The notes beneath the pieces were generated by a model that did not search any database, was not told the DNA's origin, and worked only from the letters and a program-made list of their open reading frames with translations. From positions 124,001 to 188,000 of the IMG/VR virus record IMGVR_UViG_3300042010_000106: a stretch of DNA of 64,000 nucleotides. One strand, written 5' to 3'. Positions 1-64,000 of this stretch are shown piece after piece. The translations under genes and the position numbers were made by a program. Position 1 is the first letter of the stretch. Every line of letters starts with the position of its first letter.

Positions 1-1
1 C

Positions 2-190
2 ATGCCGCGTGCTGACGTGAAAAGCTACGACGCCGAAGATCGTTTCGCATATGTTGAAGAATTCTGGAAGCTTGTTGAACAAGTCGAAGGACTCAACAAA
101 GACACGATCAAAAAGATTGTGGAAAACAAAGTGTGTTCCATTGGCATGATTAACGGCAAGCCTGTCGCCATCGACTACGGGATTATCTAA
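2..190 (+). CDS. C-terminal part of a protein-kinase-like phage protein (probably begins upstream of the window)
   Basis: Ends ENKVCSIGMINGKPVAIDYG, resembling the catalytic-loop/DFG-like (DYG) region of small phage kinase-fold proteins. Confidence 0.4.
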   Translation: MPRADVKSYDAEDRFAYVEEFWKLVEQVEGLNKDTIKKIVENKVCSIGMINGKPVAIDYGII

Positions 191-838
191 ATGAATCGTC
201 CAACTCCTTACCGCCCACGTGTGCCGGATGACCTGTTTGAAGAGCTGAAAAAATTCAGCGACGGCACATTCAAAGGTTTGCATGAACTGACGCTGCGCTA
301 CATTCGCGAAGGCATTGAAAAAGATCGCGCTGTGCAGGCTGGCAAAGAACGTAAAGTTCCCGGCAACGGGTATTTCCCATTCAGTGATGTCACGATCAAC
401 AATTGGGCAAAGTATTACGGCATCGACGTGATGGAAGTTGCAGCCGCTTACCACGCAATGGAACATATCGCGCTCGATAGCGTTGATCGTGTGAACGGTG
501 AATTCAGTCTGGACGGCCACGACATCAAAGGTTTGAACAAATTCTTTTTCGGCGACAATTGGGAAAAAGACATGCTGTTGCGCCAACTGGCTGCAATCGA
601 CGCTGCTGCAAATCACGTTGTAGGTGCAGCGACAGAAGAGCGACCGGAAGAAAGATCAGATATTACCGTGGCGATTCTTGCGGAACGTTTGTCTGTTCGT
701 GCTGCTGAAATCATCAAGTTCATGTTCAAGCGCGGCACACCGGCCACCATGCACCAATTGCTGAGTGATGCAGAAGTCGAACTCGTTACCAACGCAATGC
801 AGGTCGTTCCAAAACTCGCCAAACGGACAAAGAAATGA
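191..838 (+). CDS. RHH/Arc-like protein with C-terminal IF2 N-terminal-like domain
   Basis: N-term YRPRVPDDLFEELKKFS..LHELTLRYIREGIE has an RHH pattern. C-term ITVAILAERLSVRAAEIIKFMFKRGTPATMHQLLSDAEVELV matches the IF2_N repeat pattern. Confidence 0.6.
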   Translation: MNRPTPYRPRVPDDLFEELKKFSDGTFKGLHELTLRYIREGIEKDRAVQAGKERKVPGNGYFPFSDVTINNWAKYYGIDVMEVAAAYHAMEHIALDSVDRVNGEFSLDGHDIKGLNKFFFGDNWEKDMLLRQLAAIDAAANHVVGAATEERPEERSDITVAILAERLSVRAAEIIKFMFKRGTPATMHQLLSDAEVELVTNAMQVVPKLAKRTKK

Positions 839-1263
839 AACCAGTTAAACAAGCCTTGTACAACAGCCGCACCGCTGACAAATTCGTTGTTCGTTTGCCG
901 GACGGCTGGCGTGAAAAGATTGAAGCTTTTGCGCGTGTAAATCACCGTAGCATGAACAGTCATTTGCTGACCTATATCGAAGCGTGCCTGAAGTTGGAAG
1001 AGGCGGAAAACTTCGGTTTGTTGGAAGCGTTGCTGTCTGATGAACCGGGCGGCGCAATCGTGGTTGCACAAGGCCCACGCGTTCCGTACGCAATCAATAT
1101 TCCGGTAATGTTTGAAGGCCACGTTTGGCTGGTGGTAAAACTCAACGTTGAAGACGGCGCTGTGTGGGCGGATTTGGAGCGTACCGATTCGGAATTCGAA
1201 TACGATAACGGACGCCGTTGTATCACTTGCCTGCATAAACATTTGGAGCCGTTCGGTGCGTGA
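835..1263 (+). CDS. amrZ: Phage AmrZ/AlgZ-like Arc-family transcription regulator with novel C-terminal domain
   Basis: MKPVKQALYNSRTADKFVVRLPDGWREKIEAFARVNHRSMNS closely matches the Pseudomonas AmrZ N-terminus (SRTADKFVVRLP...HRSMNS). Confidence 0.85.
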   Translation: MKPVKQALYNSRTADKFVVRLPDGWREKIEAFARVNHRSMNSHLLTYIEACLKLEEAENFGLLEALLSDEPGGAIVVAQGPRVPYAINIPVMFEGHVWLVVKLNVEDGAVWADLERTDSEFEYDNGRRCITCLHKHLEPFGA

Positions 1264-1264
1264 C

Positions 1265-1579
1265 ATGGCGCTGTATGTTATTTGTCCCGGCACCGTGACC
1301 AGTCGCACGGACGGGCAAGAACATTTCGTAGACGAACGTTCGTTGATTTCGTTGTACGGTGTTCACCCTGCACTGTGCGTTGTGTATCCGCGCACAGAAG
1401 CAAATGAACGTGGCTGGCGAAAGCCGCCGCATGCAATGTATTTAGAGCCGCAATACAGCGGTGATTATTCCCTACCAATTTACTACGGGCCAAAATTCCA
1501 ATGGAAACTCAAGTCGCATATACCGGTACTTGCCGCCAAACTGCTTTCGGCATCAACGTTCCTGAGTTTGTTCCAGTAG
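1265..1579 (+). CDS. Hypothetical phage protein
   Basis: ATG 1 nt after the previous stop; PGxVxSxxDGQxH..LxxLYGV motif familiar from small phage proteins. Confidence 0.65.
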   Translation: MALYVICPGTVTSRTDGQEHFVDERSLISLYGVHPALCVVYPRTEANERGWRKPPHAMYLEPQYSGDYSLPIYYGPKFQWKLKSHIPVLAAKLLSASTFLSLFQ

Positions 1580-2124
1580 CAGCCGCTCGCGTTTCGATGG
1601 ACGTAATCAATCTGCCGCATAACTGCGTGCCGTTGAAATACGAAGCCGGTAAAGATTTCTGCAAGGTTCTGCCCGAAGAAAGCATCGACACTTTGTGCTT
1701 TGTTTTCAAACTGGCTGGCGATTATCAGGACATCAACCTTGACGCCATTCGCGATTACATTGCGACTGTGGAAATCGACCACAACAAGTTTCACGTTTCG
1801 GAACGGGCGCTGCTGAACGAAGAAACGAAAATGATTCGGACTTTGTACGTTCGTTTCTACCGCAACGAAGATTTCAAATGCAAAGAACACCCGGAAATGC
1901 TGTTGGGTACGCCGTCCGGTATGTACCACTGCCCGTACTGCTGTGAAATGCAGTTGGCCGGTACTACGCACCTCGATCCAATGTTTGAAGCTGTTGTGGA
2001 ACCTTACACCGATGCAGAAGTTGCAGAAATCGGTGAACAAGATTTCAGCGAAGGTTTCCGTGAGCTGTGCGAAGACGCCGCTGCGTGGGACGATGCAGAC
2101 GGTCGCAAAATGGGTGACGAATGA
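1501..2124 (+). CDS. Hypothetical protein with CPYC motif (start may be 1597)
   Basis: ORF track; GMYHCPYC; acidic tail. Confidence 0.7.
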   Translation: METQVAYTGTCRQTAFGINVPEFVPVAAARVSMDVINLPHNCVPLKYEAGKDFCKVLPEESIDTLCFVFKLAGDYQDINLDAIRDYIATVEIDHNKFHVSERALLNEETKMIRTLYVRFYRNEDFKCKEHPEMLLGTPSGMYHCPYCCEMQLAGTTHLDPMFEAVVEPYTDAEVAEIGEQDFSEGFRELCEDAAAWDDADGRKMGDE

Positions 2125-2252
2125 AATATTTGCGTGAGCTGTTCCGCTGGAGCAGTGGCACAGTGAAGATTCGCGCAAACGGTGAATTAGTTCGTGATCG
2201 TGTGCGCTTCGCAATCGTTCGCGGGCGTTGGGTTTCTATTCCTGTTCGGTGA
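2121..2252 (+). CDS. Small basic hypothetical protein, 43 aa (not in ORF track)
   Basis: ATGA overlap with the upstream stop; MKYLRELFRWSSGTVKIRANGELVRDRVRFAIVRGRWVSIPVR; ends 3 nt before the next ATG. Confidence 0.6.
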   Translation: MKYLRELFRWSSGTVKIRANGELVRDRVRFAIVRGRWVSIPVR

Positions 2253-2255
2253 TTT

Positions 2256-2522
2256 ATGTCTGGATTGTTTCTCGAAACAACTGTTGAAAAACGCTTCGCT
2301 TCCGTAGAAGAGGCGCAAGCATTCGGAAAGCAGATGGACTGTTACGGCAGTGTAGCTGCGCGCCCTGACTGCATTACGAGCGACGGTGCAAAATTCAAAC
2401 TGCGTAAATATCACAAACACACCGTCGTAACCGACGTTGATACTTCCAACAAGATGCAACAAACGTTTACGCTGCCTGCGCTTTTCCCCAATCAAAAATT
2501 CGTATATATCTTGGAGGATTGA
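2256..2522 (+). CDS. Hypothetical protein
   Basis: Operon packing, RBS-like GGTGA. Confidence 0.65.
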   Translation: MSGLFLETTVEKRFASVEEAQAFGKQMDCYGSVAARPDCITSDGAKFKLRKYHKHTVVTDVDTSNKMQQTFTLPALFPNQKFVYILED

Positions 2523-2761
2523 TGTCGAAGGATTACGAAGCACCTGATTCAGATTTTTACAGCGCGCCGGAACACCGGTTGTGTGGTAGCCAAACCGATT
2601 TCAGTCCGCAAGAAATTGCAGGCATGAAATTCGTAGAACAACCACCGACTTGGCAAGGTACACAGACCGGGCGCAAGCAACGCACCATGGAAGATTTTAT
2701 CAAAGAAAACTTTCCAAACGGCATGTACATTCCCGGTTACATGCTGCACAAACGAGGCTGA
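2519..2761 (+). CDS. Hypothetical protein
   Basis: GGAGG RBS, overlaps the previous stop. Confidence 0.65.
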   Translation: MMSKDYEAPDSDFYSAPEHRLCGSQTDFSPQEIAGMKFVEQPPTWQGTQTGRKQRTMEDFIKENFPNGMYIPGYMLHKRG

Positions 2762-2763
2762 AA

Positions 2764-3042
2764 ATGAAATTCAGGGAACAACGAGGCAGTCTAGCGGATT
2801 CATTAGAAACAGAAGTCACGATTGATGCAACAAAAGAGGCGGTCGCTGCACACGCTAGGTCAATTCTCAAACGTTTTGGTTTTATTGACTCTGAAGAAAT
2901 TGATCGTGAAATGGTTGCTGGAAACATAAAGAGTGAATTCTATACCCACGATAGCCGGATTGGTTGGGATACGTACATAGCAACCAGTACGTACGAACAC
3001 ATGCCCGTTGTGGGCTGGCATGATTGCCCACTTGAGGATTGA
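2764..3042 (+). CDS. Hypothetical phage protein (MKFREQRGSLADS...)
   Basis: GAGG RBS, ATG 2 nt after the previous stop. Confidence 0.7.
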   Translation: MKFREQRGSLADSLETEVTIDATKEAVAAHARSILKRFGFIDSEEIDREMVAGNIKSEFYTHDSRIGWDTYIATSTYEHMPVVGWHDCPLED

Positions 3043-3046
3043 AAAA

Positions 3047-3367
3047 ATGCAAATGAAATACATCGTTGTTCGCGCAAACGATTTCCGTACAGGCACACAG
3101 CAGTTCGAATTCCCGATCATGTTCCCACATAACATCGTGCACAAAGACATGGCCGATATCACCACGTACGCAACAGGCGACGGTGGCGATTACCGCGTTA
3201 ATCAAGTATTGGGTGCGGGCTTCTGTTCGGTCGGTGTGGATGACAAGGGTAACGCAACTGTAAACTGTTGGGGTCAGAGCGAATCGCTCGAAATCAAATC
3301 GCGTGGCAAGGCAGACGAAGCCGCCTTTATGCGCTGCGCAAATCTGAATTCAACAAGGATTGAGTAA
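3047..3367 (+). CDS. Hypothetical phage protein
   Basis: GAGG RBS; FPIMFP..H..GAGFC..CWGQSESLEIKSR motif typical of a small phage family. Confidence 0.7.
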   Translation: MQMKYIVVRANDFRTGTQQFEFPIMFPHNIVHKDMADITTYATGDGGDYRVNQVLGAGFCSVGVDDKGNATVNCWGQSESLEIKSRGKADEAAFMRCANLNSTRIE

Positions 3368-4053
3368 TGTTCGAAAAGATTCTGGAAACGCAGGGTTTTA
3401 TCCTTGAAAACGAAATGTGGTATCACCCTAAGTTTCCATGGATTACGTGCACCGGTACACGCACCGATAAAACGGCTGCTATTCGTGGGTTCATGAATAA
3501 ACCGCGTACCGTTCGCGACGAAGAAAGTGCGATTGAAGCAATTGAGCGCTACAAGGTGTGCCCTGACCTAACACGGCAGTACACCTTTGCCGTCGCCACG
3601 TTGACAGAGATTTGCGACGAATTGAATTCGCATTATCCGAACGCTGAATTCAGTTACGTTACGGGCAACAACGGTGTGCCTCTGTTGCAGGTTCGCTATC
3701 CACGTTCCAATCTGACTTCGAATTTTTCGAACTACAACAAATTCATGAGCTTTATGCACAGGACGCGGGCGAAGAATTTCTCGATGTCTTACGTGGAGCT
3801 TGTGGAAGCGTACATGGCAGAGCAACCTGCTGTGACAACACCGTTCGTTAAATCCACTGCTGACACGATCAACATTTTTGCAGATATCAAATGCCTGCGA
3901 AATATCGACTTGTGGAAACTCCGCAACGTGTCCGAAGTGAAGGTTCACAAAATTGTTGCAACGTTCCCGACGTGCCCGCCGTTGCTGGCTTCGGAATTTG
4001 CAGACACTATGTCGCAGACCTTCGTTGAATTTATTTGCCCAAGAAAAGGCTAA
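3367..4053 (+). CDS. Hypothetical protein, paralogue array A (divergent member)
   Basis: TAATG coupling; similar size and N-terminus to its neighbours. Confidence 0.7.
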   Translation: MFEKILETQGFILENEMWYHPKFPWITCTGTRTDKTAAIRGFMNKPRTVRDEESAIEAIERYKVCPDLTRQYTFAVATLTEICDELNSHYPNAEFSYVTGNNGVPLLQVRYPRSNLTSNFSNYNKFMSFMHRTRAKNFSMSYVELVEAYMAEQPAVTTPFVKSTADTINIFADIKCLRNIDLWKLRNVSEVKVHKIVATFPTCPPLLASEFADTMSQTFVEFICPRKG

Positions 4054-4056
4054 GCT

Positions 4057-4809
4057 ATGAACACTGTTCTCTGTAATCGCGTTAAGGCTCTTTGCGAATC
4101 GCTCGGCGGTACATGGGCCATGAATGATTTGGATTGGCTGGAATGCAAGATTGAAGGTCTGCGCGTTTGCATTGGGCCGACTACGGGTATGGTCGAAGTG
4201 AACGAAATCTACGGCAGTAAAATGCCAAGTATTTTTCATCACGGCGATACAGACCTCGCGCTTATCAAGATTACAGAGGTTCATAAAATCGCGAAGGTTC
4301 AGGTTGAGCGCTTCCAACATCTGGTTAATGATGTCGCAGCATTCTTGCGCAGTAAAAAGATTCAGGTAGAAGTGCGCCGTGCCGATGGCGATTACGCAAA
4401 GTTCCTGCTGGGCGACCGCGAATTGTTTAGCCTCGATGCAGATTACTTGCTCGATGGTGGCCCGTACGAACTGCACTTAGGTATCGCTGTTTACGGCGTG
4501 GAAACACTCGACGAAGTTATTGAATGTTTGAACAAGACCACGCAGCAAGACGTGGAAGCGCCATGGATGGTGAAAGGCCCGTACAACAACATTTACTACA
4601 TCGGCGATATTGCCTATCTGATTCCGGCGATGATTCGTCACGGTGTGGAAAACGTTAACCAGCACATTGGCACGTACTGGACAACCAGTGGCGACACGAT
4701 TTTGAATATTTTGCTGGGCAATGAACTGCCGTGCAAAAAGAATTATTTTTCCATCCGTTTTGTTGACGGTGTAATCCCTACAGAGGTTGAGCAAGCATGC
4801 AACTCCTAA
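4057..4809 (+). CDS. Hypothetical protein, paralogue array A
   Basis: Shares the helix-strand-'LF' core with neighbours. Confidence 0.75.
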   Translation: MNTVLCNRVKALCESLGGTWAMNDLDWLECKIEGLRVCIGPTTGMVEVNEIYGSKMPSIFHHGDTDLALIKITEVHKIAKVQVERFQHLVNDVAAFLRSKKIQVEVRRADGDYAKFLLGDRELFSLDADYLLDGGPYELHLGIAVYGVETLDEVIECLNKTTQQDVEAPWMVKGPYNNIYYIGDIAYLIPAMIRHGVENVNQHIGTYWTTSGDTILNILLGNELPCKKNYFSIRFVDGVIPTEVEQACNS

Positions 4810-5540
4810 CCGAAAATGGTTTCATGTTCGACGCCGAAACACAACGCTGGTGGAAAGATCGCGTTAGCGTTCAAGTGTGCGAAATGTTCGCGACCGTTTA
4901 CAGCGACGACGTGTACTCCCCACGCAGAGAACACCTCGACGACAGCGCAGACATCCAGACGGCTATCGACCTCGCCATGGAAGCCAGCGCAGTTCGTCAC
5001 CAGAAAACAATTGATTATGCAGAAGGTGTGAAGGCCGTCTGCCTGCTGAATGCGTTCCCTGTGCTTTACCGCGTGCACAAAAACGAAGCCGTGTTTTTCT
5101 ACAACGGTACGCAAACGTGGCTGACTGACCCAATCTTTTTGTTCGCGCTGGGCATGAATCGCGCTGACGAAATGATGTTCAGAACGCCGGAGTGTATGGT
5201 TTACGCAGAAGAGAATCCGGTCAGTGTTGAACTGCCTGAAATTTTCGATGTGATGCACACGGAAACGAATTACGACATTCACTGCAAAGAAGGTGTGCGC
5301 ACGCATAACCGTGTGAAGGCTGAAGGCAAAACCGTCGTGTATTCCAACATGACCCACGCACTGGCGGAATGTCTGAAGTACGGCGTAGGCAGCATCGGCC
5401 ACCAAGTGGCGCAGATTCAAGTCGAAGACGCACACCACACACAACGCGTTATGCAGATTCTTCGCGAAACAAAATTCCCTGAAGTTCACGCGTTTGCCAT
5501 CACCTTTTTGTCGGAGAATTCCAATGGGACAGTTGCTTGA
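4797..5540 (+). CDS. Hypothetical protein, paralogue array A
   Basis: DYAEGV..PVLY..PIFLF aligns with EYADKV..PVQY..PIDLF of the next gene. Confidence 0.75.
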   Translation: MQLLTENGFMFDAETQRWWKDRVSVQVCEMFATVYSDDVYSPRREHLDDSADIQTAIDLAMEASAVRHQKTIDYAEGVKAVCLLNAFPVLYRVHKNEAVFFYNGTQTWLTDPIFLFALGMNRADEMMFRTPECMVYAEENPVSVELPEIFDVMHTETNYDIHCKEGVRTHNRVKAEGKTVVYSNMTHALAECLKYGVGSIGHQVAQIQVEDAHHTQRVMQILRETKFPEVHAFAITFLSENSNGTVA

Positions 5541-6330
5541 ACATGCCGCGTTGAAAGACGCGTTGCTCGCCTTGGGTATGACTGAAGGCACCGGTGACGA
5601 TTATTCGTTTTATTTCGGTGAAGTGATTGCCACAATTCAGGGGCGTGTCGCGGTTTTCGAATATTCGTACGAAGAGCTTTACGCTTCCCTTGATTGGGAG
5701 AATTTTGAACCGCGTGACCTGATGGAAAAATACTACCGTCAAAAGGGAGTAAAATCGCCGGAAGCTGTGTTCAAACTGATTTGCTCCAACGCAACAAAAC
5801 GTAAGTGTTTCCAGATGGAATACGCCGACAAAGTTGCAAAGCATTTCGATGCGTGCGGCGTTCCTGTTCAGTATTGCGAAATCGACGGCTATTCGCGGTT
5901 CCGTGTCGATCCTGAATTCGTACGCGGCCCTGAGCCTATTGATCTTTTCCGTATGCAAGTACGTCATGATTTCGGCATGGAATTTTTCTTCGGCGACAGC
6001 AGCATTGTCGTTGACGGTGAAGACGTTGATCGTAACATCAAAGAAGTTTTTTGCGTTGAATCGCTGGGCGACATTTCGCCAGAAAATCCTGTTGATCGTG
6101 TCGATTACTCTTCGACGTACCACTATCGACACATTGTAAATGCGCTGCCTGATATGCTGCGCGTTGGCATCAAAAAGGTTCGCAAAGAAACGGTTGAAAT
6201 CGTCACGGCACTACGCAAGCCAATCACCAATTGCAAAAAGCATTTCCGCCCTGATGTAATCGGCACCATCACCGACTACTGCGTGGATTTCAAAGCATCT
6301 ATTCACCCTCCTAAAAACTGGAACGAATAA
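5524..6330 (+). CDS. Hypothetical protein, paralogue array A
   Basis: GGAG RBS before ATG 5524; homology to neighbours. Confidence 0.75.
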   Translation: MGQLLEHAALKDALLALGMTEGTGDDYSFYFGEVIATIQGRVAVFEYSYEELYASLDWENFEPRDLMEKYYRQKGVKSPEAVFKLICSNATKRKCFQMEYADKVAKHFDACGVPVQYCEIDGYSRFRVDPEFVRGPEPIDLFRMQVRHDFGMEFFFGDSSIVVDGEDVDRNIKEVFCVESLGDISPENPVDRVDYSSTYHYRHIVNALPDMLRVGIKKVRKETVEIVTALRKPITNCKKHFRPDVIGTITDYCVDFKASIHPPKNWNE

Positions 6331-7127
6331 TGGATAACGGAATTAAAGAATTGTGCGCACAGGCAGAAGCATACCTGCTTGAAAAAGGTTTCTCGAAAGT
6401 CAACGGCACCACATTGGCGCTCGGCGATATCCGTGTGACCTTACCTGCTGTTGGTCTGCGCAATACATCACGTCGTTTTTCCGTAATGATTCGCGACAAC
6501 GTACAGCGCGGGAAACGCGTAGAAAATCTACGGTACATGCAAAAGCACGTTGAAACCTGCATCGAAATTCGTAACGACTGCATGGATAAATTCAAAGCGT
6601 TTTGCTTGAATGTACAAAGCATTCTGAGTCAGCGCGGGTTGGAGCTGGATCTTAAAATTGAGGCACGTACACGCGCTTCGTTTACGTTGCACGGCACCAG
6701 TCTTTTCGCGCTGCAAGCTTCTTTTGACCACGAAGGCCGTGACCAAAAATTGGTTATGGATATTTGGTGCCCTGACCTCGACGAAGAACTGGAAGTTCCA
6801 GAAGATATCGTCAAGGCTTGCCAGCACGCACATAAATATCGTCGTGGGCAATTGATCAGTGAAGGCACCAAGATTATCACCACTGAACAACCACACGTTT
6901 TCGCCGCAGTCATGCTGGAAAATCCGTGCATCGGTATCGAGAAAAAGTCGTGTGTAGTTCGTGAAGTTTGCGACGATGAAAACATGCAACTCATTCTGAA
7001 TTTCGAAGGTCGTTCGCGAAAGCAGGACATGGTCGTAATCAGCTTTGCAAACGATGTGACTTTGACGCCGCTTGTAGTACGTGAGCCGAAAGTGTTCCGT
7101 GTGCGTGAGGAAGATTGCGATGACTGA
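6330..7127 (+). CDS. Hypothetical protein, paralogue array A
   Basis: TAATG coupling; ASFTLHGTSLFALQA resembles AKFLLGDRELFSLDA of 4057. Confidence 0.75.
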   Translation: MDNGIKELCAQAEAYLLEKGFSKVNGTTLALGDIRVTLPAVGLRNTSRRFSVMIRDNVQRGKRVENLRYMQKHVETCIEIRNDCMDKFKAFCLNVQSILSQRGLELDLKIEARTRASFTLHGTSLFALQASFDHEGRDQKLVMDIWCPDLDEELEVPEDIVKACQHAHKYRRGQLISEGTKIITTEQPHVFAAVMLENPCIGIEKKSCVVREVCDDENMQLILNFEGRSRKQDMVVISFANDVTLTPLVVREPKVFRVREEDCDD

Positions 7128-8013
7128 GTTTGAAAAGTTCGTAGAATTGATGGGTGCCATCGGTGCTAAAAAGACCTACGATCAGTATTACGAAAAAGAT
7201 TTTGTAGAGCTTTCATTTGATGAAATGCGACTGGCTGGCGTCGTTGTACGTGTTGATGGTTATCACCGCACGGATGTTCACCCTATCGACATCGACCCTA
7301 CTGCCCTCGCGCTGTTGGTTAGCAAGGCAAACGAACACGCTGCAAAATACGTGGGCATTAACACCAAGCTGGCAAACCTCATTGTTGACCAGTACAAAGA
7401 CGCACCGTATGTCCTGCGCATTGAGCAGAAGGGTATTGAAACGAAAGTCGTTGTCAGTGTTCGTCAGAAAGATATGGAATTGAGCCTGCGTAATTCTGAA
7501 ATCTGGAACGACGTGGACGTGCTGAGTTTCCGCGTTCGTTTGCTAGATAACAACGAACTGTTTTTGATTGCCAAGCAAGGCCGTGTTACCCGTCGTCGTT
7601 CGTTCCGGTTGCCTTACGATCCCGTGGCTGAACCACAACGGTTCCTCGACGAAGTTATGCCGTGGTTTGAACATCGACACGAAGGCTGTTTGCGCAAAGC
7701 AACGGTCAGTTTTCCACACACGCTTACCGGCGAGCATCAAACCCGAACGGAATGGTACGAAGTTTACCCCGGTGACGAAGCTGACAAGGCAATCCTCGGT
7801 TTCAGAAACTGTAAAGTAATGATGATCGACACGCTGAAGATTCAACAAGTTGTTGCACGTGACTTGTTCGGCGTTGTGAATGGTTTGTACGACTATCACT
7901 TGTCCAAAGACATTACAGAAACAGTTTTCGCTTTCCGGTTGCCCGACGACTTCGAACCGAATGGACGTGAGTTTGCAGAAATCAGCATGCTTGCACCTAT
8001 GTGCGTAGGGTAA
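7120..8013 (+). CDS. Hypothetical protein, probable array A member
   Basis: GAGG RBS before ATG 7120. Confidence 0.7.
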   Translation: MTEFEKFVELMGAIGAKKTYDQYYEKDFVELSFDEMRLAGVVVRVDGYHRTDVHPIDIDPTALALLVSKANEHAAKYVGINTKLANLIVDQYKDAPYVLRIEQKGIETKVVVSVRQKDMELSLRNSEIWNDVDVLSFRVRLLDNNELFLIAKQGRVTRRRSFRLPYDPVAEPQRFLDEVMPWFEHRHEGCLRKATVSFPHTLTGEHQTRTEWYEVYPGDEADKAILGFRNCKVMMIDTLKIQQVVARDLFGVVNGLYDYHLSKDITETVFAFRLPDDFEPNGREFAEISMLAPMCVG

Positions 8014-8017
8014 TTTA
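8010..8017 (+). promoter_or_regulatory. GTAATTTA candidate late promoter
   Basis: Same motif precedes several late transcription units; about 50 nt upstream of the Nudix ATG. Confidence 0.45.
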
Positions 8018-8067
8018 AAAGGGAAGGGGAGACACAGAGTTTTCCCAACTTTTGCACAGGGTTTACA

Positions 8068-8499
8068 ATGCAAGTTCAAATCGCAATCGCTCGTAACATT
8101 CCAACCAAAACGCGTTTCCAATCTGGCTGCATTCCTTACCGTGATGTTGACGGCGTGCGCCAAGTGTTGTTGGTCAAGAAGCTGAAGAAAGGCGCGTGGT
8201 GGGGCTTCACAAAAGGTGGTGTTGAAAAAGGTATCACCAAGAAAGAAAACGCGGCAAAAGAGTGCATGGAAGAAGCGGGCGTGTACGGTAAAGTGACCAA
8301 GAAACTTGGGCAGTTCACCTACATCAAAGATTCTGCTTTCCAGATCGTCGATATGTACGCGATGGAATTCCGTGAAGAAGCAGAACATTGGGATGAAAAA
8401 ACCGTACGTAAACGCAAGTGGTTCACCCTTGCAGAAGCTCGCGACAAGTTGAGTCGTGAACATCACAACTTCCTGACTGAAATTCGCAAACTCGCGTAA
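8068..8499 (+). CDS. Nudix hydrolase (DIPP/Ap6A-hydrolase-like)
   Basis: Nudix box KGGVEKGITKKENAAKECMEEAGV; QSGCIPYR and W.E...RKRKWF motifs. Confidence 0.9.
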   Translation: MQVQIAIARNIPTKTRFQSGCIPYRDVDGVRQVLLVKKLKKGAWWGFTKGGVEKGITKKENAAKECMEEAGVYGKVTKKLGQFTYIKDSAFQIVDMYAMEFREEAEHWDEKTVRKRKWFTLAEARDKLSREHHNFLTEIRKLA

Positions 8500-8507
8500 G
8501 GTAAAAC

Positions 8508-8885
8508 ATGAACTGGATGACGCCCCACGATATTTATTTGAACAGTGCGCAGGTTGCTTTGCACGAAGCGGTAAAAGCGTCGGGCGCCACCAGTGTGCAT
8601 GTGGAAAGTACAACAAACGGAATCGGTAACGAACCAAACATCGCTAACGTAACGTGGGCCAGTGTTCGTGTGATAAATATTTCCCGGCGTGTCGCTGTTA
8701 TGGCACACTATTTCACGAACAACAAATTCAAAATTGAAACTGGTTGGGATAACTCGGAAAGTGAATTGATCGCTGACCGGATGCGTGCCCGCCTGTTGGA
8801 AATCCAGATAGGCTACGAAAATGAACGAAGACCTGATTACTCAATTTTGCCAGCTCCTGCCAACAAAGTTCTTGCGCCGATCTAA
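8508..8885 (+). CDS. Hypothetical protein
   Basis: AAGG RBS, operon packing. Confidence 0.65.
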   Translation: MNWMTPHDIYLNSAQVALHEAVKASGATSVHVESTTNGIGNEPNIANVTWASVRVINISRRVAVMAHYFTNNKFKIETGWDNSESELIADRMRARLLEIQIGYENERRPDYSILPAPANKVLAPI

Positions 8886-9312
8886 CGAAAACTTTGTGAT
8901 CATTTGTACGCCGTATCTGCGTGCGGAATTTGGTCGCAATGGTTTGGTTGACATCGCGTTCACTGGTTCGGAAAAGCTGCGTTTCTACGCAGATGATGAA
9001 ATTGATTTCAAAGAGCTGCGCCGCCGTGTTATCAATTCTCACGGTGACTATCGCGTGATGGCTACGGCGATTAAAGAGCGCTATGTTCTGATGCGTCCGC
9101 ACTTCCCAAAACGTTTCAAAACTTTTGCAGTGCATGGGACTGAAGGACAAAGCTTGACCATCACCATTGCCGACTTCGAAACGAAAGAAGCCATTGCACG
9201 GCTTTACGTGAACGATTGGAAATGCGAAATCGGTATCACGATGCTCGGCCCGCATTTAGACCTGCATACGCCAATGCGCGTGGCCTACAACAAATCGAGA
9301 GACGGTAAATGA
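8821..9312 (+). CDS. Hypothetical protein
   Basis: ORF track; ATGA overlap with the next gene. Confidence 0.65.
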   Translation: MNEDLITQFCQLLPTKFLRRSNENFVIICTPYLRAEFGRNGLVDIAFTGSEKLRFYADDEIDFKELRRRVINSHGDYRVMATAIKERYVLMRPHFPKRFKTFAVHGTEGQSLTITIADFETKEAIARLYVNDWKCEIGITMLGPHLDLHTPMRVAYNKSRDGK

Positions 9313-9998
9313 ATCGCGAAGAATTTCTGGTTAAGGCAAGCGCCTACATCGGCGTTGCAGTTGGCATGCGTGATAATGAAATGTGCATCGACGGCCCGCA
9401 CGTAATTATCGAAATGGCAAACAACGAAGACAGCCTGTTTATCCAGACGCCGGAACGCACTGACTTTCTGGAAACGGAAAATGGCGACTGGACGATTTGC
9501 TACGAAGAGCTGGTTAAACTGACTGACGAAGCACGAATTGACTTTGATAAAAATGTGCTTGCTTTGCGTGCTGAAATTGCAGAACATTTGGCCGCGATCA
9601 ATCCTGCGCTGCAAATCAGCGTGTTGGAAAGCGTAGAAAAATGTCACCCTAAAGCGACGTTCTTTTTGCATGACACTGGTGTGGCTTTGTACGCGTTCAC
9701 CATGTACGGCGAGCATGCACACCACGAGGCGCACAATTCCGGTGACGGCTGGTCGATTCGTCCTGAATACATTCATCGCCGCAAATGGCCTACGGGCGAA
9801 ACAGGCTCGATGGAAGTAGACGAAAACGGTTTCGCAATGTGTGACGATATTCAGGGTTTGTTGGGTAGCAATATCCGCTACAACATCAATGAATTCATCA
9901 CTACGATTATCACGAACAAGCCGTTGCCCAACAACGATACGTACCGTGAATTGACAACGCCCCGCTACCGCAAGTTTGTCGATTTCGAGGTGCTGTAA
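9309..9998 (+). CDS. Hypothetical protein, probable array A member
   Basis: KATFFLHDTGVALYAF core. Confidence 0.7.
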   Translation: MNREEFLVKASAYIGVAVGMRDNEMCIDGPHVIIEMANNEDSLFIQTPERTDFLETENGDWTICYEELVKLTDEARIDFDKNVLALRAEIAEHLAAINPALQISVLESVEKCHPKATFFLHDTGVALYAFTMYGEHAHHEAHNSGDGWSIRPEYIHRRKWPTGETGSMEVDENGFAMCDDIQGLLGSNIRYNINEFITTIITNKPLPNNDTYRELTTPRYRKFVDFEVL

Positions 9999-10735
9999 TG
10001 GATTTTGAAAAGCTGTTGGCTGCATTGGAATCTTTGTTGGGCGGCAAGTTTTATTTCCGTGAAGCAGAAGATGACAATCTGTACTGCGACGTTGGCCGAC
10101 ACTTCCTGAAAACACCGAACGGGAACGTGACCATTTACGGAAAGGCCCGCATCCGTTTTGAAGGTAATGGAAACTACCATGACAACATGGAGTTTTTGGA
10201 TTCTTTCGAAGACGTTTATGATTTCGTTGTACGCAACATGTTCGAACACAAGGTCAAGTTCGAAACAAAAGTTTTGCTGCTGCGCGAGGCTGTTGAAACG
10301 ATGCAGAAACTGAATTGCATCGGCGCTCGTTTCGTTGAAGAGTTTGACACAATCAGTCCTATTGTTCGCGTTGAAATTGGCGGCGTTCCGCTCTTCTGCT
10401 TGATTCCAAAATTCCGTACCATTTTCGCGCAGTTCAATGAAGACGATTCGTTCGATGATACGGGCAAAGCCTCTTACAATGGCTTTGACCTGCGTGTCTC
10501 CGTCGTTGCAGAGTCTGGCCGTCAACTGCCGTCCGGTTTTCATGTGTTCCCGAATGGTGTACGTGACTGTTACGCACCGTTTGGTTTGCGTGCGTTCCTC
10601 ACACCGGGTTGCATTGTCACAGCGCGTACACTCACACTGAAGAAAGCCATTCAGGAAGAGCATTCTGCACACGCTTTTTACGACAGTTTGTGCAGTGAAG
10701 AAACTGTAAAGGTTATCGAGTACACCGTACCCTAA
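9998..10735 (+). CDS. Hypothetical protein, probable array A member
   Basis: TAATG coupling; VRVEIGGVPLFCL core. Confidence 0.7.
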   Translation: MDFEKLLAALESLLGGKFYFREAEDDNLYCDVGRHFLKTPNGNVTIYGKARIRFEGNGNYHDNMEFLDSFEDVYDFVVRNMFEHKVKFETKVLLLREAVETMQKLNCIGARFVEEFDTISPIVRVEIGGVPLFCLIPKFRTIFAQFNEDDSFDDTGKASYNGFDLRVSVVAESGRQLPSGFHVFPNGVRDCYAPFGLRAFLTPGCIVTARTLTLKKAIQEEHSAHAFYDSLCSEETVKVIEYTVP

Positions 10736-10747
10736 CAGGCAATCAAA

Positions 10748-11017
10748 ATGATCTTTTCAGGTAAGAAGCTGTTTGAGCTGAAGGCCACGCACGGTATGCC
10801 ACTCGACGTAGCCATTCAGGAAATTGTCGATAGCGGCGCTCGCATTAGCTGGGGCGAATTTGTTGATCAGGCACGTTTGAACAAGTGGTGGGATTTTCAG
10901 ATTCTGGAGCTGGTGGAAACCGCGCTCGGCATGACGATTCTTGATCGCGATTATCGTGCTGAAGTTATCGCACGAATGAAGCTTTACATGTATACGAACA
11001 AACTTCAGCGAGACTAA
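10748..11017 (+). CDS. Small protein resembling a helical segment of alanyl-tRNA synthetase
   Basis: SGKKLFELKATHGMPLD..G.RISWGEF resembles AlaRS GxxAFxLYDTYGFPxD..VDxxGF. Confidence 0.55.
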   Translation: MIFSGKKLFELKATHGMPLDVAIQEIVDSGARISWGEFVDQARLNKWWDFQILELVETALGMTILDRDYRAEVIARMKLYMYTNKLQRD

Positions 11018-11018
11018 A

Positions 11019-11339
11019 ATGCAGATGAATAAGCATGAACAAGGTCAGTTCCTTTGTGACCGCATTGAAGCGGCGCGACCGCATATTGGTTTCCCGATTC
11101 AAACGTATTTGAGTGAAGTGTTTCCTGACAAACCTGTCATGATCGTACACCGCAAACATTCTGTACGTGGTGCAAGTAATTACCCGGCCACCACGCAGCT
11201 TGAATTGCTCGCCGTCATTTCCGTGACAGAGGAAAACAAGCTGTACATTTTCAACCATAGTGAAGACGCGACAGGTACTGATTTTCACATGCTGTCGTCG
11301 CCACTGATTTATCCCGAGCAATTCACGGCGTCTGCGTAA
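11019..11339 (+). CDS. Hypothetical protein
   Basis: Operon packing. Confidence 0.65.
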   Translation: MQMNKHEQGQFLCDRIEAARPHIGFPIQTYLSEVFPDKPVMIVHRKHSVRGASNYPATTQLELLAVISVTEENKLYIFNHSEDATGTDFHMLSSPLIYPEQFTASA

Positions 11340-11935
11340 TGAAAGAATCCCGACAAACGCAATTACTCAATGGCGTATCTACGCTAGCGCAGAAAACGTT
11401 TCCGTTTGTTCCCATTCAGGAATCGTGGTCGTGCACAGACATTCACCGCGCAATGACAAAAGGCGGTGCCACAAGTACAGCCTTTCGCGTTGTGCGTGCG
11501 TGCTTGGGTGAAATGAAAGATGCTGGTTTGATTCGTGAGCCAAAGCCTGATTTTTTCCAGCGCGAAGCCGTGAAACACAAGACTGTCGAACAGCCATATT
11601 TGCGTGATGCAACACCCGCAGGCTACACGCCTAACGGTATGATCATTCGCGAAGAAAAGTTTGTTCCAAAAAATCCCCCGCAAGGAAATAAAGACGTGTC
11701 CAATAAAGCCCCGGCTGTTGTTGCATCTGAAGCCAAAACGGTTAGCGCTGTCGAGCTGCTGACTGAACTGGCTGTAGACTTCGGTGACTTTGCCGAACAA
11801 GTTGCAAAAAGTCACAAAGCTTTCGCTTCACGTCTGGTTGATATCTCGGCACAGATCGAAAATGATTTGTCCTCGAATTCAGAAGAGCTGGAAAAACTGC
11901 GCTCCCTGAAATCCCTGCTGAAATCGCTTGGGTAA
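11339..11935 (+). CDS. Winged-helix-like N-terminus plus C-terminal coiled coil
   Basis: VPIQESWS..LGEMKDAGLIREP..FQR pattern; heptad-rich C-terminus. Confidence 0.6.
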   Translation: MKESRQTQLLNGVSTLAQKTFPFVPIQESWSCTDIHRAMTKGGATSTAFRVVRACLGEMKDAGLIREPKPDFFQREAVKHKTVEQPYLRDATPAGYTPNGMIIREEKFVPKNPPQGNKDVSNKAPAVVASEAKTVSAVELLTELAVDFGDFAEQVAKSHKAFASRLVDISAQIENDLSSNSEELEKLRSLKSLLKSLG

Positions 11936-12261
11936 TGGCAGGAATGTTTTCTACCGGCACAGTCATAATTGGCCGTGTCGGTGATGATCCGTTGCCCGGT
12001 GTGCTAGACGTTCGTGTTGATCGCAAAACGATTTTCGGCAACCCCAATCCGAAAGGCGTTAACGGTACACGGAAAGAAGTCTGCCAGATGTACAAGGTCT
12101 ACGCGGTTAAGCGTATGGCAAAACGTGGTAAGTATTTCCGGCGTATTGAAAAGCTACGGGCACTTTACAACGCCGGTCAAAACATTCGGTTACTTTGTCA
12201 TTGCTTTCCGAAGCAGTGCCACGGCCTAACTGTGAAGGATTTAATTGAGGGTCGTTTGTGA
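11935..12261 (+). CDS. DUF4326 family protein
   Basis: VDRKTIFGNP...LLCHCFPKQCHG signature. Confidence 0.8.
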   Translation: MAGMFSTGTVIIGRVGDDPLPGVLDVRVDRKTIFGNPNPKGVNGTRKEVCQMYKVYAVKRMAKRGKYFRRIEKLRALYNAGQNIRLLCHCFPKQCHGLTVKDLIEGRL

Positions 12262-12509
12262 AGAAGAAAATTAAAGCGATTCGTCACGCAGATGTTGGGC
12301 CGGGTAAATACTGGATGTTTGATTCAGATCCTGAGTACCAGCACGAAGACCCATCATCCGTTACGATTGTCGAGAAAGACGGCTGCACTTACGTAATCGG
12401 TGCAAATGCGGGCCTCGACGATTCAGACATTGCACACATTGACGACATTGTTGATACAGTCGTTTTCGTTCCCATCGTGCCACCTAAATATTCGGAGTTG
12501 GAATTTTGA
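12258..12509 (+). CDS. Small protein, paralogue array B
   Basis: GPGKYW...FVPIVPP. Confidence 0.7.
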   Translation: MKKKIKAIRHADVGPGKYWMFDSDPEYQHEDPSSVTIVEKDGCTYVIGANAGLDDSDIAHIDDIVDTVVFVPIVPPKYSELEF

Positions 12510-12736
12510 AAGGGTTTAAATTCGAAGAATGTCCGATGGGTTTTTACTGGTGTTTCAATATCCAACGCCCGGAAGACAGACCCAATCTGGTCGAGCTGTA
12601 TCAGGCCGTGAATGATGGCGCTGTTTACTTCGCTGCGATGGGCCGCGCATGGCGTGAACCAGCTAAAGCACTGAAGCTGGAAATTCTGCGTTTCGTTCCG
12701 GTGGTCGAGCCGATGTTTGGAGAACTGGATTTATGA
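12506..12736 (+). CDS. Small protein, paralogue array B
   Basis: PMGFYW...RFVPVVEP. Confidence 0.7.
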   Translation: MKGFKFEECPMGFYWCFNIQRPEDRPNLVELYQAVNDGAVYFAAMGRAWREPAKALKLEILRFVPVVEPMFGELDL

Positions 12737-13008
12737 GCGGCGCATTAACGTTCGAAGAAATCGAACACGGCCTTTACTGGATGACGCAAACGAATTTACC
12801 GGATGCACAAGCTTTGCGCGTTCGATACTTCGGTAATTATTTGCATTTCATAGACAACCGTAACACCGTGGCTGTTAGCGATGTGGAATTGCACCTGCTG
12901 CGTTTCGTGCCAATCACAGAACACAACGTCGGTCGGCCCGGTACAGGTTCTGGCCCCGGTGGTGCTGTGACCATCTGTGATGAACATTACGAATTGGGCG
13001 AGCAATGA
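12733..13008 (+). CDS. Small protein, paralogue array B
   Basis: EHGLYW...RFVPITE. Confidence 0.7.
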   Translation: MSGALTFEEIEHGLYWMTQTNLPDAQALRVRYFGNYLHFIDNRNTVAVSDVELHLLRFVPITEHNVGRPGTGSGPGGAVTICDEHYELGEQ

Positions 13009-13250
13009 ACGTTCTGAATTGGGATGAACTGGAAGACGGCAAAGCCTACCTGAAGCACGATATTGACGAAGGGTATACTTCAATGTGTCGCGCTCGGCAT
13101 ACGTGCGGTGGTCGCTATCAATACATTCTGGTCGAAGGCGATGTCGTTCCTAAATTCGCGATCAAATACAAAGACTGTGTTTTTGTCGAAGTTGAAATGC
13201 CTTCACGATCCGATTGGGCCTTGGCAATCCTGCAAAAAGATTCACAGTAA
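13005..13250 (+). CDS. Small protein, paralogue array B
   Basis: EDGKAYL...FVEVEMP. Confidence 0.7.
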   Translation: MNVLNWDELEDGKAYLKHDIDEGYTSMCRARHTCGGRYQYILVEGDVVPKFAIKYKDCVFVEVEMPSRSDWALAILQKDSQ

Positions 13251-13299
13251 TTTCTAGGTATCATCCACTACACAGGCCGGTCGTAAGATCGAGAAATGA

Positions 13300-13545
13300 A
13301 TGCTCTCACTAAATAAAAAACAAGCGCTTAAAATGCGCGGCGAACTGCTCTCACTTAGCGTTGTTGCACTTGATGGGAAAACGTACGGTTACGAATTGCT
13401 TCACCAGTCTGGAAAGATATTCACGCTGTGGCGGATTGATTCACCGAACCGCCTGACGTGTTCTCAATTGGATACTGCGAAAGCGCTCGCCGACTATTTG
13501 AAGTTTGACAGGTTCGCGATTCGCCTACAGGAAATCACTGCATGA
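13300..13545 (+). CDS. Hypothetical protein
   Basis: ORF downstream of GTAATTT at 13247. Confidence 0.6.
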   Translation: MLSLNKKQALKMRGELLSLSVVALDGKTYGYELLHQSGKIFTLWRIDSPNRLTCSQLDTAKALADYLKFDRFAIRLQEITA

Positions 13546-14135
13546 GATTGTTTTTATCCTTGTCGCAACTTGATCGCTTGTTGACTACCGGGCGAATTGA
13601 TTTGCTGCCTGCGTACATCGACAAAGGCGTTACGTATTACTCGCACAATTGCATGCTTCCTGTGGCGATTGCGGAATTGAATTGTCCTGAGCCTTTCATT
13701 GTGCACAATCAGCCATTTGTTGAAGCCGGTGCGTGGTTGACTGCTGTGCACACGTGCGTAATGCCGGAGACAACGAATTTTCACCCTATGTTCGTGTACC
13801 CGGATTTCGACACGATGGTGGCTCACGACATGCGTACGGTGGTCAACGCCTTACATCGTGCCATGAGTCGCCCTGTGGCGCGTTCTAACGACCTTCAGGC
13901 GCTCTCTGTGGCCTTCCTACAGGGTTGCACTGACGAAGAGGTGGCGACGTACCACGCGGTGTTCACTTCGTTCATTGAACTGAATCCGAAATTCGTACGC
14001 ATGGCGTGGAACGCAAACGATATTCCCAACGCCGACAAATTCAAAACGCTTTGCTTGCAGTTACCATCGTCCGGCATGGGCATTTGGGAATCCGCAGCAC
14101 AACACATTTTCAAGAAGTGGACGCTGTACACGTAG
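13542..14135 (+). CDS. Hypothetical protein
   Basis: ATGA overlap; followed by a terminator. Confidence 0.7.
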   Translation: MRLFLSLSQLDRLLTTGRIDLLPAYIDKGVTYYSHNCMLPVAIAELNCPEPFIVHNQPFVEAGAWLTAVHTCVMPETTNFHPMFVYPDFDTMVAHDMRTVVNALHRAMSRPVARSNDLQALSVAFLQGCTDEEVATYHAVFTSFIELNPKFVRMAWNANDIPNADKFKTLCLQLPSSGMGIWESAAQHIFKKWTLYT

Positions 14136-14143
14136 CGCAAACG

Positions 14144-14186
14144 AAAAAAGCCCCGAATCCAATTACGGAAACGGGGCTTTTTTTTT
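14144..14186. terminator. Bidirectional intrinsic terminator
   Basis: AAAAAAGCCCCG-16 nt-CGGGGCTTTTTTTTT between convergent genes. Confidence 0.9.
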
Positions 14187-14195
14187 GCTTCGAAT

Positions 14196-14639
14196 TTACT
14201 TCAGAATCAGGCGCCGATTGGCACCCTTCACAAACGATATGTGAATGTAGTTGTCACGCATCTGCAAAATGTCGAATTCTTCCGACTGCAAATATTCGTA
14301 AATCATTTCGAGGTCATTGGACACGATAGAAACTGCGTGCCCGGTGACGTGTTGTTTTTGCTGGATGTAATCAAACCAGTTTTTATCGCTGCATGTCAGT
14401 TTGTTCTGACGGCACCAATCGAAGAAACCCGGTTTGCTGTATTCGCGTTCCAGTGTAGGCGAGCGATACCAACTGACGATCCGAAAGTTGTAAGCGTTGC
14501 GCAATGGTTCCAGCACAAACTCTGCCATGTCCTCGGCAGCGCGCAGCACATTGCGGGGCGGCGTATTGTCGATTTTGTTTTTAATCGCAACGAGGTCGAA
14601 ACCCACGTCAAGATCGGTATAGTTTGGACTGATTTTCAT
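14196..14639 (-). CDS. Peptidase M15A-like protein (endolysin candidate; Zn-ligand Asp replaced)
   Basis: IDNTP..VLEPLR..SWYRSP..QHVTGHAVS..YIHISF follows the M15 pattern. Confidence 0.7.
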   Translation of the reverse strand: MKISPNYTDLDVGFDLVAIKNKIDNTPPRNVLRAAEDMAEFVLEPLRNAYNFRIVSWYRSPTLEREYSKPGFFDWCRQNKLTCSDKNWFDYIQQKQHVTGHAVSIVSNDLEMIYEYLQSEEFDILQMRDNYIHISFVKGANRRLILK

Positions 14640-14650
14640 AACGTTTTCCT

Positions 14651-15097
14651 TTACAACGCAAGGCCGATAATGGCAATCGCTTGCCAGAATACTTTTTCAA
14701 TTGCGAACCACGTTTTATCGCGTTCGTGTTCTTGCTGTTCCTTCAGATACAGCGCGTAATTTTCGTTGGCGCGTACCTCCTGTTTCAGCGCAATATCTAC
14801 GACCGTGTTGTGTTGCTGGATCGTTTGATTATGCGCTACCACAAGAAGATTTAAGCCTTCGGTATTTGCTTTCGATTGCCGTACATAATCCGTAAGCTTT
14901 CGCGTGTTATTCAGATCGAGTACGGCAACTTCTTTTCCGTCAACTTGCGCTTGGCTTATCGCTGGTTTGTCCGGCAGGGACGCTTCCAACGTAAGCTTTT
15001 CCAATTTCTGCAATGGCAGTGGCGGTGGTGGATTCCACTGTTGGGACGTTTGACATCCCGGCACCATGAGAATCAACAATAACAGGATTAGCCGCAT
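14651..15097 (-). CDS. Lipoprotein, spanin candidate with hydrophobic C-terminus
   Basis: MRLILLLLILMVPG|C lipobox-like sequence, Pro run, coiled coil, C-term VFWQAIAIIGLAL. Confidence 0.65.
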   Translation of the reverse strand: MRLILLLLILMVPGCQTSQQWNPPPPLPLQKLEKLTLEASLPDKPAISQAQVDGKEVAVLDLNNTRKLTDYVRQSKANTEGLNLLVVAHNQTIQQHNTVVDIALKQEVRANENYALYLKEQQEHERDKTWFAIEKVFWQAIAIIGLAL

Positions 15098-15443
15098 TTT
15101 CTGTACTCGCTTGTAAGCGTTCCAGCGCGGTGCGTACTGCCAATGGCATTGGTGGTTTACCAATCATGGAATCAGCAGCAATACCGATTGCGAAATAAGT
15201 AATCTTTCCCACACCCGGTTCGATGATCACAGTCGTCAGAAACGTTGCGAACGCACCAGCAAAAACCCAAAAGGTAGATTTAACATCGTCGAGCCAATAC
15301 GACGACAGTTTGATTCCCTCTTTCTTGCATTTCCAAATCCAGTTTACGATCACACCTGCAAGGGTGCAAAAGAAAAAACCGAACGCGTCATCGAGGGGAA
15401 TTTCGATGGCTTTTTCAATCGCTTTTACAAACCATTCCATCAT
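14940..15443 (-). CDS. Multi-pass membrane protein, holin candidate
   Basis: 2-3 hydrophobic segments; lysis-like context. Confidence 0.55.
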   Translation of the reverse strand: MMEWFVKAIEKAIEIPLDDAFGFFFCTLAGVIVNWIWKCKKEGIKLSSYWLDDVKSTFWVFAGAFATFLTTVIIEPGVGKITYFAIGIAADSMIGKPPMPLAVRTALERLQASTENAANPVIVDSHGAGMSNVPTVESTTATAIAEIGKAYVGSVPAGQTSDKPSAS

Positions 15444-15453
15444 CGCGCACTCA

Positions 15454-15708
15454 CTATTCTTTGTTGTATTCCTCTATCGCTGCGCTTATTGAAGCCGCAT
15501 CCGACTTCGGAACGGGTTTTGTTTTTTCGACGACGGCTACATGGGCCTCTTCGATTTTCTCGTTCTGCTCTGTGTAATCCGGTGGCAACTCTACTTCTGG
15601 TGCTGGCGGTTGTGGCTTTTCTTTAGTCCGACCTACAGCCGCAAAAAGAGTCAGCAAAAAGATTGCTGCGCCCACAATCCACAAACCCCATTTCTTTAGC
15701 GTTTCCAT
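15454..15708 (-). CDS. N-terminally anchored membrane protein, i-spanin candidate
   Basis: KKWGLWIVGAAIFLLTLFAAVG TM followed by a Pro/charged domain. Confidence 0.55.
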   Translation of the reverse strand: METLKKWGLWIVGAAIFLLTLFAAVGRTKEKPQPPAPEVELPPDYTEQNEKIEEAHVAVVEKTKPVPKSDAASISAAIEEYNKE

Positions 15709-15712
15709 ATAT

Positions 15713-15877
15713 TCACCGTGATGTGAAAGTGTGTTCCAGACCGCGATTCGAACCAACCTTTTCGCCTTCGTCGTCGATGGTGTCTTGACGGTTAAGCATT
15801 TTGCGTCGATTCAATCGCTGCATTTTCGAAATAACTTTCTTGTTTCTCACGGGTTTTGCATCAATCAAAATAAGCAT
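15713..15877 (-). CDS. Small basic protein, 54 aa (not in ORF track)
   Basis: MLILIDAKPVRNKKVISKMQRLNRRKMLNRQDTIDDEGEKVGSNRGLEHTFTSR; GGGGA RBS; downstream of CGTAATTTA. Confidence 0.6.
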   Translation of the reverse strand: MLILIDAKPVRNKKVISKMQRLNRRKMLNRQDTIDDEGEKVGSNRGLEHTFTSR

Positions 15878-15919
15878 TGCATTCCCCATATGCGAAAGAA
15901 CGTGTGTTCCTCATAGCAT

Positions 15920-15928
15920 TAAATTACG
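15920..15928 (-). promoter_or_regulatory. CGTAATTTA candidate late promoter
   Basis: Directly after a terminator; heads the lysis-like unit. Confidence 0.55.
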
Positions 15929-15930
15929 CA

Positions 15931-15961
15931 AAAGAAAAAGGGGAACCAAATGGCTCCCCTT
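15931..15961 (-). terminator. Intrinsic terminator
   Basis: AAGGGGAGCCATTTGGTTCCCCTTTTTCTTTT on the minus strand. Confidence 0.8.
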
Positions 15962-15980
15962 AATCTATACCACTATGTGC

Positions 15981-17111
15981 CTACGTGTTCAGCCAGCTCA
16001 CGCCACCTTTGATTGCCGCAGCAACGCCAAGGGTGATAACCAGTTCATTCACGGTGGTGAATTCAACGTCATCAGGAGTGATTTGTTTGTTGGTTGCAGC
16101 ATCAACGACAATCACGTTCGGCCAGCGATAGCCGAGGTTGTGAGTGATTGTGTGGGTGGTTGCAGAAGCACTGTCGATTGGAAAGAACAGACCAGCAACT
16201 TTCGTGTTCATTTCCGTTTCAGTTGGGTACGTATCCAGCGCAGTAGTCAATGCCGCAGGAGTAACGTAGGTGCCGGAAAGATCGCCAACTTTCAAACCCG
16301 CAGCGGATTTGGTCAGCGTGGCACCGTCCAGTTTAACGGAAACAACATCACCGGCAGTTTCAATACCGTCGCCGGGAGTGATGCCAGAAATGCCGCCGAA
16401 TTCTGCCCAATCAGTACCGTTCCAACGCAGCCACATACCATCAGCACGATCCCAAACGAGGGCGCCGGGGCCTTGTGCAGAAACGTCGTAAGCGAGAACG
16501 GTTGCTTCACCGCCTGCTGTAACTTCTACGATGTCATTTGCATTGCCGACTGTTGGAGTAATACCGCTCAAACCATCAGTCAGAATGTAACGACCTGCAA
16601 CGCCTGCGAAATCAGCTTCGCGACCGAGAACGTCGGCTTGGAAATCCAAACCGGCCAGCGCGTTGTCAATTGCGTTATTCAGTTGGGTAGTGTTTACCAA
16701 ACCGGTAACAGCAGTTGCGATTTCATCAGTTACATCGGTGCTTTGTGCATACGGTGCGAGCGCCGCAGTCAAAGCAGTTGTCAGCACGTACGAACTGAGG
16801 GCGGTTGTCAATTCGCCATCGGTTGTGTAACCGCCCAAAAGGGCAGTCAGTGCGGTGGTTGTGGTGTAATCCGCAAGCGCTGTATCCAGCTCTTCAGGAG
16901 TGACGCCGCCAGCACCAGCAGCGCCGAGGCTAACGGTTGTGGTGCCGTTGTAAAAACGCAGCGTGTCGGTGGTAGTGTTTACCCACAAACGCGGTGCAGT
17001 AAGATCACCGGCAATTGGATCTTCCACCAATTGTTCGATGCGCAAGTTTTTGATTTCGCCAGTCAGGGTAACGTCACCCTTGACTAACAGTGAACCATTA
17101 ATTTCTGCCAT
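15981..17111 (-). CDS. Virion structural/fibre protein
   Basis: Ala/Thr-rich YxTTTALTxAL repeats; C-term HTITHNLG..PNVIVVD module. Confidence 0.7.
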   Translation of the reverse strand: MAEINGSLLVKGDVTLTGEIKNLRIEQLVEDPIAGDLTAPRLWVNTTTDTLRFYNGTTTVSLGAAGAGGVTPEELDTALADYTTTTALTALLGGYTTDGELTTALSSYVLTTALTAALAPYAQSTDVTDEIATAVTGLVNTTQLNNAIDNALAGLDFQADVLGREADFAGVAGRYILTDGLSGITPTVGNANDIVEVTAGGEATVLAYDVSAQGPGALVWDRADGMWLRWNGTDWAEFGGISGITPGDGIETAGDVVSVKLDGATLTKSAAGLKVGDLSGTYVTPAALTTALDTYPTETEMNTKVAGLFFPIDSASATTHTITHNLGYRWPNVIVVDAATNKQITPDDVEFTTVNELVITLGVAAAIKGGVSWLNT

Positions 17112-17134
17112 GTTATGTGTATCCTTTGCTTATT

Positions 17135-17935
17135 TCATAGTGCTGGTGGGCACGAAATAACATCAACAATATCAACGTATTCCGTGCAGCGTTTCAGAAG
17201 AGACGCCAGCGGTTCGTCACCTTCGATTACGCCAGCAAAGCTAAGCCTGCTGGTCGAATAGTTCTTTATCAACACGGGGAAAGATCCACATGCGATTGTC
17301 AGGTAATATTTTATGCGTTCTTCACACATAAAAATCCCCGACTGGAAATAGTAATCAATGGTAAAATTGTCGATGTAGACAATCAGTCGATCAGCATTGG
17401 AACGATTTGTCGTGCACTGATTCGGAACGTAGTTGCTTCCTAACAGGCAGTCGATTTCGTATAACTCGTACAAGCACATTTGAAGCATTGAACTTAACCC
17501 GGCGACGATTATCGGGAAGGCTTCAAGGGTGTGCATTCCATTTGTACTTTTAATCATGGCTCTGAAAGCATTGCGCGTGTGCACGTTAACCGTATACCAC
17601 TGGTCAACGAAACCCTCACAAAACAGAGTCGGATAAAGCTCAAATATTTCAAGGTGATATGACTGCACCTTGTCGTCATCAGCTAACACCGCGTCAATTG
17701 TTGCTTCTGTCACGGTGCTATTGTTGAGGAAGGTATACTCGACCCGCTGCGCCCAATTCGTGTAGCTATTGAATAAAAGCAGCAGCGTTTCTCTAGCAAC
17801 CTCGCTGAATTGGTTGCGTTCCATCAACAAATCATTGAGGATAAATGCCTTGTTCCCGTAAAAGAGCGACATCGCTTTTGAACTGACGGAACGGAATCGA
17901 ATATTGTTCGGAACGAATGACATGAGTAACCTCAA
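17135..17935 (-). CDS. Hypothetical soluble protein (start may be ATG 17923)
   Basis: ORF track; coupled to the upstream gene. Confidence 0.7.
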   Translation of the reverse strand: MRLLMSFVPNNIRFRSVSSKAMSLFYGNKAFILNDLLMERNQFSEVARETLLLLFNSYTNWAQRVEYTFLNNSTVTEATIDAVLADDDKVQSYHLEIFELYPTLFCEGFVDQWYTVNVHTRNAFRAMIKSTNGMHTLEAFPIIVAGLSSMLQMCLYELYEIDCLLGSNYVPNQCTTNRSNADRLIVYIDNFTIDYYFQSGIFMCEERIKYYLTIACGSFPVLIKNYSTSRLSFAGVIEGDEPLASLLKRCTEYVDIVDVISCPPAL

Positions 17936-18417
17936 ACGCCTCTCGGCGCTTCACCACGGTGCATGTTGAGTCCTAGAATGATACCCGACACTTGGCTTTG
18001 TTTCTCACTGACTTCTGACAATGTGCGCAAAAGCCGCTCAGTGTTTCTGTCAATGGTGTTCATACAGTTCTGAAGTTCACGAACTGTCGTCGAATCCAAA
18101 TGGCGATTACCGTTTAGTGCCCCCGACATTGAATTTAGCAAACTGCGCAATTCTTCTAGGGCAGGAATACTGACGGGGCGTTCAACAATTGCTAAGATTT
18201 CGCTCAGCATTTGGCTCATTTTTTTAAGGTCATCAGTATGTGTTGTGCGAAGCTCCTTTATCTCTTCATCCTTATCCACAATCGTTGCCAGCGCTTCCTT
18301 GAGCTGCGCAGCCTGTGGAATTGCAAACCACCAGATAACAGCGCCGAAGGCTAGCGCCAGCATCATTGCAATAATCGTGGGGATAGGACTGGAGAATATT
18401 GTGTCAATCATCCCCAT
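17932..18417 (-). CDS. Single-TM coiled-coil membrane protein
   Basis: IIAMMLALAFGAVIWWFAI TM followed by heptads. Confidence 0.7.
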   Translation of the reverse strand: MGMIDTIFSSPIPTIIAMMLALAFGAVIWWFAIPQAAQLKEALATIVDKDEEIKELRTTHTDDLKKMSQMLSEILAIVERPVSIPALEELRSLLNSMSGALNGNRHLDSTTVRELQNCMNTIDRNTERLLRTLSEVSEKQSQVSGIILGLNMHRGEAPRGV

Positions 18418-18712
18418 ATTTGCACCTATCGTTTGTTGGAGTGAACTGGTATGTTTTTACGCCATCGTTATTGGTAACGACGATCTTTGTTATCAGGGGT
18501 TTCTGAATTGCGCACGCAAGTCCAGCACCCGGCAGATTTTTGCAAACGGCTTCTACACAATCTACGAATTCTGTCACAACTGGTTTAGGCCCAGCAGAAT
18601 CAAATTCCGTGACCGCCCACGATCCAAACATAATCGCTAGCAGAAGTAGCAGCAGTGCCCTACTCCCTTTTGTTTGTAATGACACGGTAGAAAGTCCCCG
18701 ACAGTTGGTCAT
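18404..18712 (-). CDS. Small exported/membrane-anchored Cys-containing protein
   Basis: ALLLLLLAIMFGSWA hydrophobic segment; four Cys in the mature part. Confidence 0.6.
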   Translation of the reverse strand: MTNCRGLSTVSLQTKGSRALLLLLLAIMFGSWAVTEFDSAGPKPVVTEFVDCVEAVCKNLPGAGLACAIQKPLITKIVVTNNDGVKTYQFTPTNDRCKYGDD

Positions 18713-19421
18713 ATATATCCATACTACCCAACTTTTTCAGTCGCTCTAACGAGGCGCAGATGCTTGTAGATTTTCCACCAGTCAAAACGATTATTGCATC
18801 GTCCGGCGTCGGCCCGATGGCTAATGCTGTGCGGAAATCTTTGTAGCAGATTCCCACGTCCACATGCGTTCTGTTAGCTTCAACCACAATTTCTTCGATG
18901 GCAGGGTAAGAGAGTTTGGCATTCCAATTATCACGTAAGTTAAATACATTGATGATTAGGAAGCCCTTATCTTTTCGTTTCAATTTGATCAGTGCTAAGC
19001 GCAAGTCGTGTTCTGTTTTCATTTCGAACACTTCTGTAACTGTCGTCTGTTCTTTGATCGCTGCCAATCGCTCGGTTTCCAATTCCCCCGTGCCTTGCAA
19101 CACGTACACTTTATCTTTTATGACTTTGTTCAGCGTGAACTGAGACACAATCGAAAAGCGCTTACTGGATTCAATTGGGTAGAGCTGCCCAAGCACCGTA
19201 ACTTCCTTGTATTTCTCTGTTTGGGCATATTGATTTAGGATGTGGGTTACGTCCTTTGGCCGTGCGCGTCGATCCAACATTACCACTTGACTGCTAAGCT
19301 CTTCGGCGAATGTTGTGCCGTAAAGATCAGTAATCACGTGGCTTTGCACAACCAACGTTTCCGCACTGGCAATGCCTATCAGGCTATACAAGTAAATTAA
19401 CGAGGCTAGGATTAATCGCAT
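18660..19421 (-). CDS. Secreted protein resembling an ABC-type periplasmic binding/sensor domain
   Basis: Signal peptide ..IASA|E; TLVVQSH..MLDRR and FLIINVFNLRD..SY..IEEIV patterns. Confidence 0.5.
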   Translation of the reverse strand: MRLILASLIYLYSLIGIASAETLVVQSHVITDLYGTTFAEELSSQVVMLDRRARPKDVTHILNQYAQTEKYKEVTVLGQLYPIESSKRFSIVSQFTLNKVIKDKVYVLQGTGELETERLAAIKEQTTVTEVFEMKTEHDLRLALIKLKRKDKGFLIINVFNLRDNWNAKLSYPAIEEIVVEANRTHVDVGICYKDFRTALAIGPTPDDAIIVLTGGKSTSICASLERLKKLGSMDIYDQLSGTFYRVITNKRE

Positions 19422-19439
19422 TTTTACAAACCTTTTTAT

Positions 19440-22019
19440 CTACGGCGTTTGGTCAATAACACCTATGCTAAAGTTTTTAACAGTCCAATCACCGTACCAG
19501 AATACGTTTCCGGTTGAACCACCAATGCGACGACCAATATAGAACGGTGAAGAAACATCGTTCAAAAGGTTTTCGGTGTACGGAGATTCGCCAATTTTAG
19601 TTCCGTTTACAAAGCAGGCCAATACACCAGCGGTTCGGATAAACTTCACCAAATACTGAGTATTGAATGCCAATGCAAACGGGAAAACAACGAACGTTCC
19701 AGCAGTGCCATCATGGGATGCAGAAATCACGAACTGTTGCGCTGTGTGGCTGTATTGGATTTCGTAGTTGACGAGTTTTCCCGGTGCTGCCCACGTGCCC
19801 CAATAAACCATTGGAGTAATTGCGCTGCCAGAAACGGTTGTCGCCGTTTGCACACTGAAATCAACTTCACACACAAAGTCTTTCGAACCCGGACACAATT
19901 CAGGCGCGTTTGGCATTGTCAAATACGCGTTGAATGGCATGCGCCAAGATCCAGCAGAAGCAGAACCGCCAGTTGCTGTAATACCTTTTGCAACCACACC
20001 TTCTTTGATCAAAGATGTAGGAATTGCTTTAACTTTCGGCGGTGCAGCGAGTGGTTTAATCACGCCGTTATACATCGCACGTTTTGCAATTCGAATCCAT
20101 TTGATCGACAGCGGGTTAGTGCTGGCGGTGTAGTTCCAGTTGTTGCGCATTGGAACCGTATCGGTGTTATCCATGAGTGGGAACGTGTGAGCTTGTGTGC
20201 CCACTAATACACCATCCATATAAGCATTCAAAACATTGTTAACTTTCTCAACAACTAGGTGAACGTCTCTGTTTAATGGAACCAGATTCGAACCCAAAGA
20301 CAGAGATTGCAAAGCCGTGCCGCCACTGGCTTGCGATGCGGTATAAATAATCATCCCGCCACCGCTGCTGTACCAGAGCAACCAACTGTTTGGATTTCCG
20401 GGATCTATGTACTGACCCAACACGCAGTTTTCCGCTGTGCCGGGATACGCAGGCAAACGGAATAACAATTCAATTGTGAAATCGCCAGCACCGAAATACT
20501 TACATGGCGCACTGAATCGCGAAGTTGTTGCTGCCGTGGTTTGCAAACGACCATTCGCAACCGAAGTTGGGCCAGCCATAACGATTTGCCGACCGCCCAC
20601 AAAATCCATTTCGTTTAGCAGCGAATTGTTTCGGAATGCAGCTTGGAAAACAATGTCGTCACGTACAGCAGGTTCGTAGTATTGAGGCGTCAACGCAGGC
20701 AATGTAGCCAACGGTTCAAACGCATCCGTGTACGCAGATTTACCGCGACAAATACGCATGCCCCAACGACGACCAATTGCACCGTTACGAATGTTCAAAA
20801 ATTCCGTACTTTTGAACGTCGCGGTGTTGTTTGCCGCCGAATAAATCTGTGCACCGTTGAGGTAAATTTTCAATACACCACTAACACGACACACCGCGAT
20901 ATGGTGATCATTGTTCAGAGTCAAACCAGCGGCGCTTACGTTGATTCGTCCGGTGCTAGAATTCGAACCGTCTGCGTTGACGATTACAAGCACGTTGCCA
21001 ATTTGCGCACCCACAAAGAACGCGAAGTTTGTAGAGCCAGAAGGTGCATACATCGACAACAATGCAGCCGCATCAGGAATTGCAGACATATTCAACCAAC
21101 CTTCGATACTGAAATCTTCGGAGGCTGAAAAGTAAACCGGTGTGGCGCGGTCTAATGGATATCCTGTTGCAGAAGTGTTCACCAATTTGTTGCTGGAAAC
21201 GGTGGCGTTCGTCAGCAACACTGCTGCTTCGGTTACGTCTTCAATCGCTTGGTTATTTTGGAAACTGAATTGCGACCAAACATATGGCGTCATGTCTTCA
21301 GAGGCTGGAATCTCCATTACATTTGCACGCAGTTTATCCGGATTGCTTTGCGGGTACAGCCGCTGGTACGCCCAATCAAATGCACCGTCATTCGCCACAA
21401 TAAAGTTGCCAACGTTGCGATGGTAGTAAAGCTTCGGCATTCCTGTACGCGTAAGGCCGTTGTATTGAACGCTGCCGTTTTCGAAAAAGAATGCGAATTT
21501 GTCACCCGTTGCAGCGATTACAAATGCTGCTGAATATGCAAAGACGTTTTGTGCTACAGTCGATCCGATAAAGGAACCGGAAAGATAACGCGATTTGTTG
21601 TAGACGATGAACGTGCTTGAGCCAATTGCAATCTTGTCATTTGCTGTGACAGCCACACTGAAATTTCGGGTCAGTGTTTGCACCACGCTAATCTGTTGTG
21701 CAGTCACGCTGACGATAACAATTGTGCCATTGCTCGCTACGTCGAACGCGCCAACAATGTCGATTGGGGTTTGTACACCACCGGTCAGGCGATACGTTTT
21801 ATCTACTGTTTGTGCAGCGATTACGGTTCCGTCATTCGACATTTTCAATGCGAGAACGTCAGCCAGCGCATACGTGGTTGGCTGAAGAGTTAGCGTATTG
21901 TTTGCTTCGTCTTTTGCGTAGGTTGAAACCACGCCATTCTGATAGACAGCGACGTGGTTTTTCCCGTGAGCAAGCAAAACGTTTGGCAGCGCGACTGTGT
22001 TTAAAAGTGCCATGCTCAT
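19440..22019 (-). CDS. Tail fibre/receptor-binding protein with about three LamG/ConA-like domains
   Basis: DFSIEGW..HHIAVCR..IYLNG..RICRG; DFTIE..HLVVEK..AYMDG..IRIAK; DFVCE..CFVNG. Confidence 0.8.
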   Translation of the reverse strand: MSMALLNTVALPNVLLAHGKNHVAVYQNGVVSTYAKDEANNTLTLQPTTYALADVLALKMSNDGTVIAAQTVDKTYRLTGGVQTPIDIVGAFDVASNGTIVIVSVTAQQISVVQTLTRNFSVAVTANDKIAIGSSTFIVYNKSRYLSGSFIGSTVAQNVFAYSAAFVIAATGDKFAFFFENGSVQYNGLTRTGMPKLYYHRNVGNFIVANDGAFDWAYQRLYPQSNPDKLRANVMEIPASEDMTPYVWSQFSFQNNQAIEDVTEAAVLLTNATVSSNKLVNTSATGYPLDRATPVYFSASEDFSIEGWLNMSAIPDAAALLSMYAPSGSTNFAFFVGAQIGNVLVIVNADGSNSSTGRINVSAAGLTLNNDHHIAVCRVSGVLKIYLNGAQIYSAANNTATFKSTEFLNIRNGAIGRRWGMRICRGKSAYTDAFEPLATLPALTPQYYEPAVRDDIVFQAAFRNNSLLNEMDFVGGRQIVMAGPTSVANGRLQTTAATTSRFSAPCKYFGAGDFTIELLFRLPAYPGTAENCVLGQYIDPGNPNSWLLWYSSGGGMIIYTASQASGGTALQSLSLGSNLVPLNRDVHLVVEKVNNVLNAYMDGVLVGTQAHTFPLMDNTDTVPMRNNWNYTASTNPLSIKWIRIAKRAMYNGVIKPLAAPPKVKAIPTSLIKEGVVAKGITATGGSASAGSWRMPFNAYLTMPNAPELCPGSKDFVCEVDFSVQTATTVSGSAITPMVYWGTWAAPGKLVNYEIQYSHTAQQFVISASHDGTAGTFVVFPFALAFNTQYLVKFIRTAGVLACFVNGTKIGESPYTENLLNDVSSPFYIGRRIGGSTGNVFWYGDWTVKNFSIGVIDQTP

Positions 22020-22029
22020 AAATGATTAC

Positions 22030-23406
22030 TCATGCTTTTACGGTGATAACACCGAGTTTGTCTGCGCCCGCCGCGCCCTCTCTGAAACAGCCAATGACCC
22101 AAAAGGCTGTGTCATTAATCCTGTGAATCATTGCACCACGATTGTAGAAATCTTTTGTGAAATATGGTGTGGAAACAGGATCGAATGGGCCTACGTACAA
22201 ACCGCCGCCGACAATCTTTTTGAAAGCGATACTTAAACGCCGCACACTGCTGCCCGTGTTGTATGGCGTAGCGTGATACAGAGGATTCAAACTCAGTGCC
22301 GCGTCATGGTCGTAAACCGGCGTTGGAAATGTCGCAGGGTTTTCACCAGCACTTATTTCACCCGCCATACCAATAACAGCAGCGACATCGTTTGTAACCC
22401 ACGCTGAATCTAATGGGTTGACAATTTGTGCACCAGCGTTCAGCAGGTTGTTATTTAGATAGCAGTTACCACCCAAATTCAATTGACGCCCGCCTGTGTA
22501 CAGAAACGTTTTCGCCACAATATCAATTGGTAAATACGCATTCAAATTCAGGAAGTTTCCGGTGGCGTTTGCCCCGGCAGCGGGCCACGAATCCAATGCA
22601 GCAGGGTTGAAATATTCACGCGCAAGGATAGCCGTTGCTGCGTTGTAAACTGCAACCCACGGCTGTGCAAAGTTCGGTGCTACCGAATATATTTTGAGTG
22701 GCACAAGTTGGGGAGTTAAAACCTCACGCACGGCAGTTGCTAATGTTGCTTGTGGTTGCGTTGAAAACGCTTGTTCTACCACGACAGCCTGTGCTGTGAG
22801 TTTGCCCGCTGCAAGTGTCAGTGTATTTTTCATCACCAAACGTTGTGCAACGTTGTTCGCACCTACAGGTTGACGCAGAAGAATTTGCAAACCGTTTGGA
22901 TTCACGTCGATATCAATTGGTGCACCATACGTTGGGTACGAGTTACCCTCGGCAATGTTTTGTGTGCGTGTGTCAATTTGTGAATCGACTGTATACGTAC
23001 CGTCCGCATTACGCACAGCAACAATGCACGTATGCGTAAGCGGAATATCCAGTGTTGCATTCAATGCTGTGTAATCTGCTGTCCCTACGTTGCGTATGGT
23101 GCCAGCGGCTGTTGGAGTCTGAGCAAACGACGCAGGAACCATTATGAAAAGTCTGTCATTCCCCAAACTTTTAATTCGTGGTTTAAAATACGTGTAGTTG
23201 GTCTGACTACGCAATGTCACTTGTTTCAGAAACGATGCAGGGCCTAATTCCGTGGCGCCTGCGTTGTAGTTTACTTCCTGCACCAACGCTTTGTTATCAG
23301 CCGTGAAAGTCACGATTGCTACGCGTGTAGGAGAAATGCGGCACCAATCCATTTGGCCGCCGTGGTGCTGAATGCCAGCCGGGTTATCTATGGATACGAA
23401 GGCCAT
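22030..23406 (-). CDS. Virion structural protein
   Basis: Late operon; beta-rich composition. Confidence 0.7.
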   Translation of the reverse strand: MAFVSIDNPAGIQHHGGQMDWCRISPTRVAIVTFTADNKALVQEVNYNAGATELGPASFLKQVTLRSQTNYTYFKPRIKSLGNDRLFIMVPASFAQTPTAAGTIRNVGTADYTALNATLDIPLTHTCIVAVRNADGTYTVDSQIDTRTQNIAEGNSYPTYGAPIDIDVNPNGLQILLRQPVGANNVAQRLVMKNTLTLAAGKLTAQAVVVEQAFSTQPQATLATAVREVLTPQLVPLKIYSVAPNFAQPWVAVYNAATAILAREYFNPAALDSWPAAGANATGNFLNLNAYLPIDIVAKTFLYTGGRQLNLGGNCYLNNNLLNAGAQIVNPLDSAWVTNDVAAVIGMAGEISAGENPATFPTPVYDHDAALSLNPLYHATPYNTGSSVRRLSIAFKKIVGGGLYVGPFDPVSTPYFTKDFYNRGAMIHRINDTAFWVIGCFREGAAGADKLGVITVKA

Positions 23407-24759
23407 TTAGGATTCCTGCAAATAAGTCAGGTTGTTGATTGTCGTGTTGGCAATGTCCAAACTCGATTTCGCGTAGTCGAACACATATGCGCTATATGCC
23501 GCAGTTTGCAAAGTCACTTGAGTTTGTGTCGGCTCACGATCTTGATAAGGCAAGCTTGGATTGTACGCTGGTGTTACGTTTTCACCATACACTTCAACTT
23601 TCGCACGATCATCGACATAGACTTTCGCAGTCGATGCAGGGAAATCGTTTTGGAAACCGAATTCGAAAGTGTCCACTGTTAAATCTGGCGTGATCGCCAT
23701 CGGCATACAAGATGCTTTCCAGCGTGCACGTGGTGTGTACGTACCGCCGTATTCTTCAGTGGTCGCAAGTTTGATGTACGGCAAAAGGGTCATGCCATCT
23801 GCCGCCAATTCACGACGTTTTGCCTGAATGTTTATCGCCGCTGCATAAATCTTTTTCGGTGTGCCAATCGACCCGATAAGAGACGTGCGGGCAAAAGGAA
23901 CGGCGGAATAAACGTTGCCGTAACCGAGCGCTGCCGTGGTGTTCAAATCTGGTGTTTGCATAGGCGTTTGCAACGTCTGCGCAAATGTTACGCCACCCAA
24001 TTGTTCAAACGAATGCTGCGTGCTTGGAACACTGGAAAGCGCAATGGATTTCGGAAGCTTTCGACCAATGCGTGTATTCAACGCTGTGCCGGAACTGTCC
24101 GAAACGATGATCCCTAACAATTTGAATCCGCTTGCCGTGCTGTTAAATGTGATTGCGCGAGGCATGCGAATTTGGAAATTCTTGATTGGAACTGTTGTCG
24201 TGGTTTGGCGAGTAATCAGGTTATCACCGTTCCACAATTCCGCGTAGCCGGGGCCGACAATGATTTCCAGAAACTGAGTTATTTCTACATCAAATACAGC
24301 ATCGTATCCGGTGTCCACGCCATTGAAAATGTACGTGTAGTTTGTAGAAATTTCTACAGAAAACAAACCATCATTCAAGCGCAGGAATGGGCCGGGGTAC
24401 GTAGCAGGTAAATAGCCGCTTTGCTGACAGGCCCACTGAATGCTTAGGAAAAACGTGTCGCCTTTTTGCACAACGTCGCGTTTCAATCCGTCTACTGTTG
24501 TTGACGTAGCAAGGTACGGGTTATTGGCCTGTGCGCGGTCTATGAAAAACAGACTACCTGTTGCGGTGTTATACGCAACCGAAGACCAATACTGCAAAAC
24601 GGTGCCCCAAACAAAAGCGGAGGGGCGGTAAAACCCCATCGCTTCTATGGCATCACTGATTGCAATTGATTGTCCCGCAGACACAGAGTTTGAAGTGTTC
24701 GCTGCGTTGTTTTGGTTTTTTGCAAACTGTTGAAAATCGTCTGCGTAAATCAGGGCCAT
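23407..24759 (-). CDS. Virion structural protein (distant paralogue of the next gene)
   Basis: LIYADDF resembles LLQHDGF; RIGRK resembles RIGKC. Confidence 0.7.
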   Translation of the reverse strand: MALIYADDFQQFAKNQNNAANTSNSVSAGQSIAISDAIEAMGFYRPSAFVWGTVLQYWSSVAYNTATGSLFFIDRAQANNPYLATSTTVDGLKRDVVQKGDTFFLSIQWACQQSGYLPATYPGPFLRLNDGLFSVEISTNYTYIFNGVDTGYDAVFDVEITQFLEIIVGPGYAELWNGDNLITRQTTTTVPIKNFQIRMPRAITFNSTASGFKLLGIIVSDSSGTALNTRIGRKLPKSIALSSVPSTQHSFEQLGGVTFAQTLQTPMQTPDLNTTAALGYGNVYSAVPFARTSLIGSIGTPKKIYAAAINIQAKRRELAADGMTLLPYIKLATTEEYGGTYTPRARWKASCMPMAITPDLTVDTFEFGFQNDFPASTAKVYVDDRAKVEVYGENVTPAYNPSLPYQDREPTQTQVTLQTAAYSAYVFDYAKSSLDIANTTINNLTYLQES

Positions 24760-24776
24760 AAATCACCTACCGTATT

Positions 24777-25868
24777 TTAGGTTGGTTTAGGCAGAAGGCG
24801 CTGACCAAATTTCACGTTCTGTGCTTCGGTTGGAGTCCACTGCACACCGGTCGCCGGGTTGACTTCGAAGATGTGGTTTTCAGCAGTGTAAGAACCTGCT
24901 TTCAACTTCATTCGGTGCCCTTCTTTAATCGTCGCACCAACTTGCACAACTGCCGTCAAGCTCATGGAATCCGGTTCAAGCATACGGGCGACCGGGCAGA
25001 TAGTAACTGCGCGAATTGCCGCATCATCAACCGTTGGAAATGCAGTTGGGTTGACGTAGAAATCGGTTGTACCGGGAACGTTTGTGCTGACATAAGTGGT
25101 ATCGCCATCGTGCGTCGGTTGGTTAACTTTCGAGAAGTTGTTTGCAGGCGAAGCAGGAAACGGTGTCATTGCAACGGCGCTATCCGCAGTTGGATATTGC
25201 GTGATCGTGTTGCATTTTCCGATACGTTCAATGTTCGTAGTTGCCGAACCATTCGGGCTAGTCGGGTTACTGTCCAGCAAATAATGATCGTCAACGTGCA
25301 TGTAAATGCTGGTGTTGCCGCCGCTGGTGAATTGCGAACGAATTTCCCAAAAATCGAGAACTGGTGTACCGGTCAAAACTTTGGTGGCAACAAGCGTGTC
25401 AGTCATGTAAACGCGCATTGTTTTTGTAGCAATTTCGTATTCCAGTTCAACGAAGTTCCAGATGTTCAATTCGCATTGATAATCTGTGACCACGCCGTCT
25501 GCGTAAATGAACCAGTCCGAACCAATGTTCAGATTGAATCCGGCCAGACGAGCAAAGTTCAGCGAACCGGTTGGCTGCAAAACAAAACGAACTGCAAAAG
25601 CGTGAACCAATTTCCCTTGTGGAGTAAAGGCTGCGCCAGTGTTATTCGATTCGTGACGAATTGGACGTTTGATCCAAGTTTGATCAGTGGTAGCACCGTT
25701 CAAACCGAGGCCAAAACTACCAGAGTTTTTACCGTATGCAGTGGCGGGAGTTACACCGGCTGTAGGCAAAACATAACCACGACTAACCCATTGCTTCGAC
25801 GATTCGTTCGTGGCCGTTTGCAGGGCAGTGGTTCCGTAGTTATCGAAGCCATCGTGTTGTAAAAGCAT
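24777..25868 (-). CDS. Virion structural protein
   Basis: GGAG RBS; DGFDNY..VDDHYLLD..DGDTTYV..NPATGVQWT family motifs. Confidence 0.75.
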   Translation of the reverse strand: MLLQHDGFDNYGTTALQTATNESSKQWVSRGYVLPTAGVTPATAYGKNSGSFGLGLNGATTDQTWIKRPIRHESNNTGAAFTPQGKLVHAFAVRFVLQPTGSLNFARLAGFNLNIGSDWFIYADGVVTDYQCELNIWNFVELEYEIATKTMRVYMTDTLVATKVLTGTPVLDFWEIRSQFTSGGNTSIYMHVDDHYLLDSNPTSPNGSATTNIERIGKCNTITQYPTADSAVAMTPFPASPANNFSKVNQPTHDGDTTYVSTNVPGTTDFYVNPTAFPTVDDAAIRAVTICPVARMLEPDSMSLTAVVQVGATIKEGHRMKLKAGSYTAENHIFEVNPATGVQWTPTEAQNVKFGQRLLPKPT

Positions 25869-25881
25869 AAATATTTCTCCG

Positions 25882-25914
25882 AAAAATGGAAAAGGGGGAA
25901 TAAATCCCCCTTCC
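25882..25914 (-). terminator. Intrinsic terminator
   Basis: AAGGGGGATTTATTCCCCCTTTTCCATTTTT on the minus strand. Confidence 0.7.
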
Positions 25915-25937
25915 AAGGGAACGCGTCCCGGTGTTGC

Positions 25938-26984
25938 TTACGGTGCTGTGATACCGCCGCCAGATTTCAGTGCGACAATACGCATGCCGGTGTTATTCGG
26001 CCCGTTCGCCAGAAGCGAAACGTAATTGCGTGGTGGATCAGCTTCGTTGTAAACCTTCAGTGGAACGTCGGTGTTTTCCGAAACAACGTCACCACTGGTG
26101 TAACCGAGCAAATCCAGTTCGTAGGTGTATGCGTAACGAGTGGTGTTCAAACGCGACGGGAACGAAACCACATAGCGGTTGCCTTCGGAAATTGCTACCT
26201 GTTCCGCAATGTTGATAATTGCGTTGTTGTATTCGGTATCAATGCCCGCATCCACTGCATCGGAAGGACGCATAACGTCAGATTCACGAACGGTGAAACG
26301 TTGAATCTTTTCAGCGGTGGAAAACATTGCAAATACTGGTGCTTTACCAGTGATAACAACGGCACCGGAAACACGATCAACCGGACGCTGTGCAACAACC
26401 CACGAAACCGATTTCGCGCCGAGGTCAGAAGTGAAGTCTTCCCAAACGCACAGAACAAAACCACGTTCTGCAATGCAGAGGTAGTAGGTCATTGGTGCAG
26501 AATCGGAAATGTCAGCGGAACCGACAACTACACGCGAAGTACGGTTAATAAAACCGTCTTCTGGTTTGGTTGGATCAGGAGCTTTATCCGCTGGCGTAGT
26601 GCCTTTGGTGTAGCGACCGCCGACAACGCCGATGGGGCCAGCCAGAACCTTTGTGGTGGTGCCTGTGGTAGTCCAAGAAAGCGAACCATCGGTACGCAAA
26701 CTTTGGTTAGAACCGAGAACCATACCGGCAGTGTGCTTATCGAAAACTTCGATTTGTACGCGCCATGGTTGCTTTGCAGGAAGTGCAGGGTTATTCAACG
26801 GGTCAACCGCAATACCTGCTTCCAACATCACTTTGAATTTGGCGCGCCCGGTTGCATCTACAGGCGGAACCCAAGGCACCGGATTGATTACAGAAAAACC
26901 GTTGTCCGTAAGGTCGGCAACAACGGCGAGCATCAGTTCACCCACGTGGGTATAACCGCTGCGACGGATGGAAATTCCAGCCAT
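25938..26984 (-). CDS. Virion structural protein, tandem paralogue 1
   Basis: High similarity to 27001..28170 (PSRLNTxRYAYTYELD). Confidence 0.8.
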   Translation of the reverse strand: MAGISIRRSGYTHVGELMLAVVADLTDNGFSVINPVPWVPPVDATGRAKFKVMLEAGIAVDPLNNPALPAKQPWRVQIEVFDKHTAGMVLGSNQSLRTDGSLSWTTTGTTTKVLAGPIGVVGGRYTKGTTPADKAPDPTKPEDGFINRTSRVVVGSADISDSAPMTYYLCIAERGFVLCVWEDFTSDLGAKSVSWVVAQRPVDRVSGAVVITGKAPVFAMFSTAEKIQRFTVRESDVMRPSDAVDAGIDTEYNNAIINIAEQVAISEGNRYVVSFPSRLNTTRYAYTYELDLLGYTSGDVVSENTDVPLKVYNEADPPRNYVSLLANGPNNTGMRIVALKSGGGITAP

Positions 26985-27000
26985 GATTTATTCCCCTTGA

Positions 27001-28170
27001 TTAAGGTGCAGGAGCAGCAATGCCGCCGCCTTCTTTGAGCGCAACAATTCGCATGCCGTTGTTGTTCAGAATGTTCGCGTGCATACCAATGTATTTACGC
27101 GGAGTTTCTTCACCGTACAGAGTTTGCGGAACTTCTGTGGTGCCACCGACAACGGTTGCAGACGTGTAGCCGATCATGTCCAGTTCGTAGGTGTATGCGT
27201 AACGCGGAGTGTTCAGGCGCGACGGATAGTTAACGATGTACTGGTTGTTTTCGGAAACACCGATTTGTTTTTTGTCGTTGATGATTGCGGTTGTATCTTT
27301 GGTATCCAGAACAGCCGAAGTAATTGTGGAAGCGTCAACCAAATCGGCTTCACGAACCACGAAACGGTTGATTTGGTTGCCCACTGCGTTAACGCAAAAT
27401 ACAGGAGCTTTACCTTCAACAACAACGATGCCTGTATCGCGATGCACAGGACGTTGAACCAGAACCCACGAAAAATCTGTACCGCTTACGTTTGTGCCGG
27501 CGCCTTGCCAAATCGACAAGTAGAAACCACGTGGAGTGATTGCCAGATAGTACGACATTGGGTAGGTCGCGCTAACGTCTTTGGTTGGATCAGTCGGGAA
27601 AACTGGTGGTGTTTCGATTTGCGATTGGGAGTTACCAACAATCGAATCAACCCAAACTTTGGTACGACGGTTGATGAAACCTTCTGTTTTGTTTTTCCAA
27701 TGCGGCTGGAAAAGACCAGCATTTTGGAAATACGGTTTGTCAGCGGTTTGCGTCAAACGATACGGGGTGTAATCTTCACCGACAATCCCGCGTGCACCGA
27801 TAATACGAACGGTGGTCGTGGTGATTTCAGTAACGGAATCGGTTGTGTAAGGCAGCGAACCGTCGTTAGGCAATGCAGTCGGCGAACCTGCAAACATACC
27901 CATTGTGGCGTTGTCAGTTACGGAAAACGCAACGCGCCACGGTTGATTCGGAGTAGCGCCGGGAATCAATGGATTCAATGGGTCAACGCTTGGCCCAGCT
28001 TCCAAAGTAACGCTGAATTTTTCAGCAGTTGCGCCAACAGGTTTTACGTAGGCGCCAGTTCCATCGACAGGGAAAATGGCTTTGAAACCATTCGCCAACA
28101 TGTCGTCAATTACAGCGAGAGTGATTTTACCGGCTGTGGTAAAACCCTCTTTGCGGATTGCAATACCCAT
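27001..28170 (-). CDS. Virion structural protein, tandem paralogue 2
   Basis: High similarity to 25938..26984. Confidence 0.8.
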   Translation of the reverse strand: MGIAIRKEGFTTAGKITLAVIDDMLANGFKAIFPVDGTGAYVKPVGATAEKFSVTLEAGPSVDPLNPLIPGATPNQPWRVAFSVTDNATMGMFAGSPTALPNDGSLPYTTDSVTEITTTTVRIIGARGIVGEDYTPYRLTQTADKPYFQNAGLFQPHWKNKTEGFINRRTKVWVDSIVGNSQSQIETPPVFPTDPTKDVSATYPMSYYLAITPRGFYLSIWQGAGTNVSGTDFSWVLVQRPVHRDTGIVVVEGKAPVFCVNAVGNQINRFVVREADLVDASTITSAVLDTKDTTAIINDKKQIGVSENNQYIVNYPSRLNTPRYAYTYELDMIGYTSATVVGGTTEVPQTLYGEETPRKYIGMHANILNNNGMRIVALKEGGGIAAPAP

Positions 28171-28599
28171 TTAGAAATCCTCAACGGTCAGGTATGTGAG
28201 TGTAAGTTTAATCGCGACACTTTGCGCGGTTGTGTTTGTGATAACGCCGTACATTTGGGGCTTCAAAGGCGTGTCCAAATTTACGAACATCGAATACTGT
28301 CGAGTTTTGATAATTGTCCCGTCCCGCATAACGGTAGAACCATCATCAAATAAGTGGTCAGCGGTTGCCAAAAACTTGTACGGCGTCGGGTCAATGATTG
28401 GGCTATGATCCGCTACGCCGTACACTTCCACCATACAAGGGGCGGAAACTCTGAGCCTTTGCACTATCGCGGTTGCGCCGCAAGGAATGACAAAAGACTC
28501 AGAGGCATTTGGGGCCAACAAAAGAGTTGTTATTTCAAACAATTTTCTTGGCCGATTGCCGACTTCACTTAACTTCTTGCGAGGTATAAGTGCAGCCAT
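28171..28599 (-). CDS. Hypothetical structural protein
   Basis: GGAG RBS; abuts the next gene. Confidence 0.7.
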   Translation of the reverse strand: MAALIPRKKLSEVGNRPRKLFEITTLLLAPNASESFVIPCGATAIVQRLRVSAPCMVEVYGVADHSPIIDPTPYKFLATADHLFDDGSTVMRDGTIIKTRQYSMFVNLDTPLKPQMYGVITNTTAQSVAIKLTLTYLTVEDF

Positions 28600-28626
28600 T
28601 GTTTTTTCTCCGGGGTTTCCATTAAA

Positions 28627-31600
28627 TTAACCACCTTGCAGCAACCATTTGACCGGGCCATTGTTGAATATTTCACAAATAAACGATTTGTCTACATCCA
28701 ATGTGTAAACGTAACCGTTGTATTTCATGCCAATGTGAACACCAGCAAAATTCTCTGTGAAAGCTTCAATGTCTGACAACGAATCAAACCCTTTGTACAA
28801 CGAAGCAGGGCCGATTTGGTTAACCGATTGCATATCAAGGAATGGTTTCAGATTATAGACACCGTTTTTCGCAGTGGTTTTAATCGGCGTTACGTCAAAC
28901 AGTGCGGTTTTTTCCGAACGTTTAATGGTTGGGCTTCGTTCAGCATATGCGGAATAGTTTTGCATCCACAAAGAAGTCGTGCCGAAATAACCCTGTTGCG
29001 GGCCGTTGATTGCCAGCGTTTCCCGTTCTGTATATTCGCTATGGCCGGAATTTGCATCCACGCCGTCAGCACCAAACATTCCGTAATACGTTTGAGTGTG
29101 CAAAGCAACATCCGTTGGAATTACCCAATGGCCGGTGCCCTGTGCCACGCTACGTTCCCACAACATTCCCGAAAGAACGCTATAGGCTTTGGTACTCATT
29201 GGTTCCATATCAAACAGAATGGTTGTGCTGCTACTTGGAACAGCGACATAAACCACTGTGTAATGGACTGAATGATCGACAGCGTAATACACATATTCAG
29301 TATCAACGTTTCCGTAACCCGCCTTTTGATCGACGAATTCAGCAGCGTTGTAATCCCCGTAATAAGCTTGGGTGAATGTGGTATCCAATTCGAAATGTGC
29401 GTAATTCGTTGACAGCAATGTAACGCCGCTGCTTGCAAAGTACGACAGACCCGAACCACTGCGAACATCGTAGGAAGTTTCAACATTTCCATACAAAGCT
29501 TTTGTGTCAATGAAATCAGCTTGTTTGAAATCGCTGGTTTGTGCTTTCAGTGTGCCCCAAGTCACAACGTTTTTCACGTCGGTACTCAATGCCTGCACGT
29601 AATCCCAAACGACAGTATCGGAAACTTTCGACAACGCTTTCGACATGTCCCAACCAATTGTTACTTCTGCAATCCGTGTGTTAACACTCGTTTTTTCCTG
29701 AATCAAATCAACGAGACTACCGAACAGGTTATGCACCGCCTCTGTAGTGAGTTGCACAAGTGACATCAAAGCTTTCGTCACAAAGGATTGCAATGCAGCC
29801 GCGCTAAACCCTGTGCGCGATTGCAGCCACGACGGTGTGATTTTCGAACCGTAGTAAGCTTGTGTATGTTTCGGCACCAATACAGGCTGGTTGATATTCC
29901 AGCTACCAACCAACAAACGCGCTGTCTCGCCGTTCTCTTCGTAGTAGGCATAAACCGGCATTGTTTTCTGCCAGTAGTTTGTCACGCCGCCATGAATGTA
30001 AACGCGATCATTGTTTTGCACGTTTGCAACAATGCCACTTGGAACACCGTTGATTACCAGATGCGTCCCTTCTGCGAAATAACCCTCAATTTGAATCTTG
30101 CAATTCGGCGGAACCGAAGATGCACGACCAATTGCAGAATCATACAGTTGGAAACGAATCGGATTATCCAGTGTACCGAAATTCAACCAGAAAATGGTCG
30201 GTGTTTCTGCGACCAAAAACAGTTCCGAAACCTGCGTCAAACGATACGGGCTACGTGCTGTTTTCTGGAGAACCAATTGTGCAGTTTGTGTGGTTGCCGT
30301 TCCGCCAATCTTTTCCTTCTGCAAAACCAATTCAGAAGTTTGTGTGATGTTCATGCCTGTAGGCGGCGCATCATAGACCAGCGTTGCGTAAACGTTCGCT
30401 ACCTGCATATCAGGAACGGACGTATCTTTCACCAGAACCAATTCAGCAACTTGTGAGGTGCGAATAGGGCCGAGTGCACTTTTCTGCAAAACAAGTTCAG
30501 CAGTTTGTGTAACGGTTGTTGCAGCAATAGCCGATTTGGTCAGAAGTAATTCAGACAATTGCGTTGTGGCAAATCCGAAACCAGATTCAGTTTCGAAAAT
30601 AAACACGGCGCCGGGATTACCTACGTCGTATTGTCCAGTTGCAGGCGCGCGACCACCACCGGGAACCTGAATATCAATTGTGCCGCTCGCAATATCGTCA
30701 CCAGAAAGGATGAACATTGCAGTAGAACCTGCACCACCCGGCCACGCAGAGTTGTTAATGCCGTCACCAGCACCTTGAACACCACCACCAGACCAACCGT
30801 AATTGCCCACAACACCAGAACTATTTGGACTGGCAAAGTTTGAACCACCGGGGCCGTTTGTTTGGTAAATCGTTTCGGCATTACTTGTGAAAATACCACC
30901 ATCACCAGCATTACACGGATACTGACCAGACGTACCAGACATAATCCGATAACTAGAAGAACCAGAACCAGCAGTGAACGTTTTCGCGCCTATGCTGACA
31001 ATTGCAGGATCGTTCGGAACCGATGCTGAAGGGCCTGTGTACGTGTTTACCGTACCACCGCCTGCACCAGTCATAATCACGTAAACGTATTTGGTACGCG
31101 GACGCAATTTGTGCACATAGTTTTGCTTTGTTCCCAACCCTTGACCGATAAAATTTGTGCGGTAAATACCGACAAGTTCAGCCGTCAAATTGTTGTAGTT
31201 TGGAAACAGTGGAACGATGGGCCTTTCAAAAACTACAGAGCCTTTGAATTCGTAAATGACGACAACGCCGTCACCACCTTTACCGCCCGGTGCACCACCA
31301 GAACCACGCAAACCATTTTGTGCAGCCGCTACAGTTTGGCCACCGGCTTGACCAATACCACCAGCACCAACGTGAACGTTTAAAACTTTTGGAATTATGT
31401 AGGCTTGTGCAAGGCGACCAGAACCACCAGAAATAGAACCTGCTTGGCCGAAGTTGCCGAACGTAATCGACGCGATACCCAACGTTCCGACAGAGCTATC
31501 AACTTTAGTTAAAACGAGAGTTTGATCACCTGTAGTTGCGAGGGTGTATGTGCGCGAAAAACCACCTGAAGAAGCGGTAGCACCGTCAATGGCATTACCA

Positions 31601-33285
31601 TTGAGTGTAACTGTGAATTGCGTTGTGCCTGTGCTGTTATACGGAACCGTTAATTGCTGTCCTGCAAAACCTTTGAAGTTGAGCGTTACGGAATCATTTG
31701 CAGCAGAAACAGACAAACCATAAGTCGCGTTTCGTGCCGCATTACCCGTATAAATCGGCGTCAGTTGTAACGCGCCTGCGCCAGTAAATGTATTGAGTGC
31801 TGCTGTAGCTGGCAGGTTTGTTTGTTGCGCAACCATTGTGAAAGCCGCACCAACCGTTCCCGTAAGGAAAGATTGCGCACCAGCCACGGTATTTGCACTC
31901 GCGCTTGTACCGCCTGCGCGTGAGCCTGTATCAACTTCACGTAGCCAATCAATACCTTTATTGAAAGTTGCAACACCGCCGCCTGATACGCCTGTACCAC
32001 CGGGAGCAGTTAAAAACAAACCTTCTGTTGTAGCAATTGTGGAAGCGCCGCCATTCAACGTGGAATCGTTCTGTGTAACGGTTCCGTTTACGTTCATGTT
32101 GGTGCGGCCACCAGAACCAGCCGCTTGAACGATTGCTAAAACTAACGTTGTGTCAGCAGCCGGGGTGAAAACAAAATCACCGGGCGTATTGTATTCAGTA
32201 CGTACCCAACTTGCGGGCGTTGCACTGAATGGCAAAACAGGAACGATTGCAGGAGGTTTAGGGTTCAAACCGTCTGCACTTGTTTGCACTGGCCCGTAAA
32301 CACTTAATTCCATCAAACGTGTACGATCAAGCCCGCCATTGTTGTAACCCATGATGCTGGCGCCGAAATCGTTTGTCCACGTACCCCAAACAGAACCAGA
32401 AGGCCCATCGGCTGGAATCAAAAGTGTGTTTACTTTGCCGCGACCCCACGGAACGCCGAGGTCATCGGTTGGTGTAACCGTAACGTCAATCAAACGGTGA
32501 ACAGTGAAATCGCCTTTTACCGTTGGCGTACCGTTTGAATAACCGAGTGCAATTGTTTTACCCCACGAATAAAAATAGAACTCAACTTTTCGTGGTTTTA
32601 TTGGGCTTGGAAATTGAAGCGCAACCCAATCAATAATAGCGTTTGCACCAACGTTACCACCAGACCAGCCGCTTGCAGTGTTGCCATCGTTTACCGCTGC
32701 AACTGTACCGAAATCGTTGTATTGCGAAGAGCAAATAGCTGTGCCAATTTGCTTAGCCCATTCAGGTTCTAATGCGTTGACGCCTCTGACAACTACTTCG
32801 TTGATACTGAGGTTTGTGTTAGCACTGCCCGGTGTATTCGTAAGCGCACTGAAACTGTTGCTGTCACTGTACAGAACTATGCCGGGAATTTGTGAAGCGT
32901 TAACAAGAAAACGTAAATTCGTGCTGACGTTGATTACGCTGCCATCTGCATCAGTCTGTCCGTTTACGGTGTAGCTTTGCAGCGGAATAATATCTGCCTT
33001 TGTAAAACTTGCAGACGCAGGATCGGCACCTTGTGCCCACGTACCAATGCGAATGCTGTTACCCCAAGACGCGAAGTTGATTACGATGTCTTCTACGTTT
33101 TTCGGGCCTACAAATTTGATACCAACAAAGTTTAAAAGCGATGTTGTTGCGTCTACGTTCGAACCAATCCAGCGCCGACCATCCGCCAAACCATCATTGA
33201 TTGACGATGGCGCATAGTTCACGTTGTTACTGGAGTACCATACGTTTTTATCGCAAAACGCTGTCCCAATTATTTCTGTTGCCAT
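28627..33285 (-). CDS. Large fibre protein: two discoidin/F5-8C-like domains, Gly-rich domains, TQxxELxL repeats
   Basis: CSSQY..VNDGN..W..DWVALQF; GAGG/GGKGGDGVVVIYE; six ~17-aa repeats. Confidence 0.75.
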   Translation of the reverse strand: MATEIIGTAFCDKNVWYSSNNVNYAPSSINDGLADGRRWIGSNVDATTSLLNFVGIKFVGPKNVEDIVINFASWGNSIRIGTWAQGADPASASFTKADIIPLQSYTVNGQTDADGSVINVSTNLRFLVNASQIPGIVLYSDSNSFSALTNTPGSANTNLSINEVVVRGVNALEPEWAKQIGTAICSSQYNDFGTVAAVNDGNTASGWSGGNVGANAIIDWVALQFPSPIKPRKVEFYFYSWGKTIALGYSNGTPTVKGDFTVHRLIDVTVTPTDDLGVPWGRGKVNTLLIPADGPSGSVWGTWTNDFGASIMGYNNGGLDRTRLMELSVYGPVQTSADGLNPKPPAIVPVLPFSATPASWVRTEYNTPGDFVFTPAADTTLVLAIVQAAGSGGRTNMNVNGTVTQNDSTLNGGASTIATTEGLFLTAPGGTGVSGGGVATFNKGIDWLREVDTGSRAGGTSASANTVAGAQSFLTGTVGAAFTMVAQQTNLPATAALNTFTGAGALQLTPIYTGNAARNATYGLSVSAANDSVTLNFKGFAGQQLTVPYNSTGTTQFTVTLNGNAIDGATASSGGFSRTYTLATTGDQTLVLTKVDSSVGTLGIASITFGNFGQAGSISGGSGRLAQAYIIPKVLNVHVGAGGIGQAGGQTVAAAQNGLRGSGGAPGGKGGDGVVVIYEFKGSVVFERPIVPLFPNYNNLTAELVGIYRTNFIGQGLGTKQNYVHKLRPRTKYVYVIMTGAGGGTVNTYTGPSASVPNDPAIVSIGAKTFTAGSGSSSYRIMSGTSGQYPCNAGDGGIFTSNAETIYQTNGPGGSNFASPNSSGVVGNYGWSGGGVQGAGDGINNSAWPGGAGSTAMFILSGDDIASGTIDIQVPGGGRAPATGQYDVGNPGAVFIFETESGFGFATTQLSELLLTKSAIAATTVTQTAELVLQKSALGPIRTSQVAELVLVKDTSVPDMQVANVYATLVYDAPPTGMNITQTSELVLQKEKIGGTATTQTAQLVLQKTARSPYRLTQVSELFLVAETPTIFWLNFGTLDNPIRFQLYDSAIGRASSVPPNCKIQIEGYFAEGTHLVINGVPSGIVANVQNNDRVYIHGGVTNYWQKTMPVYAYYEENGETARLLVGSWNINQPVLVPKHTQAYYGSKITPSWLQSRTGFSAAALQSFVTKALMSLVQLTTEAVHNLFGSLVDLIQEKTSVNTRIAEVTIGWDMSKALSKVSDTVVWDYVQALSTDVKNVVTWGTLKAQTSDFKQADFIDTKALYGNVETSYDVRSGSGLSYFASSGVTLLSTNYAHFELDTTFTQAYYGDYNAAEFVDQKAGYGNVDTEYVYYAVDHSVHYTVVYVAVPSSSTTILFDMEPMSTKAYSVLSGMLWERSVAQGTGHWVIPTDVALHTQTYYGMFGADGVDANSGHSEYTERETLAINGPQQGYFGTTSLWMQNYSAYAERSPTIKRSEKTALFDVTPIKTTAKNGVYNLKPFLDMQSVNQIGPASLYKGFDSLSDIEAFTENFAGVHIGMKYNGYVYTLDVDKSFICEIFNNGPVKWLLQGG

Positions 33286-33330
33286 ACGAACTCCGAAGGC
33301 GGGAAGTTTTTACGCTCCCCGCCATTTTAT

Positions 33331-35346
33331 TTAGAACGTACCGTTTGCAGTACCCGGAGGTGTAATGGTTACGCCACGCGGATTCGACAGCCGAATTTGT
33401 ACCGTTTTCTGTGGCGGATTTGGAACGTCTGTGCCGATGATCGTTACGGGGATTTGTTTCTCAGATTCGCCCGCTTCAAACATCATTGTGCCGCTCGCTG
33501 TTTCGTAATCTGGTTCGCCGAAATCGAACACCATATCGGTGAATGCAGAACTTGCTTGCGAGTAAGTGAAGAAGCCGAAATTGCAGCTTGTGTTAAACAC
33601 TGCCAAATCAGGATCGGTACTCACGTTGCAAGTAAGCGGCGTTGCGTCCAGAACATCAGAACCGAACGGCGTTGCAAACGCACGCAGAACAGGGCCGTCA
33701 CGATCAATTTTCACCGTGGAATATGCGCCCGACCATGCGTGACCAGTTGCACCGATATCAACTTCAGAAATCACTTTGATTACGACATTGTTTCTTACGT
33801 AAGAAAGTTGGAAGTTTTTCGATGTCGAACCAGCAGCCATACCACCTTGGTTACGGTTTGCAACGATCATGTGGTTTGCGCCAGCATCACGAACAAATGC
33901 CAACACCAGACCCATTGCATCGTCGTCCGCATCGGTAGAACTGAGTTTCGCTTGTGCCGAGAAGAAGTTGAAAGCATTCGGACTCAACAACGAAACGTAA
34001 TTACCGCTGTTTTTAATCGACTCAATATGATCGCCAGTCAGCACCATATTGTTCGCGTCATCGGCGGCAGGAATTTGCATACCCGGCAGATAAAGCGCTG
34101 CACCAGAAGCATGCGACCAGTTCTGATAATTGTCGTAGGTATTTGGAATCGGAATTCCTGAACCTTTCGCATCATTCGAAACGGTTTCCCAATCAACCAA
34201 ACATGTGCGTTTTGCAGCAGTGTTCAACACAAGATCATAGAACATGACGTTGGTTGTTGCAGGATCATCAGGACGCACAGCAGTTGTATCGTAAACCTGT
34301 ACAGCGGAGAACGGTTCGGTATCCAGCAAAACTACGCGCCAGTTGAAATCTACATCCGCAACCGCTTCACCAAATGTCACAGTAAACGAACCGGTTGTTG
34401 TGCCTTGATCGGTGCTAGTTGCAAGCACGTACGATTGTGCGCCGGAATATTTGTTGAAACTGATATACACGCGTGGAAGCCGTGCAGTTTCACCGTCAAA
34501 TTCATAGGTAATTGTCAGCGCTTGAACAGGCGCAACCGATTTGAATTCGCCGTAAACTTCCAACGTTGCATCATTCGTTTCGAGCGTGTGATATTCACCT
34601 ACACGCGGATCAGCATTTTGTCGCGGGTTATTTGTGAACAATGCAGAAACACCGGGCGGGCCTTGAATACCTTGACCGGGTGCGCCTGTTTCGCCTTGCG
34701 GGCCTTGTTGACCTTGCAAACCGCGTTCGCCTTGTGGGCCAGTCGGGCCTATTGGGCCATTCAAACCAGTTTCACCGATTTGACCTTGTGGGCCTGTTGC
34801 GCCTGTCAAACCTTGCAAACCTTGTGGGCCGGTTGGGCCTTGTTGTCCGGGTGTTCCTTGTGGGCCTAATTGACCTTGTGGGCCAGTCGGGCCGGTTGGG
34901 CCAATGCTACCGGGCAAGCCTTGTGCGCCTTGCGGGCCTGTAGGGCCAACGGGGCCACGCGGGCCGATACCACCATAACCACCGGCAGGGCCAGCGGGGC
35001 CGACATCACCTTTAGGGCCAATACATCCCATCGGGCCGTCGCGTCCGTCTTTGCCGTTGCGACCATTTAAACCTTGCGCACCTTCAGGGCCAGTCGGGCC
35101 AGTTGCACCAACACCAATATTATTTACTGTTGGAAAACCTTCGGAACGAATTACAGTTCCGTCAGTATTTGTAATTGTGAAAACGCCAGTTTCTTTATCG
35201 TAAACCGCAGTTTTTACGCCACCTTGTGCCGCCGTTTCGTCGGTACTCGGTTCAAATTCAACGCCCGTATCTTTCAGCACTGCGCCCGGTACAGAGCGAG
35301 ACGTGCTAATCATCGACGGTGGTACTTTTGTTAATCCGCCAGCCAT
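33331..35346 (-). CDS. Collagen-like fibre protein with Calx-beta and thrombospondin-C-like lectin domains
   Basis: 48 contiguous Gly-X-Y triplets; [26 protein letters not shown] (Calx-beta); [11 protein letters not shown]. Confidence 0.85.
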
Positions 35347-35392
35347 AAAAATATTCCTTAAAATTGCCCTCCATTTCTGAAGGGCGAATTGA

Positions 35393-38300
35393 TTAGCTCA
35401 TGCCGGAAAAATCGAGGTCAGACCATTTCCCTTTCCAGCCAGCAGCGGCAGTGCTATAAATAACCTGTCCTGCTTGGTTGTAAAGTGTGAACCAGCAATA
35501 GTTCGGATTCTTCGATTTCAGGTTGTAGCAACGAATGTGCATTTTTTGCGGGCCTGCTTCCAATGCAAACAATCCGCCAGCAGTGGAAACAGCTTGGCAG
35601 CCTACATAAACGCCGAGCTGGTCATCTGCACCGCCTACAACGTAATACAAACCATCCGCTGGAATGTTGATATCACGTTCTGCACTCCACCAATTGTAAT
35701 TCGGGCCACCACTTCCGATGCTTGGGGAAATGTGAATCACTGTGCGACCGCCGTAAAACGATTGATAAAGTGGAACACCTACAGTGCCCGCAACAACATC
35801 ACCAATTGCAGAAGCTTGTCCCGGCAGACCCGGCAACGAAACAGAAACGGCTTGACCTGCGCCATTCAAAATTGCCCAGTTACACCACGCAACGTTACCG
35901 CCTGTGTTGCGATAAATAACTGTGATTGGAACTGCACCGCCCGGATGCGCAAAAGTGAATGTATCAATATCTCGCCAGTTCGAATTTTTATCGCGAATGT
36001 GATTACAGTTGACGTAGAAACTTGCAACGTCGTCCGCAGTCCATTTAACGGTGTATGTTCCGGCTGGAAGGTTTGGTGTGTACTGCAACGAATAATTGAT
36101 TCCGTTTGGCTGGCTTCCGTTTCCGTGCAAAGAAGTCCGCACTTGTACGCTGCCATAACCAACCGTGTAGTTTGTAGAACCACCACCGCCACTTTGTTGC
36201 TTCTCAATTGTGTTGCCACTAATCAAGCAAGAAGTAGCGAATTGATTACACGTTGGTTTCACACCGCCGTTGATAATACGTCCGCGCCAATCCGCAGCAT
36301 TCGACGAATAAATAATCTGATTCGAAGGATCGAGAACACACATTGAAGCATATGCGTTCCGACGACCACCGCCCGCCGATTGATAATTGATGAACAAATG
36401 ACGTGTGCCACGATTCACCGCTGTACGCACACGGGTTGCACGTGCGACAGAACCACCACTCGACTGCGCGATCAGATTACAATCCATGTAAAGCTGTGCA
36501 CCATCTTTGCCGAAGAAAATGAACGTATAAATACCCGAAACCGGGAACGTCATTTCTCTTTCCATCACGTACGAAGCACCGCCGTAAGAAGCGAGCGCTT
36601 TTTGTACGAACATTCGGCGAGACAAACGGTTTACGAATTCACACGCGCCACCATCGTTAACCGCTACCAAAGTCGCTTGATCACACTGGTAATTGTTTTC
36701 GTTGATGATTGTTCCGATTGCCGCAGGACGTTCAGCTTTCACACCAGTCAGGTTATAAATCTCAACCTTGAACTGTACGTTCGGCCCCATCAAATCCGTG
36801 CCGCAAATTGGAACGCAAATATCAATGCCATTTTCAGAGCATGCAGGAATGTGCCCGGTGCTTTGAGTTTTGTTGTAATCGGCGCCGTAGTTCAGCGGTT
36901 CTGGTACAGGTTCCGAAGTCAGCGAGCCTGTTTTAGAACGCCATTGATATGCGGATGCGTTCGTTGCAAATACAACCTGTCCGTTTCCGAGGATCGCACA
37001 CTTAACCCAACCCGGTGTGCAATGCGGAACGTTTTGATACATGATCGAAAGTGTTTGCAGACCTTTACGACCGACAAAGTTTGTTTGCTGGTTTGCTTCC
37101 CACGTCGAAGATTTTTGCACCTTCAATTCGCAATCCAGATAGATGTAGCAGTTATCGTCCGCTGTTCCGATCCACGTATAAACGCCGTCGTAAGGCAGAT
37201 TGATTTCTGTTTCCATCACGTAATACTGACCACCTTGCGCGCAGTTGTAGCCGTGAGCTTGCGAGCAAATTCGATAAGCACCATAACCGCCAATGTTTAC
37301 GTCGTTTGTCGAGTAGGCAAATTGCACACCAGTTTCAGACAAAATGTCGCAATAAAGCGAAGGTGTAATCGAGCCGGGAATAATGCAATCACCCTGCGCT
37401 TCAATTGCATCGAGTGGCGTTGTTTTGAAACTGAAATTCACGTCACGCGGAGTGCGGTGATTCAAACGTGCGCGGAAACACAGGTAATTCACTTGACCTT
37501 TCTTCAGACGAACTTTCGAACCGTCGTCGATGATCAAACGTGCAAAAGGAACCGGGCAACTAACTGTCATTGCCCAATCAGGGCAGCACGGGCCGAGAAC
37601 ACGCACGTGAATTGTCGTACCGTTTTTCGGATAGAATTCAAAGTAGAAACGCTGGTGGCCACTTACAAATCCATCAGTACCACCGACCACGATATCATTC
37701 GGGTAGGTGCCTTGATAAAAGATCATTTGCACAGGATCAGCAGCAAAGAATTCTACGACGACATCGCCTTCTGCTTTGCCTGAATAATCGTAGTAAATGT
37801 CGTTGTATTGCGCGCCCTGTCCGACTTGTGCGTAAACAGGATCGAGCGTTGGATTCAACGGCAAACACAAAACGTCGTCCGGCACTGGCATGCAGAACAT
37901 TGGAAACACCCGGCTACCGCGTTGCTCAGGGCAGTAGATCGAATATTGCCATTTGTTGTAATTGCGTGGTGCATCGTAACGAACAATAATGAAATCATCG
38001 CCGCCGACGCTAGTGAAATTGAACGGAATGGAAATCGCCGAATATTGATTCGTACCAGAATTCAAACTGGCTGCTTGTGCAATCATTCCGCCGTTGTAAA
38101 ACACAGAAACGGTAACAGGCGCCACGCCCTGAACAGTCAGGTCAATGTGCATGATACCGTTGGCGGGAATTCGATGTACCATTTCGTAACTTGCTGCACC
38201 GGGAACAACGCGATGATCTTCATTTACGCGGCATGGCAGGTTAGGGCCAAATGTTCCGAAGCATGGTGCTGGGCGTTCATAGTTCGTCAATTGAACGACG

Positions 38301-39004
38301 TTTACTTCGCCCAATTTGATTCGCCACCGCGCATTCGCAGGAGCATCAACACGAACGGTTAGGAAATTGTTTGCAGGACGCGGAACACCGCAATCAACTT
38401 CACGCAATTCAGGTGGTTCGGCATTGTAGAAAATGTTGAAGTAATTGCCGCTGGTTTTGCTATCACCAAGCAATTCGCAACCGTGATAAATACGGAAACG
38501 AACACCGGGATCTAATTCAAGTGCGCTAACGTCAATTGCACCCGATGCAGAACCAGCCCAAACCAACATTTCATTTATTTCTGCTGTTTCACCATACAAC
38601 GTAACGGGCAATGCCTCGGCTACAGCGTTTGGCAGCAATGGTGCGGTTGCAAAGAAACGACCGCCAGCCACATCAAAATTTGGTGTGTGTCCTGTATATG
38701 TTTTCGGTGCCAATCCGTCGCAGGTTGAAACCAAATAGCCAGTTGGGCCACCGGTTTTAAATTCCCCGCTATCAAAATCTCCCGCGTAACCCGGCCAGCA
38801 TTCAACCATTTCTTCAGGTGGGCAATAGTCAACGCCGCTATCACATTCAATCGTTAACCAATATTCATTTGAACCATGGCGAACGCGCAAATCGTTAACC
38901 GGATCAATTCGAAACCACGTCCCATCATCCTGATAAACATTCCATTCACTTTCACAAATGTCCAGATTGGCATCTTGTGGAGTGCGTATGGTCAACTGAC
39001 TCAT
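35393..39004 (-). CDS. Cys-rich adhesin-like protein with Calx-beta and four PA14-like domains
   Basis: AAGGA RBS before ATG 39004; [36 protein letters not shown] repeats. Confidence 0.8.
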
Positions 39005-39031
39005 AGCAATTTCCTTCGGTTTTAATATGTT

Positions 39032-39040
39032 TAAATTACC
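39032..39040 (-). promoter_or_regulatory. GGTAATTTA candidate late promoter
   Basis: Follows a terminator hairpin; 28 nt upstream of the ATG. Confidence 0.55.
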
Positions 39041-39041
39041 G

Positions 39042-39073
39042 AAAAACAACGAAAGGGGCGCAAAGGCCCCTTT
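39042..39073 (-). terminator. Intrinsic terminator
   Basis: AAGGGGCCTTTGCGCCCCTTTCGTTGTTTTT on the minus strand. Confidence 0.7.
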
Positions 39074-39100
39074 AATTGTGTAGCTTTTTACAAACGTTTA

Positions 39101-39619
39101 TTACGGTTTCACCCACAATGTTCCGGGTTTTACGTAACTGCCTTCCGCTTGGCTTGGGTCTTCGCTTTGAATAAAGATTTGAACAAATCCGTCTTCGCCA
39201 CGTGGCCCCGGTGTTCCTTGTGGCCCCGGTGGGCCTTGAATACCTTGTGGCCCGCGTGGGCCTTCAGGGCCGACATCACCGCGAGGGCCTGCTGGGCCTT
39301 GGCAACCGGTTGGCCCTTGTTCACCATCACGACCATCTGCACCGTCAACACCATTCATTCCGCTTAAACCACGTGGGCCAGCGGGGCCTTGCACAATGCT
39401 ATTCGTTGTAAAAAATCCATCAACTTTAATGAATGTGTTATCACTCAATGTCAGTTGAAGAACGCCTGTCAATTGTTCCAAATGCCCGCTAACCAAAACA
39501 GGACTTTGTGATTCATCCTGTTCGGCAACTTGCAAACTTGTACCCGTGTTTTTCAGGTTTGCACCAACGCGACCGCGTGCACGAACCATTTCCACGGGCA
39601 CCCGTGTTAACTCACCCAT
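39101..39619 (-). CDS. Collagen-like protein (about 22 triplets)
   Basis: Gly-X-Y run; C-term [10 protein letters not shown]. Confidence 0.85.
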
Positions 39620-39631
39620 AAAAATGCTCCT

Positions 39632-40258
39632 TTAACCGCAGTTATAATCGGCGTTTGGATTTACCCAAAGCATTCCGTGCACGCGTGCTTCTTCTGCCGG
39701 TTCAACCGTTGAAACAACGATATTCATAAAACCTTCAGGGCCACGCGGGCCGGGTTTACCTTGTGGGCCTTGATCACCACGCGGGCCTTTCGGGCCTTGT
39801 GGCCCTTGTGGGCCGGTGGGGCCTATTGGGCCTTGCAAACCTGTTGGGCCGACAGGGCCAGTTGGGCCGATTGGCCCCGGTTGACCAGTGCGACCGGTTT
39901 CACCTTTCGGGCCTGTTTGTCCAATTGCACCTTGAGGGCCAGCACAACCGGGGCCACCGGCTGCACCATCGCGACCATCTTTTCCAATTTTCCCATCCTT
40001 TCCCGCTAAACCTTGTGGCCCCGTAGGGCCTGCTGGAATTTTGTCTGGAGTAGGAAAACCCGAAGTGCGAATTTCTTGGCCGTTCGCGAAACGCAGAGTT
40101 AAAACACCCTGCGAAGCGTCGAACAACATTGAAGCAACTTCTGAAACTTCCGTATCTTTCGGCGAAGTGGCGGCAAGTCGTTCGTTCTTAACTTCAAGAA
40201 CGCTCGAATCTTTTTCACCCTTTGCACGAATCATCGGCGTTGGGATTTTCGTTAGCAT
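39632..40258 (-). CDS. Collagen-like protein (about 33 triplets)
   Basis: Gly-X-Y run; C-term VEP..GMLWVNP. Confidence 0.85.
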
Positions 40259-40270
40259 TTCTGCATTCCT

Positions 40271-42757
40271 TTAGACTTTGTACTTAACCGTGTACGATTC
40301 GCTCAGCGTTCCGCCTTGCAGTGCTGTGTCTTCCTTCTTACGAATCAGCCAATCACGTTCGCCTGTACCGTCATCGTAACGAACAGTAAGAATTTCAGGA
40401 AGATTTGGATCGTATTCAGGGTAGTCCGGGCCGTTAGGGATAATGTCATTACGCAACGCAACACCTTTCCACGTAACAGGAAGGTCTAAAGGCAACACAC
40501 GCAATTCAACGTCTGGCCCTGCGCGCTTATCCCACATCAAATAGATGTAATCGTCTGCTGGTGCAACCGTATCTATTTGAATAGTCGTCGTGCTATTTGG
40601 GACGATTGTGTTTGTCATTACCTTATCGGCAAAGTCCTGAATGCCTGTCCAACGCGTGTAAGGTTTTCCGTATGGTGTTATGTTCGAATTCACGCCGTAA
40701 TCGCGTTCTTCTTGCGTAATTTCCGATTCAATCGGGCCACCAGTGAACAAACGGTTAGCAAACATTGCAACGCCCCAACGCGCAGGACGAATAGGAACTT
40801 CAGTCACTGGCATACACACACCGTCGTAAACTTTCTCTGACGTTGTTGTGGTGCCATCGCTCCATTCTGTGACTGTCCAAGACGCTGTGACAAACGTATC
40901 ACCGCCCGGAACACCACCACTCGTTTGACCCGGTTGGCAATTCACTACTTCAGTAAATGGCGTAACTGTTACAGGTACGATCGGTGTTGCACAATACACT
41001 TTGATTTTAAATGTTCCTGTGCCAGAACTAACAGCACGCAGGCCATCAACTGTACGCAGAATCAATTCAAAATTTTCAGTGGCCGTGGACGTTTTGACAG
41101 TGGTGTTACCCACACGCCACGCAATGGAAACGGAACCGGTTATTTCTACTTCGAATTTCACGTGACCGCGAATGTTTGGAATCGCAAAATCTACGATTAC
41201 GCTATCGCCGCCGTTGAATTGTGTCAGTGGATCGTTGCACGGCAAATGGTTGATTGCCGGACATGTCGCGTTAATCGTCAACTGTTGGTCAGTTGTTAAC
41301 GAAACGATTTTAACCACGCCAGTGCCTGCGTAAAAGAACGTGATGTTTTGGCCCATGCCTTGGAGAACACCGTCTCGATATACAGATACGTCGAGGTTTG
41401 TTGTAATCGTTGTATTTCCCGGCGAGCTGCCGTAACGAACGACCGTATTTGAGAAACTATCAACTGTTTTTTGAGTGCCACAATCCATTACCTCTTCGGT
41501 CGGAATTCGTACCGGGCAAGATGCGCGCATACGGTAATCATTGCCGCGACTTTTGATCACGAAAGAAACGTCTTTATCTACAGCGAATTCGTACGAACCG
41601 GATTCAGTAATTGTTTGAACCACTGTGTGTTCGACAGTTACAGGCGTTCCAGTTAACACGATATCCAGAATCGTCGTGCCATTTACGCCGCCCATGTCGA
41701 GCGTAACGTTTGACCAGCCGGGGAATGTTTCGAGTGTTGTTCCGCAGCTATCCAAAACGTCAGTCGGATCAGGATCGGGCGCGTTGTACGGGCATTTCAC
41801 TTTGACGCTGATTGCACCGTAACCCGTGGTTTCAATTGTCACTTTCCCTTTATCGGGATCGAAGTCATACGAGAATGTCACAGTGCCCGCGTGATTCGAA
41901 AGGACGTAAAAAGGAACGTTGTTTTGACGGAATTCAACACGCACCGTTTCAACTAGCGTTACTTCAATATCAATCGTACCAATTTCTACAGGCAGTTTAA
42001 CTTCCACGCTGCGCGGTGCTTCGTACGCGTATGGTTCTGCACCACACGTGAATTCATACACCGGAACTTCTGGATCAACTGGAATGTATGGGCAAGTGAA
42101 AATGTAATCGACAGAGCCGGTGCCCTGCGTGGTTGCATAAACATCGCCCAATGCCGGATCGTAGAAAAAACTAAACGTTCCGTCACGGTTGGAAGTAATC
42201 GTTTTCAGCAAAGTTTTGTCTTGGAAGAAACGAACTTCTGCTGTGCCAATCACTTCCCAAATAACTTCAACAAAACCCGGTTCATCGCCGAGCAAAATTG
42301 TGTTCTTTTTTACGTATCCTGCTTGGTGCCATTGCTTCCCGCATTTGATCGACGTTTCTTGCAGCGGTGGCGGCTTAACGTTGTTGGGAAGACACAAACT
42401 TTCAGGACAATCCACACGGACATGCACGCGACTGTTAACGCTGTTGCCTTCGTGCGTGATAATGATTTCGTCATTACCGGGTTTTTTATCCAGTGGCGCA
42501 TATTGAAACGTGAACGAACCAACGGCATCGTCCAACGGCGCAGCGGCCACAATTTCATCGAATTGGTGAACGTATAAAGCGTCTTCCGGCGTGTCCCGTT
42601 CATACCAAATAACAACGGGGGCCTGAATCGTTCCCAAAAATAATGAAACTGAGTGCTTTCCCTTACCGCAAAACGTAATCCATTTGCCGCATTCAGCAAT
42701 TGTTTTCGCTACGGGTACGGGGGATTTCGCTACGACTGGAATAGTCGTACAAAGCAT
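40271..42757 (-). CDS. Structural protein with about six Cys-bracketed beta-sandwich repeats
   Basis: Repeats begin xCG and end xCP. Confidence 0.75.
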   Translation of the reverse strand: MLCTTIPVVAKSPVPVAKTIAECGKWITFCGKGKHSVSLFLGTIQAPVVIWYERDTPEDALYVHQFDEIVAAAPLDDAVGSFTFQYAPLDKKPGNDEIIITHEGNSVNSRVHVRVDCPESLCLPNNVKPPPLQETSIKCGKQWHQAGYVKKNTILLGDEPGFVEVIWEVIGTAEVRFFQDKTLLKTITSNRDGTFSFFYDPALGDVYATTQGTGSVDYIFTCPYIPVDPEVPVYEFTCGAEPYAYEAPRSVEVKLPVEIGTIDIEVTLVETVRVEFRQNNVPFYVLSNHAGTVTFSYDFDPDKGKVTIETTGYGAISVKVKCPYNAPDPDPTDVLDSCGTTLETFPGWSNVTLDMGGVNGTTILDIVLTGTPVTVEHTVVQTITESGSYEFAVDKDVSFVIKSRGNDYRMRASCPVRIPTEEVMDCGTQKTVDSFSNTVVRYGSSPGNTTITTNLDVSVYRDGVLQGMGQNITFFYAGTGVVKIVSLTTDQQLTINATCPAINHLPCNDPLTQFNGGDSVIVDFAIPNIRGHVKFEVEITGSVSIAWRVGNTTVKTSTATENFELILRTVDGLRAVSSGTGTFKIKVYCATPIVPVTVTPFTEVVNCQPGQTSGGVPGGDTFVTASWTVTEWSDGTTTTSEKVYDGVCMPVTEVPIRPARWGVAMFANRLFTGGPIESEITQEERDYGVNSNITPYGKPYTRWTGIQDFADKVMTNTIVPNSTTTIQIDTVAPADDYIYLMWDKRAGPDVELRVLPLDLPVTWKGVALRNDIIPNGPDYPEYDPNLPEILTVRYDDGTGERDWLIRKKEDTALQGGTLSESYTVKYKV

Positions 42758-42767
42758 TCAATTCCCC

Positions 42768-43565
42768 TTATGCAAAAATAACAAGTTTCCTGACGTACTC
42801 AGGATAAACTTCGTTCGGACGAATTGGGCAAACACAATCTTCAGCAGCGGCCCAAATCAATTCATCCGGTTGAGGATGTTCTAACAGGGAAACTTCTTTC
42901 TTCATTGTCATGCCTTCAGGGCCGCACGGGCCTTGGCTTGTGGTTGGGCAACTAGGGCCGCACAAACCGCGTTTGCCTTCGAATCCGGGAGGGCCAGCGG
43001 GGCCACGATCACCACGCGGGCCGGTAGGGCCTAATGGCCCGAACATTCCTTGCTGACCTACAGGGCCTTCAATACCGAAATCGCCCATTGGCCCCGGACG
43101 ACCTTCTGCACCATTTGGCCCCGCGCAACCTGTTACACCGTCCGCACCGTCGCGACCGTCTACGCCGTCTTCTTGATCTTTTCCAGAATCACCGCGTGGG
43201 CCTTGTGGGCCAACACCGAAATCTATTTGCCGGAGAAAACTAGAAGCAGTAATTACTTCACCATTCTTTCGAACTATTGTGAAAAGCCCTTTGTCATTGT
43301 CGAAACTGCATTCAGCAATTTGGCGACTTTCACGATCCAAAGGCTTATCGAAATAAACTTCGTCAATGTTCGAACGATACGCCTGTTCACCATCGTAGCC
43401 GGGGGCTTCAATGAGTTGATACGTAGGCGCTTTTAGTTCTTCGCCAGTCTGTGCGGCTTGCACGACTTTTGAGTTCTGTTTCTTTGTGTTCGTAAATACC
43501 GTGCGGCCAATTGGAACCGTCACAGAGTTATTGTCTAACTGCGCAATCGTTAGGGCGTTTGACAT
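42768..43565 (-). CDS. Collagen-like protein (about 29 triplets, Cys-rich C-terminus)
   Basis: Gly-X-Y run with one Q-for-G break. Confidence 0.85.
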   Translation of the reverse strand: MSNALTIAQLDNNSVTVPIGRTVFTNTKKQNSKVVQAAQTGEELKAPTYQLIEAPGYDGEQAYRSNIDEVYFDKPLDRESRQIAECSFDNDKGLFTIVRKNGEVITASSFLRQIDFGVGPQGPRGDSGKDQEDGVDGRDGADGVTGCAGPNGAEGRPGPMGDFGIEGPVGQQGMFGPLGPTGPRGDRGPAGPPGFEGKRGLCGPSCPTTSQGPCGPEGMTMKKEVSLLEHPQPDELIWAAAEDCVCPIRPNEVYPEYVRKLVIFA

Positions 43566-43972
43566 AGATACCCCTCAATCTCTTCAGGTGTTCGCGCACT
43601 GTTTATGCCGCTACGTTTGTATGCGAATAACCGATTCCTTTCGGTCACTTTATCAATCATTTGTTTCTGACTGAGAACGCACGGATACCCACTACGTGTT
43701 ATGTACGTGGCACTCAAGTAGCCGAGTTCATCGTCATAATATTTCACGTTGTTGTGCACGATATAATCAACGTTAACCAATTTCGATAATGCTGTTGCGC
43801 GAAACGCAGGCATGTCGATTGTGATATGCAGTTGATTATCCCGTACAAAAATATCCAGTAATTCGTAGTTGTCACGGCAGTGCGCGAAGGTAGCTTCGTC
43901 GAGTGGAAATGCACGGCCTTCTGGCTCAACGTTTCCTGAAACGAGTCCTCTACCTTCGACGTACCAGTACAT
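43550..43972 (-). CDS. Possible tail-fibre assembly chaperone
   Basis: C-term KRSGINSARTPEEIE resembles fibre-assembly proteins; located next to fibre genes. Confidence 0.45.
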   Translation of the reverse strand: MYWYVEGRGLVSGNVEPEGRAFPLDEATFAHCRDNYELLDIFVRDNQLHITIDMPAFRATALSKLVNVDYIVHNNVKYYDDELGYLSATYITRSGYPCVLSQKQMIDKVTERNRLFAYKRSGINSARTPEEIEGYLCQTP

Positions 43973-46275
43973 TATTTCGGAATCTCAAGTGCGTTAAAAT
44001 TGAGTGTCAGCAATGACGTGAACTGCGAAGTGTTTGCGTTGTTAATCCGCATTTTTGCAACCAGTTCCACATAACCTGTGTTGTGGTTCGACGGATCAAG
44101 TTCAAACATTTGCGTCATGCTGGCGTTGGCATAACCAATTGTGGATTTCGATTGCGAGCCAGTGAACAAACCGGCTGTATTCGTACCACGAATTGCACGA
44201 CCAAAATCAGGCTCTTTCGATTGTGAAGAACGAATCCCCACAACGTATTCCATGTTTTCCGCGCCTTCTGTTGAAACGTAACCCGGCCCGAGTTTCGCGG
44301 CGAAGTCACAAGTCACAAAAATGATGCACGGTTTCGTCAGGTCGATTCGTTGGGTAACGATAATCGTGGCCTGATTCTTTTCAATCTGGTCGATACTCCA
44401 TTTCGTGAACACTGGCGCATTCGGGAAACTTGCGGCGTCAATGCTGATTAGAGCTTGGCCGCTGGACGCATCAATTTGCAGACCTTTACCAACGCTGATT
44501 GCTGGCGCTGGAATTGGAAGCATTACAGCCGGTGCACCGTGGCGCAGCAATGTGATGTTTTTATTCGTCACATAGCCGTCAATAACAATGCCGTTCAAAC
44601 CAGTTGCTTCACTACCCTGCGCTTGAATGTTTTCGAAGATCATTACTTCCACTTCGACGCCTTTTTCAAGCGACTCCGTGAACACCAGACCGTCTTCAAT
44701 CAAAGAGTAGTTTTCTTGGTGTACATGCGCACCAGATTGCGAAACAAATACCTGTTCGATGCTTTGCGGTGTGGTCGGCAACTTCAGGAAGAACGTATCG
44801 CTATCGGTGTTATACAGGCGTGTCACAATCCGCGTGCTGTAGCCGGTATCGTTAACGTATGTCAGACAACGGAATTCAATTGGCAGACCCGCAGCCGGTG
44901 GAGAAATGAAACGAATCTTTTTGGTGATTGCGTCAAACGTGTACGTGGAAACTGGTTGCAGCATGCTCGAAATAAATGCGAAAACATGCGCGGCGCTATC
45001 GACTGCGAAACCGATATCGAATTCAACTGTTTCACCATCGCCAACTGCGTCAATGGTTTTGAACAGTACACGTGTGCCAGTCGAGGGCGAGCGCGTGAAC
45101 ACACGCAAATCAACTGGAATGGTGGACGGCAAAACTTCGGCGAATTCCAATTCAGAACCGTTCAATTCGAAAGCTGTACGGTGCTGCGTTGCCATACCGA
45201 GTGCAGGGTAAATATAGTTTGCGTTTTCCGCAATCAATTCACCGGTGCTGTAACGAGATTGATCACCAGTACCCATAAACGTCAGAGCATTTACTTCAAG
45301 GCGAGTCGGTTTCGTGTACAGCGTTGCAATGATTTTCGATGCTGCTTTCGGCGGTTGCCATGTACCTGTTCCGTCAGGGCCGGGAGTTAATACCCAATCG
45401 TTCGGAATGTTATCGGTAGGTGGCAAACCAGCGCCCGGTGCGCCCGAACCTGTAGAAGTTCCAACCATGCGCCATACAGCAATTGTGCATGTTTGCAGAT
45501 TCGGAATCGGTTGGTTATCAACGTCGCGGAATTCAGCCGCAGCAGTGTTGTAGCGATAACGCCGCGTTTTACCTTCACCGCTACCGGAAACAACGTGAAC
45601 AATTACCTGTTCGTTCGCTGCCCACGATTGGTTAGGGATTTTGAAAGATGTTGCAGTGGCCGACGTTGGAACACCGTTAAAGACGCGTTGGTGTTCGCTA
45701 AAAGCCCATTGAAACGCACCAGCCCCGTAACGCTGAGCGAGTACAGGGCCGTTTGTTCCATCAAAGTGACGCATACCATTCAGAACAGAAATGGCATTGA
45801 ATTCGGAGTTACCCGGTGGTGGCAGACGATACAAAAACGGCGTGGCCGGAATCGAATCATGCTCGCCGATAATCACACTGATTGTAGTCAGGTCGGCGCG
45901 ACTTGTACCGAGAACGACGCTCAAACGCAGCGGTTCATCAGGTTGCAGAATGTATGGCTTTGCAAATACACAACGTGCAAAAGCAATGTTGCCTTCGAAG
46001 AAAATCACCACTTCTTTAACAGTGGTTGGCCCCGCCAGCGAACGGGTATCAACACTCAATACAAAGCGAGCTGTTTTAGCGCTCAAAACTTCGACGTGGT
46101 GAATCTCGCCACCGGTTACGAAATTTCCGACAATGTTCGTGTGCTGTGTGGACGACGGATAAAGGTCTGAATCGCCCATGCGAAAACTTGCAGGGTTAAT
46201 TAAAAGCCCGCCAGCATTCGCATTGTTAATTGCGGATTCGCCCGCATCAAGTAATACCAGCTTATCAACCATCAC
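43972..46275 (-). CDS. Tail-collar/fibre attachment protein
   Basis: N-term LLDAGESAI..FRMGD..VKEVVIF resembles the fibre-attachment domain; GDG..F/VxxQ..Y repeats. Confidence 0.65.
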   Translation of the reverse strand: MMVDKLVLLDAGESAINNANAGGLLINPASFRMGDSDLYPSSTQHTNIVGNFVTGGEIHHVEVLSAKTARFVLSVDTRSLAGPTTVKEVVIFFEGNIAFARCVFAKPYILQPDEPLRLSVVLGTSRADLTTISVIIGEHDSIPATPFLYRLPPPGNSEFNAISVLNGMRHFDGTNGPVLAQRYGAGAFQWAFSEHQRVFNGVPTSATATSFKIPNQSWAANEQVIVHVVSGSGEGKTRRYRYNTAAAEFRDVDNQPIPNLQTCTIAVWRMVGTSTGSGAPGAGLPPTDNIPNDWVLTPGPDGTGTWQPPKAASKIIATLYTKPTRLEVNALTFMGTGDQSRYSTGELIAENANYIYPALGMATQHRTAFELNGSELEFAEVLPSTIPVDLRVFTRSPSTGTRVLFKTIDAVGDGETVEFDIGFAVDSAAHVFAFISSMLQPVSTYTFDAITKKIRFISPPAAGLPIEFRCLTYVNDTGYSTRIVTRLYNTDSDTFFLKLPTTPQSIEQVFVSQSGAHVHQENYSLIEDGLVFTESLEKGVEVEVMIFENIQAQGSEATGLNGIVIDGYVTNKNITLLRHGAPAVMLPIPAPAISVGKGLQIDASSGQALISIDAASFPNAPVFTKWSIDQIEKNQATIIVTQRIDLTKPCIIFVTCDFAAKLGPGYVSTEGAENMEYVVGIRSSQSKEPDFGRAIRGTNTAGLFTGSQSKSTIGYANASMTQMFELDPSNHNTGYVELVAKMRINNANTSQFTSLLTLNFNALEIPK

Positions 46276-46276
46276 T

Positions 46277-46498
46277 TTATTCCTTTGGGTGTGTTACACG
46301 GCACGCGTCACAGTAGTAAACCTGTCGGCGATCATAGATCATTGCCGTGGACATTTTCGCCGGACACTTCGGGCATTGAGAAGGATCAACGTTGGTAAGA
46401 GCGGACGCCGTTGCAACTTCTTGGTTTTCTACTTTTGGTGCAGCCTCAACCTTTTTAGGTGCGGCATTGAACGGGTTAAAAATCTTGCGCTCTGTCAT
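46277..46498 (-). CDS. Small zinc-ribbon protein
   Basis: CPKC...CDAC. Confidence 0.75.
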   Translation of the reverse strand: MTERKIFNPFNAAPKKVEAAPKVENQEVATASALTNVDPSQCPKCPAKMSTAMIYDRRQVYYCDACRVTHPKE

Positions 46499-46554
46499 GT
46501 TTCCCTCTCAAATCAATTGGTTAAACGGCGCAAACATCACGCCGTTTCTATTAG

Positions 46555-46563
46555 TAAATTACG
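46555..46563 (-). promoter_or_regulatory. CGTAATTTA candidate late promoter
   Basis: Overlaps the upstream stop codon; 57 nt before the next ATG. Confidence 0.5.
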
Positions 46564-48028
46564 GTATGCTCCATTTGTTTGTGTATGTGAACGTTAAAGG
46601 TTCGTAAACATACATGTCCGACCATATGTCTGCATTACGCCAGAGCATGGTTTTCGGCAACAAGACAATGGAACTATTAGGCGCAATCACATTGTTTTCT
46701 AATGGATCTTCAGCAGTAATGAAACGCCCGCTGATAACCCGGCTCACATCGAATTCAGCCTGCGTAAATGCGGCTGCTACTGGATCGTACAATGGTTCGG
46801 TAAACGTAACCGTTCCTTTGAAATCCAATTCAACGCGATGATCCTCAAACAAATCATTTGCAAAGCTTGTGGTTGTGGTAATTCCGTACGGGCCAAACTC
46901 TTCGGAATCAACATCCCATATAACGTCTGCATTTGTTCCGTCTGGATCTTTGTTGTATGTGAATTCCGTATCCGTAATCTCGCGTGGGACATCCAGCACA
47001 GCCAACACTTCAGGGCCGCGACCGACAATGCTCACATCGAATATGGATTTGCTATCCACACGCAGGCTAATGTTCAGCGGAGACGTTGCAGTTTGTTTGC
47101 ACATTACCGATAAACGTTCGCCGTTTTCAAAGCCCCATTCAGTTGTGGAACCTTGCTGAGTAATCACGAAATCATCGTTGTGTTCCAGAACGATTTCATA
47201 TTCACCAACGTCGAAATATTCCTGAAGTTCGAACCATTTCCCCTCTTCGTCACGGCCTTGGATAACGAAGTGGTATTCGTGCATTTCTTCTAGGGTTGCT
47301 TTGTTCGGCAATTCAATCGTGCCGGTCATTGCTTCCCCGTACATCTGCCATTCACCCGGCGTTTCAATGTTCACCACCGTTCCGTTTACACGCAGCGGTT
47401 TAGAGGTTGCAGAGATTGCTTGAATGCGAATTGGCGGAATGTAATTCGGGTCACGAATACGAATGTCGATACAGCGATAATCAGACAATTGCCCTGCGTC
47501 TGTCATCAATGCGTACGTGATTGTGTCCCGACCGAAACGCCCATACAAAGAGCTAAACAAAAGCTTTGAATTGTCTGCACTAGGGCGGCAGAAACCTAGA
47601 CCGCCTTGGCTAATACAAATGGGCTTTGTGAACGTTGCAACTTGGTGCTGTTCCGTTCGATCTGTGCCGTATGCAGTTGTAGAAAAGTCGTCGCTTTGAA
47701 TCAGATTCTGCGTTGGTATTTCCAACCATTTCAGGCCGGGGTCAACCAATTGCGTATCCGAGATAAAGAACAGACGACCATTCTTTGGTGCAGTGAAAGT
47801 CACCACGCTTTTGTTGATTGTGTAACCGCCCACCACACGAACGTCATCCAGATAAATTTCGAGATTTTCTGGTGCGTCCGGGGTGAATGGAAGACTCACG
47901 TTTACCTGATTGTTTCCGCTGACTTCGTATTCAAGGGCGAGCCGTTGTCGCCCAATCATTCGAACTTTCAAGTCCATGTATTTGCTTAATGGCTTGACGG
48001 CGCGCAGGTTTGGATTTTGTGCCATCAT
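46559..48028 (-). CDS. Baseplate-associated structural protein
   Basis: Baseplate operon position. Confidence 0.7.
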   Translation of the reverse strand: MMAQNPNLRAVKPLSKYMDLKVRMIGRQRLALEYEVSGNNQVNVSLPFTPDAPENLEIYLDDVRVVGGYTINKSVVTFTAPKNGRLFFISDTQLVDPGLKWLEIPTQNLIQSDDFSTTAYGTDRTEQHQVATFTKPICISQGGLGFCRPSADNSKLLFSSLYGRFGRDTITYALMTDAGQLSDYRCIDIRIRDPNYIPPIRIQAISATSKPLRVNGTVVNIETPGEWQMYGEAMTGTIELPNKATLEEMHEYHFVIQGRDEEGKWFELQEYFDVGEYEIVLEHNDDFVITQQGSTTEWGFENGERLSVMCKQTATSPLNISLRVDSKSIFDVSIVGRGPEVLAVLDVPREITDTEFTYNKDPDGTNADVIWDVDSEEFGPYGITTTTSFANDLFEDHRVELDFKGTVTFTEPLYDPVAAAFTQAEFDVSRVISGRFITAEDPLENNVIAPNSSIVLLPKTMLWRNADIWSDMYVYEPLTFTYTNKWSIP

Positions 48029-51000
48029 GAGAATACAACCTCATAAACTTTCGGGCCGAGTGCCGCTGTTTTAGTGCGATACACGTACCAGTCAAAAGAA
48101 ATGCCGTTTGTTTCGCGACGGATAACCTGTGGATCACCGCTTTCTGTATTCCCTTGCCAATCCCCTTCGGAACCGTTGGACAGCACTTTCGCAGGCCCGA
48201 AGACTGCCGGATAAACAAGCCATCCGTATTCCTCAAAGTTTTCTGTAATTGTGTTATTCACAATCATCAATTGCGATGCAAACAGGTTGTCGATTGGAAC
48301 GTTTAACGGTGCGTCACCATAGAACGGACTGGAACCGAGTACACGAATTTGTTTCGTGCCTTCTACACGTTCGTTATCGACTGTGTACGTTGCTGCAAGT
48401 GTGATGGTTTGGTTTACAACCGGGCCACCTACGCGCAAATCACCGTTGTCGCCGATTTGAACATTGTTCAGGTCTGTCAGCACTTGCCATTGTGCGGTTA
48501 CGATCTTTCCTTGACCGGGATTAATGCCGACATCGGACGTATAAACTTCGGCGCTAAAGCGTTGTGTTTCGCCGAGGTTAATTGTGTCTACGCCAATGAT
48601 TCCAAGGCCGATGTATTGCGCGTCAAGCGGAATAACTGTCACCACCATAGAATCCGTTACGGTGTAGCCTCCGCACGACCAAACAGCAGTCAAAACGAAT
48701 GTGATATCGCCATTTACAAGCGCGGTAACAAAACCGTTTTCGTCAACGCGTACGTCTTCGTTATCAACAGTCCAATCCGAGGAAACCAGCAATTCAGCGG
48801 TGCATTGTTTGAAAAGAATTGCCTGCGAGAAAGAAGCGATTTGTGTGCTGTACATTACCGCGTTACCGATAATGCGACTGGACACAGGAACATCAGGGCC
48901 TTTCTGCATTACGTATTTCACGGTGATTGGATATTCTGCAACTTCTTGGAAGTAAGTTGCTTTCACAATCACTTTCATATCTTCGTCAACGCTTCGGCCT
49001 TGAATCACACCATAACCGGCTACGTCAGCAGCAATGAATTCTGCGTTTGCATCTTCGGTGTAAACTTCCCAAACCGGGTTAACAGTTGCGAAACTTCCGT
49101 CCTCATAAACAGCGGTTGCAGTGAGGATAATTCGTTCGCGGGAATTGACTTCGTTTGCACCAGTGATGAACAGGCCGGTGATGTTATTCGAAGCGCCAAC
49201 AACCACAACTGTTTTAGCTTGTGAAATTGTGCGCCCGCTAACGTCGTATTTGGCGAGTACAGAAACGGTGCTGTCTTGTGGATTGGAAACAACCAATTCA
49301 CCGTCAACAATTGTCGCCCAATCTACAGGCGTTTCAAGATCCCACGTCGGTTCAACTTTCAACACATTGCCATTCGAATATTGCACGTAGGCATCGTATT
49401 GCGCGGCTGTACCTTCGCGTACGGTGTTTTGTCCTGAAACCATTAACGATTGCAGCACGACCGGTGCACGACGAACAGTGACAGGATAAACAACGATTTG
49501 ATCTTCAAATGTTGCGCGAATTTCAATGTCGAGGAAATCCATTACAAGGCCGGTATTCAGCAAACCATTTTCGGAAATGCTGTAGGCCGTGGTAAACCAT
49601 GCCGGGGTGATAACCGTTTTCTGTCCGTTGGAGAATGTTGCAATGCACGTGTACTGGCCTTTCTGTTCCTCAAGCAATTCCTGTGGGCCGAGGATTTCCA
49701 GCGCAGCAACAGTAAGGAATTTCGGACTAACTTTCACGTCTTTGTAAGCCGTCATTGTCAGACCGCGATAGCTATGCGTTGCTTTGATTTCAACATCCGT
49801 TACACCGTGCACAATCTTGGTGTAAACGTCGCCGTTATCAACGATCACAGCAGGACTATTGGTTTCCCAAACAGCGAGAACTTGTGCACTGGTATTGTCC
49901 GAATAAAACGCTGTCGCTGTGAAAGGATAATGACTCGATTCTTCCAAGTCGGTATCGCCTCCAATTACAAAGCCGGTCAGATGGGTGTTAGGATCAACCC
50001 AAATCAGTTTAACCAGTTTCGCACCAACGTATTTCACACCGCCGATTTTGATTTCAACATACAAACCGGCTTCCTGATTCGAAGGCAAAGTTTTAACAAC
50101 CAATTGCCCGCCAATCATCGACGCATAAGGACTCGTTACTTTGATATCGCCTTTGATTTCCACGGCGCCATCTGCTGTGTGAGCGATCAACATGTAATCG
50201 CCAGCTTCACCGCCTTTCAGCGAATCAGGGCCGTGAATTTCAACCAGCGAAACGTCAACCATGCCACGGCGAACAGTAACGTTTTTGGTGTAAATCAAAC
50301 CTTTCACTGTCGCGTTAATTGTCACCAGTGTATCGGTGTCGAATCCGCTAAACGAAATGGTATTTCCGTTGAATACAACTTGCTGCGGATGGCTGGTAGT
50401 CCATTTGGAAACAACGGCTACCGCACCCTTTGCAGTCATTACGCCGAAGTCAGCCGATTCGTTATTGTCGATTTCATCAGGGCCGACAATGTGCATATCC
50501 ACGTTTTCGAAAACGTATTCAGGGTCTGCAATCAACCGGCGTACAGGCTGCTTGTAAACGAACCCGTAAATGCCGAAGTCTTCCGTGTTTTCAACTTCAA
50601 TCAAAAAGAAGAATTGATCGACCACGATATTGATTGGAGCAAGCTGATAAAACGCAGAAAGGAACCGGTCTTTCAACGTGGTTCCTTCCGGTAGGCTCAT
50701 TTCCTGATCGTCTGCAACCTTCTGCATTTCCAAAACAATGTGCGTGGTTTTGTACCACGTACCACCGTCGATGCGCAGGGCACCGAACGGGGTTTCGTAG
50801 AAGTCTGCATAATCCTCGGTGTAAAGGTCGCGCACAACAACTCGACGACCCAACACAAAAGAGATTGCACGGTAAGCGCTTTCCAATCCTAACACTTGAT
50901 GCAGCAGCGGAATCATGTAAACGGAATTAAACAAACGTTCCGGTTCCACAATCATATCTTGAGGAATGGTGATACCCATATCCTGCAAAGCTTGCTGCAC

Positions 51001-51168
51001 AAAGATTGCCGGTGTGCTTGCCTTGATATCGCGAATTTCTTGCAGTTCTTTCAGCGGGGCGCGCACGTCCTGTGTGTAGAATTCTTCCAACGCATGCAGA
51101 AAAGATCCCCACAAAGGTTCCTGACGAATGAACTCTACGTCCAAATCGTCAAATGTGATTCTATTCAT
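48025..51168 (-). CDS. Baseplate wedge protein with tandem Ig-like repeats
   Basis: GGAG RBS before ATG 51168; about seven LxIxG..YxATAxYSxG..PxW repeats; N-term LWT/YKTTH..APIN wedge motifs. Confidence 0.75.
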   Translation of the reverse strand: MNRITFDDLDVEFIRQEPLWGSFLHALEEFYTQDVRAPLKELQEIRDIKASTPAIFVQQALQDMGITIPQDMIVEPERLFNSVYMIPLLHQVLGLESAYRAISFVLGRRVVVRDLYTEDYADFYETPFGALRIDGGTWYKTTHIVLEMQKVADDQEMSLPEGTTLKDRFLSAFYQLAPINIVVDQFFFLIEVENTEDFGIYGFVYKQPVRRLIADPEYVFENVDMHIVGPDEIDNNESADFGVMTAKGAVAVVSKWTTSHPQQVVFNGNTISFSGFDTDTLVTINATVKGLIYTKNVTVRRGMVDVSLVEIHGPDSLKGGEAGDYMLIAHTADGAVEIKGDIKVTSPYASMIGGQLVVKTLPSNQEAGLYVEIKIGGVKYVGAKLVKLIWVDPNTHLTGFVIGGDTDLEESSHYPFTATAFYSDNTSAQVLAVWETNSPAVIVDNGDVYTKIVHGVTDVEIKATHSYRGLTMTAYKDVKVSPKFLTVAALEILGPQELLEEQKGQYTCIATFSNGQKTVITPAWFTTAYSISENGLLNTGLVMDFLDIEIRATFEDQIVVYPVTVRRAPVVLQSLMVSGQNTVREGTAAQYDAYVQYSNGNVLKVEPTWDLETPVDWATIVDGELVVSNPQDSTVSVLAKYDVSGRTISQAKTVVVVGASNNITGLFITGANEVNSRERIILTATAVYEDGSFATVNPVWEVYTEDANAEFIAADVAGYGVIQGRSVDEDMKVIVKATYFQEVAEYPITVKYVMQKGPDVPVSSRIIGNAVMYSTQIASFSQAILFKQCTAELLVSSDWTVDNEDVRVDENGFVTALVNGDITFVLTAVWSCGGYTVTDSMVVTVIPLDAQYIGLGIIGVDTINLGETQRFSAEVYTSDVGINPGQGKIVTAQWQVLTDLNNVQIGDNGDLRVGGPVVNQTITLAATYTVDNERVEGTKQIRVLGSSPFYGDAPLNVPIDNLFASQLMIVNNTITENFEEYGWLVYPAVFGPAKVLSNGSEGDWQGNTESGDPQVIRRETNGISFDWYVYRTKTAALGPKVYEVVFS

Positions 51169-52621
51169 CAGAACGCTCCGAAATAACGGTGTCAATTTGC
51201 GGTGCAGATTGCAGAGCGCAATAAGTCGTCGGGTCATCCAGCACAACCGACGTTTCCAACGGACTCAAAACTTCTACGTAATCGACGCCTTCAACCTGAC
51301 ATGCTTTCCAGATATCCGACTTGGAAATACGGCGCTTCAGAACACCCGGACGCTTCTTGAAAAGCTTCAGAATATTCTCGTTAATCTGCGCTTTGATTTC
51401 CCCTTCCTTGTGTGCAGCCCAACCGAAGATCGCAATGGAAACACGCACGTAAACGAATACCTTTTCAGCGTTCCACGTTTGGATTTCAAGACGGTCATGC
51501 AGTTGTGGGTGAATCCATTCGCGGAATTGTTCCCACGTTGCAGACTTCGGATTAGGATTGCGGGAACCCCACGTGTCTGTCTTTTCAGGCAGCACGCAAA
51601 GACGCGTTGTGTTCATCCAAGTTTTGTCGTCTGGCGCGATATCACGTTGGCCTAATACAGCACAGTCAGCCACACCCGGATAACCGAGAATTGCAGCGCG
51701 AATTTCTTCACCAGAAATCTTTTTGTTGCGACTGCGAAACATCACAGGGCCGTACTGGCGATAATACGAAGCTTCTTTCTGTGCAGCGCCGCCCGTGGTG
51801 GTTTCAGCCGTTTGGCCTTGCACCAATGGATAATCGACATAAACGGTTTTAACACCGGTCAGAATGTCGTTGTGCAAATCGCCTTCAGAGTAAATATAAC
51901 GAACTGTCAGCGTGGCTTTGCGTGGCAGTGCAGCACCATAATTCCCGTCACCGAAAATCAACGACGCATCGCCATTTGCAGTGGTGCCGTGGAAGAACAC
52001 ACGATCATCTGCATTGCTTTCGAAAAGGCCGTCCGTGGTTGGGTGCCATTCGGTTACGTTGCCAGTGTTTTTGTCGGTTGTGTAAACCAGCAAATCAGAG
52101 GTAACGACGAAACCCGGCTCGCCCAAAATGAATTCGAAAAGCGCGGTGTTTGCAATCAAATCAAGGTCGAATGTTTTGGTGCGCACTTCACCTTGCAGCA
52201 TGTCAGCAGCAGTCGTGCCACCGGGCGTAACGAAATACTGTTTCGGGTTGTAGAAACTTACGCTATCCACTTTGTGCTGCGAATACGGCGGAACAAAAAT
52301 CGTGGTCGGATAATTGTTGTTCATGTTGACGGTACAGGCAGCAGATTTGCGGCGCTCAAGGAAAATGCCTTGGCCGCGTGCGATTGCAAAGATTGCAGAA
52401 TCGCGACGTGCTGTTTTGTAGAAGGCGTTCCGTGCACTCACTTGAATATTATGCTGGTGCCCGATTGCCATACCGGCAAAAATACGTTTGATGAACGCGC
52501 CAACCGTAGTCGGCAGCATGTCATTCCAAGTACCTTCTTCGCGCAGCTTTTCATCGAAATGTTGAGCCGCTTCGCTGAGGTCGGAAATCGTTATTGGGAA
52601 TTCTTCACGCATCGAATTCAT
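51161..52621 (-). CDS. Baseplate wedge subunit (T4 gp6/baseplate-J-like)
   Basis: TARRDSAIFAIA, LIFGDGNYG..P, TVRYIYSEG, TTGGA. Confidence 0.85.
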   Translation of the reverse strand: MNSMREEFPITISDLSEAAQHFDEKLREEGTWNDMLPTTVGAFIKRIFAGMAIGHQHNIQVSARNAFYKTARRDSAIFAIARGQGIFLERRKSAACTVNMNNNYPTTIFVPPYSQHKVDSVSFYNPKQYFVTPGGTTAADMLQGEVRTKTFDLDLIANTALFEFILGEPGFVVTSDLLVYTTDKNTGNVTEWHPTTDGLFESNADDRVFFHGTTANGDASLIFGDGNYGAALPRKATLTVRYIYSEGDLHNDILTGVKTVYVDYPLVQGQTAETTTGGAAQKEASYYRQYGPVMFRSRNKKISGEEIRAAILGYPGVADCAVLGQRDIAPDDKTWMNTTRLCVLPEKTDTWGSRNPNPKSATWEQFREWIHPQLHDRLEIQTWNAEKVFVYVRVSIAIFGWAAHKEGEIKAQINENILKLFKKRPGVLKRRISKSDIWKACQVEGVDYVEVLSPLETSVVLDDPTTYCALQSAPQIDTVISERSDE

Positions 52622-53001
52622 GGCCCCATATTAAAAATAAAGTGAATTTTACGCCCGTCTAATCCCGGCGCTTCGTACCCGATGTCAACGTAATAGTCTT
52701 GTGCATCAGGGTTTGCCAATACGCGGCAGCTTGTTACCTTCACGCGCAATTCACCGTGACGCGGCAGAATTGTCATGATTTCTCGCTGAATTTTCAACGC
52801 TGTTAAATCGTCAATTGGATCGAACAGCAATTGCATGATGATGCAACCAATACCCGGATCAAACCACGCAGAACGAATCGGCGTCATCATGATCAACAGA
52901 ATGTTTTGGTTAATTGCATCCTCTTCGTAAACGAGTGCGCTAGGCAAACGGCCAGCGTTTAGATTGATGTCGCTGTACCGATATGTTTTAACCGTTGCCA
53001 T
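52618..53001 (-). CDS. Baseplate wedge protein gp25-like
   Basis: YSDINL..AINQNI..T..FDPGIGC..LLFDP. Confidence 0.85.
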   Translation of the reverse strand: MATVKTYRYSDINLNAGRLPSALVYEEDAINQNILLIMMTPIRSAWFDPGIGCIIMQLLFDPIDDLTALKIQREIMTILPRHGELRVKVTSCRVLANPDAQDYYVDIGYEAPGLDGRKIHFIFNMGP

Positions 53002-53004
53002 GAT

Positions 53005-53298
53005 TTACCCCGAAAATGTATCAGGACTGCCATTGCTCGCGAAGTCGCCGCAATCAATCGAACCGCCCGCCGTGTGAACCAATCGTTTATTTGTGTATGT
53101 CTTTGTCGCACCGGTTAAAGCCATTCCGGTATGCGCGCCTTTGCCGGGGCACAGGTGGGGAATGTAATTGTCGCCTACCCGAACCTCTGCCTTGCCATTG
53201 CAAAACACGTTGATAGACGCAGCAGCGGGCAACGTAGGAGGCCAGCAGCCGTGGCCGGTGGTTTGGTCGGTACTCAAGCGAATGTTAGGTGCGCCCAT
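53005..53298 (-). CDS. PAAR-like spike tip protein
   Basis: DQTTGHGCWPP..VFCNG..RVGD..H.C..H..IDCG..GS; GGAG RBS. Confidence 0.85.
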   Translation of the reverse strand: MGAPNIRLSTDQTTGHGCWPPTLPAAASINVFCNGKAEVRVGDNYIPHLCPGKGAHTGMALTGATKTYTNKRLVHTAGGSIDCGDFASNGSPDTFSG

Positions 53299-53341
53299 GA
53301 CAGCTCCGAAAACTGTAAAGTGAGTGTGAGGTTCATACCAG

Positions 53342-53350
53342 TAAATTACG
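53342..53350 (-). promoter_or_regulatory. CGTAATTTA candidate late promoter
   Basis: In the 73-bp divergent gap heading the entire baseplate operon. Confidence 0.6.
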
Positions 53351-53371
53351 CTGTTCTTTAGGTGATTATTC

Positions 53372-55159
53372 ATGACTGATTCAAAAGTAAACATTCCAGC
53401 CGACTATTTCCGTACTGAAGGCGAAGTACCAAATGCGGAAAGCAAACAAAGTTTTGCATCGTTGTTCGAACAGGTTGTGGGCGAAGGTGCTATTCCGCCT
53501 AGTCTCGAAATGCCTGATCACGTTGTCGTTGGTACTGAATACGCTATCGACTTGGGCGACCAAACGTTGGCAGACGGCACACCTTTGAAGGTGGTGCGTA
53601 CAACGGTTGATACGATGCTGGCGAAAAGCAGTTTGAGTCCGGGCATTTCGATTGCGGAAAACCACGACAATGTTCAAGGTATGCGCCGTCTTTCACATAG
53701 TGCGCGTATCAACATGCTGAATGAAAAGGATCGCGAAAACTTCGACGAAGTTATGACGTATATGCGCGAAGACAATCGCACACAAAGCCACATTCAACGT
53801 GTGCAAGAATCGTTGCTGGATAAAGCAGGCATTCCAACTTTCTATTCCGTCGAAGAACGTCCGCAACCGATGGAAATGTGGGGCCATTGGTTCAATCCAG
53901 TTACAGGCGAACGTGTTGATAATCCGAACGTTACCTATCGTCGGCATGAATTGGTGAACAATCAGTTTGATCGTCAATACAATGCGAACCTGCTCGACAT
54001 TTTGCAGACAGGTGAACCACGTTTGGATCGTACCGGCATCGGCACATTGATGAAGTTCGGTACGGTTCAACACCACATTGATTTGCGTGAAGGTTTCCCG
54101 GCAACTACCGGCAAGAAATTCGCGTTTGAAACAATGAAAAAAGAAACGATCAAATGGATGCTTGAAGGCAAGTTTGATTTGAAGTCCCTGAAGGATATGG
54201 GCGTCCGCATTTGGGATCAAAACGTAAAGGCTGGCACCGAAGTTTACGGTGAAATGCTCACGTGGGCGGATCGCATTCGCATGCTGACGCCGGGTCAATT
54301 GAAATCGTTCACCGATTACAAAGAAACATACTTTGAACGCGACGATGCAACCGAAAGCGGCTGGCTCGATTACGCAGAAATGAAACTGAACAATTGGGGC
54401 GTTCCTGACCGCGCTTTGATTGACGGTGATTTGGGGCCAATCTACGGTAAGCAATGGCGCGCATGGGAAGACATTCGCATTGTTGATATTGAGGATTGGG
54501 CAGAGAATTGGAAATCGTACCGCGACCGTGGCTTCGATGCGTTTCCAGAAGGCTATTTCGAATACGATGATCGACAGCATGATCGTCCTGTTCGTACACA
54601 CGCAATCATCAAACGTGAAATTGATCAGATTGCAAACATCGAAATCGCCATTCAAAACGAACTGAAATTTCACAATGGCGAAATCTACAAGCACAGCGAA
54701 GGCCGTCGAATTATTCTGACCGGGTGGAACGTTGCGCAGCTCGACGAAATGTCTTTGCCTCCTTGCCACACACTGGCGCAATGGTCGGTATCGCAAACCA
54801 AAGACGAAAACGGTCGCAATTATCTGGATTGTGAATTGTACCAACGCAGCAACGATATGTTTTTGGGTTGCCCGTTCAACGTTGCACAATACGCATTGAT
54901 TACCGAAATGCTCGCACACGCTCACGGCATGACAGCGCGTTGGTTGCACCACACAATCGGTGATGCGCACATTTACCAGAATCACATTGAAGGCGATGAT
55001 GGCGTGAAAGCTTTGCTGCAACGTCCAATCATTCACAACAGTCCGCGTCTGCATATTGCCGGTGAACACACGTCGATTCTCGATATCAAAATTGAGGATG
55101 TCACCATGTCCGGCTACGAAAGCCATCCGCCGTTTGTAGGCGTCCCAATCGCCAAGTGA
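53372..55159 (+). CDS. thyA: Thymidylate synthase with N-terminal extension and insertions
   Basis: DRTGIGT, DLGPIYGKQWR, LPPCH, YQRSNDMFLGCPFN, GDAHIYQNH. Confidence 0.95.
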   Translation: MTDSKVNIPADYFRTEGEVPNAESKQSFASLFEQVVGEGAIPPSLEMPDHVVVGTEYAIDLGDQTLADGTPLKVVRTTVDTMLAKSSLSPGISIAENHDNVQGMRRLSHSARINMLNEKDRENFDEVMTYMREDNRTQSHIQRVQESLLDKAGIPTFYSVEERPQPMEMWGHWFNPVTGERVDNPNVTYRRHELVNNQFDRQYNANLLDILQTGEPRLDRTGIGTLMKFGTVQHHIDLREGFPATTGKKFAFETMKKETIKWMLEGKFDLKSLKDMGVRIWDQNVKAGTEVYGEMLTWADRIRMLTPGQLKSFTDYKETYFERDDATESGWLDYAEMKLNNWGVPDRALIDGDLGPIYGKQWRAWEDIRIVDIEDWAENWKSYRDRGFDAFPEGYFEYDDRQHDRPVRTHAIIKREIDQIANIEIAIQNELKFHNGEIYKHSEGRRIILTGWNVAQLDEMSLPPCHTLAQWSVSQTKDENGRNYLDCELYQRSNDMFLGCPFNVAQYALITEMLAHAHGMTARWLHHTIGDAHIYQNHIEGDDGVKALLQRPIIHNSPRLHIAGEHTSILDIKIEDVTMSGYESHPPFVGVPIAK

Positions 55160-55552
55160 GTGCCTATGCAATTCCCAAAAGAAATCGCTTTTGCTGACAT
55201 TGTGACCGCACTATATTCGCATATGATGGCGGAAGCAGACTTTAGCCATCGTGGTAGTCACGGCAGATTCCACAACATGCACGAAGCAATGAAAGCCAGT
55301 AATCACGACGAAGTTTGGGAAATTGCTAAAGCCTTTGCAGACGCCGACCCATTCGCTTTGTGGACTGAACGTAAAACCATTCGTGATCTTTTTGAAATCG
55401 GTGAAAAGTGCTTCGGTTTGTGCGAGCTTGGTTTCGCACAAATCACGCGAAAAGGTTACATATTCAAGTCGTTCGAATATACCGAACACATGGACAAGGA
55501 AATGATCGTTGTTAAAAGTGGGAAGCACGTAAATGAAAAAGCTACTGCTTAG
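55160..55552 (+). CDS. Hypothetical protein
   Basis: Operon packing. Confidence 0.65.
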   Translation: MPMQFPKEIAFADIVTALYSHMMAEADFSHRGSHGRFHNMHEAMKASNHDEVWEIAKAFADADPFALWTERKTIRDLFEIGEKCFGLCELGFAQITRKGYIFKSFEYTEHMDKEMIVVKSGKHVNEKATA

Positions 55553-55946
55553 GTGGTGGCCGTTGTGGGTATGGGTCGCTTCGGTGGCCCTTATCCTTTT
55601 GGCAGCTCCATACGTTCCGTTCAAACTGTTTCAATTTCTGTTCCTGTTTTGGATATGTGTTTCTATCGTCGGTTTCATTCCTGTAGGTGCAAGCCTGCTA
55701 ACTGACATCGAAGACACGCTGCGCAGAAAGCAGGTTGAACCGCCGTTCATAGGCCCGCGTATCCGTCGAGAATTCGATTGGAAACGCATGCGTATGGTCG
55801 AGATAGACACGCAGCCGGAAATCTGTAAAGGACTACAAGACATCCACAAAACATTAGATGATTGCCACGCCAGCCTTGATCGTACGATTGAGTTAGTGCG
55901 TGAAACCAATCGTATTAAAAGGGAATTGTATGACAGCAACCCATGA
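55533..55946 (+). CDS. Membrane protein (2 TM) with coiled-coil tail
   Basis: Two hydrophobic segments. Confidence 0.65.
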   Translation: MKKLLLRWWPLWVWVASVALILLAAPYVPFKLFQFLFLFWICVSIVGFIPVGASLLTDIEDTLRRKQVEPPFIGPRIRREFDWKRMRMVEIDTQPEICKGLQDIHKTLDDCHASLDRTIELVRETNRIKRELYDSNP

Positions 55947-56274
55947 AACGTACATGTTTTCTAGCCTGAAAGGAAAGCGTGAAGAATGGTCGCCACCGCT
56001 CACGCTAACCGTTGCTGAATTTTGGGAACGTGTGCGCGTTTGCCATGCAGTGTTTATTCCAATTGCTTACTGGCGTGTGCTGATTCGACAGGACAATATT
56101 ATTCACATGGTTGCAGGCGGTGTTATGCGTGCGTCTTGCGAATACCCTGTCGGCGTGAAGAATGGCGTTCACATTTATTCCGATGCTTTCACCGGCGTTG
56201 ACGTTAAAGGCTTCGGCAATCCAATTATTTTGGTACATCCATACCAGTCACCAGCTTTCGAGGATATTACATGA
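55930..56274 (+). CDS. Small protein resembling an HK97-fold capsid A-domain
   Basis: AVFIPIAYWRVLI..VGVKNGVHIYSDAF. Confidence 0.5.
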   Translation: MTATHETYMFSSLKGKREEWSPPLTLTVAEFWERVRVCHAVFIPIAYWRVLIRQDNIIHMVAGGVMRASCEYPVGVKNGVHIYSDAFTGVDVKGFGNPIILVHPYQSPAFEDIT

Positions 56275-56987
56275 GCCTCACAACCGATTTAGAAATCTTC
56301 AGCCCCACCGATTTGGTGCGTTTGTCTGAAGGTGCTGAAAAGATTTTCATGCCGCGTGTGCAGTTCGACGTTTACATAAAAGTTGATTCAATTCGCGGTT
56401 TGTTCGAACCGTACCAGCATGAAACCATTCCCGGCCCATCGTGGAAATTCAACGGTGTGCATATCGCAATTGACGACGTATTTCTCGACGAAGGTGAACC
56501 AATCATCACGTCGTTTAAATACCCGAACTTTGTGGAGCCGAAACGCGATTATCCGTACAGCATTCACAAGCAAACGATTCCACACGTGCCGAGCATGGGC
56601 CTGTATGGCGATTGCCACCGCGTTGTAATTGCGTGCATGCTGAATAAGCGTCCTGAAGAGGTTCCGCATTTCCACGAAGGTTTACCGCCTGTGCCTGAAA
56701 GCGGTGAAGAATTCGAACGTCGTGTGGATGAATACCTTGCCACGCAAAACCTTCAGCAATTTCAGGTTCGCTATCAAGACAATTTGCGTGTGCGTGATGT
56801 TCTGCGCGAAAGCCGTGGTGCGCTCTGCATTCTCAGTGGCACCAGCGTTGGCAAAGTTGACCATAGCGTTCTGGTTCACGACAGCAAAATTGTTGTCGAT
56901 CCGAGTCCGAGCAATGTTGGTATTAACGGGCCAATGTCAAACAACTATTACAGCCTCACTTTCCTGATCCCCAAACGGTACAGCTAA
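56271..56987 (+). CDS. Capsid-A-domain-like module fused to a papain/C39-like peptidase domain
   Basis: KIFMP..FNGVHIAIDD, then KQT..GDCHRVVIACML..EVPHF..DHSVL..VDPSP. Confidence 0.55.
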   Translation: MSLTTDLEIFSPTDLVRLSEGAEKIFMPRVQFDVYIKVDSIRGLFEPYQHETIPGPSWKFNGVHIAIDDVFLDEGEPIITSFKYPNFVEPKRDYPYSIHKQTIPHVPSMGLYGDCHRVVIACMLNKRPEEVPHFHEGLPPVPESGEEFERRVDEYLATQNLQQFQVRYQDNLRVRDVLRESRGALCILSGTSVGKVDHSVLVHDSKIVVDPSPSNVGINGPMSNNYYSLTFLIPKRYS

Positions 56988-57371
56988 ATGGAACAATTCG
57001 ATACTGATTCGTTGAACCGTGCGTATATGAGTACGCTGCGTGCGCTGTTTCGAATTGAAGTCCCATCGTTTGTTGCACCGGGTAAAGGTATCGAAACACT
57101 GCGTGAAAATCTCGGCTGTTTTCTTCGTGCCCAAGGTATCGAAGCGCGCCGGGTTGAAATGCCCAACCTGAAGAAAGCTTTGCGTTATACAAAGCATGGT
57201 GCAGGCGTTTTGGAATGCACAATGGTTAACGATTTAACCTATGGCGCTATCAGCTTTGACGGGCAATTCTATGAGCATGGCAGCGCCGCAGGTTTCCACA
57301 AATACGCCGCACGCAAATACACGTGCGTTACCTTCCACAAGCAAGCAACGACAGGCACATACAATGCGTGA
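56988..57371 (+). CDS. Hypothetical protein, possible degenerate C39-like paralogue
   Basis: EVPSF and similar strand order, but no catalytic Cys/His. Confidence 0.55.
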   Translation: MEQFDTDSLNRAYMSTLRALFRIEVPSFVAPGKGIETLRENLGCFLRAQGIEARRVEMPNLKKALRYTKHGAGVLECTMVNDLTYGAISFDGQFYEHGSAAGFHKYAARKYTCVTFHKQATTGTYNA

Positions 57372-57780
57372 ATTTCATCGTGTTATTTCGGCATTCCCCG
57401 GCGTAGGTAAATCCAAAGCTGTAGAGATTGTGCCGAACCTGATCGACCTCGATTTGCCGGGTATTCCAATGGGTGAATACATCGACAAAATCAACGATCA
57501 TTTGAGCAACGATATGCGTGTGCTGGTGCCATCGTGGGAAACTCTGCGCGTGGCTATGCGTGACGCTGGGATTATCTATTCCCTCGTTTATCCGCAGCGT
57601 GATTTAAAAGCCGATTACATGATGCGTTACATTCGTCGCGGTTCGGATGAAAAGTTTCTGAATACTTTGAACAATCGTTGGGATGCGTTCATTGATTCCT
57701 GCATTGCCGATCCAATCGACGACCATTTGGTTCTCAAACAATCGCAAGCCTACCTTTCGGACTTCTTCATCTATGAATGA
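57364..57780 (+). CDS. Small P-loop NTPase/nucleotide-kinase-like protein
   Basis: VISAFPGVGKS, IDLD, LVYP..Y..RY..RG. Confidence 0.75.
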   Translation: MREFHRVISAFPGVGKSKAVEIVPNLIDLDLPGIPMGEYIDKINDHLSNDMRVLVPSWETLRVAMRDAGIIYSLVYPQRDLKADYMMRYIRRGSDEKFLNTLNNRWDAFIDSCIADPIDDHLVLKQSQAYLSDFFIYE

Positions 57781-58279
57781 CATTAGCGCAATTGCTTTTC
57801 CAACCGCAGAAGAACGGGCGCAGCGCGTGCGCGACGAATTCAACGCTGATTTCAAAAAGCGTTGGAAAGCCAAAGGCGATTGCGGCGAATTCACCAGCGA
57901 TATTTGGGCATGGCAGGAAATGCTTGAACAATCGGGTTGGGAAATCCAACTGTACGCACGGCACATTGCAGTGTTCACAACGTTCGTGGATTTCGATGCA
58001 AAGTTGATCGTCAATAACAATCCGAAAGCGTTCCATGCGCAGGGTGCGTTGCGCGAAATCGTTGATTGTATCTTTGCCGATGCAAAAGGCCGGTGGCTGT
58101 TCTATTGGGAAGAGGTTCACGACGATGCACACCGCCACGTGCGTGATGGCGACGAATACAAAGACTCCCCGTATTACATGACTGTTTGGTACAGCATGGA
58201 ATTGCGCGTGCGTGAAATGGCTGAAGGCGAAGACCTTCCGTTACCGTCCGCTGAAGAAATTGCGCCGGTGATGCTATGA
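57773..58279 (+). CDS. Hypothetical protein
   Basis: Operon packing. Confidence 0.65.
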   Translation: MNDISAIAFPTAEERAQRVRDEFNADFKKRWKAKGDCGEFTSDIWAWQEMLEQSGWEIQLYARHIAVFTTFVDFDAKLIVNNNPKAFHAQGALREIVDCIFADAKGRWLFYWEEVHDDAHRHVRDGDEYKDSPYYMTVWYSMELRVREMAEGEDLPLPSAEEIAPVML

Positions 58280-58560
58280 GTAGCCGCGACCGCAGGTCAG
58301 TGTTCCTTCTGCACTTCATTTTCAACCCGGCTGAAGTTGATTTGCCGGACGGTTTCGACGACGTGTTGATTAGCCTGAACATCTGGCCCAAACACATTGG
58401 CGGAATTGAACAGAAAAAGGCGATTCTGAATCAACAGGAATTCAACATTCGCGGCACCACGTTCTATCGGAACCCACCGAACCGGAAAGAAAGTGGCACC
58501 ATCACATTTCGTTATGCACAGGGCAACAAAACCCGTGTGACAAGGGAAGAATATGATTGA
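58276..58560 (+). CDS. Hypothetical protein
   Basis: ATGA overlap. Confidence 0.6.
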   Translation: MSSRDRRSVFLLHFIFNPAEVDLPDGFDDVLISLNIWPKHIGGIEQKKAILNQQEFNIRGTTFYRNPPNRKESGTITFRYAQGNKTRVTREEYD

Positions 58561-58909
58561 TCCTCTGATCAAAGCAGCGTTGAAAGAAATGGATCGCCAA
58601 GAAATGGATTTGTTTTCGCGCCTGCATAACACCATTACCGATAACAGCTTCGCGTACAACACAATTGAGTACGTGATTCACCGCATGGAAAATGCAAAGG
58701 TAATGTTGGTGCCACATAACCATCCGCTGCGCAGGCTGATTGAAAAGCACGTGTATTTCATGCCGCTGATTCAGCCAGAAGATCCCGGCCACATTGGTAA
58801 TTGGGATGGTGTGCCTGTCGTTGTGAATGTTCACCCTACAAAACAAACCCGGTTGGCAACTGTCTACGGTTTGAATCCTGTCGGCCACCACATTTTGGGC
58901 ACGCTATGA
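58553..58909 (+). CDS. Small protein resembling a capsid spine-helix end plus A-domain
   Basis: EMDRQEMDLF..KVMLVP..GHIGNWDGVPVVV. Confidence 0.5.
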   Translation: MIDPLIKAALKEMDRQEMDLFSRLHNTITDNSFAYNTIEYVIHRMENAKVMLVPHNHPLRRLIEKHVYFMPLIQPEDPGHIGNWDGVPVVVNVHPTKQTRLATVYGLNPVGHHILGTL

Positions 58910-59229
58910 ATATCTATATCGTTAACAGTAGGGTAAACAAAGCCATTCTGTGTGGATATCTTTATGCAATTACAGACTCTACGCAATTCTCTGAATACAT
59001 AGGGCAAGAACTGCGTGGGCATCTGACCAATATCGGCGATTTTGAAACGATGGCATTTAACGGTGCTGTAGCTGCTATCGGTTGCACCAATCCGAAACGC
59101 ATTTTTAACGACCGTGATTACTACATAGATCGCGGTGATGAATACGGCGATACATCTGGCGATTTCCGTTTCTACTGTGAAGACGATTTGCCAAGCGCCT
59201 ACGATATCATTAAACCGGAGCCTATGTGA
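58906..59229 (+). CDS. Hypothetical protein (paralogue of the next gene)
   Basis: IYIVNSRVNKAILCG; TNPK. Confidence 0.6.
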   Translation: MNIYIVNSRVNKAILCGYLYAITDSTQFSEYIGQELRGHLTNIGDFETMAFNGAVAAIGCTNPKRIFNDRDYYIDRGDEYGDTSGDFRFYCEDDLPSAYDIIKPEPM

Positions 59230-59486
59230 TGCTCGTTTATGCACTCAATAAATCGGCAAACAAAGCGCTGACCATTGGCTGTCTGTTCTGGTTCGGCGCA
59301 CGTGAAATCAAAGACATGACCAATGAAGAAATTCTTCAGGTCTGCCGTCCAACTAATCCGAAATGCCGTGAAGCTTTCGACATGATGTACACCAATTTCA
59401 AATCGGATGAAATCGTGTTGAAAAACTGGTTGCCTGAGAATTGCAAAGTGATCAAAGGTTATTGGGAGACTGAACATGCTCGATAA
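59226..59486 (+). CDS. Hypothetical protein
   Basis: VYALNKSANKALTIG; TNPK. Confidence 0.6.
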   Translation: MMLVYALNKSANKALTIGCLFWFGAREIKDMTNEEILQVCRPTNPKCREAFDMMYTNFKSDEIVLKNWLPENCKVIKGYWETEHAR

Positions 59487-59763
59487 GAATTTGACGATTT
59501 ACGAAATGCACGACAAGAAACGCCCGAAAGCTCCAATGGCAGAAATGCTTATGGGGTTTATGAAAAACCCGGCGTACAAAGTCAGCTTCTACGCGACTCC
59601 GCAAATGCTGCAAAAGATCATTGATGTCTACGGCCCGGTTGAGGATTTGACGCACATTCCTAAACACTATGTGCCGTCGATGATCTTCGTTCAGATTGAA
59701 CAAACGCGCTTTGTTAAAAAGCTCATGTTCGGCAACTTCTCAAAGGAAATGATTCTGCCATGA
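59476..59763 (+). CDS. Hypothetical protein
   Basis: GGAG RBS. Confidence 0.65.
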   Translation: MLDKNLTIYEMHDKKRPKAPMAEMLMGFMKNPAYKVSFYATPQMLQKIIDVYGPVEDLTHIPKHYVPSMIFVQIEQTRFVKKLMFGNFSKEMILP

Positions 59764-60269
59764 CATTTAAAGTCGGCGTTATCTTTGCGTGTGACAAAAA
59801 CGGCGGTATTGGTTTCGAAGGCCATATGCCTTGGCACGCGCCCGAGGATTTGAAGCAATTCAAAATCCGCACAATGGGCAAACCAATTATCATGGGGCGT
59901 AAGACGTGGGAAAGTTTCGAAGGCCGCATGCTTCCCGGTCGTCCGCACATTGTAATCACGTCGCAGAACATTTCGATTCCGTTGACGGGTTTGCAACAAA
60001 TGCACATTGCACGTGATTATGCCGAAGCGCTTTATCAGGCTATGCAGTACGGTGACGAAGCGTGGGTAATTGGCGGCGCGTCATTGATTGAACAGGCAAT
60101 GCGTAGTGCTTCAATGATTCGTATCACGCATATGAAACATGAATACAAAACCGATGTCCGTGTGAATAAGAAAGCGTTGGAACGCGTTTATGCAAACCGT
60201 GTTTCTGCGCATGAAATCTGGTCGTTGGAAACTGAACAGTTCACAGTCACTGAATACCAGATGAACTAA
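59760..60269 (+). CDS. folA: Dihydrofolate reductase
   Basis: GIGFEGHMPWHAPEDLKQFK..T..IIMGRKTWES..LPGR..WVIGG. Confidence 0.95.
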   Translation: MTFKVGVIFACDKNGGIGFEGHMPWHAPEDLKQFKIRTMGKPIIMGRKTWESFEGRMLPGRPHIVITSQNISIPLTGLQQMHIARDYAEALYQAMQYGDEAWVIGGASLIEQAMRSASMIRITHMKHEYKTDVRVNKKALERVYANRVSAHEIWSLETEQFTVTEYQMN

Positions 60270-60273
60270 GCCG

Positions 60274-60309
60274 AAGCCCGCATTCCTTAACTGGTCTGGC
60301 GGGCTTTTT
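60274..60309 (+). terminator. Intrinsic terminator (long loop)
   Basis: AAGCCCG..CGGGCTTTTT. Confidence 0.75.
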
Positions 60310-60317
60310 AGTTTGTG

Positions 60318-60347
60318 TTGACAGGCACTTATGCGTTCTGGCATAGT
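60318..60347 (+). promoter_or_regulatory. Sigma70-type promoter
   Basis: TTGACA-18 nt-CATAGT with extended -10 TG. Confidence 0.65.
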
Positions 60348-60377
60348 ACGGCTTCCTTTAACTAGGTAGGACGCAAG

Positions 60378-60608
60378 ATGAAAGCAATTAAGGAAACCGC
60401 TGTAGTGTTCGAACATGTTGTTGTAGTCGAGTACATAGCACCGCAGAACTTCTACAGCATCACGATTGACGATGTTTGTTATACGGACTTGAAGGGCAGC
60501 GGCGCTCTTAACGATGTACACCGCCGAGCCGCACGCAAGGTTCTGGACATGATCGAAGAGCGCACCGGCTACACCGCAGCAATACAGACGGCCTACAAGC
60601 TCCTGTAA
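60378..60608 (+). CDS. Monocistronic small hypothetical protein
   Basis: AGGA RBS, own promoter and terminator. Confidence 0.7.
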   Translation: MKAIKETAVVFEHVVVVEYIAPQNFYSITIDDVCYTDLKGSGALNDVHRRAARKVLDMIEERTGYTAAIQTAYKLL

Positions 60609-60622
60609 CAGTCCTAGAAACG

Positions 60623-60664
60623 AAAAAGCCCCCGAATCCATGACAGAGACGGGGGCTTTTCTTT
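60623..60664. terminator. Bidirectional intrinsic terminator
   Basis: AAAAAGCCCCCG-15 nt-CGGGGGCTTTTCTTT. Confidence 0.85.
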
Positions 60665-60681
60665 GCGCGGCGTATACGCGA

Positions 60682-60945
60682 TTAGGCGTAGTGCTGTTTC
60701 AGTATGGCGAGCTTGCGTTGCGTCATGCGTAACTGAGTCATTAGCGCACGGGTGTTAGGCGAATCATCGTCTGTAGCTTCCAATTGCTTTTTAAGTCTCA
60801 GAATTTCATCACGAAGGGCCTGAACTTGTTCCCGGTATCCTGAAGCCATTGCAGCGCGAGCGCCCGCATAAATCGACTTCGGGTGTTTCTTTAGATACTT
60901 TCTTTTTGCAGATGATGCCTTACCGTGAAACCAATGCTTAGCCAT
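60682..60945 (-). CDS. Basic protein with YLKxHPxSxY motif and coiled coil
   Basis: WF..AS..KYLKKHPKSIY. Confidence 0.7.
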   Translation of the reverse strand: MAKHWFHGKASSAKRKYLKKHPKSIYAGARAAMASGYREQVQALRDEILRLKKQLEATDDDSPNTRALMTQLRMTQRKLAILKQHYA

Positions 60946-60947
60946 GA

Positions 60948-61406
60948 TTACGCTGCCTTACGTTTCGCGCCAAGTTTGACGGAACGGTCGTGGGCTTTCT
61001 GGCCCTCTTTCCGCACTTTCTCATATACGGATGTCAGATGCTTAACTTGCGCATCGTCACCGCGTCCCTTAGCCTTTTGAATGGCTGTTTTTACTTTGAC
61101 CATTTTCAACGCATATTGCGCTTTGAGTTTGGTCAATGCCGTGTCGGCTTTAACTTTCCCATCCCGCGACATTTTGCGATTGTGCTTACTGTCCTTAACT
61201 TCGGTCAGTTTGCCACCTTTAGTGCTGTGCGTGATACGGCCCATCTTACCCCAACGTCCGTACCCCATACTTTCCAAACCGAGTTTACGCGCACGGTTTG
61301 CAACTGCACTAACCTTTGGCTTTTTCTTGCCAGATTTCTTTGCAACTTTTTTCACAGCAGGTTTAGGCTTTGCACTAGCGACCCGCTTCGGTTTGGTCGT
61401 GGCCAT
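60948..61406 (-). CDS. Very Lys-rich, histone-H1-like protein
   Basis: K/R/A-rich; ARKLGLESMGYGRWGK..ITH..GGKL module. Confidence 0.7.
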   Translation of the reverse strand: MATTKPKRVASAKPKPAVKKVAKKSGKKKPKVSAVANRARKLGLESMGYGRWGKMGRITHSTKGGKLTEVKDSKHNRKMSRDGKVKADTALTKLKAQYALKMVKVKTAIQKAKGRGDDAQVKHLTSVYEKVRKEGQKAHDRSVKLGAKRKAA

Positions 61407-61764
61407 TTAGGAATCCTGTTAATTCAGTTGTGATTACGTGGAGCAGATTAATACTGTCCGCAATTGCTACCGTGTACAAACGTCGCACAACCACTTTCGT
61501 GTTCACGCGCTGAATGACGTATATTTCGGTAGTGTCTTTGAAGTCAATGTGCACAAACAATTCCAATCCATATTTCTGAATTGAGAACGTCGCACGTGTA
61601 TACGCGTCTGCTTCCAAAAAGAAGTCGCGAAGTTCCCCGCGTGGAACCAGTGTGCACGTGTAATTCACACACCAGCCGGGGAACTCCTGTTCAATCAGGC
61701 GCGATATATTGTGCATTGAATTCGTGATCAATATATCGGGTTGAGCGGTTACGTTGACAAGCAT
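61375..61764 (-). CDS. Hypothetical protein
   Basis: TAATG coupling, GAGG RBS. Confidence 0.65.
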   Translation of the reverse strand: MLVNVTAQPDILITNSMHNISRLIEQEFPGWCVNYTCTLVPRGELRDFFLEADAYTRATFSIQKYGLELFVHIDFKDTTEIYVIQRVNTKVVVRRLYTVAIADSINLLHVITTELTGFLNGHDQTEAGR

Positions 61765-62189
61765 TAGCTGCGCCTCAAATTCATAACACGTTGAGTTGTG
61801 GCGCGCATACTGTCGCGTACCCCTTTGATCCTGTCCTGCAATGCTTTCTTGCGTGCGGCCCACGTTACAGCTTTCTTTGGATCTTTTGGCCGTGGTGGAA
61901 ACGTTGCCAACTGAGAACGAAGTTTAGACATTTGCTGTCCTTTTTTCATCTTCGCATCAGTCGTGCTTTTAATCGTTCGATTTGTCTTCACGTCTGCACG
62001 ATGTTCCGCGTGTTGACGTTTGGACGGCGGGGCAGTTTTCGTGCTGGCACCATCGAGACTCAAGCCCGCTTTCTTGTAGCGTGAATTCGGGTGACTCTTC
62101 AGGTATTTCGCTTGCTGATTCTTACTCGCACGATTCAGAAACCAATTGCCTTTCGGTTTGGTCTTAGCTTTCTTCGGTTTTAGGGCCAT
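61764..62189 (-). CDS. Basic protein with YLKxHPxSxY motif
   Basis: WF..AS..QAKYLKSHPNSRY; GGAGG RBS. Confidence 0.7.
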   Translation of the reverse strand: MALKPKKAKTKPKGNWFLNRASKNQQAKYLKSHPNSRYKKAGLSLDGASTKTAPPSKRQHAEHRADVKTNRTIKSTTDAKMKKGQQMSKLRSQLATFPPRPKDPKKAVTWAARKKALQDRIKGVRDSMRATTQRVMNLRRS

Positions 62190-62472
62190 CTGGCGTCCCT
62201 CCCCGCGCACGTTCGTTATCCAGAATACGTGCAAACGATTCACCAAAGAATCCGTATTTTGGATCGCGATATTTGCTAACGTCGATACGATTCCTTTGAT
62301 TCGGAATCAATTCGTCAGCAGTGAAATCTGGTTCCGTATCAGGCATTACAAACGGCGGGAACATCTTGGCTGTGCGGCGTTCCGCAATGGCCTGCAATTC
62401 CTGTGTGGCACCTTTGAAAATGTCTTTGAAATCTTTTGGTTCCTCGCTGGCAAGGCAGAGCATGATTTTCAT
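62164..62472 (-). CDS. Hypothetical protein
   Basis: ATGA overlap. Confidence 0.65.
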   Translation of the reverse strand: MKIMLCLASEEPKDFKDIFKGATQELQAIAERRTAKMFPPFVMPDTEPDFTADELIPNQRNRIDVSKYRDPKYGFFGESFARILDNERARGGTPDGPKTEES

Positions 62473-62732
62473 CGGGCTTCACCTTGTCGATTCATACGGC
62501 CCAACCAATTCGATTTGGACACGTGCATTTTGTCGATGTAATCGTGAGGCATTGTCGCCCCTTGATCTTGAACCTGTGATTCGTTGGCAAGCAGGCTTTT
62601 CTTCTTTGACCGTGGAATGTCACCGATCAATTCGTCATCGTCTGCCCAGCGTGCAATACGGGCGCCGCCGCGTTGGTCACTGTCGGTACTCTTTGATTCA
62701 CGGCCTTGGATTTTAAGCGAGATTTTTGCCAT
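62469..62732 (-). CDS. Small charged hypothetical protein
   Basis: Operon packing. Confidence 0.65.
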   Translation of the reverse strand: MAKISLKIQGRESKSTDSDQRGGARIARWADDDELIGDIPRSKKKSLLANESQVQDQGATMPHDYIDKMHVSKSNWLGRMNRQGEAR

Positions 62733-62738
62733 TTGTTT

Positions 62739-62969
62739 TTACTGGAAGCGCACGGTATCCACTATATCAATCCGCGTACGTTCCGCTCCTTTCGTATTGG
62801 TGTCGATAATTCCCTTACGTTTCCGTTTGGGGATTTTCTTTGTCTTTTTGCCTTTCGTTTTGTAAACAGGTGGCTTACCTTCTTTCGCATTGTCGAAACT
62901 GATATAGGGCAATGCGTCCCAACGGTCAGCACTTCGACTAGTACGAGCCAATGACAATTCAATTTCCAT
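62739..62969 (-). CDS. Small basic protein
   Basis: GAGGA RBS; downstream of CGTAATTTT. Confidence 0.65.
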   Translation of the reverse strand: MEIELSLARTSRSADRWDALPYISFDNAKEGKPPVYKTKGKKTKKIPKRKRKGIIDTNTKGAERTRIDIVDTVRFQ

Positions 62970-62986
62970 TTGCGTTCCTCTGCTAC

Positions 62987-62995
62987 AAAATTACG
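62987..62995 (-). promoter_or_regulatory. CGTAATTTT candidate late promoter
   Basis: Immediately after a terminator hairpin. Confidence 0.5.
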
Positions 62996-63021
62996 AAAAG
63001 AGCGGGGTTTTTAGGCCCCGC
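62996..63021 (-). terminator. Intrinsic terminator
   Basis: GCGGGGCCTAAAAACCCCGCTCTTTT on the minus strand. Confidence 0.7.
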
Positions 63022-63029
63022 CCATTCGC

Positions 63030-64000
63030 TTAGTTGTAGCCTGCTGTATTGCGGTACTCTTCTGCGTTCTCAATCAAACCACGCAAAAGATCCGCAATGT
63101 TCTGCCCACTGTTCGCGAGGTTGTCTTCGTAATCTTCCAATTCATCTTCAGGGAAGTTATCGAAGAACTGACGCAAATCAGCCAGTTGTGAATCATCATC
63201 GTAACCAATCATCGACAGAATTTCTTCTGCAACCCGAACGATTTTGCTATTCAAATCAACCTTGGCATAGTTGCGATCTTCAATGATCTTTTTCGCTTCG
63301 TCTAAAACTTCAGCGTATTGTTCATCGTAGTTGTCGTCATCTGGATTGAGTGCAACACCCATTTCCTCGGTGTAAACCAATTCGCGGGCGGCTTCGTCTT
63401 CGTCCTGTGTTTCTTCGACTTCCAAAGATTCACAATAGTTTTCGAATTGCGTAATGGCTGTGCCCAGCATTGGCAACGACTTGATTGTACGAATGATTTG
63501 ACGATTGGAACGCGCCACTTCTTTCATACTGAAACGCGAAAATGCCAAGGTGTCTTCTTCCATACCACTGGCGTTTGCTGCATCTACGAGCAGGGGCAAG
63601 ATCGAAAGCATTTCAACTTTACGTGCGTTTTCATCCGTGCCGAAAACTACGTGACCGAACAGTTTGCCGAGTGGTGGGAAATCGTGTTCCTTATTCTCGT
63701 TGTACCATTCGTAGAACGCATCGTTATCCATGTCTTCCAGCGCGACTTTATGGCTGAGTGTCATTGGTGGATCGAGCAAGCGCCCGGTTGCCACACAAAG
63801 ACGCAGAACCAATTCAATAAAATCGTTTTCGTCTGGATCAATTGGATCGCCTTTCCATTCGTTAAGCTTGTCTGCAATGAATGGAACCATGTCGCTCAAG
63901 TTATTCGCAACGCTAGGCACGTTACGGTTTACGTACTTGAGCAAAGGCAGATGGAAGTGCGCCAGCATTTTGATGTTCCAATGCGTCCAGCGAGTCGAAT
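63030..64000 (-). CDS. Acidic hypothetical protein, C-terminal part (frame open to the window edge)
   Basis: ORF 63030..63968 continues without a stop to the end of the window; D/E-rich. Confidence 0.7.
   Translation of the reverse strand, partial: STRWTHWNIKMLAHFHLPLLKYVNRNVPSVANNLSDMVPFIADKLNEWKGDPIDPDENDFIELVLRLCVATGRLLDPPMTLSHKVALEDMDNDAFYEWYNENKEHDFPPLGKLFGHVVFGTDENARKVEMLSILPLLVDAANASGMEEDTLAFSRFSMKEVARSNRQIIRTIKSLPMLGTAITQFENYCESLEVEETQDEDEAARELVYTEEMGVALNPDDDNYDEQYAEVLDEAKKIIEDRNYAKVDLNSKIVRVAEEILSMIGYDDDSQLADLRQFFDNFPEDELEDYEDNLANSGQNIADLLRGLIENAEEYRNTAGYN

What the first reader, a model, noticed from the sequence alone, without database searches (positions are those of the whole stretch)
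55930..58909. Family of stand-alone capsid-A-domain-like proteins outside the structural region: candidate capsid decoys
Seen: three ORFs (55930, the N-half of 56271, and 58553) share one layout. It runs helix, hydrophobic strand ending in Pro (AVFIP / KIFMP / VMLVP), helix, (F)xP, then G-x2-3-G-V-x-I/V (VGVKNGVHIYSDAF / WKFNGVHIAIDD / IGNWDGVPVVV). Known: this order matches the axial (A) domain of HK97-fold major capsid proteins ('..ivmnP..w..L..G.l.G.pVv.s'), and several immune sensors (CapRel, Lit) are triggered by capsid protein. Inference: these 110-120 aa modules lack the E-loop and P-domain, so they cannot build a shell, and they sit in the thyA-folA operon. They could be capsid-derived decoys or inhibitors of capsid-sensing defence, or interfere with rival phage or satellite capsid assembly. 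The similarity was judged by eye.
Basis: partly seen in the sequence, partly recalled or inferred. Interest (0 to 1): 0.8.

Follow-up and report, generated by a model that had tools for sequence, protein, structure and literature searches.

The report
Capsid A-domain-like modules beside thyA
Three small genes in a jumbo phage's thymidylate-synthase operon belong to one fast-evolving family of about 85-residue modules that look like the central (A) domain of the phage's capsid protein; the family is real, the capsid link is moderately supported, and what the modules do is untested.

Summary
The window comes from a roughly 312-kb Lu11/PaBG-group jumbo phage. The three ORFs are real, conserved genes: P1 55930-56274, P2 56271-56987 and P3 58553-58909.

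Direct pairwise comparison shows almost nothing. Relatives from other Lu11-like phages supply the link. A roughly 238-aa protein of the Lu11 gp0219 type is a tandem of two such modules. P1 matches its N module (hhalign 90%) and P3 its C module (89%).

In leave-one-family-out profile comparisons, each family finds the rest: P3 95.5%, P1 88.3%, N-half of P2 65.7%.

The capsid link is moderate:
- A 22-module profile built without capsid rows aligns in register with the A domain of the group's major capsid proteins (hhalign 39-56%, E 1e-4 to 3e-4, z about 8.5 against shuffles).
- It aligns likewise with the phage's own capsid protein, residues 238-295.

No Pfam, PHROG or PDB sequence hit exists. 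The decoy function is untested, and the modules' extreme divergence from the conserved capsid protein argues against it. The closest known kind is the archaeal "A-domain encapsulins" (DUF1884).

The parts
55930..56274 (+). P1, a 114-aa single-module protein. The module is about residues 27-110 (56008-56259).
   Evidence: Gene call on the relative L006. Homologues P0009-12 and divergent ones in L044 and L046. hhalign to the gp0219 N module 90.2% and to all other modules 88.3%. Not folded.
56271..56564 (+). N-half of P2 (residues 1-98). It is a module fused upstream of a second domain and is the weakest member of the family.
56550..56987 (+). C-half of P2 (residues 94-238). It belongs to the phrog_5845 family and is a putative Cys-His-Asp thiol hydrolase.
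   Evidence: phrog_5845 at 4e-29. The domain stands alone in Lu11 gp0220 and in many siphophages. Gln, G-D-C, His and Asp are invariant in six homologues at 29-37% identity. No Pfam or PDB profile hit.
58553..58909 (+). P3, a 118-aa single-module protein. The module is about residues 30-118 (58640-58906).
   Evidence: AF2 pLDDT 87.7, pTM 0.81. Homologues lie in the same cassette position in Lu11 (gp0218, hhalign 97.7%), in L002-L005 and in L044-L051. hhalign to the other modules 95.5%.
53372..55159 (+). thyA (595 aa), the first gene of the cassette. It is context, not part of the family.
   Evidence: tblastn 53% to Lu11/HRDY3 thymidylate synthase over residues 196-594. PF00303 on the relative.
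59760..60269 (+). folA (DHFR, 169 aa), near the 3' end of the cassette (a 76-aa + strand ORF, 60378-60608, follows it). It is context.
   Evidence: PF00186 on relatives. Alignment A6.

Best explanation
What it is. P1, P3 and probably the N-half of P2 are members of one lineage-specific family of about 85-residue alpha/beta modules. The family is found in Lu11/PaBG-group jumbo phages.

The module runs helix, buried strand ending in Pro, helix, short strand (F-x-P), a Gly-rich beta-hairpin (G-x-[IVL]-G-x3-G-[IV]-x-[IV]-x-[TS]-D-x-F in its fullest form), then a final strand.

It occurs in three architectures:
- alone (P1, P3, Lu11 gp0218, PaBG gp235);
- as a tandem pair (Lu11 gp0219 type, PaBG gp232);
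- fused to a putative thiol hydrolase (P2).

It is always encoded next to thyA. It is most likely a stand-alone derivative, or at least a fold-mate, of the axial (A) domain of the HK97-fold major capsid protein, without N-arm, E-loop or P domain. It therefore cannot tile a shell.

How it most likely works (inference, not shown). A domains make the contacts around the capsomer axis. A free module would therefore either self-associate or dock on capsid protein. On this reading the modules are soluble, non-structural binders that modulate or exploit capsid-protein contacts, of this phage or of a competitor. In P2 the module would bring a thiol hydrolase to that partner.

Fast divergence and shuffling of architectures point to an accessory, conflict-type role rather than a housekeeping one.

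My confidence is about 0.85 for the family, about 0.6-0.7 for the A-domain relationship and no more than 0.25 for the capsid-binding mechanism.
For: Family:
- hhalign 90%, 89% and 69% through the tandem protein.
- Leave-one-out 95.5%, 88.3% and 65.7%.
- jackhmmer from P3 recruits the tandem family.
- Motif specificity 11 of 13 hits.
- The multiple alignment A8 is co-linear.

A-domain link by sequence:
- The module profile A9, built without capsid rows, against 16 capsid proteins gives hhalign 55.6%, E 1.2e-4, score 32.4.
- The null from 200 column shuffles has mean 12.0, sd 2.4 and maximum 22.5.
- DHFR and P2C controls give 0.3%.
- With the phage's own capsid protein (L138) first, the result is 39.1%, E 3.1e-4, at residues 238-295.
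- Against 7,672 decoy ORFs, the first non-family HMM hits are capsid proteins, E 0.009-0.012.
- Nearly every family-versus-capsid comparison has its best local alignment on the same capsid stretch, roughly residues 240-320. P2N is the exception in three of its four runs.

A-domain link by fold:
- The ESM-Atlas nearest cluster to P3 (0.93, 175 shared features) has a model that matches Gp23/HK97 capsids at TM 0.64-0.72.
- The AF2 P3 model's top atlas shape matches are Phage_capsid, Gp13-like and Gp23, TM 0.46-0.53 over 90-100 residues.
- For P2's N-half, about 24 of the top 50 VIA rows are HK97-fold shells, including HK97 residues 251-374.

Accessory character:
- The P3 module is 21% identical to Lu11 gp0218.
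- Against Lu11, the capsid protein is 73% identical, ThyA 53% and DHFR 44%.

Linkage to thyA holds in PaBG, where folA lies elsewhere.
Against: - No Pfam, PHROG or PDB sequence hit for any member or profile.
- Each single family against the capsid protein gives only 0.1-10.7%.
- The best unrelated decoys in the HMM search reach E 0.03-0.04, close to the capsid hits.
- Foldseek against the PDB has nothing at E <= 0.001.
- The P2 model is poor (pLDDT 43.9), and P1 was not folded.
- AF2 may reproduce a capsid-like shape from motif resemblance alone.
- Nothing here bears on binding partners, timing of expression or presence in virions.
Confidence: 0.5

Rival explanations
1. Enzyme-partner model. 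As with Family 4 'A-domain encapsulins', the modules associate with the metabolic enzyme encoded beside them. Here that enzyme is ThyA, which carries an unusual roughly 190-residue N-terminal extension. The modules would stabilise it or organise a thymidylate-synthesis complex.
For: In archaea, stand-alone A domains of about 100 aa sit in two-gene operons with GAPDH, DeoC, OsmC or hydrogenase, and GAPDH forms a stable complex with its A-domain protein (PMC8346489). The modules stay next to thyA in three diverged lineages, including PaBG where folA is elsewhere. The ThyA N-extension has no match in Lu11.
Against: The modules diverge far faster than ThyA or DHFR (21% against 53% and 44%). Their number and architecture change between close phages, which is unusual for an obligate enzyme partner. 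There is no PF08967 match. 2PK8 is not among the top VIA rows. Many unrelated ORFans share the cassette.
Confidence: 0.18
2. Decoy or inhibitor model. The modules mimic capsid protein to soak up or blunt capsid-sensing defence, or they poison the capsid assembly of rival phages or satellites.
For: An A-domain-like fold without shell-forming parts. Fast evolution and architectural shuffling typical of conflict genes. Capsid proteins are known triggers of bacterial immunity (PMC9712102, listed).
Against: Identity to the phage's own capsid protein is too low for BLASTP to detect, whereas known direct sensors respond to specific capsid surfaces. No PADLOC or anti-defence evidence was sought or found. 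The full-text search found no use of 'capsid decoy' or 'capsid mimic'. Expression timing is unknown.
Confidence: 0.12
3. The modules are ordinary small alpha/beta sandwich proteins of the L7Ae/L30e/Pelota-C type, possibly RNA-binding. The resemblance to the A domain is a shared simple beta-alpha-beta-beta arrangement rather than common descent.
Against: No PF01248 or any other Pfam match. The second half of the module is a beta-hairpin plus strand, not the alternating alpha/beta of L7Ae. The sequence profile aligns with the capsid A domain and not with the controls. P2's N-half matches capsids and not L7Ae. The ESM feature and shape searches rank capsids first.
Confidence: 0.15

Closest known systems
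A (axial) domain of HK97-fold major capsid proteins, including this phage's own capsid protein (L138:201-1280, 360 aa, about 170 kb away on the 312-kb contig)
   Different: There is no N-arm, E-loop, spine helix or P domain. Identity is under 20%. The modules are encoded in a nucleotide-metabolism cassette, not the head module. They occur as tandem and enzyme-fused forms. P3 adds N-terminal helices and a C-terminal helix.
Family 4 'A-domain encapsulins' (DUF1884, PF08967; structure 2PK8) of Thermococcales and Rhodothermus-type Bacteroidetes (PMC8346489)
   Same: They are proteins of about 100 aa that consist only of an HK97-type A domain and are encoded beside metabolic enzymes. Their function is also unknown.
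   Different: There is no sequence match to PF08967, and 2PK8 is not among the top structural hits. Those proteins are cellular and thermophilic, whereas these are from a jumbo phage. Here there are several diverged copies per genome, tandem and fused architectures, and rapid divergence.
L7Ae/L30e-like alpha/beta sandwich proteins
   Different: There is no sequence-family match. The beta-hairpin replaces a helix. No K-turn-binding motifs were identified. The N-half of P2 does not match them.

Membership tests
HK97-fold capsid protein, A-domain core | Profile-level sequence similarity to capsid A domains in the correct register | tested here: inconclusive
   Merged module profile against capsid proteins: hhalign 55.6% (E 1.2e-4, z about 8.5 against shuffles), and 39.1% with the phage's own capsid protein first. 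HMMER E 0.009 against 7,672 decoys. Single families reach only 0.1-10.7%.
HK97-fold capsid protein, A-domain core | Three-dimensional superposition on an A domain | tested here: inconclusive
HK97-fold capsid protein (as a shell-forming protein) | Presence of N-arm, E-loop, spine helix and P domain | tested here: not met
   The proteins are 114-118 aa, or a 98-aa N-half. The alignment to capsid proteins covers only about residues 238-310 of 360. They are not capsid proteins.
Family 4 A-domain encapsulins (DUF1884) | Match to Pfam PF08967 | tested here: not met
   No Pfam hit at E <= 10 for any of 30 family members scanned.
Family 4 A-domain encapsulins (DUF1884) | Structural match to 2PK8 | tested here: not met
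   2PK8 is absent from the 50 best VIA rows for both models. The tool warns that weak matches can be missed.
Family 4 A-domain encapsulins (DUF1884) | Conserved operon with an enzyme partner | tested here: inconclusive
   The modules are linked to thyA in the window, Lu11 and PaBG. They are separated from it by unrelated ORFs, and the gene order varies.
L7Ae/L30e family | Match to Pfam PF01248 or a related family | tested here: not met
Papain-like/C39-like thiol peptidases (C-half of P2 only) | Invariant catalytic Cys and His (plus Asp/Asn and an oxyanion Gln) | tested here: met
   Gln, G-D-C, His and Asp are invariant in six homologues at 29-37% identity.
Papain-like/C39-like thiol peptidases (C-half of P2 only) | Profile or fold match to a known peptidase family | tested here: not met
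Anti-defence decoys of capsid sensors | Binds or neutralises a capsid-sensing immune protein | not testable with these tools
   This needs co-expression and plating assays.

The most novel reading that the evidence does not exclude
Jumbo phages of the Lu11/PaBG group carry a diversifying set of capsid-derived A-domain mimics, single, tandem and hydrolase-fused. The phages would use them in conflicts: masking or decoying capsid-sensing immunity, or capping the capsomers of competing phages and satellites. This would be a new class of counter-defence or interference protein that arose by exaptation of a structural domain.
Probability: 0.15. Interest if true: 0.85.

Novelty: new variant of a known kind. 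Interest (0 to 1): 0.6.

Why it matters
Stand-alone HK97 A domains are so far described only as cellular DUF1884 proteins of unknown role. A second, unrelated-by-sequence family inside phage genomes would show that the capsid A domain has been exapted repeatedly as a free module. This family is multi-copy, fast-evolving and sometimes fused to a hydrolase.

It gives a tractable system, with small soluble proteins and a Pseudomonas-type host. That system could show what a free A domain does: self-assembly, capsid binding, enzyme partnering or immune evasion. The family also gives names to several ORFans in Lu11, PaBG and dozens of metagenomic jumbo phages.

Tried and rejected
Searches that found nothing:
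- Pairwise BLASTP, and first-round hhalign on shallow alignments, between the three proteins.
- Megablast to phages, and tblastn of P1 and P3 to phages.
- Pfam, PHROG and PDB-sequence searches of single proteins and of profiles A1, A3, A4, A7, A9 and A11.
- Foldseek of the P3 model against AFDB clusters and Swiss-Prot.
- BLASTP of the phage's own capsid protein against the three proteins, no hit with E below 2.

Searches with thin yield:
- The 1.84-billion-protein HMM search with the P3 profile gave only three distant relatives.
- The IMG/VR scan with the P3 alignment returned only the window's own genome.
- A capsid A-domain HMM against six-frame decoys did not lift the family above noise.

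Things that did not work:
- AF2 of P2 with seven close sequences was poor. I should have added diverse phrog_5845 homologues. That used the last folding job, so P1 was never folded.
- The Lu11 'middle/late promoter' word upstream of thyA is not enriched in the window, with 4 hits against 2 expected. Expression timing therefore stays unknown.
- The PaBG virion proteome lists only 14 abundant proteins and says nothing about the modules.

Idea rejected: a His-Glu-His metal site in P3. Only one of the two His residues is kept in the wider family.
Full report
**Origin of the window.** GC content is 47-50%. There is no near-identical phage in GenBank. ThyA is 53% identical to that of the Pseudomonas jumbo phages Lu11 and HRDY3. 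The gene order matches Lu11: baseplate gp6/gp25 genes lie divergent from thyA, followed by small ORFs and then folA. P3 and DHFR are 100% identical on IMG/VR contig 3300042010_000106, which is 312,325 bp. The window is therefore part of a roughly 312-kb Lu11/PaBG-group ("Lupandier", PMC7412058) jumbo phage. The rest of the window carries tail genes, including two sheath paralogues, baseplate and fibres. It does not carry the capsid gene.

**The genes.** On the + strand, thyA (53372-55159) is followed by twelve small genes and then folA (59760-60269).
- The finding concerns P1 (55930-56274, 114 aa), P2 (56271-56987, 238 aa) and P3 (58553-58909, 118 aa).
- A gene caller made the same calls on a 312.5-kb relative.
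- Each protein has metagenomic homologues at 65-93% identity. These are real, conserved genes.
- The C-half of P2 (residues 94-229) is phrog_5845 (4e-29). That domain stands alone in Lu11 gp0220 and in many siphophages.

**First pass on mutual similarity: negative.**
- BLASTP gives nothing for P1/P3, E 0.038 for P1/P2N and E 2.1 for P2N/P3.
- hhalign on the shallow family alignments A1-A3 gives 6.5%, 0.8% and 0.8%.
- Pfam, PHROG and PDB-sequence searches are empty.
- An exhaustive HMM search of 1.84 billion representatives with the P3 profile found only three distant relatives, P0019-21.
- All three lie in thyA-folA cassettes or on short fragments of such phages.
- Lu11 gp0218, at the same cassette position, is a P3 homologue (hhalign 97.7%).

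**Intermediates change the picture.**
- Anchoring on DHFR, I fetched eleven Lu11-like cassettes from IMG/VR, L042-L052.
- HMMs of P1 and P3 both hit a roughly 238-aa protein encoded just upstream of the P3 homologue in those phages, the Lu11 gp0219 type. P1 hits it at E 0.0014 and P3 at E 4e-4, among 1,604 six-frame segments.
- jackhmmer from P3 recruits this family, with two matching stretches per protein. It is a tandem of two modules.
- With the enlarged alignments, hhalign gives P1 to N module 90.2% (E 1.5e-6, 75 columns), P3 to C module 89.1% (E 2.3e-6) and N to C module 68.6%.
- Leaving each family out of a 22-module alignment (A9) and comparing it with the rest gives P3 95.5%, P1 88.3% and P2N 65.7%.
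- The equivalent HMMER test is weaker. The best P3-family member reaches E 9e-5, but the window's own P3 is at 1.4, P1 at 2.3 and P2 at 0.031.
- PaBG has two further members beside its thyA, gp235 and the gp232 tandem type. Its folA is gene 40, elsewhere in the genome.
The family is solid for P1 and P3 and probable for P2N.

**Relation to the capsid A domain: sequence.**
- The group's capsid protein is an HK97-fold protein (PaBG gene 80; PMC7412058).
- I collected capsid proteins of the group. I also obtained the window phage's own capsid protein, L138:201-1280. It is 360 aa and 73% identical to the Lu11 capsid protein.
- Single families match it only weakly (0.1-10.7%). Even so, nearly every comparison has its best alignment on one capsid stretch, roughly residues 240-320, which is the A-domain strand-helix-hairpin-strand region. 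P2N is the exception in three of its four runs.
- A partial gene on L004 shows the resemblance most plainly, at tblastn E 0.087.
- The merged module profile, built without any capsid row, aligns to 16 capsid proteins at 55.6%, E 1.2e-4, score 32.4. Two hundred column-shuffled nulls give mean 12.0, sd 2.4 and maximum 22.5. DHFR and P2C controls give 0.3%.
- With the phage's own capsid protein first, the result is 39.1%, E 3.1e-4, modules 18-76 on capsid residues 238-295.
- In an HMM search of 7,672 decoys, the first non-family hits are capsid proteins (E 0.009-0.012). Unrelated decoys follow at E 0.03-0.04.
- MAFFT aligns modules and capsid segments co-linearly (A8).

**Relation to the capsid A domain: fold.**
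- P3 with 12 sequences gives a confident model (pLDDT 87.7, pTM 0.81) with the element order helix-helix-strand-helix-strand-helix-strand-strand-strand-helix.
- Foldseek finds nothing significant in the PDB or AFDB. In BFVD it finds only a 110-aa protein that is probably Lu11 gp0218.
- The ESM-Atlas shape search ranks Phage_capsid, Gp13-like and Gp23 clusters first, at TM 0.46-0.53 over 90-100 residues.
- The Atlas cluster nearest to P3 by language-model features scores 0.93 with 175 shared features, and may be P3's own cluster. Its model matches capsids at TM 0.64-0.72.
- P2 folded poorly (pLDDT 43.9; N-half 56-73).
- The Atlas shape search repeats this result.
- Taken together, sequence and fold evidence make an A-domain relationship more likely than not. 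I put it at 0.6-0.7. It is not proven.

**What the modules are not.**
- They lack everything outside the A domain, so they are not capsid proteins.
- They do not match DUF1884/PF08967, and 2PK8 is not among the structural hits. They are therefore not members of the Family 4 "A-domain encapsulins". That family is nevertheless the closest known kind: proteins of about 100 aa that are a bare A domain, encoded next to enzymes (PMC8346489).
- They do not match the L7Ae Pfam family.

**Function.** Nothing was shown directly. The observations that bear on it are these.
1. The modules are persistently linked to thyA in three diverged lineages.
2. They diverge very fast. The P3 module is 21% identical to Lu11 gp0218. 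Against Lu11, the capsid protein is 73% identical, ThyA 53% and DHFR 44%.
3. Their number and architecture vary: single, tandem and fused.
4. In P2 the module is fused to a domain with invariant Gln, Cys, His and Asp, which has no known family.

From established knowledge, A domains make the intracapsomer contacts. My preferred reading is therefore a soluble module that self-associates or docks on capsid protein and acts in an accessory, conflict-type role.

The enzyme-partner reading has the thyA linkage and the archaeal precedent in its favour. The decoy reading is possible, but the modules' remoteness from the conserved capsid protein weakens it. I found no paper that uses the terms "capsid decoy" or "capsid mimic".

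**Verdict.**
- The structural interpretation is moderately supported.
- The functional interpretation is untested.
- I rate this a new variant of a known kind (a stand-alone HK97 A-domain protein) in a new setting.

Noticed in passing
window 53372-53960: ThyA is 595 aa. Only residues 196-594 align with Lu11, PaBG and other phage thymidylate synthases. The first roughly 190 residues are an unexplained N-terminal extension, which is kept in the 312-kb relative.
   Followed up: no
window 56550-56984; L001:4995-5447; L163-L166: The phrog_5845 domain (C-half of P2, Lu11 gp0220 and proteins of Xylophilus, Caulobacter, Microcystis and Stenotrophomonas phages) has invariant Gln, G-D-C, His and Asp. 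This looks like an undescribed thiol hydrolase family. There is no Pfam or PDB match.
   Followed up: partly
L048:6074-6787, L044:6014-6754, L046:6014-6820, L001:5447-6163; L122:8401-9087 (-) and L122:9610-9984 (-): Lu11 gp0219-type proteins are tandem duplications of the module. PaBG gp232 and gp235, next to PaBG thyA, carry the same motifs: V-L-F-L-L-V-S...G-V-A-G-V-L-N-G-K-V-V-F-T-D-A-F, and I-I-G-E-L-N-G-H-P-V-I-E.
   Followed up: yes
L044:12878-13378 (-), L046:12552-13028 (-), L001:9079-9561 (-): The P3 profile weakly hits roughly 160-aa minus-strand ORFs downstream of folA in Lu11-like phages (E 0.002-0.8). These may be further diverged members. No equivalent was detected in the window.
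   Followed up: no
window 60682-62246 (-): Three consecutive minus-strand ORFs (87, 152 and 160 aa) are extremely Lys/Ala-rich and basic, resembling histone-like or internal-head proteins. They were seen in the ORF list only.
   Followed up: no
window 25938-28170 (-): Two adjacent tail-sheath paralogues (348 and 389 aa, phrog_12249 at 1e-104 and 1e-119). This recalls the two-component sheath reported for PaBG (reference list of PMC7412058).
   Followed up: no
window 58553-58906 (ESM Atlas neighbours): Two large Atlas clusters of roughly 90-aa, mostly viral hypothetical proteins (355 and 94 members) sit at feature score 0.91-0.92 from P3. Fragment clusters of GP7, P2-type capsid and SrpI encapsulin sit at 0.81-0.83. 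Similar modules may be far more widespread than HMMER shows.
   Followed up: no
window 57364-57780: The 138-aa gene between P2 and P3 belongs to phrog_4182 (3e-36), a family of unknown function. Neighbouring cassette genes at 55160-55552, 56988-57371, 57773-58279 and 58276-58560 have no family at all. The gene at 55533-55946 encodes a protein with a hydrophobic N-terminus that looks membrane-spanning.
   Followed up: no

What the first reader, a model, noticed from the sequence alone, without database searches (positions are those of the whole stretch)
56271..57371. Capsid-like module fused to a papain-like protease, followed by an apparent dead paralogue
Seen: the C-half of 56271 has Q..GDC(HR), H(SVL) and D(PSP), a Cys-His-Asp order typical of C39-like peptidases. 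The next gene keeps EVPxF, a xLxxQ helix and a similar strand order, but has no Cys or His at those positions (NRAY, TYGAI). Inference: this could be a 'bait-plus-protease' fusion that cleaves whatever binds the capsid-like domain, with a pseudo-enzyme acting as regulator or partner.
Basis: partly seen in the sequence, partly recalled or inferred. Interest (0 to 1): 0.7.

Follow-up and report, generated by a model that had tools for sequence, protein, structure and literature searches.

The report
Capsid-fold adaptor fused to phage protease
A 312-kb Lu11-like jumbo phage encodes a cysteine protease of an unstudied, phage-wide family fused to a small domain shaped like part of a capsid protein, followed by an inactive but conserved copy of the protease; this looks like a targeted protease whose target is still unknown.

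Summary
Gene 56271-56987 (238 aa) folds with high confidence (pLDDT 93) into two domains. Residues 94-238 are a papain-like fold closest to C39 peptidase domains. They belong to an uncharacterised phage family (phrog_5845, 764 clusters) in which Cys115 and His198 are invariant and Asp210 is nearly so. Residues 1-90 match only HK97-fold shells (encapsulins, phage capsids; Z 4.6-6.7), not a whole capsid protein.

Gene 56988-57371 (127 aa) shows no BLAST similarity to it. Profile-profile comparison (E 5e-6, about twice the best shuffled control) and its own model make it a diverged copy with Cys replaced by Ala (NRAY for GDCH) and His by Tyr (TYGAI for DHSVL). It is under purifying selection.

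New evidence: in a related phage the capsid-like domain and the protease are separate genes of the same operon. Other family members carry different N-terminal domains: a neighbouring gene's product, an RNA-polymerase alpha-CTD, or DUF1643. The best reading is an adaptor-directed protease made in the middle/late thymidylate synthase-to-DHFR operon. The target, the "bait" idea and the role of the dead copy remain inferred. The complex prediction gave no verdict.

The parts
56271..56987 (+). g1: two-domain protein, 238 aa (capsid-fold N-domain plus papain-like/C39-like cysteine peptidase domain)
   Evidence: ORF. AF2 model pLDDT 93.4. Close orthologues at 79-96% identity and distant two-domain orthologues at 30-35%. 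dN/dS 0.15-0.18.
56271..56546 (+). N-domain, aa 1-92: small alpha/beta module resembling the C-terminal (A-domain) half of the HK97 capsid fold
   Evidence: PDB VIA-align hits to residues 1-90 are only HK97-fold shells, Z 4.6-6.7. ESM Atlas rows 8-10. A free-standing 82-aa homologue sits at L017:2868-3116 (N-profile 28.8 bits, E 3e-10). No sequence match to any other ORF of the phage genome.
56550..56984 (+). C-domain, aa 94-238: papain-like cysteine peptidase domain of family phrog_5845
   Evidence: phrog_5845 E 4.1e-29. 764 clusters at E<=0.001. PDB Z 8.4-8.8 to PeiR, ComA, LahT and PCAT1 peptidase domains. AFDB 'Peptidase C39-like' E 4.5e-13. BFVD phage proteins E 7.8e-13.
56613..56615 (+). 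Codon of Cys115, the predicted nucleophile (GDC motif)
   Evidence: 134/134 conserved. At the N-terminus of helix 115-123. Codon tgc read.
56862..56864 (+). Codon of His198, the predicted general base
   Evidence: 134/134 conserved. At the start of strand 197-203.
56898..56900 (+). Codon of Asp210, the predicted third triad residue (DP motif)
   Evidence: 131/134 conserved. Follows strand 206-209.
56988..57371 (+). g2: 127-aa catalytically dead paralogue of the protease domain (Ala12 for Cys, Tyr85 for His)
   Evidence: hhalign E 3e-5 to 5e-6 with shuffle controls. The AF2 model (pLDDT 68) has the same secondary-structure order and its best PDB matches (ranks 1-15) are all papain-like proteins. 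The ESM Atlas model's top structural hit is a Peptidase_C39 cluster. dN/dS 0.08-0.36. Homologues occur only in the close clade plus L014:387-761.
57773..58279 (+). Y: conserved 168-aa protein of unknown function, linked to the protease by a fusion in a related phage
   Evidence: 49% identical over 140 aa to the N-terminal half of P0108, a Y plus protease fusion at L014:1595-2536. Present in 9 of 10 related loci.
55160..55552 (+). X: conserved ~130-aa neighbour of unknown function, directly upstream of the protease gene in distant relatives
   Evidence: Present in 8 of 10 related loci. Any relation to the protease fold is not above shuffled controls.
55930..56274 (+). g0: 114-aa upstream gene, translationally coupled to g1; possible but unproven copy of the N-domain
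   Evidence: BLASTP to the g1 N-domain is collinear, 27% identity, E 0.01. The profile-profile score is within shuffles. Present in 4 of 10 loci. dN/dS 0.13-0.25.
53372..60269 (+). Operon frame: thymidylate synthase to dihydrofolate reductase, all on the + strand and tightly packed, divergent from the baseplate genes
   Evidence: Pfam and PHROG hits for ThyA and DHFR, and baseplate wedge on the minus strand. The same synteny is seen in Lu11, where a putative middle/late promoter is annotated upstream of ThyA, and in seven metagenomic relatives whose fetched stretch reaches both genes.

Best explanation
g1 is an active, cytoplasmic, adaptor-directed cysteine peptidase.

Its C-terminal domain is a papain-like (C39-like) catalytic unit with a Cys115-His198-Asp210 triad. 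It belongs to a large uncharacterised phage family that usually occurs as a free-standing protein of about 150 aa. In this Lu11-like jumbo-phage clade the catalytic unit works with small accessory proteins encoded in the same middle/late operon (thymidylate synthase to DHFR). One of these, a 90-aa module with the fold of the HK97 capsid A-domain region, has been fused to its N-terminus.

The module most likely supplies substrate or partner recognition, and the protease then makes a limited, site-specific cut.

g2 arose from a copy of the catalytic domain. It lost the nucleophile and the histidine but is kept by selection. It most likely binds the same ligand, or the enzyme itself, without cleaving, acting as a non-catalytic regulator or competitor in the way the C39-like domains of toxin exporters bind substrate.

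Shown here: the folds, the conserved triad, the dead paralogy, the fusion/fission pattern and the operon context. Inferred: peptidase activity, the recognition role of the N-domain, any g1-g2 contact and the identity of the target.
For: - Fold and triad.
- Family breadth: 764 clusters, mostly proteins of 140-160 aa, in many phage genera.
- N-domain HK97-like fold.
- Fusion and fission. The N-domain is fused to the protease in 7 of 10 related loci and free-standing in L017, three genes from a free-standing protease. Y is fused to the protease in L014. An RNAP alpha-CTD (PF03118, 29.9 bits, above the cut-off) and DUF1643 (E 3.3e-38) are fused to the protease in other members.
- Context. In Sansa, AXL3, Lumi and Lu11 the family sits among replication and nucleotide-metabolism genes, not lysis genes.
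- g2 paralogy and loss of Cys and His. g2 model. Purifying selection.
- Precedent for non-cleaving C39-like domains: the PDB entry 3zua, 'A C39-like domain', is among the hits of both models.
Against: - No biochemical evidence of proteolysis exists for any family member. Papain-fold enzymes also act as transferases, deamidases, lyases and ligases, and such entries are among the structural hits (22oc, 9qvj, 7yn1, 7wuw, 2btw).
- The predicted oxyanion Gln101 lies 14 residues before the Cys. From my own knowledge the usual spacing in papain and C39 is about 6.
- The N-domain matches to capsid folds are of middling strength (Z<=6.7) with no sequence support.
- g2 is absent from 6 of 10 related loci.
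- The complex prediction gave no answer.
- pTM of the g1 model is only 0.67, so the mutual position of the two domains is not defined.
Confidence: 0.5

Rival explanations
1. Anti-defence bait. The N-domain mimics the capsomer-forming surface of a capsid A-domain. It lures host immune sensors that recognise major capsid proteins, and the tethered protease cuts them before the real capsid protein accumulates.
For: - The N-domain has an HK97 A-domain-like fold.
- Avs7, Avs8 and Avs10 are reported to bind the penton/hexon-forming interface of the capsid A-domain, and Dsr1 also senses the capsid protein (PMC13581612).
- A bare decoy would risk triggering such sensors, which would explain coupling it to a destructive activity (inference).
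- Another family member carries a host-protein-like domain, the RNAP alpha-CTD.
Against: - No sensor, host or substrate is identified.
- The N-domain has no detectable sequence similarity to any ORF of its own genome, so mimicry of the phage's own capsid protein is not shown.
- The operon is annotated as middle/late in Lu11, which is rather late for pre-emptive defence.
- Lu11 and L014 lack the N-domain altogether.
Confidence: 0.2
2. Virion-directed role. The capsid-fold module docks on the phage's own capsomers or procapsid. The protease then processes head or internal proteins, or is itself packaged and delivered into the next cell.
For: - The capsid-like fold could pair with A-domains in a capsomer (inference).
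- The operon lies next to the baseplate genes, with a middle/late promoter in Lu11.
- In Xanthomonas phage Mallos the family member lies directly upstream of the portal gene.
- No canonical prohead protease family was detected in this genome, though these were weak tests.
Against: - Most family members lie in replication or nucleotide-metabolism regions.
- The comparative study of jumbo phages assigns a T4 gp21-type prohead serine peptidase to group 2 phages and places Lu11 in subgroup 2.2 (PMC7824862).
- The S77 search here was uninformative because its control did not ring.
Confidence: 0.13
3. The catalytic domain is not an endopeptidase. It is either an isopeptidase/deconjugase (deubiquitinase-like) or another papain-fold enzyme such as a deamidase, acyltransferase or amide ligase, acting on a protein or a small molecule.
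For: - Structural hits include Josephin, UfSP, ZUFSP and bacterial 'clippase' enzymes at Z 5.4-6.3.
- They also include non-protease papain-fold enzymes: 22oc lyase Z 7.6, 2btw Z 7.1, 9qvj Z 6.5.
- One member has a weak match to the Gln_amidase family.
Against: - The best and most numerous matches are C39 peptidase domains and PeiR (Z 8.4-8.8).
- AFDB neighbours are named C39-like.
- No ubiquitin-like gene or conjugation enzyme was seen in the operon.
Confidence: 0.12
4. Cell-wall hydrolase. The domain is a PeiR- or NlpC/P60-type peptidoglycan peptidase used for entry or lysis.
For: The top PDB hit is the pseudomurein endoisopeptidase PeiR (Z 8.8). A phage endolysin and type VI amidase effectors appear low in the g2 hit list.
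Against: - No Pfam match to NlpC/P60, CHAP or any wall-binding domain in g1 or in any of the 134 aligned family members, g1 included.
- No hydrophobic N-terminus in the sequence.
- The location is a nucleotide-metabolism operon, not a lysis cassette or a tail protein.
Confidence: 0.03

Closest known systems
C39 bacteriocin-processing peptidase domains of ABC exporters (ComA, LahT, PCAT1)
   Same: Compact papain-like fold of about 140 aa. The Cys is at a helix N-terminus and His and Asp are on consecutive strands. These are among the closest solved structures, Z 8.4-8.6, just behind PeiR at 8.8, and they head the Foldseek list.
   Different: - No match to the Pfam C39 models.
- Soluble phage protein, not the N-terminus of a transporter.
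- No double-glycine peptide gene nearby.
- The family has its own signature (KQ..HxP..GDCxR...VPHF...NHSV...DP) with the Gln 14 residues before the Cys.
C39-like domains (CLDs) of RTX-toxin exporters such as HlyB (PDB 3zua)
   Same: g2, like a CLD, keeps the fold but lacks the catalytic Cys. 3zua is hit by both models: Z 4.9 for g1 and 4.3 for g2.
   Different: g2 is a free-standing phage protein next to an active paralogue, and it has also lost the His. Substrate binding by g2 is only inferred.
HK97-fold shell proteins (phage major capsid proteins, encapsulins)
   Same: The g1 N-domain superposes on about 85 residues of the C-terminal, A-domain-containing half of encapsulin and phage capsid proteins. 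ESM Atlas neighbours carry the Phage_capsid and Gp13-like families.
   Different: It is only about 90 aa, too short to hold a complete HK97 fold (N-arm, E-loop, P-domain and A-domain). There is no profile match. It cannot form a shell as such.
Pseudomonas phage Lu11 gene Lu11_0220 and its operon
   Same: Orthologous protease domain (36.7% identity) in the same ThyA-to-DHFR operon beside the baseplate genes, with the Y and P-loop neighbours.
   Different: The Lu11 protein is free-standing (151 aa), without the capsid-fold domain. Lu11 has no g2. It is followed instead by an unrelated 239-aa protein.

Membership tests
phrog_5845 (uncharacterised phage Cys-His-Asp family) | Significant match to the family profile over the whole domain | tested here: met
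   E 4.1e-29, residues 94-229 on profile positions 14-145 of 170. 764 representative clusters at E<=0.001.
phrog_5845 (uncharacterised phage Cys-His-Asp family) | Family-invariant Cys, His and Asp are present | tested here: met
   C115 134/134, H198 134/134, D210 131/134.
Peptidase C39 (Pfam PF03412, or C39-like PF13529) | Match to the curated sequence profile | tested here: not met
   No Pfam family at E<=1 for g1. No C39 model among the families hit by any of 134 members at E<=0.05.
Peptidase C39 (Pfam PF03412, or C39-like PF13529) | Papain-like fold closest to C39 peptidase domains, with Cys on a helix N-terminus and His and Asp on adjacent strands | tested here: met
   Z 8.4-8.6 to ComA, LahT and PCAT1. 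AFDB C39-like clusters at E 4.5e-13. Secondary-structure positions of the triad.
Peptidase C39 (Pfam PF03412, or C39-like PF13529) | N-terminal domain of an ABC exporter, with a double-glycine leader-peptide substrate encoded nearby | tested here: not met
   g1 is a 238-aa soluble protein. The operon holds ThyA, DHFR and small unknown genes only.
Peptidase C39 (Pfam PF03412, or C39-like PF13529) | Cleavage after Gly-Gly | not testable with these tools
   Needs an enzyme assay.
HK97-fold major capsid protein (PF05065 and relatives) | Profile match | tested here: not met
   No Pfam hit for g1. PF05065 and PF07068 are not found anywhere in the genome. A profile of the N-domain finds no PDB sequence.
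HK97-fold major capsid protein (PF05065 and relatives) | Complete fold with N-arm, E-loop, P-domain and A-domain | tested here: not met
   The N-domain is 90 aa with two helices and six strands. It aligns to only about 85 residues of the C-terminal half of shell proteins.
HK97-fold major capsid protein (PF05065 and relatives) | Sub-domain superposes on solved HK97-fold shells | tested here: met
   9bhu Z 6.7, 6x8m Z 6.2, 9eg4 Z 5.5, 9m66 Z 4.6. These are the only hits to residues 1-90 among the top 50. ESM Atlas rows 8-10 agree. The strength is moderate.
C39-like pseudo-peptidase domain (CLD), applied to g2 | Papain-like/C39-like fold retained | tested here: met
   hhalign probability 74-86%, E 3e-5 to 5e-6, well above shuffles. 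The AF2 model (pLDDT 68) has its best PDB matches (ranks 1-15) all among papain-like proteins, Z<=5.8. ESM Atlas top structural hit is a Peptidase_C39 cluster, TM 0.48.
C39-like pseudo-peptidase domain (CLD), applied to g2 | Catalytic Cys missing | tested here: met
   Ala12 aligns with Cys115 and Tyr85 (Phe in P0005) with His198. Ala12 is invariant in the g2 family.
C39-like pseudo-peptidase domain (CLD), applied to g2 | Part of a type 1 secretion ABC transporter and binds its substrate | tested here: not met
   g2 is a free-standing 127-aa protein in a phage operon. Binding is not testable here.
NlpC/P60, CHAP or PeiR-type cell-wall peptidase | Profile match, a wall-binding or secretion feature, or a place in a lysis or tail module | tested here: not met
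   No such Pfam hit. Nucleotide-metabolism operon. The PeiR fold match at Z 8.8 does not discriminate within the clan.
Deubiquitinase-like papain-fold enzymes (Josephin, UfSP, ZUFSP) | Closest structural neighbours and a ubiquitin-like partner in context | tested here: inconclusive
   Z 5.4-6.3, lower than for C39 domains. No ubiquitin-like gene was recognised in the operon.

The most novel reading that the evidence does not exclude
g1 is a counter-defence weapon of a new type: a fragment of capsid fold used as bait for host immune receptors that sense the capsid A-domain (Avs7/8/10, Dsr1 or CapRel-like systems), tethered to a protease that destroys the receptor on contact. On this reading the wider family (phrog_5845) is a modular platform in which different mimic domains (capsid A-domain, RNA-polymerase alpha-CTD, DUF1643, Y) aim the same protease at different host proteins. 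The dead paralogue g2 would then act as a decoy or regulator.
Probability: 0.18. Interest if true: 0.85.

Novelty: new variant of a known kind. Interest (0 to 1): 0.6.

Why it matters
Cytoplasmic phage proteases that act on host or phage proteins outside head maturation are little known. This family is very widespread (764 sequence clusters; siphophages, myophages and jumbo phages of many hosts) and has no described function.

The locus gives three handles for study:
- a clear catalytic triad to mutate;
- natural fusion and fission that names the likely partners (capsid-fold module, Y, alpha-CTD, DUF1643);
- a natural inactive paralogue.

Several bacterial immune sensors are now reported to recognise the capsid A-domain. 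A capsid-fold module tethered to a protease therefore turns the question of whether phages proteolytically disarm capsid sensors into a simple co-expression experiment.

If the target proves to be a phage protein instead, the locus would define a new accessory step in jumbo-phage morphogenesis.

Tried and rejected
- **Searches that found nothing.**
  - Megablast of the locus against GenBank phages: no match.
  - tblastn of g2 against phages: none.
  - BLASTP of g1 against g2: none.
  - Pfam, NCBIfam and PDB sequence searches gave nothing useful for g1, g2, X, g0 or Y; the PHROG search gave nothing for g2, X, g0 or Y.
  - The word-based homology search found only 5 g2 relatives, even with a profile.
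- **Complex prediction.** g1+g2 scored 0.00, with no verdict either way. It is not used as evidence.
- **X as a second dead protease copy.** The first profile score was 25.6 against shuffles up to 19.2 and 20.8 reversed. With more sequences it was 21.7 against shuffles up to 22.9. Not supported.
- **Other possible copies of the capsid-fold module.** I suspected g0 (55930-56274), the 58553-58909 family, L002:5810-6622 and Lu11_0219 from shared-looking motifs. The pairwise E 0.01 for g0 was not confirmed, and profile scores lie within or barely above shuffles. Left open.
- **N-domain against the phage's own proteins.** The N-domain profile finds nothing significant among all ORFs of the phage genome, so similarity to the phage's own capsid protein is not shown.
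- **Capsid and prohead-protease families in the genome.** PF05065, PF07068, PF03420 and PF04586 give no hits. Two of these controls did not ring, so the result is uninformative.
- **ESM Atlas look-ups.** Nothing usable for the N-domain or for X.
- **Promoter and terminator scan of the operon.** Fewer sites than in shuffles.
- **Paralogy among the ORFs at 191-14135.** None.
- **Literature.** No paper describing this family was found.
Full report
**Setting.** The window is bases 124001-188000 of a 312,325-bp virus record with direct terminal repeats. A 766-aa tail-region protein is 66% identical to proteins of Pseudomonas phages HRDY3 and Lu11 and 43% to PaBG, so this is a Lu11-like jumbo phage. 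The finding lies in a tightly packed plus-strand operon running from a thymidylate synthase (53372-55159) to a dihydrofolate reductase (59760-60269). The operon is divergent from baseplate genes on the minus strand. The same layout is found in Lu11, where the depositors annotated a putative middle/late promoter upstream of the thymidylate synthase gene. It is also found in seven metagenomic relatives whose fetched stretch reaches both genes.

**Gene 1, catalytic half.** The 238-aa product has no Pfam or NCBIfam match. Residues 94-229 match phrog_5845, a family of unknown function, at E 4.1e-29. An exhaustive HMMER search of 1.84 billion representatives found 764 clusters at E<=0.001. Nearly all are free-standing proteins of 140-160 aa that align to residues ~98-235. 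tblastn finds members in phages of Pseudomonas, Xanthomonas, Caulobacter, Stenotrophomonas, Acinetobacter, Variovorax, Xylophilus and Microcystis.

In an alignment of 134 members, Cys115 and His198 are invariant. Asp210 is 131/134, Gly113 133, Asp114 129, Arg117 128, His105 129 and Gln101 120. AlphaFold2 on this alignment gave mean pLDDT 93.4. Cys115 is at the N-terminus of helix 115-123, His198 opens strand 197-203, and Asp210 follows the next strand. This is the papain-like arrangement.

The best solved-structure matches for residues 94-238 are PeiR (Z 8.8) and the C39 peptidase domains of ComA, LahT and PCAT1 (Z 8.4-8.6). A long tail of clan-CA enzymes follows. Foldseek ranks the C39 domains first. 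AlphaFold DB neighbours are named 'Peptidase C39-like' (E 4.5e-13), and BFVD returns uncharacterised proteins of phages Sansa, CcrColossus, Lemuria and phiRSL1. 'C39-like' is right at the level of fold. By sequence, the family lies outside the curated C39 models.

**Gene 1, N-terminal half.** Residues 1-90 form a separate alpha/beta module (strand-helix-strand-helix, then four strands) with pLDDT 88-96. Among the top 50 solved chains, every match confined to residues 1-90 is an HK97-fold shell protein:
- a family 2B encapsulin (Z 6.7, 85 residues);
- the SrpI encapsulin (Z 6.2);
- the capsid of phage LME-1 (Z 5.5);
- the capsid of phage NF5 (Z 4.6).

In each case the match is to the C-terminal half of the shell protein, the half that holds the A-domain. 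An independent shape search of the ESM Atlas returns clusters carrying Gp13-like and Phage_capsid families for residues 2-87.

No sequence method sees this. There is no Pfam hit and no PDB sequence hit with an N-domain profile. No ORF of the phage's own genome resembles it. 'Capsid-like module' is therefore supported as a partial fold resemblance of moderate strength, not as membership of a capsid family.

**Gene 2.** The 127-aa product has only five homologues among 5.8 billion clusters, all from close relatives. It has no BLASTP similarity to gene 1. The evidence that it is a diverged copy of the catalytic domain is as follows.
- Profile-profile comparison with the protease family gives 94 collinear columns, score 36.4, E 3e-5.
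- Sixty block-shuffled versions reach at most 19.7, and the reversed alignment 12.3. A second control gives 34.2 against 17.7.
- A distant homologue, L014:387-761, turned up in another relative (g2 profile E 9.6e-9). Adding it raised the match to probability 86%, E 5e-6, and extended it to the N-terminus.
- In that alignment NRAY pairs with GDCH (Ala12 for Cys115), EVPSF with EVPHF, and TYGAI with DHSVL (Tyr85 for His198).
- The AF2 model (pLDDT 68) has the same order of secondary-structure elements as g1 residues 115-234.
- Its best solved-structure matches (ranks 1-15, and nearly all of the top 50) are papain-like proteins, including the non-catalytic C39-like domain 3zua. Z is only 4-6.
- The ESM Atlas model's best structural neighbour is a Peptidase_C39 cluster.
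- Ala12 is invariant in the g2 family, and position 85 is Tyr or Phe.
- dN/dS is 0.08-0.36.

So this is a working gene for an inactive protein, not a decaying pseudogene.

**Evidence from relatives.** I compared ten Lu11-like loci with profiles of each neighbour.

| Component | Distribution across the 10 loci |
|---|---|
| Capsid-fold domain | Fused to the protease in seven; absent in two (Lu11, L014); a separate 82-aa gene in L017 |
| Y (window 57773-58279) | Present in nine; in L014 it replaces the capsid-fold domain as the N-terminus of the protease |
| X (55160-55552) | Present in eight, often directly upstream of the protease |
| g2 | Present in only four |

In L017 the free-standing N-domain gene follows the thymidylate synthase gene, three genes upstream of a free-standing protease. 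It matches the N-domain profile at 28.8 bits, E 3e-10, over positions 6-85 of 91. The Y fusion protein in L014, P0108, is 49% identical to window Y over 140 aa, E 3e-45.

Outside this clade, the same catalytic domain carries an RNA-polymerase alpha C-terminal domain (PF03118, 29.9 bits, above the cut-off) or DUF1643 (E 3.3e-38), plus several unassigned extensions.

Fusion in one lineage and separate genes in another is the classic sign of proteins that work together. The variety of N-terminal domains on one catalytic unit argues that these domains direct the enzyme.

In smaller phages the family sits among helicase/primase, DNA ligase, ThyX or dNMP-kinase genes. In Mallos it is the last gene before the portal.

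**Interpretation.** The best-supported reading is an adaptor-directed cytoplasmic cysteine peptidase made with the middle/late nucleotide-metabolism genes.
- Shown: the folds, the triad, the dead paralogue, the linkage by fusion and fission, and the context.
- Inferred: that it cleaves peptide bonds, that the capsid-fold domain recruits the substrate or partner, and that g2 binds something without cutting it.

What the enzyme is aimed at is open. [quoted passage not shown] An A-domain-like lure tethered to a protease would be a logical countermeasure. Nothing here shows it, and I rate it at about one in five.

The rivals are:
- docking on the phage's own capsid, for processing or packaging;
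- a deconjugase or other papain-fold chemistry;
- least likely, a wall hydrolase.

The comparative survey of jumbo phages assigns a T4 gp21-type prohead protease to group 2 phages and places Lu11 in subgroup 2.2 (PMC7824862). This argues against g1 being the head-maturation protease.

**Limits.**
- The g1+g2 complex job gave no verdict.
- The host is unknown.
- Suspected further copies of the capsid-fold module, and a suspected third protease-fold copy (X), did not survive shuffle controls.

**Verdict.** The locus is a new architectural variant of a known kind of enzyme (a clan-CA cysteine peptidase), in an unstudied and very widespread phage family, with an unusual capsid-fold adaptor and a conserved pseudo-enzyme. 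It yields a sharply testable hypothesis.

Noticed in passing
L017:2868-3116 (ena:ERZ2270907 NODE_201): A free-standing 82-aa homologue of the g1 N-domain, placed right after the thymidylate synthase gene. It lies three genes upstream of a free-standing protease (P0015) in a related jumbo phage.
   Followed up: yes
L014:1595-2536 (P0108), L019:4001-4678 (P0073), P0111: The same protease domain is fused to other N-terminal domains. These are the Y protein that is a separate gene in the window (57773-58279), an RNA-polymerase alpha C-terminal domain, and DUF1643. A DUF1643 protein is also encoded near the family member in Stenotrophomonas phage AXL3.
   Followed up: partly
L014:387-761: A distant g2 homologue (124 aa) placed right after the thymidylate synthase gene. 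It has KDAYY where the family has GDCxR, so the Cys is already Ala. It keeps a His one position away from the catalytic His column (NGVHFAVI). It may be an intermediate stage of decay.
   Followed up: partly
window 53372-55159: The thymidylate synthase is 595 aa. The Pfam domain covers residues 202-588 with large insertions (387 residues on a 266-position profile), and there is an N-terminal extension of about 190 aa of unknown function. Relatives range from 340 to 594 aa.
   Followed up: no
window 58553-58909 and orthologues (L005:6293, L006:5179, L002:6866, L014:2770, Lu11_0218): A conserved ~110-120-aa family carries the motif 'a.vMLVPhnH ... PGhIG.fdGvPVvVN'. From memory this recalls the C-terminal motif of HK97-type capsid proteins and the g1 N-domain (FMPRVQ ... 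WKFNGVHIAI). Profile comparison with the N-domain was marginal (21.1 against shuffles of 17.6) and fell to 16.5 with more sequences.
   Followed up: partly
L015:5447-6166 (Lu11_0219), L017:4473-5189, L002:5810-6622: In relatives, proteins of 238-270 aa directly follow the protease gene. They appear to hold two repeats of a similar 'vlvP ... G..G..vysD' pattern. No significant similarity to the N-domain could be shown.
   Followed up: partly
window 55533-55946: A 137-aa protein with a strongly hydrophobic N-terminal half (predicted membrane protein) sits between X and g0. A 93-aa counterpart lies directly upstream of the protease gene in L006.
   Followed up: no
window 57364-57780: A small P-loop protein (138 aa, GVGKS motif, phrog_4182, function unknown) overlaps the g2 stop codon. 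It is present in 5 of 10 related loci.
   Followed up: no
window 28627-33285 and 22030-23406 (minus strand): The 1,551-aa ORF product and the 457-aa ORF product in the structural region have no PHROG match at E<=0.001.
   Followed up: no
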